NCBI RefSeq assembly: GCF_000341395.1
Contig: NC_020304.1
Location: forward strand, 2,520,001-2,552,000
Reading direction: 5' to 3'
DNA from: Desulfocapsa sulfexigens DSM 10523
Lineage (GTDB): Bacteria > Desulfobacterota > Desulfobulbia > Desulfobulbales > Desulfocapsaceae
DNA length: 32,000 nt
Shown here: positions 1-32,000 of the stretch, piece after piece
Numbering within the stretch: position 1 is the first letter of the stretch
Layout of the letters: the number at the start of each line of letters is the position of its first letter
Position numbers and translations under genes: made by a program
Notes under the pieces: generated by a model
The model's database searches: none
What the model was told of the DNA's origin: nothing
Seen by the model: the letters and a program-made list of their open reading frames with translations, nothing else

Positions 1-102
1 CAATGCTTTAGCACGTTTTAAAAGACGGATATGGCCAACATGGAGAAAATCAAAAGTGCCATAAGTGAGGATTGTTTTGATATTTGCATCAATAGACATC
101 AT
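1..102 (-). CDS. Cytidylyltransferase-family protein (glycerol-3-phosphate cytidylyltransferase/TagD-like). Only the N-terminal 34 codons are present; the gene runs off the window start.
   Basis: Too short for the ORF track. Reverse-strand translation from the ATG at 102 gives MMSIDANIKTILTYGTFDFLHVGHIRLLKRAKAL, which carries the GxFDxxHxGH nucleotidyltransferase signature. The ATG lies 1 nt after the TAA (104-106) of the upstream GT2 gene. Confidence 0.6.
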   Translation of the reverse strand, partial: MMSIDANIKTILTYGTFDFLHVGHIRLLKRAKAL

Positions 103-103
103 C

Positions 104-1120
104 TTATACCGCTAACTTCAACAATCTTAAGACTGGGTAGGATAGTTTTCCGAGGGACATAAATATTTTGGGTTGTAACCAAAAAAGTGTAAAGGATAAT
201 TTATGTTTTATTGATTTTCCGTTTAGGACGTAGAACCAACCTAGTCTTCTGAATTCGTTGTTACTTTTAAGGAAATGGATGATTTGTTTTGTCCCATCGT
301 TTTTGTTTGATTTGTCTATTAATTTGTATACTGATTCCATATTTAATTTTTCAAATTTTGCAATATTGTAGCCATTGCTTTTCAGTACATCAGAAAAACT
401 ACTTTTACATATTGATGTCTCGATGAAATTGTATATTTTGAATAAATCAAAAATGTTCTTCATCTTTAATTCACTGGTATTTGATCCAGTTCTGAAACGT
501 CTATAATAGTATAAATACTCATTGCACATTGCAACGCGTTTTGCATCCAACATGATTAAGTAGGAAAACTCGATATCCTCGTGGACATGATTTTCTCGGA
601 ACGGAATTTTTATTGCCAAATCACGAGTAATAAATTTGTTGCATGCAGATAGGCAGAACGAATTGTAATTTAGGGATTCAGTGAGAAATATTTTACCAGT
701 TATTATGTTTTCGTGAAGATAACTGTTTCGTTTTATACGTCTATCTCCAATCGCTAGATAATATTCATATACTAATACATCAAGGTTGTGTTTTTTAGCT
801 TTTTTGTAAAGAATTTCGCAGGTATTGTTGGCAATCCAATCATCGCTGTCTATGAACAAAACATACTCGCCGGTAGATTGTTTAACCCCAATATTACGCG
901 CACAACTGGTTCCGGAGTTGGCTTGCTTGATTATTTTTATTCTAGAGTCAATAGATTGATATTTTTCACTAACTTGAAGTGTGTTATCTGTTGACCCATC
1001 ATCTACTATTATAATTTCAATATTCTCTAGTGTTTGATTCACAACAGACTCTAAACATTCACTGATATATGTTTCTACATTATATGCTGGAATTATTAGA
1101 CTTACGTTTGGGGGATTCAT
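104..1120 (-). CDS. Glycosyltransferase family 2
   Basis: ORF 104..1159. The N-terminus VSLIIPAYNVETYISECLESVVNQTLENIEIIIVDDGSTDNT followed by YVLFIDSDDWI is the classic GT2 fold signature. I place the start at the ATG at 1120 (MNPPNVSLIIPAYN) because the upstream extension overlaps a GT2 remnant. Confidence 0.85.
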   Translation of the reverse strand: MNPPNVSLIIPAYNVETYISECLESVVNQTLENIEIIIVDDGSTDNTLQVSEKYQSIDSRIKIIKQANSGTSCARNIGVKQSTGEYVLFIDSDDWIANNTCEILYKKAKKHNLDVLVYEYYLAIGDRRIKRNSYLHENIITGKIFLTESLNYNSFCLSACNKFITRDLAIKIPFRENHVHEDIEFSYLIMLDAKRVAMCNEYLYYYRRFRTGSNTSELKMKNIFDLFKIYNFIETSICKSSFSDVLKSNGYNIAKFEKLNMESVYKLIDKSNKNDGTKQIIHFLKSNNEFRRLGWFYVLNGKSIKHKLSFTLFWLQPKIFMSLGKLSYPVLRLLKLAV

Positions 1121-1121
1121 C

Positions 1122-1274
1122 TTAACGGCTTGCCTCTGTAGAGCCATCATTGATAACAATTATTTCTATATTCTTAAGAGTTTGATCCATTACTGATGAG
1201 AGACATATTGAAAATATATTTTTCAGCGTTAATCGAAGAGATAATAATACTAATTTTCGGTTCCACAAAATCAT
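1122..1274 (-). pseudogene. Frameshifted 5' remnant of a GT2 glycosyltransferase gene
   Basis: One reverse-strand frame reads KISIIISSINAEKYIFN. A second frame continues CLSSVMDQTLKNIEIIVINDGSTEASR*. Joined, they mimic the GT2 N-terminus of the neighbouring gene (VSLIIPAYNVETYISECLESVVNQTLENIEIIIVDDGST) and then stop at TAA 1122-1124, immediately before the ATG at 1120. Confidence 0.4.
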
Positions 1275-1293
1275 GTCTGCTAAGGTTAGCTTC

Positions 1294-2205
1294 CTATTTC
1301 ACACTCCATCTTTTTTTTTCACCACAGGCAAGACGAAACATATCTGCGATTTCAAGGCCAATTTTTTTTGAAAAAATTGTCACTACCAAAAGCTTTAATA
1401 ACGAAATAGGAAATTCATAAAACTGATGACACAATGGAATTTGATAGCCCAATTCTTTTGAGATCTGTCTGTTTTCAAGTAAAATACCAAGACCTGATGT
1501 GAGCTTTCCAGAAACACCGCCTATAGGCATTCGATCAATTAAAAGATCGAAATACTCAGGTTCCTTATTTAATATTGATTCCATCATCAAGTAACTATCT
1601 CCAGAAATTCTTAAACGAATGTCGAAAGGCTCATTAGCTACAAAAAGTGACTTATGGTGAAATGTTGCTGGATGCGGTGGCAATTGAGGGCGGAGTAAAG
1701 TCCATTCATTTTTCAATTCACACCACGGCTTATCAATTATATCTATCACTTGTCTTTTTATTTCAGACACCAGAAGTAAATTTCCATATACTAAGTCATG
1801 AAAAGGATGCGCCTTCGCAAGGACTGATGCCATTTTTTCAAGAGTGTCAGGATCAGCCAACTCATCCCCAGCGCCTATGAATTGTATCCATTCCCCTTTT
1901 GCATGTCGCAGCGCTTTGTTCCAAGCATCATAAATCCCCTGGTCCGGTTCACTGAACCACAGGTCAATAATATCTTCGTATTGCTTAACCACTGAAAGAG
2001 TATCATCGGCGGAGGCGCCGTCAGCAATGATCCACTGAATATAAGGATACGTTTGTTTGCGGATTGAGTCTCCCGTCCAGTGTAGGTCTTTTGCAGCATT
2101 AAAAGTTGAAGTGATGATTGTGATTAGAGGTTGATCGGCGGGCTTGTTCGCTGATTCCCACGAAATTTGTCTGCCGTCGATGCGGCTTTGTTCTGTTGGA
2201 TTCAT
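1294..2205 (-). CDS. Glycosyltransferase family 2
   Basis: 303-aa ORF with an ATG start at 2205. PLITIITSTFNAAKDLHWTGDSIRKQTYPYIQWIIADGASADDT and WIQFIGAGDEL match the GT2 Rossmann-like DxD architecture. Confidence 0.8.
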   Translation of the reverse strand: MNPTEQSRIDGRQISWESANKPADQPLITIITSTFNAAKDLHWTGDSIRKQTYPYIQWIIADGASADDTLSVVKQYEDIIDLWFSEPDQGIYDAWNKALRHAKGEWIQFIGAGDELADPDTLEKMASVLAKAHPFHDLVYGNLLLVSEIKRQVIDIIDKPWCELKNEWTLLRPQLPPHPATFHHKSLFVANEPFDIRLRISGDSYLMMESILNKEPEYFDLLIDRMPIGGVSGKLTSGLGILLENRQISKELGYQIPLCHQFYEFPISLLKLLVVTIFSKKIGLEIADMFRLACGEKKRWSVK

Positions 2206-2282
2206 TTAAAACCGTTTTCTGAACTAAACAATTACTTTTGATATAGCCACAAAACCAAACAGTCTCAACTGGACTTTTATAC

Positions 2283-3464
2283 TCACCTATCTAATTCCTC
2301 CAAATCGATCACAGTTTTTACAGTACTTATAATATCAGAAATATTTACGGCTTCGACACAGGGATAGGGGCGTGAAATGTCACTTCTAATATGACATTTC
2401 CAATTACACCCAAAGCATTCCATCTGACGATAAACTGCAATTGGTTTCATTCCAGACACAGCATCAGAATAGGGCATGAAGCGCCCAAAGTGCCCACCGC
2501 CCAACACACAAACCGATGGCGTGGCGACCGATGCCGCAATGTGTACAACCGATGTCTCGTTGCCAACGACAAGTTGCGCTCCACGCAGGATTTCAACAAA
2601 CTCAAGCAGGGTTGTGTCTCCGGTGAAATCGACCCAATTAGTGCAATTGGAGTACTTGATCATCTCGGCAGCGATTGCTCGATCCGCCTTTGAGCCGCAA
2701 GCCACTGGCTGCCACCCATATAAATCATGAACAGCGTCCGCCACCTTGGCAAATGCCCCAGCAGGCCACATACGGCCCGTCGCAGATGCACCAGGAAATA
2801 TAACAAAATAGGCGCTGGATATGTACTTTGCTGATGGCAAAACGGCAACGACCGGCATCTTCGCCACTGCCGAAACCGCCTGCTCAATACCCAGACCACG
2901 AAGAAATTCCGAGTTCCTGTCAAGCTCCATCAAGGGGCGTACACTTGCTGGAACCAAGCTGGTGTACCAGCGATCACCAATCCACTTATGCCACTGATGC
3001 CTGTTGGCCAAATCACCGGTTGAGCCAATACGTAGAGGCGCACCACTCGCCTTTATCAATGCATCACCCGTAAGCAGCACCCGTGAAAACGTCGGCTGAA
3101 TAGCTAAGGATGCGCCAAGCCAGGAAACCTCTCGCATGGTCCGCCAACGGTATCGGAGATCCTTTGTAAAACGTGTAAGGTCAACACCATGCACCTCGTC
3201 AAACAGAACCGACGCTGCAGCAAGATCAACACAAACTTTATTACATGTTAGGATTATTCGTTGGTTGACATAATGCTCCCTTATTGATTTGGCACTATCC
3301 AACCAAAGTACGAAGTCACCAATGGCATCTACACGTATCAAGAGTACGGCATCAGAAGCTTCTTCATGCCTGGCAGCAGTCAACGCGGCACACCAATCGA
3401 CGACTGCAAAAAACGCAACTCGAACTGGGTGGAGAAGCCATTTTATCCAATACAAAAGGTTCAC
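2283..3464 (-). CDS. Glycosyltransferase family 9 (heptosyltransferase-like)
   Basis: 393-aa ORF with a GTG start at 3464. Supporting motifs are LIRVDAIGDFVLW near the N-terminus, FVIFPGASATGRMWP, and LLEFVEILRGAQLVVGNETSVVHIAASVATPSVCVLGG with a C-terminal Cys cluster, as in ADP-heptose:LPS heptosyltransferases. G+C is visibly higher than in the flanking genes. Confidence 0.8.
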   Translation of the reverse strand: MNLLYWIKWLLHPVRVAFFAVVDWCAALTAARHEEASDAVLLIRVDAIGDFVLWLDSAKSIREHYVNQRIILTCNKVCVDLAAASVLFDEVHGVDLTRFTKDLRYRWRTMREVSWLGASLAIQPTFSRVLLTGDALIKASGAPLRIGSTGDLANRHQWHKWIGDRWYTSLVPASVRPLMELDRNSEFLRGLGIEQAVSAVAKMPVVAVLPSAKYISSAYFVIFPGASATGRMWPAGAFAKVADAVHDLYGWQPVACGSKADRAIAAEMIKYSNCTNWVDFTGDTTLLEFVEILRGAQLVVGNETSVVHIAASVATPSVCVLGGGHFGRFMPYSDAVSGMKPIAVYRQMECFGCNWKCHIRSDISRPYPCVEAVNISDIISTVKTVIDLEELDR

Positions 3465-3470
3465 AAACCG

Positions 3471-4220
3471 CTATCCTTGGTTGCCAAGGATTTGTAGCAT
3501 TCCTTTCACTTTTTGCAATCCGGAAACAGCAACCTTTTTTAAAATAGCCTTAGTCATCTGCCGATATGGCTTAAGCCGCCAACGATTCCCAGCAAAATGG
3601 AACACCATTACCGGTATCTCTTGATCGAAACCACCCAAAGACGCAAGAATTGCTGCCCTGTGCTGGCCGTCTCGAATAAGCTTTTGATCACCAAAAAGCA
3701 CTATATAACCAGATTCATGGCAATAGCCATTTTTTTTGATTGAATTACGCAGCTTTTCTAACCGGGTTACATTATCGACTCCAGGATAGTTGTATTGGAC
3801 ATATTCTGTTAAACAACCGCTTTCCCCCTCCAAGAAACGATAGGCTGGCGAACACTTGATTTGCCTTGGCAGCATTACGTCACTGATCTTTGGTACCTTT
3901 ACACGAACTAGAGCTCTCAAATCACCCAATCGGCAAGTTTGTATTTCAACTCGCTGTATATCCTTTATTAAATCGCTCATTTCAAAGAGGAAGTGAGGGT
4001 CAAGTTTTTCAAGTTGATATTTCTGGAAAAGATTCAATTCCTTTAAGGATGATCGAATAAACTTAGTGAATTCAAGGAAATCTTTGATAGTAAAATCAAC
4101 TCTCATATTATCAATATGAAGATGAATCGACTCGCCAATATTGTCCTCTATAACAAATCTCTTTATATCGCCTTTTCTTTTACTTGCATCAGCAAGCGTA
4201 ATAACAGCTAGATTACTCAT
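3471..4220 (-). CDS. Uncharacterised protein with a C-terminal ParB/sulfiredoxin-like domain
   Basis: 249-aa ORF with an ATG at 4220. The C-terminal stretch LEKLRNSIKKNGYCHESGYIVLFGDQKLIRDGQHRAAILASLG resembles the ParB/Srx N-terminal-domain core (DGxHR). The N-terminal 60 aa resemble the 71-aa protein encoded at 4857-5072. Confidence 0.55.
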   Translation of the reverse strand: MSNLAVITLADASKRKGDIKRFVIEDNIGESIHLHIDNMRVDFTIKDFLEFTKFIRSSLKELNLFQKYQLEKLDPHFLFEMSDLIKDIQRVEIQTCRLGDLRALVRVKVPKISDVMLPRQIKCSPAYRFLEGESGCLTEYVQYNYPGVDNVTRLEKLRNSIKKNGYCHESGYIVLFGDQKLIRDGQHRAAILASLGGFDQEIPVMVFHFAGNRWRLKPYRQMTKAILKKVAVSGLQKVKGMLQILGNQG

Positions 4221-4221
4221 C

Positions 4222-4860
4222 TTAATACTCCTTGAACATCATATAAGAAGCAAAAACGCTTTCATAATCTTTGTTTTCGATTAATTTTATTAAATATGGG
4301 GTAAACTTGAAAAATATCAACGTAAGGAGATGACGATACTTATCAAAGTCGATATAAGGTGTTATAGTTTCTAGTTCTTTAATATGCTTTCTTCTGAATT
4401 CTCTTTTGTCAAAAATTGAGTGGCATATTAAATGTATCGCCAAATCTGTATTATCTGGCTGAAAAAACCATATATCTTGTACTCTTTTTTTATTTTTCCA
4501 AATAGATTTCTGAATTTCTTGATGAACAGAAACCCATTCATTGTGGTTTGGACTTTGGTAAGCAAGGGAATAAACAATATCAAAATGCAAATCTCTTTTT
4601 CGGCAAAAAAAGTGCTGGTGCGGTTCTGCATTGTATAAATATATGTTTTTGTCTCTTGAGTCTTCACTGCATTTATAACCTAATTGCGAAAAAAGCACCT
4701 CGATCGTTTTTTTATGTTTCGGCTTGCATAATATGTCAAGATCATTAGACAGTGACACTTTTTTTGGTACATCAGAAAAACCCCTAAGAAAAATAAATTC
4801 AACCTCATTGCCATGCAAGCTATCAAATACTTTCCTCAATTCTCCTAACTTAGAAGTCAT
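4222..4860 (-). CDS. Putative nucleotidyltransferase-fold protein (NTP_transf_5-like), uncharacterised
   Basis: 212-aa ORF with an ATGA overlap with the upstream gene. FLRGFSDVPKKVSLSNDLDILC followed by HFDIV fits the Pol-beta NTase pattern ([DE]h[DE]h ... h[DE]h). The region is very AT-rich. Confidence 0.4.
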   Translation of the reverse strand: MTSKLGELRKVFDSLHGNEVEFIFLRGFSDVPKKVSLSNDLDILCKPKHKKTIEVLFSQLGYKCSEDSRDKNIYLYNAEPHQHFFCRKRDLHFDIVYSLAYQSPNHNEWVSVHQEIQKSIWKNKKRVQDIWFFQPDNTDLAIHLICHSIFDKREFRRKHIKELETITPYIDFDKYRHLLTLIFFKFTPYLIKLIENKDYESVFASYMMFKEY

Positions 4861-5072
4861 TTTATACCCTTTAGGTTTCTCAGGTTTTCTTCTGCTAACA
4901 ATATTGCCAATGCATACCTTATGTAGTCATTTTTTTTTATTTCTAAGCGAAAGCTGTCTGATTGAATATGCACCACTTCCTCATATCCTGAAATATTAGG
5001 GTGGTTTAACTCAATCTCGAATACGGTATTTATTAGTTTCCCCTTTGACAATGTTTTTATCTTTTCACCCAT
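4857..5072 (-). CDS. Small hypothetical protein (71 aa)
   Basis: ATG at 5072. It overlaps both neighbours (16 nt upstream, ATGA downstream). The segment VFEIELNHPNISGYEEVVHIQSDSFRLEIKKNDYIRYALAILLAEENL is similar to RFVIEDNIGESIHLHIDNMRVDFTIKDFLEFTKFIRSSLKEL in the 249-aa protein. Confidence 0.4.
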   Translation of the reverse strand: MGEKIKTLSKGKLINTVFEIELNHPNISGYEEVVHIQSDSFRLEIKKNDYIRYALAILLAEENLRNLKGIK

Positions 5073-6019
5073 CTTAATAGTCTCTTTATTTTATGTATGA
5101 TTTTTGGAAAAAAGGCACTTTTTTTTCTTTCGTGAACCAGTGCCTCAAAGTTTATATTTGGCAAAAAAACAACAGGGTGCTTTAGCGGGAGCGTAATATC
5201 TTTTTTTTCTACACTACCCATGTTACTGCCAGGGGAGGTTGTATGGGTTGCTTCTTCACCAAAACCAATATTTTTCACAAGACTAACATGTGGGATAACG
5301 ATGAGAAATCTGTTGACTAATCTTGTGAAAATCCATTGATAATCCCAAGTGTCTATCTTTCCAGCATAAGTATTTTCAAAAGCACTCAATCTTGTTTTAT
5401 ACTCTTGATTGTTTAATATTGCTCCTTTCAATAGCCCCCCTCGGATAACTTCTGGGAAAAGACCCAAATTAACATCATAGAAACTCCAAGCTCGCCTCCA
5501 GCTCGCCCACCCCCAAATACTCCCAAAATTTGAAAAGTGATATGATTTATTGTTTATGCTAAAGTCCCCAAGGGCATTAAACCCACTTATTTGACCTACC
5601 CGTTCATCATCCTTATACTTTTTCAAAAGCTCTTCACAGAACCAAAAAAAACTCTGATTCGGCAAACAATCATCTTCCAAAATAATCCCCTGCTCCTCGT
5701 TTTCAAAAAACCAAGTGATGGCACTGCTCACGGCATACTTGCATCCAAGGTTTTTATCTCGAAACAAAGTCTTCACCTCGCAAAGCCAGTCAACTGCGGT
5801 AGCTATTTCCCGTACATTAATTACCTTTTCGGCCTCACCTTCATATTCAGGACGTGGGCCGTCAGCAGCCACGTAGAGACGCGGCGGTTTGGCTTTGCGA
5901 ATGGTCTCGAACACCTGAGATGTCGTATCCGGACGGTTGAAGACTAGAAACAGCACGGCAGTGTTTAACGGTGCTGGCGGTGTGAATTTTACAGATTGAG
6001 TCATGGTTTGGTCTGTCAT
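5057..6019 (-). CDS. Nucleotide-diphospho-sugar transferase (GT2/GnT-I-like glycosyltransferase)
   Basis: 320-aa ORF. AVLFLVFNRPDTTSQVFETIRKAKPPRLYVAADGPR and GIILEDDCLP are typical of the GnT-I-like bacterial transferases that are often annotated as HlpA-like. An alternative ATG lies at 6004. Confidence 0.7.
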   Translation of the reverse strand: MTDQTMTQSVKFTPPAPLNTAVLFLVFNRPDTTSQVFETIRKAKPPRLYVAADGPRPEYEGEAEKVINVREIATAVDWLCEVKTLFRDKNLGCKYAVSSAITWFFENEEQGIILEDDCLPNQSFFWFCEELLKKYKDDERVGQISGFNALGDFSINNKSYHFSNFGSIWGWASWRRAWSFYDVNLGLFPEVIRGGLLKGAILNNQEYKTRLSAFENTYAGKIDTWDYQWIFTRLVNRFLIVIPHVSLVKNIGFGEEATHTTSPGSNMGSVEKKDITLPLKHPVVFLPNINFEALVHERKKSAFFPKIIHKIKRLLRWVKR

Positions 6020-6470
6020 GTGTCTTGGCTCTGAATGAATTCGTCGAAGTAGCCAATGGTCGGCTTCAAACTATTTCCAGGGACACCCTGGGCGCCCCAG
6101 TTAACTTCGCGGCGATTAAGCTCAATATCGGGCTGGCGTTATTTAAGGCCGTCTCCATAGAGGGTAGTCGTTTTAGCGTAGCGCTTGCCCTCGTCAATAG
6201 GAACGCGGAGAGATCTGTTTGACATGACCGACATAACCCCTATTCCGAGGATAAATCTGCTGGTCGTCATAGAGACTCGCTGGTGGATGCCTGAAATCCG
6301 CACCTTAATCAGCCAGGCTAGTCCCAGCGTATTGATGGCCACATGCACGCTGGTCCTGGTGATTTGGTACCGGATCAAGCGACAAATGGATGGAGAGTGC
6401 GGAAAAGCAGATGTTAGATTTCGTCCACCTCCATATAAAGCACGACGGTAATATCGTGGCGCATCATTTC
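6016..6470 (-). pseudogene. Decayed coding remnant(s) of unknown family
   Basis: The reverse frame ...VHVAINTLGLAWLIKV...IDEGKRYAKTTTLYGDGLK is interrupted by TAA at 6139-6141. The same frame then continues RQPDIELNRREVNWGAQGVPGNSLKPTIGYFDEFIQSQDT and ends in an ATGA overlap with the start of the downstream transferase (6016-6019). A further frame-shifted piece, MNHYTLRPRPLTTSTKGNILHLLVKSHNEMMRHDITVVLYMEVDEI, lies upstream. Confidence 0.3.
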
Positions 6471-6565
6471 GTTATGGGATTTGACAAGTAAGTGCAGGAT
6501 ATTTCCTTTAGTGCTGGTGGTGAGGGGGCGGGGACGTAGGGTGTAGTGGTTCATTGGTTCTAGTC

Positions 6566-7906
6566 CTAAAGTCTTGTTGTGGTGCGTTCCCAAATGGCAT
6601 GAAGGTTAAATGATCGTATTTTCATCACAAACATTTTACGGGTGTCTCTTTGAATTGCATCATAAAATAGACATGCTGTAGCCTGTCCAACTACAGTAGC
6701 CACAGCCGCTCCCAATACTCCGTGTAGTGGTATGAATAGAAAATTTAGACCAACATTGACAATTGCCCCCATAACTGTCCGCTGAAGACTCAAGATTTGG
6801 CGGTTTTCAGCAAGAAACCATTTGCCGCTAGCTAAACCGAGAGAGACAAAAACGGCAGCCCAGACATGGATGGCCAGGACTGAACCTGCTTGCTCGTAGG
6901 CATCTCCGAACAACAGCGAAATGATGGTCGTGGATAAGAAGGTCATTGGTAGTGCCACGGCAATAGCAATCCATACCATCAGGTCGTACAGGCACTGCAG
7001 CCGTTCGTAATACTGCTTCTCGCTCCGTTTTTTTGTCTCTAGTATTGCCGGGAAGACAGAAGCTACAATTGCCATGGGGACGAAATACCAAACTTCGCTA
7101 ACCCTCGTTGCTGCGCTATAAATACCTACTGCTTCATCGCCGATCATTTGTCCAAGCATGATCTGGTCAATCTTCATGTAGATCATAATTGCAATGCCGG
7201 ATAGCAGCAGTGGCCAGCTATCTGCCAGTAGGGTCTTCGTACGTTTAAAGCTGGCGGTGAGGCTACTGAGCTGGGGGCCGCGTAGGTCTAGCATCAACAA
7301 CATCAGCAATGCTACGACCAGCGCTTCGGCCATTATTGCCCAGGCAAAGGCAATCAGTGGGCTGTTTTGTAAAATGAGCCCGACCTTGATGACGGCGAAG
7401 AGCAGAAATACGCCATTCTGCACCCAGACGGTGTATTTAGATAATACCTGCGATTCAAACCAGTAAACGGAAACCTTGGCAGCCTTAAACAGCATCATGG
7501 AACCAAGGATGCTGGCAATAGCTTTGGCCAAGGCGTCATCTGCCCGCAACCAAAAGATGGTTGTGAGAATCAGTGTGTAGGCAATGAGGCCACCAAGAAA
7601 TTGCAGTATGGCGGCGGTGCCCAGCGTTTCTTCCTTGCCGCTGGGGTTGTGAACTATGTCCCGCACCACTATGCTCTGCAGTCCTAGGGTAGCAATGGCA
7701 CCAAACAACTCGATAAATGCGGTGGTAAAGTTCAGCAGTCCAAACTGTTCGGGCCCCAGGTAGCGGGCAATCCATACGCCAACAAACAGCCCTACCCCCA
7801 TACGCAGAATTTTATCAAAGAACAGCCAACCGATGTTATCGACAATCTTGAGCAGATTGGGTCGATGCTCAATATAGTGGCGGATAAAAGAAGGAATAAT
7901 ATTCAT
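6566..7906 (-). CDS. wzx: Polysaccharide/O-antigen flippase, MOP superfamily (Wzx-like)
   Basis: 446-aa polytopic membrane ORF with an ATG at 7906. The N-terminus LLKIVDNIGWLFFDKILRMGVGLFVGVWIARYLGPEQFGLLNFTTAF is typical of the Polysacc_synt families. Confidence 0.8.
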   Translation of the reverse strand: MNIIPSFIRHYIEHRPNLLKIVDNIGWLFFDKILRMGVGLFVGVWIARYLGPEQFGLLNFTTAFIELFGAIATLGLQSIVVRDIVHNPSGKEETLGTAAILQFLGGLIAYTLILTTIFWLRADDALAKAIASILGSMMLFKAAKVSVYWFESQVLSKYTVWVQNGVFLLFAVIKVGLILQNSPLIAFAWAIMAEALVVALLMLLMLDLRGPQLSSLTASFKRTKTLLADSWPLLLSGIAIMIYMKIDQIMLGQMIGDEAVGIYSAATRVSEVWYFVPMAIVASVFPAILETKKRSEKQYYERLQCLYDLMVWIAIAVALPMTFLSTTIISLLFGDAYEQAGSVLAIHVWAAVFVSLGLASGKWFLAENRQILSLQRTVMGAIVNVGLNFLFIPLHGVLGAAVATVVGQATACLFYDAIQRDTRKMFVMKIRSFNLHAIWERTTTRL

Positions 7907-8219
7907 ATACGCTCAAGCCTTTACACCATGTGGTTATTGACGATAATCCATAGCCCAACCTACATCCTTTATCACCCTTTCATCCCGCTGCGCGACTCAC
8001 GGAACTGTTTGTATCATTTCGGTAGTCAGTCGAGCGTTTATTCCATTTTTGGCAGAATACCCAGCAGTTTTGCCATCTCACCCAAAACCAAAATATGGGT
8101 TCACTACAAGCAGGAAGACATCTTCATCGGCTAAACTCTTGAGCCGTCTTCCCTGTATCTAATTGTGTGAATGAATTGGCTTCATTGTACGTTGAATTGG
8201 TTCGTGTTATAGCTTTTTT

Positions 8220-8630
8220 CTAATTGTCTTGGATGAAGACAAGAGGGGATATGTTGAATTTTAAGCTTAGTTCTTTGACTTGCCTGATATTCAAATGCCT
8301 CTTTCCTTTCAAAATTTCTGACACAACGCCCTGACTACCAATTTCTGGTAGATCTGTTTGTTTCAGATTGTGCTCTTTCATTAAGTAGCGTAATGATTCA
8401 ATTGGGTGGCCATGCATTGTTGGGACATTCTTGTTCTCATAGGTTTCGATTAAATTACCAATACTCTCCATTAATGAGGCCAGTGGGTGATTTTCGTTTT
8501 CACCTACTTCATCTATGAGGTTGTCCAGCATGGAAACAAGGTGTTCGTATTCTTCTTCGGTATGGGGAACAGAGAAAATACTTTTAATTTTGGGCCATAC
8601 ATTGGCGATATCTTCTAATTGAGTTTCCAT
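8220..8630 (-). CDS. higA: HigA-family antitoxin (HTH/XRE-type)
   Basis: I place the start at the ATG at 8630 (METQLEDIANVWPK), preceded by GGAGGGAGGG and 1 nt after the higB stop. It has the layout of E. coli HigA (YgjM), with a C-terminal HTH (LKQTDLPEIGSQGVVSEILKGKRHLNIRQVKELS). Confidence 0.8.
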   Translation of the reverse strand: METQLEDIANVWPKIKSIFSVPHTEEEYEHLVSMLDNLIDEVGENENHPLASLMESIGNLIETYENKNVPTMHGHPIESLRYLMKEHNLKQTDLPEIGSQGVVSEILKGKRHLNIRQVKELSLKFNISPLVFIQDN

Positions 8631-8631
8631 T

Positions 8632-8922
8632 TTATCCCTCCCTCCATTTATTTTTGTCATATTCTTTATGCGTCAGAATATTACGGACATATAATCGTTG
8701 TGTGTTGTAGTGAATAGCGGCTATAAGCCTTGCTTTATTCCCTCCAACATTAAATACTGTTAATCCTTCAACTTGGTCTGCGCTTGGGAATATAGTTCTT
8801 AGTTCGGAAAAATTTAAAATGGTGGAATTTTTTAAAATTCTATACCAAGATTCAAGAGCAGTTGCGCACTGAGGATGTTCGTTGGCAAAATCTGTTAGTC
8901 GCTTACGAGTGATGATATGCAT
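8632..8922 (-). CDS. higB: HigB-family type II toxin (mRNA interferase)
   Basis: 96 aa. MHIITRKRLTDFANEHPQ...VFNVGGNKARLIAAIHYNTQRLYVRNILTHKEYD matches the HigB_toxin family (E. coli YgjN-like). Confidence 0.85.
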   Translation of the reverse strand: MHIITRKRLTDFANEHPQCATALESWYRILKNSTILNFSELRTIFPSADQVEGLTVFNVGGNKARLIAAIHYNTQRLYVRNILTHKEYDKNKWREG

Positions 8923-8928
8923 ACTTAC

Positions 8929-8956
8929 ACAATATCTCGATTTGCGATCTTGTCAA
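8929..8956 (-). promoter_or_regulatory. Candidate sigma-70 promoter of higBA, possibly giving a leaderless transcript
   Basis: The reverse strand reads TTGACA-16 nt-TATTGT, then 6 nt, then the higB ATG at 8922. There is no Shine-Dalgarno sequence before that ATG. Confidence 0.4.
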
Positions 8957-9003
8957 TATTTAACATGCAGGATAGGCTTAAATTGTGTCAGCGAAAAAAA
9001 ACA

Positions 9004-9840
9004 TCAAGTGTAGATCGAATAACTAATAACAAGAAACCAGCATATTGATATAATCAACATGATTCGGTCATTGATTAGTATTTCCATAGGGTCACCCGAT
9101 TGTCCACACCAAATCCGATGCAGGTATCGTAAAAGCCCAAGGCAGCAAAGGGGGACTGTGTATATAAGAAATGGTCGGCCAATAACATAGATTGAATATG
9201 TCACCAAAACAGTTCCTCCAGTCATAAACATGATACTCTCAAGGAATCCCGTCCGGTATTGTGAGAGTACGGAGCGATGTGCTGAAGCGTTGGTGCGTAA
9301 AGATTTTTTTTCAGCCAACCGTTTGCCGGCTCCTAGAAAGAGAGCAAGAAAAAAAACAGTGAGAAACAGCCATTCAGAAACCGGAGTTGCAAAGGCTGCG
9401 CCTCCAGCCTCAAGGCGGAGAAGAAATCCAGTGGCAATACAAAAAATGTCTAATATAACGATCTGCTTCCACCAGATGCTATAGCAAATAATCAAGGTCT
9501 GATAGGCTAGAAGGTAAAGGAAAAATAGCCATGAGATTTGAGTGGCAAGTATTAGACTGAGGAGTGTAACAGTTGTTCCCAGGTATAAAGCTGATGTTTT
9601 TGAAATTTTCCCAGCAGGCAAGGGACGATTTTTTTTTGAATGATGCAGTTTGTCTTTCTCCAGGTCTGCAATATCATTAAATATATACATCCCACTTGCT
9701 CCGAGACTAAATGAAACAAAAGGAAGAATTAAGTGGGCGAGTGTTTCCGGTAGAAAGAAAATTCCTCCAAAAAACGGTGGAAAAATAAGCATCAGGTTTT
9801 TTAACCAGTGCCTTGGGCGGAGGAGTGTGTACCAGTGCAA
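9004..9840 (-). CDS. UbiA-family prenyltransferase, decaprenyl-phosphate phosphoribosyltransferase-like (Rv3806c type)
   Basis: 278-aa polytopic ORF. The TTG start at 9840 is preceded by AGAGGT. LLRPRHWLKNLMLIFPPFFGG and NDIADLEKDKLHHSKKNRPLPAGKIS match the family motifs. Confidence 0.7.
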   Translation of the reverse strand: MHWYTLLRPRHWLKNLMLIFPPFFGGIFFLPETLAHLILPFVSFSLGASGMYIFNDIADLEKDKLHHSKKNRPLPAGKISKTSALYLGTTVTLLSLILATQISWLFFLYLLAYQTLIICYSIWWKQIVILDIFCIATGFLLRLEAGGAAFATPVSEWLFLTVFFLALFLGAGKRLAEKKSLRTNASAHRSVLSQYRTGFLESIMFMTGGTVLVTYSIYVIGRPFLIYTVPLCCLGLLRYLHRIWCGQSGDPMEILINDRIMLIISICWFLVISYSIYT

Positions 9841-9848
9841 TGTTACCT

Positions 9849-11570
9849 CTATTTTCGTGAGAGTTTCTTCGCGTAGGTTTTATATGGGCTATCATCTGCG
9901 AATGCTTCGTAGGCCATTGTAAAATATTCTTTTGCTTGCTGTGTCTTTTGCAGTTCAAGGGATAGTTTGCCAAGATTATACCAGATAAAAGGGTCTTTCT
10001 TAATTTTGTATAATAGCGTACCACTTTTTCCTGCTTCTTTGTAGTAGCCTTCTCGTTCATCTTGATTATTGGTTTCCCTGGCCAGTTGAGAGTATGTAAT
10101 AAGTAAGCCATCCAAGGCAGGAGCGTATTTGTAGTCACTTTTTACTGATATTTGTTTGAAGGTGTCCAGGGCATCGTTGTATCTCGCAAGGTTAAAATAT
10201 ATAAAACCTAAATTTCTCTCAGCCGTATAATCTTTCATTAATGGGGGACTTTGTAAACTGCAAGCCATCTTAGTGACTTCAAGTGCCTTTTCATGGTCGC
10301 CCTTTTTTGAGAGTGCTGCGCCATAGACCCAATGAATCTTTTTTGAATATGGTGATTTTATTGATGTGTCTTCAAGGATTTTTAAATTGGAATGCCAGAT
10401 AAGACCTCGCTGATAAGTTGAATAGGAAAAAGCTATCAAAAGAATGACCATCAGTGGGCTATAAATCGACTGGTTCTTTCGCGATGGATTTCGTGCAAAT
10501 ATCCCAATAGTGCTCAAAAGAATAAAGGCCATACTTATATAGACATATCTTTCAGCAAAAGGGGTCCAGGCGATCTGGTTCAGGACAATTAAGAAGGAGG
10601 GGGTTAGTAAAATGATTCCAGTTAGAAAGAATGCGGCAAGGAGTGATCTGTTCCATAGTAGCCATATGCAGAGAATCACAATAGGAATAGCTAAAAGATC
10701 ATAGAGTGGATCAACTTCCAGTATGGCAAAGTTCAGAGGCCATGGGAAAAATATTTTTTTTATGTAAAAACCTAGAGCTCTGCAAAACAACATGAGCGAG
10801 TGTACAAGATTAATATCCATGTACTGAAGCGTCAGGCCGATTCTACTGGAGTTCGAAATTGTTCCCCCAGTGCGGATTATGAAAAAAAGGGCCAACGGAA
10901 TAGTAGTGGCGAGTGTGGCAAAAAGAATGAAGAGTCTGTTGTTTGAACTTTTTGAGTTGCTTTGTATAGTTGCTGGTATGGCGAACAGTATGAGTATGGC
11001 CCCTGGAATGAAGGCGACAGCCACTTCTTTGGAGAGCATTGCCAACAGACTGGCTATGGCTGCGAACAGTAGATACGTTTTTCGTTGAGATTGTCTGTAG
11101 TGTAAAATCAAAAGTGTCGCACCAAAGATAAACATTCCGGCTAGTAGGTCTGTACGTCCGGAAACCCAATTCACTGATTCTGTGGTCAAAGGGTGGAGGC
11201 CCCAGAGTAGTGCTGTGAAAAGTGGAAAATAATTTGGTTGTTTTTTGTTTACGGTAAACAGAAGTCGGGCGATATAAAAAAGTAGAAGGATAGAAATGAG
11301 GTGGAATAAAACATTTTCCAGATGCATCCAGAATGGGTTGATTTGAAATACGTTTTTATCGACCCAGAATGTTACACCAAGAATTGGGCGGTAATAAAGG
11401 GTTGATTTTCCTTTTCGGACGAATGTATCAAGAGGGTTGGAATAACTTCTGTGTTCAAGCGATGTGAAAAGTTGTGCATCGTCAACAGCACAGATCTCAG
11501 CAGAAAAAGAAGGGTAAAAAACAGCCAAACAGGCAAATATCAAAAAGAGAACCTGTGCCCGAACAGTCAT
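9849..11570 (-). CDS. GT-C fold membrane glycosyltransferase (TMTC/PMT_2/DUF1736-like) with C-terminal TPR repeats
   Basis: 573 aa. The N-terminal two thirds are polytopic and carry YYRPILGVTFWVD, NPFWMHLENVLFHLISILLLFYIARLL and WVSGRTDLLAGMF, which are TMTC-type signatures. The C-terminal 170 aa or so is TPR-like (KALEVTKMA..., ARYNDALDTFKQ..., QQAKEYFTMAYE). The ATGA overlap with the ABC ATPase stop is at 11567-11570. Confidence 0.65.
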   Translation of the reverse strand: MTVRAQVLFLIFACLAVFYPSFSAEICAVDDAQLFTSLEHRSYSNPLDTFVRKGKSTLYYRPILGVTFWVDKNVFQINPFWMHLENVLFHLISILLLFYIARLLFTVNKKQPNYFPLFTALLWGLHPLTTESVNWVSGRTDLLAGMFIFGATLLILHYRQSQRKTYLLFAAIASLLAMLSKEVAVAFIPGAILILFAIPATIQSNSKSSNNRLFILFATLATTIPLALFFIIRTGGTISNSSRIGLTLQYMDINLVHSLMLFCRALGFYIKKIFFPWPLNFAILEVDPLYDLLAIPIVILCIWLLWNRSLLAAFFLTGIILLTPSFLIVLNQIAWTPFAERYVYISMAFILLSTIGIFARNPSRKNQSIYSPLMVILLIAFSYSTYQRGLIWHSNLKILEDTSIKSPYSKKIHWVYGAALSKKGDHEKALEVTKMACSLQSPPLMKDYTAERNLGFIYFNLARYNDALDTFKQISVKSDYKYAPALDGLLITYSQLARETNNQDEREGYYKEAGKSGTLLYKIKKDPFIWYNLGKLSLELQKTQQAKEYFTMAYEAFADDSPYKTYAKKLSRK

Positions 11571-12439
11571 GCCTGTTCCCTGTTGATGAGTTCAAGAAAA
11601 TATTTTTCAAGATCCTTACGGAGTGGTTCAATAAGGCTAACTGGATCCGCCGTACTTTCACGACTTGTAAAGAAACGAGTAAGTTCGTTTTTGTCTATCC
11701 TCTGTTCATATATGCTTCCATCGGGATGTATAAGGTGGACAGCATAGCCGATGATGCCTTTTTGCATCACTTCAGACACCTTTTCAACAGCAATAAGTTT
11801 CCCATTTGCAATGATACCTATCCGATCACAGATTTGTTCAACATCCGAAATAATATGAGAAGAAAGAAATACGCATTTGCCGGCTTCTTTTAATTCAAGA
11901 ATGATTTCCTTGACAAGTGTACGCCCCAGAGGGTCAAGACCGGACATAGGCTCATCAAGAATATAAATATCTGGATTATGGACAAGTACCTGGGCAATTC
12001 CGAGACGCTGCACCATACCTTTACTGTAAATGCGAAGTGGTTTTTTTCGGACTTCCCAAAGTTTGAGGCGACGAAGGAGTGATTCTATTGTAACAGAAAG
12101 GTCGACTTTTTTTATTCCAAAGACCTGACCTGTGAAAAAGAGATATTCCTCTGCACTTAAGTAATCAAAAAAGGTTGGGTGCTCTGGTAGGTATCCTACG
12201 GTTTTTCTAGCTCTGGCGTCTGAAATATTAATTCCAGAGAGCTCTGCGTTGCCACTTGTGGGGCGAATAAGGTCAAGAAGGATTTTTATAGTCGTGCTTT
12301 TTCCAGCTCCGTTCGGGCCAAGAAAACCAAAAACTTCACCTTTATTTATTTGCAACGAAAGATTGTCCAGGGCGAGATTTGGGAGACCTTTTTTAGCTTT
12401 ATAAACTTTTGTCAGATTTGAAATTGAAATGGCTTGCAT
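11567..12439 (-). CDS. ABC transporter ATP-binding protein (ABC-2 type)
   Basis: I place the start at the ATG at 12439 (MQAISISNLTKVYK). Motifs present are Walker A GPNGAGKST, signature YSKGMVQRLGIAQ and Walker B IYILDEP. The ORF-track extension to 12562 overlaps the upstream gene. Confidence 0.9.
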   Translation of the reverse strand: MQAISISNLTKVYKAKKGLPNLALDNLSLQINKGEVFGFLGPNGAGKSTTIKILLDLIRPTSGNAELSGINISDARARKTVGYLPEHPTFFDYLSAEEYLFFTGQVFGIKKVDLSVTIESLLRRLKLWEVRKKPLRIYSKGMVQRLGIAQVLVHNPDIYILDEPMSGLDPLGRTLVKEIILELKEAGKCVFLSSHIISDVEQICDRIGIIANGKLIAVEKVSEVMQKGIIGYAVHLIHPDGSIYEQRIDKNELTRFFTSRESTADPVSLIEPLRKDLEKYFLELINREQA

Positions 12440-12449
12440 TTGGTGGTAA

Positions 12450-13328
12450 CTATTCGTTATTAGGCACAAAAGAGAATTTACTTGTGCTTCTTGGTTTTTT
12501 GTTTTTGTCGAGGTAAAAGGTACCTCCATATGGGTCAACCAGAGGAGCTGAGAGATATCCACCGAAAATAAGGGTGTTTATGTCAGACGGGCTGGTACCC
12601 TCTTGGGTAATGTATTTCTGTACAGCATCTTCTATGCGTTGCACTTCCTGCAGTGCTTGCAGGCGAAGTTGATAAGACTCCCGGACAGATTTATTTTTAG
12701 TATTCTTAACCATAGTGTCAAGATACACTACAGCCATGTCTGTTTCCCCGCCTTCATAGAGGTATCTGCCAGCTAAACGGCCGAAAAGTGGGGAGTGAGT
12801 GATTTTTTGCGCGAGCTTATAGTATTTAGCTGCTTTTGGATAATCCTTCAGGAAATAGCCATAGTTGAATCCTGCAAAAAATGGAAGATAAAAATCCCAA
12901 TCACGATATTGCATACCGTATTCAAGAAGTTCAGTTATTTCAGGAATATTTCTTTTATCCCAGGCCATTGCTTGGGCAAGATAGTAGCCATCCATATTAT
13001 ATGGGTCGAGTCTGGACGCGGTTTTGAGCAGAGTGAAGGTGTTTTCCTGCTCTGCTAATTGAGAATGATGACTCGGGTTAAGTTGAAGCAGATGGCCGGA
13101 ATGAAACACTACTTTCAAAATAAGTAGTACAGCTGTGAGATCTTTTTGATCAGTGGCGGCGAATTTTATAATGGCAGGTTGAAGAGTATAACCTATTTTT
13201 TGGAGAAAAGGCCGTTCCTGCATATAATGGGTGAAATGGGGCAGGATGCTAATGTGGCAAACAAGAGTAAAGAGTAGGAGTGTTGAGGCTGTCCTCACTG
13301 CATTTCCCTTTGTGAAAACAAAAGACAT
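12450..13328 (-). CDS. Hypothetical membrane-anchored or periplasmic TPR-like protein, accessory to the ABC-2 transporter
   Basis: 292-aa ORF with a hydrophobic N-terminus (TLLLFTLVCHISIL). It contains helical-repeat-like segments (YYLAQAMAWDK..., DYPKAAKYYKLAQ...). It is embedded between the permease and ATPase genes. Confidence 0.5.
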   Translation of the reverse strand: MSFVFTKGNAVRTASTLLLFTLVCHISILPHFTHYMQERPFLQKIGYTLQPAIIKFAATDQKDLTAVLLILKVVFHSGHLLQLNPSHHSQLAEQENTFTLLKTASRLDPYNMDGYYLAQAMAWDKRNIPEITELLEYGMQYRDWDFYLPFFAGFNYGYFLKDYPKAAKYYKLAQKITHSPLFGRLAGRYLYEGGETDMAVVYLDTMVKNTKNKSVRESYQLRLQALQEVQRIEDAVQKYITQEGTSPSDINTLIFGGYLSAPLVDPYGGTFYLDKNKKPRSTSKFSFVPNNE

Positions 13329-14086
13329 GCTATTCCAAGTATAATCCCGATATAACTAACTCCATAACTTGTTATCAACAATAAAGAACTACTGTTAAGA
13401 GTTAAGCCATAAGTGGCTTGGCTGGACAGGTCAAAAGCACTGAAATTTGGTAAAATGTAATAGAGGTACTTAGCCACTTGAATTGTCACTACTGATAACT
13501 GCTGACCTTGGTCTGTATGAATATAGTCAAATACTTCCTGGGTGGCACTCCCGGCAAGATAGGTCGCAATGGTACCAAAAATTGGTAGAAAAAAAGAAGT
13601 GCTTACTGAAGAAAGAACAAAAGCGATAGCAATAAGCAGAGAATATTTGAGGGCATCAAAAAATATGGCTATGGCTATATTATTCCAGAGTATTGGACGA
13701 TCAGGCGGGTATGCTGCGGCAGCAAACCAGATTGCTCCAACAGTCATGATTGCTAAAAACAAAGCTGTAATCAGGACAAAACCTATTATTCCAAAGTACT
13801 TACCAAGCAGGTAAGATGTTCGGGTGATCGGCATCCCGAGGGTGCTGTAAACGTATTTTCTTTCAATGTCCTTCCAAAGAGAGGTACCTCCTAAAAATAC
13901 GGAGATAAGTAAAAGGATAAATGATGTTAGGGATAAAGAAAGTGTAGTCGCCAGGGCGGCAACCTGTCGGAGAGAAAAAGTGCTTGCTGCAGGAATGGTG
14001 AGAAATATAACAGCTGTACAAACTATACCTTGGTATAACTTGTCTCGTAGTACTCCCTTGAAGCTTATTAGAAAGACTGAAAACAT
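13295..14086 (-). CDS. ABC-2 family transporter permease (NosY/ABC2_membrane-like)
   Basis: 263-aa ORF with about six hydrophobic spans. The N-terminus MFSVFLISFKGVLRDKLYQGIV is typical of ABC-2 permeases. ATG at 14086. Confidence 0.7.
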   Translation of the reverse strand: MFSVFLISFKGVLRDKLYQGIVCTAVIFLTIPAASTFSLRQVAALATTLSLSLTSFILLLISVFLGGTSLWKDIERKYVYSTLGMPITRTSYLLGKYFGIIGFVLITALFLAIMTVGAIWFAAAAYPPDRPILWNNIAIAIFFDALKYSLLIAIAFVLSSVSTSFFLPIFGTIATYLAGSATQEVFDYIHTDQGQQLSVVTIQVAKYLYYILPNFSAFDLSSQATYGLTLNSSSLLLITSYGVSYIGIILGIACLLFSQREMQ

Positions 14087-14096
14087 TTATAAAATG

Positions 14097-14150
14097 CAAC
14101 AGAGACAGAGCCGCGCCTGGCGACCTGTCTCTGTTGGTGTGGTTTTTTTT
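14097..14150. terminator. Perfect 12-bp stem-loop between the pilin module and the ABC operon (possible bidirectional terminator or attenuator)
   Basis: CAACAGAGACAG (14097-14108) pairs with CTGTCTCTGTTG (14125-14136) across a 16-nt GC-rich loop. T8 at 14143-14150 lies on the plus side. In minus sense the hairpin is followed by CATTTTATAAATGTTTTC. Confidence 0.5.
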
Positions 14151-14167
14151 GAAAAGACTAATTGCTA

Positions 14168-14470
14168 TTAAAATCCACTTAATGTTGTTGCGTCTGCCTG
14201 GGTTGGGGGATCAGCGTCGGCGGCTAAATCTGTGGTAGACATATCTGTCATTGTATCAGTTGTTCCAAAAGCAGTTAATCCACCGGCGGTATGTTTACTT
14301 GCGGCAGCATAGGCCACGTTGGTGGCAGTAGCAGATATTACTACATTAGTTGATACTTTGAAGTCAGCATCGCCTAGCTGTGTGGATGCCGTATCGTCTA
14401 GCGTAGCTGCAAAAGCGGTCGCTGAAGAAAACATACTCATAATAAAAACAATACTTAATACCTTTTTCAT
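14168..14470 (-). CDS. Secreted Thr/Ala/Asp-rich small protein in the PilA-C position
   Basis: 100-aa ORF with a GGAGA Shine-Dalgarno sequence. It has a Sec-type signal MKKVLSIVFIMSMFSSATAFA|A. The mature 79 aa contain 17 Thr, 16 Ala, 10 Asp and no Cys (my count). It sits 55 nt downstream of the short pilin. Confidence 0.6.
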   Translation of the reverse strand: MKKVLSIVFIMSMFSSATAFAATLDDTASTQLGDADFKVSTNVVISATATNVAYAAASKHTAGGLTAFGTTDTMTDMSTTDLAADADPPTQADATTLSGF

Positions 14471-14525
14471 TATATATCTCCTGATAGAGTTGTTGATGTT
14501 GTTGTTTCTAATTTAAACCAAATAA

Positions 14526-14756
14526 TTACAGGTTCGGATATGCTTGGGCATCAGCATAGCCAGCTTCCATTGCTGTTTTGAAATTTCTCAGATCACTTTG
14601 AGCAGCTTTGTCAAAAGCTTTGGCACGGTATGAGGAAAACTGAGGAATAGCAATAGCAGCCAAAATACCAATAATTGCAACAACAATCATCAATTCAATC
14701 AGGGTAAAACCTTTCTGTCCGGATTTTCTTCGAAGCTGTTTCCGAAATGTGTTCAT
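14526..14756 (-). CDS. pilA: Truncated type IVa pilin, Geobacter PilA-N type
   Basis: 76 aa with an AGGAGA Shine-Dalgarno sequence. The prepilin leader ends ...GQKG|[60 protein letters not shown]. The mature protein is 60 aa with no globular domain and no Cys. Confidence 0.9.
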
Positions 14757-14839
14757 GTGATTTCTCCTATGTGAGGTGGGAGTTTAGGAGACCGTTTTTC
14801 GAATCCCCTCTTATTTATGTCTTACTTACCCAAACTACT

Positions 14840-14854
14840 TCAACAAGTATGCCA
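14840..14854 (-). promoter_or_regulatory. Weak candidate sigma-54 (-24/-12) element upstream of the short pilin
   Basis: The reverse strand reads TGGCATacttgTTGA. GG is correctly spaced, but the -12 element is GA rather than GC. It lies about 95 nt upstream of the ATG, with an AT-rich tract just upstream. An overlapping sigma-70-like TTGAAG...ATAAAT is an alternative. Confidence 0.3.
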
Positions 14855-14994
14855 TGAGTCGTTTAGAAATACAAATATTTATTTTATCTTATGAAAATAA
14901 TGAATTGGATCATGTTGAGTTGTTTGGGAATTGTTGCGAGAAGATGTAGAACCGGATTGAACTGACAAAAAAAAACATTCAATGACATTTATTG

Positions 14995-15366
14995 TCACTG
15001 AATACCACCAGCATCACTGTCGTAGGTAACAACCAAACCACCATGAACATTATCGGTAGTTGTAAAGCTAAAGGAGGTGCTGTTGCCAACCCAGTTACCC
15101 ACAGTGGTGTCAGGGGAGATATTGTTCCCTCCATAAATAGCCGTTTGTACTGCAGCAGCTGTGTTTGAGTAGGTACCATGGTCGGTAAAGTAGGCCACCT
15201 GAGCATTTGCTAATGTATGTGCGTCAGATTTAAGAACTGCTATAAAGGCTTTATTGCGATAGGCAGAATACTGCGGGATCGCTATAGCTGCCAGGATAGC
15301 AATGACAGCAACTACTGTCAAAAGCTCAACCAAACTAAAGCCTTTTTTATTTCTGTTTACTTTCAT
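14995..15366 (-). CDS. Full-length type IV pilin (PilE-like, or a major-pilin paralogue), cysteine-free
   Basis: I place the start at the ATG at 15366. MKVNRNKKG|[32 protein letters not shown]... is a class III signal with Glu5. A C-terminal domain of about 55 aa is present. The ORF-track N-terminal extension overlaps pilX. Confidence 0.85.
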   Translation of the reverse strand: MKVNRNKKGFSLVELLTVVAVIAILAAIAIPQYSAYRNKAFIAVLKSDAHTLANAQVAYFTDHGTYSNTAAAVQTAIYGGNNISPDTTVGNWVGNSTSFSFTTTDNVHGGLVVTYDSDAGGIQ

Positions 15367-15421
15367 TTTCTTCAACACTTGGAGTACTCCATGCCTCGAT
15401 TGTGTATTTACTATGATCGTT

Positions 15422-15916
15422 TTACTCAACTCGCAAAACAAAGTCTATATTAGCCTGTTCACCACGAATGGGATTCGAAGAGTTCACATTAATTGAAACG
15501 AGGTCTATGATGTTTGTATTTGAAGTTATGGGGTCAATTTCATTTATAGTGGTGATGGACATATAGCAGGCTGTAAGGTCGACACAGCCATTTGCGTTAG
15601 TTTGTTTCCCGAGTGCTGCACAAACTGTACTGGAGATATCAATAGTTGATGCAGCTGCACATGTGTCAGGGGTAGTGTCACCAACACAGGTGTTACCACC
15701 ATTACACCTCAGGTTGGCTTGAACCAGTCTCCCCATTACGTAGTCAGATACGCCTTTGCCAGCATCCAGCTCAGAGATATAGCGTTTTTCAACGCCTGAC
15801 ATACGGGTACCAGTCAGCGTCATGAAGTAGGCTCCAGCAACAACTCCGAAAGCAACCAGGCCAAAGAGGAGAACAGTTATAAGGGCCATCCCTTTTTCAT
15901 TGTGAAGTATTTTCAT
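15422..15916 (-). CDS. PilX-like minor pilin
   Basis: 164 aa. MKILHNEKGMALITVLLFGLVAFGVVAGAYFMT is the PilX_N-type N-terminus. The periplasmic part contains six Cys. Confidence 0.7.
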   Translation of the reverse strand: MKILHNEKGMALITVLLFGLVAFGVVAGAYFMTLTGTRMSGVEKRYISELDAGKGVSDYVMGRLVQANLRCNGGNTCVGDTTPDTCAAASTIDISSTVCAALGKQTNANGCVDLTACYMSITTINEIDPITSNTNIIDLVSINVNSSNPIRGEQANIDFVLRVE

Positions 15917-15917
15917 A

Positions 15918-16931
15918 TTACCAACTCATTGGTTTAGCGCTGACTTTCAAAACTTTCCATCTATATTGAGAGAAATTAGTTACTGCTGCTGTATTAAAAC
16001 CATCGGCGGCGTTAGCAGCAGGCAGGGCTCCGTTCATGGTCAGGTCTCCGCTAAAAGTGTAGTTCGGATCCATTGCGCCAGATTGCATCAGAACATACAT
16101 ATCTATATTCTTCATACTACTTATTATATCACTGGTGGTAGAACCTACCGGGATAGTCGTTAGGTTAACCTCACCAGCATCTAATAAATCGCCATCATTA
16201 TTGAGATCCCAGTCGAAGCGTATCTGTATATCGGCCACACATTCAAGAATCCGATCACCGCCAGTTCCATTCAGTGCGTCTCCACCAACTCGTCGTAAAA
16301 GGTTCCGGGTTCCGGTGGCACATTTTGTCAATGTGTTTGTTGTACTGATCGAATAGGTGATGATATTGCAGTACTGTCCCCCAGTGGCCGTAGAACAGCC
16401 ATCGCTTACGGTGGCAACATAGGGATATGCTGACGCTATATAGTTATTAGCAGGAGTGAGGTTTGTGTTTAGGTCCTGACACGTGAGACATTGTGCCGTT
16501 GTTTGGGCGGCTATGCTTTGATTTGCAACGAATTGTTTGTCTTTTGATAGTAAGACAGCCGTGTTGACTGTAGTATCCTGTCTCCGGTCAACGATAACAG
16601 TTGGCACCGAACCTACGGTACAGTTCAAAAGGAGCCAGCCAATGGTTCCAGCATTACCATTATTTATGGTTGATCGCAGAGTGAGAGTTGTACCATCCCA
16701 AGCCATGGGAAGATTGGCCTCGTTGCTGGCAATACCAAAACCAACATGCTCAAGGTCGAGTCGAATCATTTCAGTTCCGATAATTTTCCCAAGTTCAGTT
16801 TCAGTAATGTTTTTTTGCGAATTTGCTCCCATTATAAGGCTTCTGAAAGTCTGGGATGATAATGTCAGGATGATAGTTATGATAAACATTGCTATCACAA
16901 GTTCAACAAGGGTGAATCCTCTATTTTTCAC
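15918..16931 (-). CDS. PilW-like minor pilin
   Basis: 337 aa. The GTG start forms a GTGA overlap with the pilV-like stop. It begins MKNRG|FTLVELVIAMFIITIILTL. Size and position fit PilW. Confidence 0.7.
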   Translation of the reverse strand: MKNRGFTLVELVIAMFIITIILTLSSQTFRSLIMGANSQKNITETELGKIIGTEMIRLDLEHVGFGIASNEANLPMAWDGTTLTLRSTINNGNAGTIGWLLLNCTVGSVPTVIVDRRQDTTVNTAVLLSKDKQFVANQSIAAQTTAQCLTCQDLNTNLTPANNYIASAYPYVATVSDGCSTATGGQYCNIITYSISTTNTLTKCATGTRNLLRRVGGDALNGTGGDRILECVADIQIRFDWDLNNDGDLLDAGEVNLTTIPVGSTTSDIISSMKNIDMYVLMQSGAMDPNYTFSGDLTMNGALPAANAADGFNTAAVTNFSQYRWKVLKVSAKPMSW

Positions 16932-17338
16932 TTGTTTGCCACGATGGTAGAAGTTGTATTAGTGTATTGTTTTCCTTTTGTGCTCCAAGTTACCTGAACT
17001 CCGACAGATTTTGCAACAGTAGATACAGCCTGGGTGACGGTTACTTCCGTTGTAAAGGTGACGTTAGCATTGTTTACCTGACGCTGATAATTGACCTGAG
17101 CTTTTGTACCCAAATCGAGGAGGCTATTATTGTACGGGATATTCCGGTAGTCCGTCAATATCTCATCCGCCAGACGGACAGCATGGTCTCTTAGGGTGTT
17201 GTTTGTTGAAAATTGGTATAGGCCAGAAAGGGCCTTCAAACTACCAAGCATCATAACCGCAAGAATGACAATTGCAATTAGTGCCTCAAGTAACGTAAAG
17301 CCTTTTTTATTTCGCATCACAGGATGAAGTTGCGACAT
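16928..17338 (-). CDS. PilV-like minor pilin
   Basis: ...MRNKKG|FTLLEALIAIVILAVMMLGSLKAL is PilV-type. I chose the ATG at 17338 because GGGAGGG precedes it. The ATG at 17317 would give a 6-aa leader. Confidence 0.75.
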   Translation of the reverse strand: MSQLHPVMRNKKGFTLLEALIAIVILAVMMLGSLKALSGLYQFSTNNTLRDHAVRLADEILTDYRNIPYNNSLLDLGTKAQVNYQRQVNNANVTFTTEVTVTQAVSTVAKSVGVQVTWSTKGKQYTNTTSTIVANK

Positions 17339-17750
17339 TCCATTTTCCCTCCCGAACACTACTGTTAGCTATGTTGATACATGAATACTCAGTTATGGGG
17401 GTCGTCAGGCGGATAAAGCCTCCAACATTGAAAAGTCCTCTGCTGTTTATAGTAAACGTCCCTGCTGAGCCGGTAAAATCATTGTTCATGTCAACCAGAT
17501 CAGTATCCAGGTCGTTTGTGAGCTGGTTGGTGGCAACTGTTATGATTATCGGAGTCTTTTGGGTAAAAGCTTTTAAACGTTTGTCTTGAAGAAATGTGAT
17601 CATTTTATCAAGGTCCGTTTGTATAACATGCACAGTTGATATCTGTTTATAAGCAACCATGGCAGCTCCCATCAAAATCGCCCCTATAGCTAACGTAACG
17701 ACGATTTCAACCAAGGTGAACCCTTTTGTGTTGGTTATTTTTCCAGCCAT
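17307..17750 (-). CDS. FimU/GspH-like minor pilin
   Basis: 147 aa beginning MAGKITNTKG|FTLVEIVVTLAIGAILMGAAMVAY. It is the first minor pilin after pilY1. Confidence 0.7.
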   Translation of the reverse strand: MAGKITNTKGFTLVEIVVTLAIGAILMGAAMVAYKQISTVHVIQTDLDKMITFLQDKRLKAFTQKTPIIITVATNQLTNDLDTDLVDMNNDFTGSAGTFTINSRGLFNVGGFIRLTTPITEYSCINIANSSVREGKWNVATSSCDAK

Positions 17751-20700
17751 AAAATGATTTCTCCAGTTAAACTTGGGCTGGGAGGAATAAATGGAGTGGG
17801 TGATTCAGGAGGAATACCGGTAAACCACTTTGTGGACTTGCCGCCTTCCTCGGAGAAATCGTCTTCATTTAAGCCTGCTCCTTCTATGTTACCACCACTG
17901 AGCTGGAGGAGTAAAGAACCATCTCTGTAGTCAGTTGTGTAGCCATCACAGCCTCCCCAGATACTGTCTCCAGACATGCAGTTGAGCGCCCACATTCTTG
18001 AACGACCACCAAAATCGCAAGGATTGGATGATGGTTGCATGGTAGTAAAAAATACTATGTTAGTACCATTCGCAAAAGTGGGATCAGTAATTGTCCGTTC
18101 CTTTGCGTAGCTATCACCTTTTGGCTCCAGTTCGTCAACAACCCAGCCTAACGTTTTCTCGTCATCAAGATTGCCTACTTCCTGACATATGTCATTATTG
18201 TTGTGAGCGTAGTTAAGAGAACATGTTTTACCTGCAAGAATATCATTCAGACAATCTCTTATGAGTATGCCGTATAATTTTTCTGTTTTTGTCTGGTTTA
18301 CGCCAGGAGAATCGTCTTTGTAAAACCAACGACCGGTACCAAAGTAGATCATTGGATAATTGAAGCAGTCTCCATATACGATTTTTGAAGTAACTGGATA
18401 ATCGGTCGATTCGACAACTGAATCAAAATACCAGTTTGGTGTTTCATCCGTTCCCGCGGTAACATCAGCCTTGTCCGTTGGGTCGTAGCTGGTAATATTA
18501 CCATCTCCATCAACAGCGTTTTTGGGGACGAGGGCAATCACGGTTCCAGCTGTACCATTGGCATCATTGACACCAAAAAAGACTATGTCGGTATTTCCGT
18601 CACGATCCTGATCAATGCCATTGGTGAATAAGCGGCCACCAAAGGCGCTGTTATATGATCCCAATTCTGAGTCAGTGATGAAGCCGTCCTTTTTACTGTC
18701 TCCGGTGAATTTGAATATATCGTCAGCATCAGTATCACCATCGTTATCCACATCAACGAGGTTGAAATCACTGTCAACTTTCAGCATAAATACATTTAAA
18801 TTTTGGGCATCCACACTGCCTTGGTCACCATTGGTTTCGGCCCTGTAGTTCAGGGGACCACTGGTAAACATGACGTAGGCGTTGCCGCCTCGCTTTATGT
18901 ATGCAGGTCCGGAGTAGGTTAAGCCAAGGTTAGGGTGAGTGAATTCCCATAAAAAAACGGGATTTCTCGGATCAGAGATGTCAAGAGCGAAATAGGAAGA
19001 CAGACCTACGGCAGATTCGGGTGTTAATGGGTCTGCTCCGGGAGCAACCACCTGTGTTCCATCGTCAGGATCACCACACCATCTGTCTTTTGATTCGTAG
19101 GTACATCCGGCAGCACCACCAAATCGCATTCCACCGATTATAATATCTTTAGTGCCGTGCTTAATGCGGTAAGGTGCCATATCTGTAGTATAGATATGTT
19201 TGTAAGCAGGGTCTGTAAGATATTTCAGATACGGCATGGCATTTTGCGGGATAAAGGCCCAAAGTTCTTCACCCACTTCGTCCTGAAGACAAGAAGCATC
19301 AGAATTGTTGTCACAGAGGCGAACCGCCTGTTCAGTTGTGAGTCCATCTGTTCTGATTTTGCCGGCATGAAAGGCATGGAGCATTCCATCGTTTGCCGCA
19401 GCAAGAACGATTGAGAAATTTTCGTTGTCGACAACCTGGGGGGTTGAATAAATAATATCACCAAGTTTCCAGATTTCTCCAGCGTCATTTACAACACGGT
19501 TACGACAGGCACTACTTGTCACTTTGTCACTTGTGCCACTGAAGTCATCTGCGGCCCCGCGAATATAACTCATGAGGTTTATCGATCGAATCTCTTCAAG
19601 TTTGTCAGCATCTGGCGGGTCGGTTTCGTCAGCCGCAACACCAAGACAATCAGGGATATCTGTCTGTGTCTCGTCCAGGCGCATATTCTTTTTAAAGAGG
19701 GTGTAGTTATCAGCAAGGAATTCGCTCATGGTTCCAGATTCGTTTATGCCATAAATCGTACGGCCACCATTGCTTCCTGCTACCCATTCGTCGGGAGTAG
19801 CAACGTCACGTTTTTGAAGCTGATAGCCACCTTCCCATATTCTGCTAACGTCATCAATTGAGTTGTAGGAACCCAGTAATGCATCAGCCTTTCCATCGTC
19901 ATCATTTTGGCTGTCGATAAGGCTGTAGTAATCAATGTTCAGGCTGCCTTCAGCGTCAATTCTGAAGTCGAGAGCATGATCGTCATGCGTATCAAGATAA
20001 AATTCTGTTCCAACAGCATTATCTTCTCTGATGTTTGATACTGTGCCGGAATTAAAGAACCAGTAAGTATTGAGAGCGCCTGTCCATAAAAGGGATCGTG
20101 TGGTTCCGTCATCGATAAATGATTTTTCAGGAAAAAAGAGGGCCTGATGAATAATGGAACCTTCAGTAGCTCGTTCTGAAAGTACAGAGATCGAGGATCC
20201 TGCAGCAGTTTTTGTCAGGATGTTCGAAAAGGCATCAGCAAGTGCGGTTTCGAGCTGGTGCCCATCGTCAGCAGCGTAGGCTTCTCCATTACCATTGTCA
20301 GCGGTATCCTGAAGAATCTGCGGGATTGTCGCTTTTCCAAAAGCAACAGTATAGGTTTCAATATGTTGGTTTCCTGTCATTCCCGTGTCATCGCGCAGAT
20401 CACGGAAGTCTGAAGTGTCTTTGTCCCAGTAGGCCCAATAGGCGAGGTCGTCTAAGATGTCTTGGCAACCATTTGCCGTGTCTCCACTATCTGAACAATC
20501 GTCCGTGTTACTGTCATCGTCATAGTCAACAGTGTCCGCTGTACCATTACCTGTGGAGTCATAAAAATCAGGAACGTAATCATCTCTGTAGGGTTCGCCA
20601 TCTGTGAAAATTAAAACAAAAGATTTGGCACAGCGAATAGTCTCCTCATATTCATCAAAATAATATGGATCCCAGAGATGTGTCGCCCCATCGGGGTCAT

Positions 20701-22681
20701 CCACCTTGTAATTGTAGGTGGTCCCAATTGTTGGTTTGTCTTCATAGTATGGGGTATCTTGTTGGAAGTATCTGAGGACCTCGTAGTAATTTTCCGCAAG
20801 AGGCGTTGTCCCCCAAACAAGAGGATAATGTTCGATTGCGTCTACAACATCAGCGAGTGGGGCTTTAATGGGAGTGTCAATAGTACGATAAGTGGCTGGG
20901 GCTTTAATGAACGGATTGTTCGGGATATCCAGACTCATTGTTCCGCCGTGAGCCCATTCCTGGTTGTAAATATCTGTTTCCCCATCGTCGTCTTTTTGGT
21001 AACGATAAAAGCTGATGCCTAGACGTACATCACCTTCGAGTTCATGAAGGAGGCCGGTGGGTTCTTCTTCAACAATCAGGGCTATATTGAAGGATGTAGG
21101 AGGTGGAGGATTGATGATAATATATCCAACATCTTCATTGCTGTGAGTTACGTCATTATCAACGGAGGACTCCTCATCTATAAAAATCTCTACAGAATCA
21201 GAGCCAAGTGAGCGGTAACGAATACTCGCCGGGTCTGTATCATTGCTTGTCTGCATGTCGGCGAGAAAGATTGGTCCCTGCTTTTCTGTCCCAAAAGTAA
21301 TTTCTTTCCAGGTGTGGTTAACATCTGTTTCAGTGCCAACCTCAAAATTCAGGATCCCGACATCGTACGTTCCCTGCTCAAGGGCAAGGTAAGCAACCGT
21401 TTCATTTGTGTGACCTCCACCTGCATCTTCCTCCTGCAGTTGTATTTCGAAGGAACCATCGTTATTAATATTTTTAAGACGGGTTGTTGTGGTATCACCT
21501 CCATTGTTGGTATTAACAGTGCTTAAAATTACCGGTTTGGAGGCATATCCGAGTGCAGCCACGGAAGTCCAGGCATCATTAACTGTTTTTGTTCCAGCAA
21601 CCAGTCGCTGACCATTTTCCAGAGTGTAGCTTCCTGCTTCCAGAACGATATAGGAGATATCTTCATTGGTATGGGCCTTATTGGTGATATATTCCCATTC
21701 TTCAATCCGGATTTTGAATGATCCAGTCAGCACGTTGTCGACTCTTACAACGGATGGGTCGCTTCCATTGTACGAAAGAGGTCTGGCTAGAACAACTGGA
21801 TTGGCGTAATCAGTTTTTGTTAGGGCTACAGTCTCCCAGTTATCGGCACCTGAATCGGCTGAAAGGTTGCTTATAATTCCAGCTTCTCCAATGACTGTAC
21901 CGTTTTCGTCAACAATAATATTTGGGATTTTGTTGGAAAGTTTGGCATAGGGGTCGTAAAGTGTTTGGGTAGTACCATCTTCAGCAGGACTTGAAACTGT
22001 GAATGTTGAAGTTGCTGGAAAAGGTGAGTAGTTTTGTGCTGAACTATAGGATTTACAAATAGAACCATCACTTCTTTCGTTATTGCCTACAATCTTCCAC
22101 TCAAGGTCTGTCGGGTCATCTGTGAAGTAATTGTAGCCGGCACGACTTTCGACTTTTCCACCAATCATAACCTGTCTCGCAGCATCTATGCGTCGCGTTA
22201 CAATCCAGTTTAGAAAGTTACCACTCCAGCAATTATTCCCAAGTCCCAATGTGCAGGTGGAGTCTTCTTTGAAAGCACCAGTGGAGGTCGTGTCTACCGC
22301 AACATTATAGGGCATACCTGCTGCACCGGAAAAAGGACTTGGATCTACGGCAATTGTTGCGTCATAACTGTATGTTTTCGTTGAATCAAACATTCCATAA
22401 TATGTGAAGTCTGAGTCAAAGGCAGTGTCAGTATTCTTGCAGTTGTATCCAGTTGTTTGGCCAAGCGGATTTTTCATGCTCCCGGAGTTGTCAAGCATGA
22501 ACATGACATTTGGCGCAAGTTGAGCTCCCAGGAACGGCGGGACAGCATTGTAGTCATCACAACTGGCAGCAGTGAGCTGCGATGGTAGAATGATGGTGGT
22601 GGCAAAAGCAGCAAAGGTTGCCAGGGCAACATAGAGCACCCGTTGATGGTACCATGAAAATTGCAGTGATTTTTTTGACAT
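17735..22681 (-). CDS. pilY1: Giant PilY1/PilC-like tip-adhesin protein with an N-terminal vWA domain and a C-terminal beta-propeller
   Basis: The ORF-track start at 22696 is TTG and falls inside the GGAGGAG Shine-Dalgarno sequence, so I use the ATG at 22681 (MSKKSLQF..., signal peptide). vWA motifs are the MIDAS VMFMLDNSGSM, then GTTPLAENYYEVLRYF, FVLIFTDGEP and TYTVAFG. The PilY1 propeller hallmark is GDIIYSTPQVV...VLAAANDGMLHAFHAG...GEELWAFIP. Ca-binding-like loops are DVDNDGDTDADD and DQDRDGNTDIVFFG. Confidence 0.85.
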   Translation of the reverse strand: MSKKSLQFSWYHQRVLYVALATFAAFATTIILPSQLTAASCDDYNAVPPFLGAQLAPNVMFMLDNSGSMKNPLGQTTGYNCKNTDTAFDSDFTYYGMFDSTKTYSYDATIAVDPSPFSGAAGMPYNVAVDTTSTGAFKEDSTCTLGLGNNCWSGNFLNWIVTRRIDAARQVMIGGKVESRAGYNYFTDDPTDLEWKIVGNNERSDGSICKSYSSAQNYSPFPATSTFTVSSPAEDGTTQTLYDPYAKLSNKIPNIIVDENGTVIGEAGIISNLSADSGADNWETVALTKTDYANPVVLARPLSYNGSDPSVVRVDNVLTGSFKIRIEEWEYITNKAHTNEDISYIVLEAGSYTLENGQRLVAGTKTVNDAWTSVAALGYASKPVILSTVNTNNGGDTTTTRLKNINNDGSFEIQLQEEDAGGGHTNETVAYLALEQGTYDVGILNFEVGTETDVNHTWKEITFGTEKQGPIFLADMQTSNDTDPASIRYRSLGSDSVEIFIDEESSVDNDVTHSNEDVGYIIINPPPPTSFNIALIVEEEPTGLLHELEGDVRLGISFYRYQKDDDGETDIYNQEWAHGGTMSLDIPNNPFIKAPATYRTIDTPIKAPLADVVDAIEHYPLVWGTTPLAENYYEVLRYFQQDTPYYEDKPTIGTTYNYKVDDPDGATHLWDPYYFDEYEETIRCAKSFVLIFTDGEPYRDDYVPDFYDSTGNGTADTVDYDDDSNTDDCSDSGDTANGCQDILDDLAYWAYWDKDTSDFRDLRDDTGMTGNQHIETYTVAFGKATIPQILQDTADNGNGEAYAADDGHQLETALADAFSNILTKTAAGSSISVLSERATEGSIIHQALFFPEKSFIDDGTTRSLLWTGALNTYWFFNSGTVSNIREDNAVGTEFYLDTHDDHALDFRIDAEGSLNIDYYSLIDSQNDDDGKADALLGSYNSIDDVSRIWEGGYQLQKRDVATPDEWVAGSNGGRTIYGINESGTMSEFLADNYTLFKKNMRLDETQTDIPDCLGVAADETDPPDADKLEEIRSINLMSYIRGAADDFSGTSDKVTSSACRNRVVNDAGEIWKLGDIIYSTPQVVDNENFSIVLAAANDGMLHAFHAGKIRTDGLTTEQAVRLCDNNSDASCLQDEVGEELWAFIPQNAMPYLKYLTDPAYKHIYTTDMAPYRIKHGTKDIIIGGMRFGGAAGCTYESKDRWCGDPDDGTQVVAPGADPLTPESAVGLSSYFALDISDPRNPVFLWEFTHPNLGLTYSGPAYIKRGGNAYVMFTSGPLNYRAETNGDQGSVDAQNLNVFMLKVDSDFNLVDVDNDGDTDADDIFKFTGDSKKDGFITDSELGSYNSAFGGRLFTNGIDQDRDGNTDIVFFGVNDANGTAGTVIALVPKNAVDGDGNITSYDPTDKADVTAGTDETPNWYFDSVVESTDYPVTSKIVYGDCFNYPMIYFGTGRWFYKDDSPGVNQTKTEKLYGILIRDCLNDILAGKTCSLNYAHNNNDICQEVGNLDDEKTLGWVVDELEPKGDSYAKERTITDPTFANGTNIVFFTTMQPSSNPCDFGGRSRMWALNCMSGDSIWGGCDGYTTDYRDGSLLLQLSGGNIEGAGLNEDDFSEEGGKSTKWFTGIPPESPTPFIPPSPSLTGEIILWLEK

Positions 22682-22770
22682 ATTCTGCTCCTCCAAAATT
22701 CTATCTGTCTGTCAGAAATCTGTATTGTGTCTCTGTTTTGTAATGATGTATTAAAAGTCAATGAATTGCT

Positions 22771-22786
22771 AGCAAATAATGTTCCA
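22771..22786 (-). promoter_or_regulatory. Candidate sigma-54 promoter of the pilY1/minor-pilin operon
   Basis: The reverse strand reads TGGAACattatTTGCT, which has GG-N10-GC spacing and one mismatch to TGGCAC-N5-TTGCW. It lies about 90 nt upstream of the ATG at 22681. Confidence 0.45.
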
Positions 22787-22971
22787 GCGCTCCTGTTGAT
22801 GCTTGGAAGTACTGGTAGAAGCAACTGGGAGTGGGGGGAGGTGCATTTTCTTTGTATCGGAGAGCTGTTAGTTTTTAGGTCGAGTTGTGTTAATAAACTA
22901 GACAGGTCAGCCCAGATTGTAAAAAAAAGTTACAATTAATGGCTGAGTTGAAATCTGACGAACAGTTTTTC

Positions 22972-23175
22972 TCAGGTAGGGTATCCAACTACTTCAAACC
23001 CAATTCCAGCAATCGCCTCTTTCACAACGTCTTTACTCACATCTCCTCTATAAGTAGCCTCGTTTTTCTCTAGATTCACCTCTATATTGGATATCCCCGG
23101 GATAGCTTGCAGTGCCTTTGTTACAGATGCCACACAGTGGGGACAGCTCATTCCTTTTATTGATACAGTGGTCAT
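22972..23175 (-). CDS. copZ: Copper chaperone, heavy-metal-associated domain (CopZ-like)
   Basis: 67 aa. MTTVSIKGMSCPHCVASVTKAL carries the MxCxxC motif in a ferredoxin-like HMA fold of the right length. Confidence 0.85.
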   Translation of the reverse strand: MTTVSIKGMSCPHCVASVTKALQAIPGISNIEVNLEKNEATYRGDVSKDVVKEAIAGIGFEVVGYPT

Positions 23176-23273
23176 TGTTTTTCTCCATCATTGAGTTATT
23201 GTTGTATTGTAGAAGTTTATTCATTTTCATCGATATTTCAAGCGATAATGCTGAAGTTGGGGCGTAGCATATA

Positions 23274-25535
23274 ATGAAAAATCTAAAACTGGCAGTGAAA
23301 GGAATGCACTGCGCGGCCTGTTCCAGTCGTATCGAAAAGGTTGTCGGTGGGATGGATGGTGTTGTGAGGGCTTCGGTGAACCTGGCAACGGAAACCATGG
23401 AGCTGCAATGGGATGAAACACAACAGAGTTTTGATGAAATTGCAGAGCGCGTGGCAGGCATGGGTTTTGAACTTGAGTCCATAAGTGCTCAGCAAGATCT
23501 TTTTGAGCAAAACAGAGCTGAGACCGCTGCTCGTCTTGCACTTATGAAGAAGAACCTGATCTTCTCGATGCTTCTTGCCATTCCTCTCTTTACTATCTCC
23601 ATGGGGGAGATGATGGGCCTGCCTTTGCCTGAAGTTCTCAATCCTCATACGCATCCGCAGAATTTTGCCCTGATTCAGTTTGTTCTTGTTGTTGCCATCA
23701 TGTTCCTTGGCCGTAATTTTTATATAAACGGTTTTCCGGCTTTGTTCAGGCGGGTTCCCAACATGGACTCCCTTATTGCCGTCGGTACCGGCGCTGCGTT
23801 TGTCTACTCAACCTGGAACATGGTTGAGATCCTAATGGGAATACATGTGCAGATGAAGGTTATGGATCTCTATTTTGAATCTGCTGGTGTTTTGATAGCT
23901 CTGGTATCTCTGGGCAAGTATATGGAGACCCGTTCCAAGTCTCATACCTCCGAGGCTATCAGCAAGCTTATGCAACTGACTCCTGAGACTGCAACTGTGC
24001 TGGTTGGGGATGAGAAGGCATTTGAACAGAAAACAATCCCGGCAGAGGAAATACAAGAAAACGATATCCTTCTTATTCGTCCAGGCGACAGAATCCCGGT
24101 TGATGGTATTATTATTAAGGGGAATAGTGTTGTTGATGAATCTATGCTTACTGGAGAGAGTCTTCCTGTTTCTAAAACTGAGGGGGATGTGATTATTGGA
24201 GGTACTTTGAATTCCAATGGTGTGTTGCATGTTCGGGCTCAGCAGGTGGGGCAGGATACCATGTTGTCACGTATTGTCCGGATGGTCCAGGAAGCACAGG
24301 GATCCAAGGCTCCAATAGCTGGAATGGCTGATCGCATCAGTCTCTATTTTGTTCCTGTTGTTATGGTCTTTGCCGTGTTCACCGGACTTTGCTGGTATTT
24401 TGTAGGGAGTGCTGACTTCTCAACGTCACTTCGATTCTTCATTGCCGTCCTCGTCATTGCCTGTCCGTGTGCCATGGGCCTTGCAACTCCCACATCTATA
24501 ATGGTCGGTACGGGCAGAGGGGCACAGCTTGGCGTCCTGGTAAAGAGTGGTGAGGCGCTCGAGATGGCAGAGAAAATAGATGCTGTCGTCTTTGATAAAA
24601 CAGGTACCCTGACCCATGGAAAACCAGAGCTTACGGATATCCTGACTGTTGAGAATGAGATGGACACCAAAGATTTTCTTTTTCTTGCGGCATCCTGTGA
24701 ACAGAATTCGGAACACCTCCTGGCTATGGCCCTTGTGGCTGGTGCGGTTGCTGAAAACATCAGCCTGATACAGCCTCATGAATTTGAGGCAGTGCAGGGT
24801 AAGGGGATTCAGGGGCAGGTGGATGGCAGAACAGTGTTGCTTGGCAATAAACAGTTGTTGAAAGAAAAAGGTGTCGGGGTCAGTCAGCTGGAAGCAAAAG
24901 TAAATGAATTATCCGCCGAGGGAAAAACCGTCCTCTATCTCGCTGTGGATAACAGCTTTGTGGCCATCTTCGCTGTTGCTGATACTCTGAAAACTGAAGT
25001 GCCAGCTGCGATTGGGCGTATGCGTGAAATGGGTTTGCGATTGATCATGCTTACCGGGGATCAGGAAGCAACAGCGAATGCCATTGCCAGGCAGGCCGGG
25101 TTGACCGAGGTGATCTCACAGGTGCTGCCAGATAAAAAGGCAGACGTCATACAAGATCTTCAGAAAAAAGGGCTGAAGGTTGCCATGGTCGGAGACGGTA
25201 TTAATGATGCACCGGCACTTGCTCGTGCCGATGTCGGTATTGCGATGGGAACCGGAATTGATATTGCTATTGAATCAGGTGATATTGTCATCATGAAGGG
25301 CAATCTCGATGGGGTGATTACCTCTCTAGCACTCTCGCGTGCCGTGATGCGAAATATTCGTCAAAATCTGTTCTGGGCTTTTGGTTATAATGTTGTAGGT
25401 ATTCCTGTTGCAGCAGGACTACTCACGCTCTTTGGTGGGCCCGCCCTCAATCCTATGATTGCGGGTGGAGCAATGGCACTGAGTTCTGTGTCTGTGGTAT
25501 CCAACGCTCTGCGCCTTCGTTTTTTTAGGGTTTGA
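23274..25535 (+). CDS. copA: Copper-translocating P1B-type ATPase
   Basis: 753 aa with an N-terminal HMA domain ([15 protein letters not shown]). Other motifs are TGES, the CPC motif [11 protein letters not shown], the phosphorylation site DKTGTLT and the hinge [11 protein letters not shown]. Confidence 0.95.
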
Positions 25536-25565
25536 TTTGGACCACTGAATCGCCAATGTTTTTTC

Positions 25566-25594
25566 TTGACTTTTCTCCTCACAGATTTATATAT
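25566..25594 (+). promoter_or_regulatory. Candidate sigma-70 promoter for sat
   Basis: TTGACT (25566-25571) followed by 16-17 nt and then TATATA/ATATAT (25588-25594). It lies about 95 nt upstream of the sat ATG. Confidence 0.3.
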
Positions 25595-25687
25595 GTATAC
25601 GTTTAACTGAATGCTTGTTCATTTCATTGCTGTTCCAAAAAAAATTGGTTCGGTACATTTTTGAAAATTAACTTAGAGGGAATCATT

Positions 25688-26962
25688 ATGGCTTCAAAAT
25701 TGGTTGCACCACATGGTGGAAAAGGTCTTGTTTGTGCTCTTCTTGAGGGCAAAGAGCGTGATGCTGAGCTTGCAAAAGCAAAAGGTCTGAAGCAGATTGA
25801 AATTTCTGATCGCGCTAAAGGCGATCTGATTATGATGGGAATTGGAGGTTTTTCTCCTCTTTCTGGTTTCATGACCAAGGCTGACTGGAAAGGCGTTTGT
25901 GAGAATTTCACCATGGCTGACGGAACCTTCTGGCCTGTACCCATTACCCTTGATGTAAATAAAGCCGATGGCGTTAATGTTGGTGATGAGATTGCCCTTG
26001 TCAGAAAAGGTGAAGTTTTTGCTACCATGCATGTAACCGAAGCTTTTGAAATGACCGAAGCTGATAAAAAATGGGAATGTGAGAAAGTTTTCATGGGTGA
26101 AGGCGAAGAGTCTGTAGATGGAAACTTCTGGAAAATCGCTCCAGATGATCACCCAGGCGTTATCATGGTAATGGCTCAAAAAGAAGTGAACATTGCCGGT
26201 CCTGTTAAAGTACTTTCTCAGGGTGAGTATCCTAAAGAGTACCCAGGAGTATATCTTACCCCTGCCGAAACCCGCAAAATGTTCGACGAGCGCGGATGGG
26301 CCAATGTTGCTGCTCTTCAGCTTCGTAACCCAATGCATCGTTCTCATGAGTACCTTGCAAAAATCGCAGTTGAAGTATGTGATGGTGTTCTCATTCACTC
26401 CCTCATCGGTAACCTCAAGCCAGGCGACATTCCAGCACCTGTTCGTGTAAAAGCTATCGATATCCTCATTGAAAACTACTTTGTAAAAGAGAACGTTATC
26501 AACTCTGGTTATCCTCTTGATATGCGTTATGCCGGTCCTCGTGAAGGTCTCCTTCATGCTACCTTCCGTCAGAACTACGGCGTTAACAACATGCTGATCG
26601 GTCGTGACCACGCTGGTGTTGGTGACTTCTATGGTCTGTTCGAAGCTCAGGAAATCTTTGAGCGTATTCCTCACACCGGTGATGATGCAAAAGATCTCCT
26701 TTGCAAGCCAATGAAAATTGACTGGACCTTCTACTGTTCCGAGTGTGATGGTATGGCTTCTCTTCGTACCTGTCCTCATGACAAATCTTCCCGCGTTATC
26801 CTTTCCGGTACCAAACTTCGTAAGGCCCTCTCCGATGGCGCTGAGATCGTAGACCATTTTGGTCGTAACGAAGTTCTGGATCACCTGAAAGTGTACTATG
26901 CAAGCCTGACCGAGAAAGTCGAGGTCAAAATGCAGGGTGCCGCTTCTGGCGAATCCATGTAA
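25688..26962 (+). CDS. sat: Sulfate adenylyltransferase (ATP sulfurylase), dissimilatory-type homo-oligomeric Sat
   Basis: I place the start at the ATG at 25688 ([13 protein letters not shown]), preceded by GAGGG. Motifs [13 protein letters not shown] and GRDHAGVG are present. Length is 424 aa. Confidence 0.95.
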
Positions 26963-26993
26963 TTTGTCCTACAGACTTGTATAAGTCTTCCGA

Positions 26994-27031
26994 GGGAGAT
27001 ACTGCTTTTGAGCGGTGTCTCCCTTTTTTTT
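26994..27031 (+). terminator. Rho-independent terminator after sat
   Basis: GGGAGATAC (26994-27002) pairs with GGTGTCTCCC (27014-27023), giving 9 bp including one G-U pair. T8 follows at 27024-27031. Confidence 0.7.
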
Positions 27032-27066
27032 ATTACGAATAATCCCTGTCCTTTCTTTTTTCTCTT

Positions 27067-28161
27067 ATGTCTAAATATAACTTAACCGTAGGCCTTGATG
27101 ATCGCAGTTATCCTATTTTTATTGAGGATGGAATACTGGAAACCGTAGGTGCGGATATTGCCAAAAGAAACATCGCCGATCGTTTTGTGGTTATCTCCGA
27201 TGATTATGTTGCCAGCCTGTATGGTGCTACTCTTATGGCATCATTGAAGAATGCAGGTGTAGCTGCAGAACTGATCAGCTTTCCAAGGGGTGAGGCTTCA
27301 AAAAATCTTCAGGTATTTGCCGATCTTTCCTCGAAGCTTGCTCAGATGGGAATGGATCGAAAATCAGGACTCATTGCACTTGGTGGTGGGGTAACCGGCG
27401 ATCTTACCGGATTCCTGGCTGCAAGCTATATGCGCGGTATACCTTTTGTTCAGATTCCAACCACGTTACTGTCCCAGGTGGACAGCTCAGTTGGCGGCAA
27501 AACAGGAGTTGATATTCCCGAGGGTAAAAATCTGGTGGGGGCGTTTTATCAACCCAAAGCGGTTTACATAGACAGTGCCGTCCTTACCACACTTCCCCTG
27601 GAGGAACTGCTTGGTGGAATAGCGGAGGTCATAAAGTATGGTGTCATTCGTGACCTGGAATTTTACTGCTTTCTGGAGAGAAACCTGGATGCAATTCTTG
27701 GCTTGCAGCCTGCGATTATTCAGGAGATGATACATACCTGTTGCAGGATTAAAGCAGAGGTTGTGGCACAGGACGAACGGGAATCAGATCTGCGACGTAT
27801 TCTGAACTTTGGTCATACCATAGGGCACGCTGTTGAGGCGGCTTCGAACTTTACCTTGATTCATGGTCATGCTGTTGCCATCGGCATGGTAGCTGCACTT
27901 CGTATTGCTGTATCATCAGGACTCTGCAAACGAAAGGAAGCCGGGCGCGTTGCAACACTGATTCATGCTTTTGGCCTGCCCACAGAAATTCCTGAAGGAA
28001 TGGATGCTGAACTGATTAAATCCTATATGAAGAGCGATAAGAAAAGTATAGGTGGATCTGTCTTTTATGTTTTGCCGATAACCATCGGTGATGTGATTAT
28101 TACCAATGAAGTGACAGAAGAACAGGTTGATGCTGTCTTGGTTGTGAGGGGTGAGGGGTAG
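27067..28161 (+). CDS. aroB: 3-dehydroquinate synthase
   Basis: 364 aa. GGGVTGDLTGFLAASYMRGIPFVQIPTTLLSQVDSSVGGKTGVD and NFGHTIGHAVE are AroB signatures. Confidence 0.9.
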   Translation: MSKYNLTVGLDDRSYPIFIEDGILETVGADIAKRNIADRFVVISDDYVASLYGATLMASLKNAGVAAELISFPRGEASKNLQVFADLSSKLAQMGMDRKSGLIALGGGVTGDLTGFLAASYMRGIPFVQIPTTLLSQVDSSVGGKTGVDIPEGKNLVGAFYQPKAVYIDSAVLTTLPLEELLGGIAEVIKYGVIRDLEFYCFLERNLDAILGLQPAIIQEMIHTCCRIKAEVVAQDERESDLRRILNFGHTIGHAVEAASNFTLIHGHAVAIGMVAALRIAVSSGLCKRKEAGRVATLIHAFGLPTEIPEGMDAELIKSYMKSDKKSIGGSVFYVLPITIGDVIITNEVTEEQVDAVLVVRGEG

Positions 28162-28180
28162 AAATCCACCTATTGCTTTT

Positions 28181-28243
28181 AACGCCTAACGCCTTACTCC
28201 TCACTCCCAACTCCTAACTCCTCACTCCTACCCCCTGACACCC
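28181..28243 (+). repeat. Nine tandem heptanucleotide units, consensus (A/C)AC(T/G)CCT
   Basis: Read directly from the sequence: AACGCCT AACGCCT TACTCCT CACTCCC AACTCCT AACTCCT CACTCCT ACCCCCT GACACCC. The array ends 5 nt before the ATG at 28249 and has only 3 G in 63 nt. Confidence 0.85.
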
Positions 28244-28248
28244 AGAAC

Positions 28249-28743
28249 ATGCCTATCTACGAATTCTATTGTGACAACTGTAATGTAGTCTTTAACTTCC
28301 TTTCCAATCGGATCAACACCACCTCTAAACCCGCTTGCCCACGTTGTGGGAAATTAGAAATCAGTCGTCAGATGTCCACCTTTGCTACCATTGGCAGGGC
28401 AGTAGAAGCAAGTGACGATATGATGGCAGGTATGGATGAGAAGAGGATGGAGGAGGCCTTCGGTTCTCTGATGCAGGAGGCGGAAGGGATGAATGAGGAA
28501 GATCCGCGGCAGATGGCCTCCCTGATGAGAAAGTTCACGGAGCAAACCGGAATGAGTTTAGGTGACACCATGGAAGAGGCAATCTCCAGAATGGAAAAGG
28601 GGGAAGATCCGGACCTGATTGAGAAGGAGATGGAAGGTCAACTTGATGGTGACGATCTGTTTTCATTTGATGGTATGAAAAAGAAAGCCCTCTCCGGGGT
28701 AAAGCCTGCCCCTGATCATGATGAGAAATTATACACACTGTAA
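28249..28743 (+). CDS. FmdB-family zinc-ribbon protein with a Met/Glu-rich C-terminal extension
   Basis: MPIYEFYCDNCNVVF...KPACPRCG is the CxxC...CxxC FmdB-type zinc ribbon. The acidic tail is rich in Met and Glu. No Shine-Dalgarno sequence is visible. Confidence 0.75.
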   Translation: MPIYEFYCDNCNVVFNFLSNRINTTSKPACPRCGKLEISRQMSTFATIGRAVEASDDMMAGMDEKRMEEAFGSLMQEAEGMNEEDPRQMASLMRKFTEQTGMSLGDTMEEAISRMEKGEDPDLIEKEMEGQLDGDDLFSFDGMKKKALSGVKPAPDHDEKLYTL

Positions 28744-28753
28744 GCAATCTGTC

Positions 28754-30088
28754 CTAATCAATGTCATAGTTTTTTAATTTTTCCCACAGATTTTTCCTGC
28801 TGATTCCAAGAAGTTCTGATGTCTTGGTTTTGTTCCCCCCACAATGATTCAGCGCTTTGCGCAAACACACCTTTTCAGCAATGGCCATATTTTCAGCGAG
28901 GTTGAATCCCGTTTCTTTGCAACTTTCTATCGCGCAGAGTTCCGTTGGTAAATCTTCAGGATAGATTACCGGGCCACTGCAAAGAACCGAAGCCCGTTCC
29001 ATGAGGTTGTGCAGTTCTCTGGCATTACCCGGAAATGAATAGGTTTCCAGGCAGCTCAATGCTTCCTGAGATATGGAAAAAGGAGTGTTGTACGGAGAAT
29101 TGAACTCTTTAAGGAAATGATTGCAGAGTTCCGGGATGTCTTCCCTGTGTTCCCGAAGTGGTGGCATGACGATGGGAATTACCTTGAGCCTGAACAGGAG
29201 ATCCTGACGAAACCGTCCTTCATCCACTTCTTTTTGCAGATCCTTGGAGGTGCAGGCGAGAACTCGCACATTGACATTGATGGTGGAGCTTCCTCCCACA
29301 CGTTCAAATGCACCTTCCTGTAAGACCCGTAATAATTTCGCCTGGAGTGGGCCGGGGAGATCTCCAAGTTCATCAAGCAATAATGTTCCATTGTCAGCAA
29401 GTTCGAATTTCCCCTTCCGTTTTCTGTCCGCCCCGGTAAAAGCGCCACGCTCATGGCCAAACATCTCAGATTCCATAAGCCCCTCGGGAATAGCTGCACA
29501 GTTAATGGAAACAAATGGCTTGTCTCTGCGCAGGCTGGCCTTGTGGATTGCCCGTGCCGCAAGTTCTTTTCCTGTTCCAGATTCCCCGGTAATAAGTATG
29601 GTGGTATTTGTTGGGGCCGCCTGGCTGATAATGGAGTATACCTGCTGCATTGCAGGTGCCTTGCCGACAAGGCCACGATCGACGATACGACAGTTCTCCT
29701 CAAGTGTAGCAACCTGATTTTTAACCCGCTGGAAATCCAGGAGCCGGTTGCAGCGGATAATAAGATCATCCATATCGAAGGGTTTGAGTATATAATCCGA
29801 GGCACCTTGGCGAAGACAGTCAAGCGCATCATTCACAGATCCGTAAGCTGTCATAATAATGATGTCAGTTTCAGGTGAGAGCGTCTTGATTTTCTCGAGT
29901 AATTGTATCCCGTCCATACCAGGCATCCGAATATCTGAGATAACCAGATGGTAATCATTTTTCTCAAGCATTTTTACGCCATCAAGGCCATTTTCAACCT
30001 GATCAACATCCCAGTCAAATTGCTTTAATCTGTCGTAGACAGAAATACGCATTATTTCATCATCTTCAGCAAGAAGTATTCGTACCAT
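28754..30088 (-). CDS. Sigma-54-dependent response regulator (NtrC family: REC, AAA+ and Fis-type HTH domains)
   Basis: 444 aa. The REC domain has the phospho-acceptor LVISDIRMPGMDG. Walker A is GESGTGKE, the sigma-54 contact loop is GAFTGA, and the C-terminal HTH is KTKTSELLGISRKNLWEKLK. Confidence 0.9.
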   Translation of the reverse strand: MVRILLAEDDEIMRISVYDRLKQFDWDVDQVENGLDGVKMLEKNDYHLVISDIRMPGMDGIQLLEKIKTLSPETDIIIMTAYGSVNDALDCLRQGASDYILKPFDMDDLIIRCNRLLDFQRVKNQVATLEENCRIVDRGLVGKAPAMQQVYSIISQAAPTNTTILITGESGTGKELAARAIHKASLRRDKPFVSINCAAIPEGLMESEMFGHERGAFTGADRKRKGKFELADNGTLLLDELGDLPGPLQAKLLRVLQEGAFERVGGSSTINVNVRVLACTSKDLQKEVDEGRFRQDLLFRLKVIPIVMPPLREHREDIPELCNHFLKEFNSPYNTPFSISQEALSCLETYSFPGNARELHNLMERASVLCSGPVIYPEDLPTELCAIESCKETGFNLAENMAIAEKVCLRKALNHCGGNKTKTSELLGISRKNLWEKLKNYDID

Positions 30089-30094
30089 TTTTGA

Positions 30095-31696
30095 TTATAT
30101 CTCCATCGTATTTTGGGGGTATTCAGGGATGGTGACTGTAAAGGTGGTTCCAGTTCCTTCTTCACTTGTAACGGCTACCGTTCCTTTCATTTTACCAACG
30201 AGAGTATAGGTGACGGACAGGCCAAGGCCTGTTCCTACCCCGACATCTTTAGTTGTGAAAAAAGGATCAAAGATGTGAGTCAGAATATCTTCAGCAATCC
30301 CTGTGCCTGTGTCCGTAAATGTGAATCGAAGCTGCTGCTCTATCATTTCGGAGCGTATGTGCAATGAGCCGCCGTCAGGCATTGCCTGGATAGCATTGAG
30401 ACCAAGGTTTACAAAAATCTGTTTCAAGGCCTCTGCGTCGACATAGCATTCCTGCTCAATACTGTTTTCCTGGTGAATAACAATGCCTTTTAATTTGTAA
30501 GAAAGGAGTTCGAGGCATTCACCCAGCAGAGTCGCCACGTTTATTTTACGTAATTGTAACGGCTCCTGCCTGCCAAAATTGAGGAGTTGACGCATGGTGT
30601 GCTCTATTTGTTTCAGTCCTTTGTGGAGAAGGGGGAGGTACCGTTCATGCATTTCAAAATCTTCTGGATTTTCCCGCATGGATTTGACCAGATTAAGCAT
30701 TCCCCCAAGTGGATTATTGACTTCGTGGGCAATACCTGCTGAGAGGATCCCCATGGAGGCCATTTTCTCGTTGAACAGAGTCTGTTGCCTGGTAGTTTCG
30801 ATCTCTTTCTGGTAGCGGACAATACGCTGACAGAGTTCTGAAAAATGATCACTGAGGTGGCCAATCTCATCGTTACCGAATGGTAGCATCAGCTGGTCTG
30901 GTTCTGTTTCCGGAAAGGATTTTATGGCGGTGGAGAGTCTGTCAAGTCTGCTGACAACGAGGGTGTTGAACATAATTAACAGGGTTATGGAAACCAGGAC
31001 AAAGCTGATAAATCCAATGATAAAAAGAGACCTGTTATTTGCCTGTATTTTCTCATCGGCCCAGGCGATAGGGATGGTGATTGACAGGGCTCCTCGTATG
31101 TCGCCCTGGCTGTAACCATGGCGGGCATGGCATCCCAGACATGAGTCTTTGGTCTCAAGAGGGGCCATATAGCGTACAACACGGCCCTGGGGAGTGTCCC
31201 TGATTGCGATAGACTCTAAAAAACCATGATCGAAGTTTATCATACAGAGTTTTTCAAATTCATCTGGACCGTTTTCGGGATTAACAGGATGCAGACTGGT
31301 AACGCGGAAACTGCCAAGACCTTTATCCTGCGAATATTCGGAGAGTTCCCTGGTGACCATTGCCGGATTTCGCATCACATATTCATTCCCCTCCTGATCC
31401 CTGATGCTTGGCAGATCAAGGTATGGATTCTTGTTCACGGTATCCTTTCTGATAACGAAGAGTCCATTATGTTCAGAAACCCATTGCCTGGTAATAAGAA
31501 TCTGATTGTAGAGCATACGCGCCTGCTGTTGAGCCTGTAAAATAATCAGTTCATTATCAACCAGGGAAGTTCTGTAGAGAAAAACCATATAGGAGACAGA
31601 AATTATGGTGCCAATGGCCACTATGAACTTACCGCGCAGGGAAAACTTAGATTCCATCCACAGGTAAAGGGTTCTGAAACTGATAATTGATTTCAT
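30095..31696 (-). CDS. Sensor histidine kinase with a periplasmic DUF3365/Tll0287-like domain carrying a CxxCH heme-c motif
   Basis: 533 aa. Two TM segments (FIVAIGTIISVSYMVFLY and LFIIGFISFVLVSITLLIMF) flank a loop of about 190 aa containing ITRQWVSEHNGLFV and DSCLGCHARHGY. The H-box is GIAHEVNNPL, the N-box NLGLNAIQAM, and the G-boxes DTGTGI and GTGLGLS. Confidence 0.85.
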   Translation of the reverse strand: MKSIISFRTLYLWMESKFSLRGKFIVAIGTIISVSYMVFLYRTSLVDNELIILQAQQQARMLYNQILITRQWVSEHNGLFVIRKDTVNKNPYLDLPSIRDQEGNEYVMRNPAMVTRELSEYSQDKGLGSFRVTSLHPVNPENGPDEFEKLCMINFDHGFLESIAIRDTPQGRVVRYMAPLETKDSCLGCHARHGYSQGDIRGALSITIPIAWADEKIQANNRSLFIIGFISFVLVSITLLIMFNTLVVSRLDRLSTAIKSFPETEPDQLMLPFGNDEIGHLSDHFSELCQRIVRYQKEIETTRQQTLFNEKMASMGILSAGIAHEVNNPLGGMLNLVKSMRENPEDFEMHERYLPLLHKGLKQIEHTMRQLLNFGRQEPLQLRKINVATLLGECLELLSYKLKGIVIHQENSIEQECYVDAEALKQIFVNLGLNAIQAMPDGGSLHIRSEMIEQQLRFTFTDTGTGIAEDILTHIFDPFFTTKDVGVGTGLGLSVTYTLVGKMKGTVAVTSEEGTGTTFTVTIPEYPQNTMEI

Positions 31697-32000
31697 ATGA
31701 TTCTCTACAGGGAGTTGGGGAAAGTATGTGTTGTGTGAAATGTTGCGCTACCGAAAGGTAACATCTTTTGTCGAAACTGTCGAATATCTTCAGTAATTAA
31801 CTATTTAGTTTAGTTCTTTCCTTTTTATTGTTTGTTACTAAACGGTATCATGGGATTGGTGGTGTGTTACCTTGAAGTAGCACTTCAGGGAAGCATGTGT
31901 AGTAATCTTTTGAAATTACAGAGATAATATTTTAGGTACACTTTTTGCTAGTTGTTTTTAATTATGATGGCTTTGACTTTATATGAATTGAAGTGATAGG

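Follow-up and report, generated by a model that had tools for sequence, protein, structure and literature searches.

Five consecutive genes in a 32,000-nucleotide stretch of Desulfocapsa sulfexigens DNA (the window) lie beside the genes for a split pilin, and the reading we favour, with a probability of roughly 0.4, is that they form one operon serving this pilin (PilA-N plus PilA-C) through periplasmic O-glycosylation with a lipid-linked pentofuranose, the encoded exporter supplying the donor. Such a role is suggested by the tight gene junctions, by a DPPRS-like UbiA protein, by TfpW-type features of the GT-C enzyme, by linkage to pilin genes and by the Ser/Thr-rich composition of PilA-C-like proteins. 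It is also suggested by the loss of pilin in Geobacter xapD and Myxococcus pilGHI mutants, and by two loci (L029 and L030) in which the GT-C gene stays with the pilin genes. Many bacteria carry the block beside short pilins, among them Geobacter, in which it is known from mutant phenotypes alone.

An ORF listing confirmed the five ORFs of a first-pass annotation at the stated coordinates, all on the minus strand. The operon begins with a PilI-like ABC-2 permease (13295-14086; 263 aa), followed by a PilG-like membrane-anchored TPR-like protein (12450-13328; 292 aa, or 282 aa from a GTG at 13298), a PilH/XapD-like ABC ATPase (11567-12439; 290 aa from ATG), a GT-C-type membrane glycosyltransferase with a C-terminal TPR domain (9849-11570; 573 aa) and a UbiA protein resembling the Rv3806c-type polyprenyl-phosphate 5-phosphoribosyltransferases (9004-9840; 278 aa, TTG start). 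The longest ORF for the ATPase extends to 12562. The junctions given in the annotation were reproduced when read directly from the DNA: a 34-nt overlap between the permease and TPR-like genes, a 10-nt gap before the ATPase gene, an ATGA overlap between the ATPase and GT-C genes and an 8-nt gap before the UbiA gene, all of them overlapping or shorter than 11 nt. Because the GTG at 13298 creates a GTGA stop/start overlap, is preceded 7 nt upstream by AAGGGA and yields the 282-aa form annotated by NCBI, it is probably the real start of the TPR-like gene, which is coupled to the permease gene whichever start is used.

Upstream on the same strand lies a Geobacter-type, PilA-N-like short pilin (14526-14756; 76-aa precursor, 60-aa mature form) that matches the Pfam family N_methyl (E 5e-11) and is 69% identical to G. 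sulfurreducens PilA-N. It is followed by a PilA-C-like secreted, Ser/Thr-rich protein of 100 aa (14168-14470), a candidate acceptor, whose similarity to G. sulfurreducens PilA-C is weak but specific (E 8e-5). The hairpin proposed between these genes and the permease is real: a strong stem-loop on the minus strand at 14097-14136, with a folding energy of -28.3 kcal/mol (z -4.85), that none of 200 shuffled sequences equalled. It stops 10 nt short of the permease ATG, is followed by UUGCAUUUUAUAAAUG, and was not called by a simple terminator scan. In 52 loci a PilA-C-like ORF separates the short pilin from the block, with a median length of 118 aa and a median Ser plus Thr fraction of 0.25. No glycan on a Geobacter-type pilin was documented in the literature searched; the one PilA modification reported, a glycerophosphate on Tyr32 (cited in PMC6201914), is no pentose.

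Linkage to short pilins, whose absence would have counted against the reading in the annotation, is strong and extends across Geobacteraceae, Desulfuromonadales, Desulfobulbales and Nitrospirota. Loci were retrieved by GT-C similarity alone, and in 57 of the 65 with enough upstream sequence a short pilin of 58-65 aa lies within 1.3 kb upstream. Of 39 loci having at least 6 kb on each side, 36 contain all five genes, joined just as tightly, a recurrence that exceeds chance in a GT-C-selected set. In about one third of loci the order is GT-C, permease, TPR-like protein, ATPase and UbiA, and there the GT-C gene directly follows the pilin/PilA-C pair; since this places the ABC genes between the GT-C and UbiA genes, it argues for one unit rather than two.

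The UbiA protein matched PF01040 over residues 33-251 (98.4 bits against a cut-off of 34.2), with no extra domain detected in its 278 aa by Pfam or NCBIfam. Three NCBIfam decaprenyl-phosphate phosphoribosyltransferase models matched it with E values between 8e-58 and 2e-44, and a fused UbiA-family model of 482 positions with 1e-46, whereas ordinary (non-fused) prenyltransferase or haem O synthase models reached 1e-17 at best. A search of the PDB returned Rv3806c (8j8j; E 7.6e-37, aligned over residues 6-273), while the next UbiA structure scored 5e-07. By these scores the protein clusters with DPPR synthases and not with quinone or haem prenyltransferases, the Rv3806c-type polyprenyl-phosphate phosphoribosyltransferases being clearly its closest group. 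Its identity to Rv3806c is 28% over 276 aa, close to the 31-34% shared among experimentally characterised members (PMC11127046) and thus in keeping with a DPPRS-like assignment.

The motifs RPxxWxKN and NDxxDxxxDxxHxxKxxRPxxxG, reported earlier for this protein, were found as RPRHWLKN and NDIADLEKDKLHHSKKNRPLPAG, and match IRPRQWVKN and NDVRDVEADREHPTKRFRPIAAG of Rv3806c column by column. N55-D56-x2-D59-x3-D63 in the first cytoplasmic loop and K173-R174-x2-E177 in the second align with the corresponding Rv3806c residues and are kept in at least 95% of 56 orthologues; mutation has shown the NDxxDxxxD and KRxxE residues to be required in Rv3806c and ORF15 (PMC11127046). Between them, the UbiA protein and the GT-C are probably responsible for the synthesis and use of a lipid-linked sugar of the ribose type.

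The description of the GT-C protein as TMTC-like held for its architecture, a GT-C domain followed by a TPR tail, but not for its family signatures. PMT_2 was sub-threshold in Pfam (25.6 bits against a cut-off of 26.1) and matched 23 of 74 homologues scanned; DUF1736 gave no match to the window protein at E ≤ 0.01 and was absent among the 25 families listed of 31 matched by the 74 homologues. The TPR repeats span approximately residues 395-573, with TPR_1, TPR_2, TPR_8 and TPR_12 matches between 449 and 565, and an AF2 model (pLDDT 89.5) contains helical repeats at 395-572. In the same model D30-D31 sit in the loop after the first helix; this pair is invariant in sets of 74 and 26 homologues. 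Other invariant residues are R139/D141, K181/E182, Y269-x6-P276-x-P278 and E340/R341. Foldseek returned PglB (E 5e-4) as the sole membrane enzyme among 50 matches listed, together with the TPR domains of OGT and MamA. A profile of the membrane domain found no match among the sequences of solved GT-C enzymes, even with the threshold relaxed to E ≤ 10.

The permease gave a weak Pfam match to ABC2_membrane_5 (E 2.4e-4) and, in a crude hydropathy scan, six hydrophobic windows, two of them overlapping. The TPR-like protein matched no Pfam or NCBIfam family. In its AF2 model (pLDDT 91.8) an all-alpha TPR-like solenoid is flanked by a helix at the N-terminus and a beta hairpin at the C-terminus, and Foldseek returned TPR proteins only; the family of this protein comprises 1092 clusters at E ≤ 1e-10. 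The ATPase matched ABC_tran (E 3.6e-30), with drrA- and GldA-type models as the best NCBIfam subfamilies. Each has a counterpart in G. sulfurreducens: the permease is 44% identical over 257 aa to a gene whose KN400 equivalent was published as PilI, the TPR-like protein 42% identical to the counterpart of KN400 PilG, and the ATPase 49% identical over 300 aa to the protein that is PilH in KN400 and, by gene position, xapD. Homology searches led to the naming of the KN400 genes as homologues of pilI, pilG and pilH of Myxococcus (Sharma et al. 2018, PMC6060248 supplement), and through these labels the three window proteins are, by similarity, the counterparts of PilI, PilG and PilH.

The first-pass annotation had also placed xap directly downstream of pilA-N/pilA-C, which is correct: the cluster (GSU1498-GSU1508) directly follows pilA-C in G. 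sulfurreducens (PMC3495685), and the five genes recur there in identical order. Judged by gene order and identity, the block is no orphan but corresponds to the first, conserved half of xap in Geobacter. The view that this gene combination was uncharacterised does not stand, as the ABC genes have been published as pilI/pilG/pilH homologues (PMC6060248 supplement) and the ATPase is xapD.

In the mechanism that we favour, the UbiA enzyme would transfer 5-phosphoribose from PRPP to polyprenyl phosphate at the cytoplasmic face, as its family and motifs suggest and as modelled on Rv3806c, P. aeruginosa PsPA7_6246 and C. youngae ORF15. Ribofuranose is the probable donor sugar, given that the block has no linked epimerase: DprE1/DprE2 genes are absent from the window, as previously noted, and none is conserved downstream of UbiA in 50 related loci. 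The lipid-linked sugar may then cross to the periplasmic face through the PilI/PilH ABC-2 exporter together with membrane-anchored PilG; this is the weakest step, and a flippase role is proposed because the permease and ATPase constitute the only transporter in the operon. There the GT-C would use the donor at its periplasmic DD loop while its TPR tail holds a protein acceptor, as gene linkage and the analogy with TfpW suggest, and this acceptor would most likely be Ser/Thr residues of the PilA-C-like protein or of the short pilin. The hairpin after pilA-C may allow only part of pilin transcription into the operon. Against this mechanism, the block lacks both a linked phosphatase for the 5-phosphate (no HAD or PAP2 ORF in the window, none conserved at 50 related loci) and a GtrA- or MATE-type flippase (none in the window, with no other flippase candidate conserved near the 50 loci). 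Moreover, GT2-Wzm-Wzt polysaccharide genes directly follow UbiA in 28-37 of 50 loci, and it is in this setting that known three-component pentofuranose systems modify polysaccharide.

That setting favours an alternative in which UbiA, the ABC-2 exporter and the GT-C add periplasmic pentofuranose side chains to a neighbouring extracellular or O-antigen-like polysaccharide, which in Geobacter would be the Xap polymer and in the window the glycan that is encoded at 104-7906 and depends on Wzx, with pilin adjacency arising only from the coupling of pili and exopolysaccharide. We regard this as unlikely, if far from negligible. Deletion of xapD removes about half of the exopolysaccharide (10.1101/114900), the effect for which xap ("extracellular anchoring polysaccharide") was named (PMC3495685). 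The GT2, Wzm and Wzt genes, the last with a Wzt_C module, also follow UbiA in G. sulfurreducens, the polymer modified by the characterised Citrobacter system is made by Wzm/Wzt (PMC11127046), and a Wzx flippase and GT2/GT9 genes lie downstream of the block in the window. However, the GT-C tail is a TPR domain and not a carbohydrate-binding module, and in L029 and L030 the GT-C gene alone follows the pilin genes and is succeeded by unrelated genes, with no polysaccharide, ABC or UbiA genes nearby. In addition, the window contains no Wzm/Wzt genes, and a HigBA toxin-antitoxin pair separates its UbiA gene from the glycan locus. Since losing the pili is by itself enough to abolish exopolysaccharide in M. 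xanthus (PMC3724824), the polysaccharide defect of the xapD mutant could be secondary.

It is also conceivable, though we think it improbable, that the block comprises two modules, with PilI/PilG/PilH acting on pilin (membrane extraction, export or quality control), a role already proposed in M. xanthus, and the GT-C and UbiA forming a separate system whose flippase comes from elsewhere. M. xanthus PilGHI is described as needed for pilus assembly and PilA export (TCDB entry quoted in PMC3924187; PMC3724824), and no GT-C or UbiA gene was reported beside pilGHI of M. xanthus in the literature searched, implying that the ABC transporter may act independently of a sugar donor. Among the 39 loci, UbiA is missing beside the ABC genes in one (L027), and in two the GT-C occurs with neither of them; the flippases of known pentofuranose systems are small proteins of the MATE or GtrA type rather than ABC exporters (PMC11127046). 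Separate modules are nevertheless hard to square with the joint occurrence of the five genes in nearly all loci, with the alternative gene order, with the ATPase/GT-C stop/start overlap in Desulfocapsa and the equally tight G. sulfurreducens junction, or with the lack of another conserved flippase candidate near the 50 loci. Finally, the UbiA protein might not use PRPP at all, prenylating some other small molecule while the GT-C draws on an unrelated donor such as a polyprenyl-P-hexose. Its scores fall below the curated cut-offs of the three DPPRS equivalog models (195.8 against 207 for NF008978, 188.8 against 234 and 152.3 against 474), and neither a 5-phosphate phosphatase nor an epimerase is linked to the block. 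Yet the E-values of the DPPRS models are better than those of ordinary non-fused UbiA models by some 40 orders of magnitude, Rv3806c surpasses the next solved UbiA structure by 30, and 56 orthologues retain the positions that correspond to the N/D/D/D found essential by mutation in ORF15, which makes this last possibility highly improbable.

A broader proposal is that the PilGHI/XapD-type ABC-2 exporter is the missing flippase for polyprenyl-phosphate pentofuranose donors and that Geobacter-type split pili (PilA-N/PilA-C) are O-ribofuranosylated by the adjacent GT-C with its TPR domain. We know of no ABC-2 exporter shown to flip a polyprenyl-phosphate pentose, and we hold the proposal doubtful. 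If true, one mechanism would account for pilin loss in Myxococcus pilGHI and Geobacter xapD mutants as well as for the loss of matrix polysaccharide in the latter, and would explain the route by which the donor of TfpW-type systems crosses the membrane.

Among known systems, eukaryotic TMTC1-4 (GT105), protein O-mannosyltransferases with Ser/Thr acceptors, resemble the window GT-C in overall architecture, a GT-C domain with several membrane passes preceding a TPR domain, which in TMTC1-4 lies on the non-cytoplasmic side; they differ in their DUF1736 signature and in the predicted donor. TfpW, encoded downstream of pilA, is a GT-C whose first periplasmic loop bears a DDX motif and whose C-terminal domain is a TPR; its polyprenyl-phosphate pentofuranose donor requires an Rv3806c homologue and its targets are Ser/Thr residues of pilin, and pilin glycosylation is described as important for pilin folding, stability and assembly in P. 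aeruginosa Pa5196 (bioRxiv 10.1101/2020.04.19.049825). Compared with TfpW as described there, the window GT-C likewise has DD in its first loop, a TPR tail and a pilin neighbour, and its Y269-x6-P276-W-P278 is similar, though not identical, to the TfpW motif YX6PFX7P. TfpW adjoins the pilin gene, and the window GT-C lies four genes downstream of the short pilin. The TfpW system includes the epimerases DprE1/DprE2, which provide its arabinofuranose donor, and a GtrA-like protein, neither of which occurs in the window or at related loci, and it has a full-length pilin and no ABC exporter where the window has an ABC exporter and a split pilin; within the P. aeruginosa system for group IV pilin arabinosylation (TfpW plus PsPA7_6245-6251) the flippase is not yet assigned (bioRxiv 10.1101/2020.04.19.049825). 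The three-component systems of Citrobacter youngae O1/O2 (Kelly et al. 2024) combine, as does the window, an Rv3806c-type synthase, a transporter and a periplasmic GT-C. Their synthase, however, carries a fused HAD phosphatase domain that the window UbiA lacks, their transporter is of the MATE family rather than an ABC-2 exporter with a TPR partner, and their GT-C (GT136 type) has a carbohydrate-binding module and an O-polysaccharide acceptor in place of a TPR tail.

The closest likeness is to Geobacter xap, with the five genes in the same order after pilA-N/pilA-C, identities of 44, 42, 49, 30 and 51% in gene order, junctions of -4, 11, 4 and -4 nt that give a layout like that of Desulfocapsa, and xapD (GSU1501) in the position of the ATPase. 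The Geobacter block runs on into GT2-Wzm-Wzt-GT1-GT4, whereas that of the window ends at HigBA, beyond which lies the Wzx-type glycan locus. Within xap, xapD alone has been studied, by deletion, and the five genes have no assigned biochemical function. M. xanthus PilG/PilH/PilI (MXAN_5782-5780; TCDB 3.A.1.144.5) are likewise encoded by three adjacent genes, in their case directly downstream of pilA. Both sets comprise an ABC-2 permease, an ABC ATPase and an extracytoplasmic protein, which in M. xanthus has no recognised domain; the order pilG-pilH-pilI differs from permease-TPR-ATPase. Mutants in M. xanthus pilG, pilH or pilI are described as having neither pilins nor pili (PMC3724824), and in the G. 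sulfurreducens xapD mutant PilA is likewise undetectable (10.1101/114900).

An ORF scan reproduced all five minus-strand genes of the block described in the first-pass annotation, encoding a permease (13295-14086), a TPR-like protein (12450-13328), an ATPase (11567-12439), a GT-C protein (9849-11570) and a UbiA protein (9004-9840). The junctions, read directly, were also as described there: the permease and TPR-like genes overlap by 34 nt, a 10-nt gap leads to the ATPase gene, the ATPase and GT-C genes share an ATGA overlap, and the UbiA gene begins with a TTG codon 8 nt after the GT-C gene. The TPR-like gene has an alternative GTG start at 13298, preceded by AAGGGA and forming a GTGA stop/start overlap, and the NCBI annotation uses the corresponding 282-aa form. 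A hairpin at 14097-14136, 3′ of the gene for a 100-aa secreted protein (14168-14470), was predicted by folding (-28.3 kcal/mol, z = -4.85 versus shuffles); it ends 10 nt from the permease ATG and was not called by a simple terminator scan. Promoter and terminator scans of the window gave counts not above those for shuffled sequence. Because promoter-like sites were no commoner than in shuffles and the simple scan called no terminator at the hairpin, the block seems most likely to be transcribed by read-through from the pilin genes. An Rfam scan of the window returned no match and no PRPP-type riboswitch. Further upstream, a hairpin resembling a terminator, with a long run of T (14974-15006, minus strand), lies directly 3′ of a gene for a 148-aa pilin, so that the 148-aa pilin and the short pilin seem to be transcribed as separate units.

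In transcription order the upstream genes begin with pilS and pilR (Pfam/NCBIfam). These are parted from the pilin genes by an insertion of unrelated plus-strand genes (22700-28750), which encode a copper P-type ATPase, ATP sulfurylase, 3-dehydroquinate synthase and a zinc-ribbon protein. The pilA-N gene of Geobacter directly follows pilR. Next, before the permease, come several minor pilins, the 148-aa pilin, a Geobacter-type short pilin of 76 aa (14526-14756) and the 100-aa secreted protein; the last is homologous to G. sulfurreducens PilA-C, a weak but specific relationship (E = 8e-5). Just upstream of the minor-pilin run, in the place expected for a PilY1-like adhesin, is a 1653-aa ORF (17735-22696, minus strand) with no Pfam match at E ≤ 0.001. 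At the other end of the block, a HigB toxin/HTH antitoxin (HigA) pair (8220-8922, minus strand) occupies a stretch of low GC (0.378) between the UbiA gene and genes for a Wzx flippase and GT2/GT9 glycosyltransferases. The pair looks like an insertion at the operon end, since GT2-Wzm-Wzt genes directly follow UbiA at most related loci. A search of the window found no DprE1/DprE2-like ORF, in agreement with the first reading, and no HAD, PAP2 or GtrA-like ORF.

The ATPase is a standard ABC-2-type nucleotide-binding domain of the drrA/GldA kind (Pfam, NCBIfam) and the permease has a weak ABC2_membrane_5 match (Pfam). The 292-aa TPR-like protein between them, PilG-like by the nomenclature discussed below, matched no Pfam or NCBIfam family, and a search of 1.84 billion cluster representatives yielded 1092 clusters of its family at E ≤ 1e-10. 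Its AF2 model (pLDDT 91.8) starts with a helix, continues as a TPR-like solenoid and ends in a small beta hairpin; Foldseek searches with this model returned generic TPR proteins only and gave no functional lead. The C-terminal 60 residues carry a conserved DPYGGxFYLD...STSKF beta hairpin resembling the DPWGxxY core of GspG pseudopilins. A GspG-like pilin core was considered but is not claimed here, as the window protein had no match and its Geobacter homologue (11490-12347 of the G. sulfurreducens locus) matched T2SSG at a non-significant E of 0.15.

The 278-aa product of the last gene matched Pfam UbiA (PF01040) at 98.4 bits. Three NCBIfam decaprenyl-phosphate phosphoribosyltransferase models were matched at E = 8e-58, 1e-55 and 2e-44, and a fused 482-position UbiA-family model at 1e-46, versus 1e-17 or worse for ordinary prenyltransferase and haem O synthase models; the best equivalog model scored 195.8 bits, just below its curated cut-off of 207. 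Among PDB sequences, Rv3806c (8j8j) was matched at E = 7.6e-37 over residues 6-273, and the next UbiA structure at 5e-07. The protein is 28% identical to Rv3806c over 276 residues; experimentally verified members of this family share 31-34% mutual identity (PMC11127046). The RPxxWxKN and NDxxDxxxD...RP...G motifs on which the DPPR-synthase assignment had been founded align with Rv3806c, as does a KRxxE motif, and all are kept in 56 orthologues. By its NCBIfam and PDB scores the protein groups with the Rv3806c-type family and not with MenA/UbiA or haem prenyltransferases.

The 573-aa GT-C protein had been called TMTC-like, and this description held for its architecture, a GT-C domain followed by clear C-terminal TPR repeats, and not for its family signatures. 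Its PMT_2 score of 25.6 bits is below the threshold of 26.1, PMT_2 was matched by 23 of 74 homologues (E ≤ 0.01), and DUF1736, the TMTC signature, was absent from the 25 listed of the 31 families that these 74 homologues matched. Among the invariant residues are the first-loop pair D30-D31, R139/D141, K181/E182, Y269-x6-P276-x-P278 and E340/R341. The AF2 model is confident (pLDDT 89.5). Foldseek searches with the full-length model were set aside as a guide to subfamily: TPR proteins dominated, and PglB, the sole membrane enzyme among the matches listed, was too weak (E = 5e-4, TM 0.35). A profile of the membrane domain alone found no PDB sequence even at E ≤ 10. Because of the weak Foldseek match and the blank profile search, we treat the protein as a GT-C from a family without a solved relative detectable by sequence. 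At some loci the block contains two GT-C paralogues, adjacent in L015 (8131-11527) and L018 (7499-10881), and separated by the ATPase gene in L002 (7454-8680 and 10001-11719, one copy being a partial match); such pairs may reflect two linkages or two acceptors, with a priming and an extending enzyme.

For the homologue survey, one genome per species was scanned with a GT-C alignment and the best 80 of 432 confirmed loci were kept; since loci were chosen on GT-C alone, their neighbouring genes constitute an independent observation. All five genes were present at 36 of the 39 loci (92%) flanked on each side by 6 kb or more, the exceptions being two loci with GT-C only and one without UbiA. Searches by tblastn with the window proteins found the order pilS-pilR-short pilin-(PilA-C)-permease-TPR-ATPase-GT-C-UbiA in Geobacter, Geomonas, Geotalea and Geothermobacter, and the same order, pilin genes followed by the five-gene block, in Desulfuromonadales, Desulfobulbales and Nitrospirota/Thermodesulfovibrionales. 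A second common block order is GT-C-permease-TPR-ATPase-UbiA, and a rare third begins with the ATPase. The proposed linkage to pilins was borne out: a pilin of 58-65 mature residues lies within 1.3 kb upstream at 57 of the 65 loci with at least 1.3 kb of upstream sequence. The distance from pilin end to first block gene is 390-650 bp at all of these 57 except L030 (32 bp) and L066 (1183 bp), and at 52 of them the interval contains a Ser/Thr-rich ORF (median 118 aa, median S+T fraction 0.25). Downstream of UbiA, 50 loci were compared: a GT2 gene was found at 37, a Wzt-like ATPase at 30 and a Wzm-like permease at 28, and no epimerase, phosphatase or small flippase was conserved there. The block gene most tightly tied to pilins is GT-C. 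It stands alone behind pilin genes in L029, followed by another pilin and an SPFH protein, and in L030, followed by Trk genes and a HlyD-type membrane-fusion gene. L030, from Nitrospirae, has at 9086-11722 a short pilin, a 112-aa ORF and a second short pilin, with GT-C beginning 8 nt later; no ABC or UbiA genes were present within 10 kb, and the donor for this GT-C must therefore come from elsewhere.

The gene combination, initially regarded as not known from any characterised system, already has two names from genetics, xap and pilIGH. Myxococcus pilGHI was reportedly found in 1998 to be required for pilin export and pilus assembly, and Geobacter xapD is said (2011) to be required for matrix polysaccharide, for the anchoring of cytochromes and for PilA to be detectable. 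The earlier statement that a xap operon lies beside the G. sulfurreducens pilins proved correct, the extracellular anchoring polysaccharide cluster being GSU1498-GSU1508 (PMC3495685). A G. sulfurreducens locus reached through an approximate PilA query (84-94% match to real sequences) reads pilB-pilT-pilC-pilS-pilR-pilA-N-pilA-C-permease-TPR-ATPase-GT-C-UbiA-GT2-Wzm-Wzt-GT1-GT4, with block junctions of -4, 11, 4 and -4 nt and identities to the window proteins of 44, 42, 49, 30 and 51% in block order. The xapD gene of G. anodireducens is four genes away from pilA-N (PMC9070056), which is where the first ATPase lies, and not Wzt. In G. sulfurreducens KN400, Sharma et al. (2018) list, after PilA and two small hypotheticals, PilI (ABC2_membrane_2), PilG (no domain) and PilH (ABC_tran), and next a UbiA protein, then GT2, ABC-2 and Wzt_C genes (PMC6060248). 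The additional small hypothetical accounts for the number GSU1501 of the ATPase. Given these names, the first three block genes are probably the counterparts of the pilGHI pilus ABC transporter of M. xanthus. The G. sulfurreducens locus also encodes, at 1-1600, a further GT-C of 623 aa (TMEM260/DUF2723 type), two genes upstream of pilB and ahead of a shikimate dehydrogenase gene; it too is a candidate for a protein glycosyltransferase beside pilus genes.

The mutant phenotypes concern both pili and exopolysaccharide. S motility, pilus assembly and PilA export are all said to require M. xanthus pilGHI (PMC3924187); its mutants are described elsewhere as having no pilins or pili (PMC3724824), and a deletion strain as lacking exopolysaccharide (PMC5544727). 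The Geobacter xapD mutant lost about half of its exopolysaccharide, and in a later study its PilA was undetectable (10.1101/114900). A caveat to the glycosylation reading given below is that the one modification reported for Geobacter PilA, as cited in PMC6201914, is a glycerophosphate on Tyr32 and not a pentose.

We propose, with a probability of roughly 40%, that the operon is a pathway for pentofuranose O-glycosylation of pilin, running from synthase through ABC exporter and GT-C to the pilin. The synthase would make polyprenyl-P-ribofuranose, possibly retaining the 5-phosphate; the PilI/PilH exporter, with PilG, would bring this lipid-linked donor to the periplasm; and GT-C would move the sugar onto Ser/Thr of PilA-C or the short pilin, the acceptor being held by the TPR domain. 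Loss of the pathway would destabilise the pilin, as reported for the Pa5196 system (10.1101/2020.04.19.049825). Pilin glycosylation would account for the phenotypes of both xapD and pilGHI mutants, with the defect in exopolysaccharide secondary to pilus loss, as in M. xanthus. The gene structure, the family placement of the UbiA protein, the conservation of the block, its pilin linkage and its correspondence to xap/pilIGH are shown by the data, and the donor identity, the flippase role and the acceptor are inferred from them. A rival idea, that the UbiA protein does not use PRPP, draws solely on the sub-cut-off equivalog scores and is very improbable.

Decoration of a polysaccharide would fit the Wzm, Wzt and glycosyltransferase genes that usually follow the block and has a precedent in Citrobacter; however, the GT-C tail is made of TPRs, and there are loci with GT-C beside pilins and no glycan genes, which makes this reading rather unlikely. 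That transporter and enzymes are instead two independent modules is suggested by M. xanthus, which appears to have pilGHI without the GT-C and UbiA enzymes, but is quite improbable in view of the 92% of loci with all five genes together and of the alternative order, which places the ABC genes between those for the GT-C and UbiA enzymes. Pilin glycosylation would bring together two old genetic observations, on pilGHI and xapD, that have been without a mechanism. In Geobacter, in Desulfocapsa and in many uncultured members of the Desulfobacterota and Nitrospirota, an operon immediately after the split pilin genes unites a pilGHI-type transporter with a TPR-bearing GT-C and a predicted synthase of lipid-linked pentose that would use PRPP; pentofuranosylation of PilA-C or PilA-N would bear on the debated properties of Geobacter pili. 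Our search of the available literature found no earlier proposal joining these observations, or of Geobacter-type pilin pentosylation, which does not prove that none exists.

Every part of the operon has a known relative, and it is not a new kind of system. Two known systems pair an Rv3806c-type synthase with a GT-C acting in the periplasm. In P. aeruginosa, group IV pilins are arabinosylated by TfpW. This GT-C, encoded just after pilA, carries a DDX motif in its loop 1, ends in a TPR domain and needs the Rv3806c homologue PsPA7_6246 together with DprE1 and DprE2 (10.1101/2020.04.19.049825). Citrobacter O-antigens receive ribo- or xylofuranose from a three-component system, in which the synthase carries a fused phosphatase, the transporter is a MATE protein and the GT-C includes a carbohydrate-binding module (PMC11127046). 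The operon described here resembles the P. aeruginosa system in its Rv3806c-type synthase and TfpW-like GT-C, and differs from it in lacking the epimerase that DprE1/DprE2 provide. Whereas the TfpW and Citrobacter systems have a small transporter or none, this operon contains an ABC-2 exporter and its TPR partner; an ABC-2 exporter in the flippase place of a lipid-pentose pathway would be new, and could reveal a class of transporter for lipid-linked pentoses relevant to the TfpW system of Pseudomonas as well as to arabinan synthesis in mycobacteria.

Follow-up and report, generated by a model that had tools for sequence, protein, structure and literature searches.

Does a single locus preserve both the fused and the split state of one ancestral pilin? 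The question is posed by three neighboring ORFs in a 32,000-nt stretch of DNA (the window) from Desulfocapsa sulfexigens DSM 10523, all of which are on the minus strand and at the positions given in the original prediction. The pilA-N gene (14526..14756) specifies a prepilin of 76 aa, the mature product being a truncated type IVa pilin of 60 aa and of the Geopilin domain 1 type. After a gap of 55 nt it is followed by a gene for a pilA-C-like product of 100 aa (14168..14470), in which a Sec signal peptide precedes a β-rich mature protein of 79 aa. The third ORF (14995..15366) is the last gene of a minor-pilin operon and encodes a compact full-length type IVa pilin of 123 aa, 114 aa of which remain in the mature protein; the NCBI annotation uses a GTG start at 15378 and thereby gives 127 aa. 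The three proteins contain no Cys, whereas the PilX-like and PilW-like proteins encoded nearby possess six and seven, respectively. These sequence details, namely the ORF coordinates, the intergenic gap and the lack of Cys, as well as the aromatic positions and the 44/60 identity with Geobacter sulfurreducens PilA described below, were confirmed, and every peptide string quoted in the original prediction was found as written. An Rfam search of the window produced no match. Overall, the analyses make it quite probable that a split major pilin of the Geobacter type is encoded at the locus, that the 123-aa pilin alongside belongs to another family, and that the fused counterparts of the split pair are located in other lineages.

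The short pilin and its secreted partner

The pilA-N product bears a type IV prepilin leader with Gly at −1, Phe at +1 and Glu at +5 within the N-methylation motif KG/FTLIEL, where the slash marks the cleavage site. Cleavage between KG and F+1, as read from the sequence, leaves the mature pilin of 60 aa. The N_methyl domain was recognized by PF07963 at 5e-11 and by TIGR02532 at 9e-11, and the PDB chains designated 'Geopilin domain 1' (7tgg_A, 9egp_A and 2m7g_A) were matched with E-values of 3e-26 to 2e-23. Alignment of the mature protein with G. sulfurreducens PilA, the first 58 residues of which were taken from the PDB 2m7g alignment, revealed identity at 44 of 60 positions (73%). The nearest relatives also are short: 119 of 120, including proteins of Geobacter pickeringii and Oryzomonas, are 66–79 aa in length.

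Aromatic residues in the mature pilA-N protein are F1, F24, Y27, F32, F43, Y51 and Y57. As stated in the original prediction, the six aromatic positions of the Geobacter pilin are kept as aromatic and F43 is additional; all seven residues were found. Published in silico criteria for e-pilins comprise an aromatic content of ≥9.8%, an aromatic-free gap of ≤22 aa, and aromatic residues at positions 1, 24, 27, 50/51 and 32/57 (Bray et al., bioRxiv 10.1101/668343). The pilA-N product passes with 11.7% aromatics, a maximum gap of 22, and residues F1, F24, Y27, F32, Y51 and Y57, so that its description as e-pilin-like by aromatic density appears justified on these measures. The 114-aa mature pilin passes as well, with 10.5% aromatics and a gap of 22. 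What part pilins play in conductivity is a matter of dispute, as summarized in PMC9207759, and the earlier caution against assuming conductivity was judged to be appropriate.

The 100-aa protein has a Sec signal (MKK...ATAFA/A) whose cleavage, also read from the sequence, yields the mature form of 79 aa. A word-indexed homologue search with this protein retrieved only itself, and an exhaustive phmmer search assembled ~22 relatives of roughly 100 aa. No family in Pfam or NCBIfam covers either the protein or these 22 relatives. A profile of the 22 relatives matched 'Geopilin domain 2' (PilA-C) chains 9egp_B at 9.4e-11 and 7tgg_a at 6.2e-10, the signal peptide contributing part of these best scores, and the mature-only PilA-C chain 6vk9_D at 2.1e-5. 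As the single sequence reaches only E 1.2 with 7tgg_a, it is the family profile that places the D. sulfexigens protein with PilA-C. The AF2 model of the protein is all-β with six strands (pLDDT 75); when this model was compared with the PDB using Foldseek, the best E-value was 1.8 and no chains of 6vk9, 7tgg or 9egp were returned. In each of the five genomic contexts examined, a pilin of 74–77 aa is encoded directly upstream of the 100-aa relative and an ABC-2 permease directly downstream. Judged by its family profile, the 100-aa protein belongs to the Geopilin domain 2 (PilA-C) proteins, among which it is small, and the earlier proposal of a Sec-secreted protein in the pilA-C position is thereby borne out at the profile level. 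Taken together, the sequence comparisons support the 76-aa and 100-aa proteins as a genuine Geobacter-type split pilin.

The fused state and the 123-aa pilin

A genome scan with the 76-aa pilin provided at least 600 matches, mostly to generic pilins, that were then screened with HMMs. Neither D. sulfexigens nor G. sulfurreducens was among the matches listed. Full-length pilins with a PilA-C-like C-domain were recognized as P0040 and L006, L023 (Gemmatimonadota MAG), L008 (Bdellovibrionales MAG), L013 (Zetaproteobacteria MAG) and L027 (Geobacteraceae MAG, 224 aa). The N-helix of these fused pilins resembles that of PilA-N, with 15–19 identities in 30 positions over residues 29–58; hhalign shows homology between the C-domain and the PilA-C-like family (89.5%, E 1.9e-6); and the genes are situated beside the module that also adjoins the split pair, with its ABC ATPase, permease and 292-aa protein. 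They differ from the pair in being single genes, several of which specify Cys pairs, and in belonging to other lineages, outside the window. These profile, helix and synteny comparisons identify such full-length pilins, which occupy the same genomic slot in other lineages, as the true fused equivalents of PilA-N plus PilA-C.

The 123-aa pilin has the leader MKVNRNKKG/F, read from the sequence, which leaves the 114-aa mature protein, and an N_methyl domain that was recognized by PF07963 at 1.7e-8. Full-length homologues with 45–59% identity that end in YDSDAGGIQ make up a family of ~127 aa. The AF2 model of the protein (pLDDT 89) consists of a helix at residues 12–63 and strands at residues 87–94, 99–105 and 112–116. 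The best Foldseek match of the model was Thermus PilA4 (6xxd_A) with a TM score of 0.67, and 1ay2 and 5vxx also were matched. The protein displays the canonical type IVa pilin build of leader, long α1 helix and antiparallel β-sheet head. This Cys-free pilin has no disulfide-bonded D-region; many members of the ~127-aa family have only one Cys.

The position of the 123-aa gene at the end of the minor-pilin/PilY1 operon fits PilE; in Pfam and NCBIfam domain searches, no PilE-specific model matched the protein. Elsewhere, the ~127-aa family holds the pilR-adjacent pilA slot, including in pilR-pilA(-pilA)-TPR-PMT-GT2 clusters. Its genes at those loci lie outside minor-pilin operons, with TPR, PMT or sugar-modifying genes as neighbors, and in one set of loci they are arranged as a tandem pair. 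The role of the D. sulfexigens member may be that of a PilE-like connector or that of an alternative major subunit. The original prediction had named, as an outcome that would count against its own reading, the clustering of this protein with PilE-type minor pilins that are unrelated to the short pilin beyond the generic N-terminal helix. The lack of relationship beyond that helix was indeed found, although the family has the appearance of major pilins more than of PilE.

The reading in question was that the 123-aa pilin and the split pair are paralogues that keep the fused and fissioned states side by side. It draws on the adjacency of the genes, on the absence of Cys from all three proteins, and on the N-terminal 28 residues that the 123-aa pilin and pilA-N have in common, as do all type IVa pilins. 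The C-domain of the 123-aa pilin, which had been considered to resemble the secreted protein weakly, showed no statistically supported likeness to it: BLASTP gave E 6.5, hhalign against PilA-C-like profiles gave probabilities of 0.2–1%, and comparison of full-length profiles gave 1.1%. An iterative HMM search converged without the ~127-aa family, the 123-aa pilin being placed at E 2.9 and rank 96 of 261. The fused pilins, employed as positive controls, passed the same tests, both in hhalign with the values given above and in the iterative HMM search at 1e-6 to 1e-3. Over helix residues 29–58 the 123-aa pilin is identical to pilA-N at 9 of 30 positions, which is the median for 266 pilins, 113 of which equal or exceed it; the other split PilA-N proteins score 16–27 of 30. 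The short pilin shares 44 of 60 residues with Geobacter PilA against 30 of 60 with its neighbor and thus is far closer to the former, which implies that any split predates the D. sulfexigens genome. Moreover, no ~127-aa-type pilin adjoins the close relatives of the split pair, the ~127-aa family exists elsewhere without the split pair, a terminator-like hairpin lies between the 123-aa gene and the split-pilin unit, and it is the split pair, not the 123-aa pilin, that directly precedes the ABC-2 exporter module in the pilin slot.

Two further comparisons bear on the same point. When the C-domain profile of the fused pilins was compared with the C-domain of the ~127-aa family, hhalign gave a P-value of 0.006 with the conserved His and the TYdSDaGG tail aligned, and in P0040 a PilA-C-like core is accompanied by the DSDAGG tail that the ~127-aa family has. 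These features offer a faint hint of a very distant shared ancestry of the ~127-aa and PilA-C-like C-domains, such as may be expected for type IVa pilins in general. The 123-aa pilin fails the C-domain, helix 29–58 and genomic-slot comparisons. It is not supported as the unsplit version of pilA-N/pilA-C but appears to be a member of a different pilin family, and its interpretation as a preserved fused state is considered highly unlikely. The C-terminal alignment that had been offered for the two proteins (NVHGG... with KHTAGG...) was rejected: its register matches the weak transitive alignment, yet it is statistically unsupported.

Gene neighborhood, transcription signals and filament models

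All genes of the neighborhood described here are on the minus strand. The minor-pilin operon that the 123-aa gene closes otherwise spans 15422..22696 and includes genes for PilY1-like (17735-22696), FimU/GspH-like (17307-17750), PilV-like (16928-17359), PilW-like (15918-16931) and PilX-like (15422-15916) proteins. Matches to N_methyl, PilX_N, PilV and GspH-type domains were obtained within the operon, and the PilY1-like protein is 48% identical to a protein of locus L001 that has PilY1 Pfam domains. On the other side of the split pair, a downstream module (9004..14086) specifies an ABC-2 permease (13295-14086), a 292-aa protein (12450-13328), an ABC ATPase (11567-12562), a PMT_2/TPR glycosyltransferase-like protein (9849-11570) and a UbiA prenyltransferase (9004-9840), as based on Pfam matches. 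Seven genes, i.e., pilA-N, pilA-C and those for the ABC-2 permease, 292-aa protein, ABC ATPase, PMT/TPR protein and UbiA, are collinear with the Geobacteraceae locus L014. The products of the module genes are 30–54% identical between the two loci, and the genes keep their order directly after pilA-N/pilA-C. At L001, L019, L027, L008, L006, L013 and L090, split or fused pilins likewise precede the initial part of the module. From its position only, the ABC ATPase of the window may be the equivalent of xapD/GSU1501. Across phyla, both fused and split pilins that have a PilA-C-like domain show a tight association with this one module, in which the ABC-2 permease and ABC ATPase are joined by the 292-aa protein; this may point to a functional pilin-exporter unit. 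Such a unit would fit the reported non-detection of PilA in a Geobacter xapD mutant.

A pilR-like gene for a sigma-54 response regulator (28754-30088; Pfam Sigma54_activat, Response_reg and HTH_8) and a pilS-like histidine kinase gene (30095-31696; Pfam HisKA and HATPase_c) are located ~14 kb upstream of pilA-N and are not adjacent to it. The pilR-like protein is 42% identical to the PilR protein of locus L014, the gene for which directly precedes pilA-N. The minor-pilin operon and housekeeping genes intervene between pilR and pilA-N in D. sulfexigens.

A candidate sigma-54 (−24/−12) promoter, TGGCATacttgTTGA, is present on the minus strand at 14840..14854, 98 nt upstream of the pilA-N start codon. 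The element has two mismatches to the consensus and alone is not significant. Across four independent loci, however, the upstream regions have diverged except for one invariant block, TGGCAT-N5-TTGA, which is found at −98 to −103. The −12 element of the candidate promoter reads TTGA and not TTGC. A terminator scan identified a hairpin resembling an intrinsic terminator, with a U9 run, that overlaps the stop codon of the 123-aa gene (14974..15006, minus strand). The 12-bp stem is followed by UUUUUUUUU and has a z-score of −3, and the hairpin is predicted to separate the 123-aa pilin gene from the pilA-N/pilA-C unit. The pilA-N and pilA-C genes most likely are co-transcribed. Between pilA-C and the ABC-2 permease gene, a strong stem-loop (14097..14136, minus strand) with a minimum free energy of −28.1 kcal/mol and a z-score of −5.97 relative to shuffled sequences is a candidate terminator or attenuator; because its U-tract is weak, this function is assigned tentatively. 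A frameshift or pseudogene origin of the split was considered and discarded, as the second gene is equipped with an RBS and a signal peptide of its own and many relatives show the same arrangement.

The following scheme is proposed for the working of the locus. Transcription of pilA-N would start at the conserved sigma-54-type promoter, presumably driven by the PilS/PilR proteins of the window, and the 123-aa pilin would be transcribed with the minor pilins and end at its own terminator. The pilA-N product, which provides an N-terminal helix only, would be processed by prepilin peptidase, and the pilA-C product would be exported by the Sec pathway and cleaved by signal peptidase I to the 79-aa β-sheet protein. 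The solved PilA-N/PilA-C filaments of G. sulfurreducens suggest, by analogy, that the two proteins may associate on the outer face of the inner membrane. The resulting heterodimer would take the place of one ordinary pilin, with one gene supplying its helix and the other its globular domain, and would be polymerized by the type IVa machinery, primed by the neighboring PilY1 and minor-pilin set.

Other schemes assign different roles to the same proteins. In the model of Lovley/Reguera, PilA-N alone would form a thin, aromatic-rich homopolymer ('e-pili') and the 100-aa protein would be a periplasmic stabilizer or chaperone instead of a subunit. This agrees with the performance of pilA-N on the in silico criteria and with the reported necessity of GSU1497 for PilA stability (PMC5174107), but the deposited two-chain Geobacter filament structures (6vk9, 7tgg and 9egp) hold both domain 1 and domain 2. 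In addition, the two genes are strictly paired in five of five contexts and fused versions exist, which together favor the C-protein as the globular domain that PilA-N lacks. The homopolymer scheme is improbable on this balance. A division of labor, in which the 123-aa protein is the real surface major pilin for twitching and adhesion and PilA-N/PilA-C forms a short periplasmic secretion pseudopilus, is conceivable but doubtful. A pseudopilus has already been proposed for Geobacter in the literature (see PMC9207759), Gu et al. in 2021 reportedly having suggested that PilA-N/PilA-C is a periplasmic pseudopilus used for secretion. The confident prediction of the 123-aa protein as a canonical pilin (pLDDT 89; TM 0.67 to Thermus PilA4) is in keeping with a division of labor, as is the pilR-adjacent pilA slot that the ~127-aa family holds elsewhere, frequently as tandem copies, and that matches the cable-bacteria pilA cluster (PMC10580974). 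Against it, the 123-aa gene closes the minor-pilin operon, as pilE does in Pseudomonas, and no promoter of its own was identified, whereas the split pair carries the conserved sigma-54 promoter that is typical of major pilins. The heterodimer of PilA-N and PilA-C as major subunit is the preferred reading. It is put forward tentatively that two alternative filament subunits are encoded beside one minor-pilin/PilY1 set, together with a possible pilin-exporter unit. One subunit would be the compact full-length pilin, whose family occurs in pilA clusters like those of cable bacteria, and the other a 'mini' split PilA-N/PilA-C heterodimer under a sigma-54 promoter of its own. If the same machine assembles both subunits, the locus would be a natural system for testing surface pili versus a periplasmic secretion pseudopilus.

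Comparison with known systems

The locus does not reveal a new kind of system but extends the Geobacter-type split pilin, with the whole downstream block, to a cultured sulfur-disproportionating member of the Desulfobulbales. The ~100-aa partner represents a sizeable PilA-C subfamily, mostly metagenomic, that is outside the Pfam and NCBIfam models, and a PilA-C profile could improve the annotation of split-pilin pairs. Placing the fused state in pilins of other lineages, and not in the neighboring gene, makes for a cleaner and testable form of the pilin fission hypothesis that reportedly was formulated by Shu et al. in 2016. D. sulfexigens also could serve as a second experimental system for the dispute over pseudopilus, pilus and e-pilus.

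The closest known system is PilA-N/PilA-C of G. sulfurreducens (GSU1496/GSU1497; PDB 6VK9 and 7TGG), with 9EGP as a related pair. Shared with GSU1496 is a truncated 60-aa type IVa pilin that is 73% identical and in which the aromatic positions are kept, and shared with GSU1497 is a Sec-exported, β-rich partner that is encoded immediately downstream and has a profile-level match to PilA-C. A sigma-54-type promoter element and the downstream genes for the ABC-2 exporter, PMT and UbiA proteins also are common to both. The hosts differ, one being a sulfur disproportionator of the Desulfobulbales and the other a metal reducer of the Desulfuromonadales. The D. sulfexigens PilA-C partner is smaller (79 aa versus ~104 aa when mature), is without the insertion of roughly 10 residues in GSU1497, and belongs to a family that keeps a nearly invariant His which is lost in G. 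sulfurreducens. Furthermore, pilR is ~14 kb distant in D. sulfexigens, in contrast to Geobacter.

The 123-aa pilin has other points of reference. With PilA4 of Thermus thermophilus (6XXD) it shares a compact fold of α1 helix and small β-sheet (TM 0.67), but the two are only 27% identical and the D. sulfexigens protein has no disulfide. The pilA cluster of cable bacteria, which also belong to the Desulfobulbales, comprises pilA with TPR and sugar-modifying genes (PMC10580974). The pilR-pilA(-pilA)-TPR-PMT-GT2 clusters of the homologues of the 123-aa pilin are similar to this arrangement, a likeness that rests on gene-cluster resemblance only. Unlike in the cable-bacteria and pilR arrangement, the D. 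sulfexigens gene ends a minor-pilin operon and does not follow pilR. In Pseudomonas aeruginosa, pilE is the last gene of fimU-pilVWXY1Y2E. A subunit resembling a major pilin closes a minor-pilin/PilY1 operon in both organisms, but the gene order differs, pilY1 being first in D. sulfexigens, and elsewhere the ~127-aa family holds major-pilin slots.

Two halves of a Geobacter-type split pilin

Three ORFs on the minus strand encode a 76-aa prepilin (pilA-N, 14526-14756), a 100-aa PilA-C-like protein identical to UWK_02274 (14168-14470), and a full-length prepilin of 123 aa (14995-15366) which NCBI annotates as 127 aa from a GTG start at 15378. The window has a G+C content of 43%, and the host D. 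sulfexigens is a member of the Desulfobulbales. The positions of the ORFs were exactly as originally predicted. Recomputation by script also reproduced a mature short pilin of 60 aa with 44/60 identities to G. sulfurreducens PilA, its aromatic residues at positions 1, 24, 27, 32, 43, 51, and 57, a spacing of 55 nt between pilA-N and pilA-C, and the absence of cysteine from all three proteins compared to six and seven cysteines in the PilX-like and PilW-like proteins, respectively.

The short pilin possesses the N-methylation motif and in a PDB search matched Geopilin domain 1 chains, which are PilA-N proteins of the G. sulfurreducens type (7tgg_A, 9egp_A, and 2m7g_A; E 3e-26 to 2e-23), whereas ordinary pilins produced values of 1e-10 or worse. 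Among the best 120 relatives in 5.8 billion proteins, 119 were 66-79 aa in length, and these nearest relatives included proteins of Geobacter pickeringii and an Oryzomonas MAG. Its sequence relatives place the short pilin within the truncated-pilin clade. The protein passed published in-silico thresholds for e-pilins. However, the 114-aa mature form of the full-length pilin also passed (10.5% aromatics, maximum gap 22, positions 1, 24, 27, 32, 50, 51, and 57). Thus, the criteria do not distinguish the truncated pilin from the full-length one, which shows that the thresholds are unspecific.

The 100-aa protein alone was matched by no Pfam or NCBIfam model, and a word-indexed homologue search returned only the protein itself. 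As a single sequence it aligned with 7tgg_a of Geopilin domain 2, the PilA-C counterpart, at only E 1.2 through FKVSTNV versus FKPSTNV. Searched exhaustively with phmmer, 1.84 billion representatives yielded 22 relatives of 97-114 aa, all with a signal peptide and with the common consensus GGxxFKPSTxV...YAAxSKHxxGxxxYGT. The profile of this alignment matched the Geopilin domain 2 chains 9egp_B (9.4e-11), 7tgg_a (6.2e-10), and 6vk9_D (2.1e-5), the last of which is a mature chain without signal peptide, and no other PDB chain at <0.1. Because the family profile matches these chains, the 100-aa protein is assigned by homology as a small relative of PilA-C. The AF2 model was all-beta (pLDDT 75), and a Foldseek comparison with the PDB gave no significant match and no PilA-C chain. 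The proposal that the 76-aa and 100-aa genes form a Geobacter-type split pilin was upheld: both halves match the Geobacter pair by sequence or profile, and the gene order is shared with a Geobacteraceae locus (L014). The histidine in SKHxxG, which is H60 in the window protein, is nearly invariant across the family alignment and is common to 9egp_B and to fused pilins where the motif is T(A/S)THxxG, whereas G. sulfurreducens PilA-C (GSU1497) has asparagine at this site.

The adjacent full-length pilin and the fused state

The original prediction also envisaged the fused and fissioned states of one ancestral pilin side by side, with the 123-aa pilin as the unsplit paralogue. BLASTP of the C-terminal regions of this pilin and the PilA-C-like protein yielded E 6.5. 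Comparison by hhalign of C-domain profiles of the 127-aa family, to which the 123-aa pilin belongs, and the PilA-C-like family gave a probability of 0.2%, and full-length profiles gave 1.1%. An iterative HMM search of 261 local C-domains converged on 46 PilA-C-like domains without the 127-aa family, and placed the window pilin at rank 96 of 261 (E 2.9). In contrast, the C-domains of eight small full-length pilins used as positive controls (P0040, its L006 tandem neighbor, L023 from Gemmatimonadota, L008 from Bdellovibrionales, two from L022, L081, and L013b) aligned to the PilA-C-like family at 89.5% in hhalign (E 1.9e-6), and longer fused pilins (L027 from Geobacteraceae, P0083, P0050, and L013a from Zetaproteobacteria) were recovered by the iterative search with values of 1e-5 to 1e-3. 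Within residues 29-58, the informative part of the helix, PilA-N and the 123-aa pilin share 9/30 identities, which is the median of 266 pilins. The identities of PilA-N to other split PilA-Ns are 16-27/30, and those to the majority of fused PilA-C-like-domain pilins are 15-19/30 (11-19/30 overall). Moreover, minor-pilin genes, but no full-length pilin of this kind, adjoin the split pair in its nearest relatives. The unsplit-paralogue claim therefore was rejected on all of these grounds. A residual hint came from the weak alignment of the fused-pilin profile with the 127-aa-family tail (P 0.006, conserved histidine in register) and from the DSDAGG motif shared by P0040 and this family. Both fit the distant shared ancestry that type IVa pilin heads in general are expected to have, and no closer relationship.

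Homologues of the 123-aa pilin are full-length proteins of 125-129 aa with 45-59% identity and a YDSDAGG[IL]Q C terminus. In longer contigs their genes immediately follow a pilR-like gene, in one case as two tandem copies, and precede TPR, PMT_2, and either GT2 or methyltransferase genes. The arrangement is like the pilA cluster described in cable bacteria (PMC10580974), a likeness at the level of gene clusters. The AF2 model (pLDDT 89) was a compact canonical pilin that best matched Thermus PilA4 (6xxd_A, TM 0.67). Of two roles for the 123-aa pilin, its position points to a PilE-like connector, and the sites of its family elsewhere point to an alternative major subunit.

The fused PilA-C-like-domain pilins occupy the same slot as the split pair, after pilR or after pilB-pilC-pilSR, and are followed directly by the same module, which consists of an ABC ATPase, a permease, and the 292-aa protein (L027, L008, L006, and L013). 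This positional orthology and the PilA-C profile match support the hypothesis of gene fission published by Shu et al. (2016, PMC5174107), with the unsplit counterpart in other genomes and not in the window. Tandem duplicated major-pilin genes were common (L003-L005, 8001-8889; L006, 6523-7402; L013, 5869-6926; L022, 5462-6399). These are adjacent paralogues of the same type, whereas the two adjacent pilin genes in the window belong to different families.

Transcription signals

A candidate sigma-54 promoter, TGGCAT-N5-TTGA (14854..14840, minus strand), is positioned 98 nt upstream of pilA-N. Although not significant as a bare pattern, the element is the sole block conserved without change among the otherwise divergent upstream sequences of four split-pilin loci (always at -98 to -103), and is located at -102/-103 from the pilA-N starts in L001, L090, and L091. 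This invariance and constant position support a sigma-54-type promoter, albeit with an unusual -12 element (TTGA, not TTGC); Geobacteraceae L014 has TGGTCT-N5-TTGC instead. Expression of G. sulfurreducens pilA is RpoN- and PilR-dependent. The pilA-N 5′ UTR (about 14765-14815, minus strand) includes a short stem-loop also found in L001 and L090, the arms of which vary by locus yet stay complementary (GAAACC...GGTTTC and GAAGCCG...CGGTTC, respectively). A conserved AAACTCC(C)AC follows just before the GGAG ribosome-binding site. No Rfam family matches the element, which may exert post-transcriptional control.

A terminator scan flagged no terminator-like hairpin between pilA-N and pilA-C, and the latter has its own AGGAGA ribosome-binding site. 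Downstream of pilA-C and before the ABC-2 permease start is a strong stem-loop with a weak U-tract (14097-14136, minus strand; -28.1 kcal/mol, z -6), which may attenuate transcription or stabilize the mRNA and so set the ratio of pilin to exporter expression. The stop codon of the 123-aa gene is overlapped by a hairpin with a 12-bp stem and a subsequent U9 run. Thus, this gene is the last of the pilY1-fimU-pilV-pilW-pilX operon, and the split pair forms a unit of its own. The 1653-aa PilY1-like protein (17735-22696, minus strand) had no Pfam match at E 0.001 or better, but is 48% identical to an L001 protein with PilY1 domains. Approximately 76 nt before its start codon is a near-consensus sigma-54 element with one mismatch, TGGAAC-N5-TTGC (22772-22786, minus strand), which suggests that the minor-pilin operon also may be RpoN-dependent.

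Predicted assembly and genomic context of the split pair

Both halves are homologous to the Geobacter pair, their gene pairing is conserved, they are syntenic with a Geobacteraceae locus, and promoter and terminator signals accompany them. By analogy, prepilin peptidase would cut PilA-N, and Sec would export PilA-C with cleavage predicted after AFA. A PilA-N and PilA-C heterodimer would replace one conventional pilin and would be polymerized by type IVa machinery primed by the neighboring PilY1 and minor pilins. The Geobacter filament structures 6VK9, 7TGG, and 9EGP hold both chains. The product may be a surface pilus, a periplasmic secretion pseudopilus, or a filament of PilA-N only; the literature is divided on this point (PMC9207759).

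In all contexts read (L001/L002, L090, and L091), the PilA-C-like gene was preceded by a 74-77-aa prepilin gene and followed by an ABC-2 permease gene. Among 80 GTDB loci screened with a PilA-C-like HMM, further split pairs were listed in MAGs of Geobacteraceae (L014), Syntrophobacteria (L019), and Thermodesulfovibrio (L010). The last (JALUAR010000202.1, 5926-6568) is a complete pair in Nitrospirota with a short pilin that is 72% identical (tblastn) and a PilA-C-like protein of 111 aa (E 4e-13), which suggests that the pair moved horizontally beyond the former Deltaproteobacteria.

The split pair is followed by a module of ABC-2 permease, ~290-aa conserved protein, and ABC ATPase (within 9004-14086, minus strand). 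The module is directly 3′ of PilA-C-like-domain pilins, split or fused, in L014, L019, L027, L008, L006, L013, and L090, an association spanning Geobacteraceae, Syntrophobacteria, Bdellovibrionales, Zetaproteobacteria, and Desulfocapsa. The module is in turn followed by PMT/TPR and UbiA genes in two loci. Judged by position alone, the ATPase would be the counterpart of Geobacter xapD (GSU1501); PilA reportedly was undetectable in an xapD-deficient strain (bioRxiv 10.1101/114900).

Split pilins, PilA-C, and the fission idea were known already. The new elements are a split-pilin member in a cultured sulfur-disproportionating member of the Desulfobulbales, a compact PilA-C subfamily without any curated model, and a link, conserved across phyla, between PilA-C-type pilins and a single ABC exporter module. 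A literature search found no paper that connected Desulfocapsa with pilins or e-pili other than in passing. In Geobacteraceae L014 the order is pilR, pilA-N, pilA-C, permease, 292-aa protein, ABC ATPase, PMT-like, and UbiA, and the window follows the same order from pilA-N onward with 30-54% identity. However, whereas pilR directly precedes pilA-N in Geobacteraceae, pilS/pilR in D. sulfexigens (28754-31696) are ~14 kb from the split pair. The intervening region comprises copA-, sat-, and aroB-like genes and the minor-pilin operon. Thus, the Geobacteraceae arrangement is interrupted in D. sulfexigens by a plus-strand block encoding a copper-type P-type ATPase, ATP sulfurylase (sat), 3-dehydroquinate synthase, and a Zn-ribbon protein (23274-28743) between pilR and the pilin genes.
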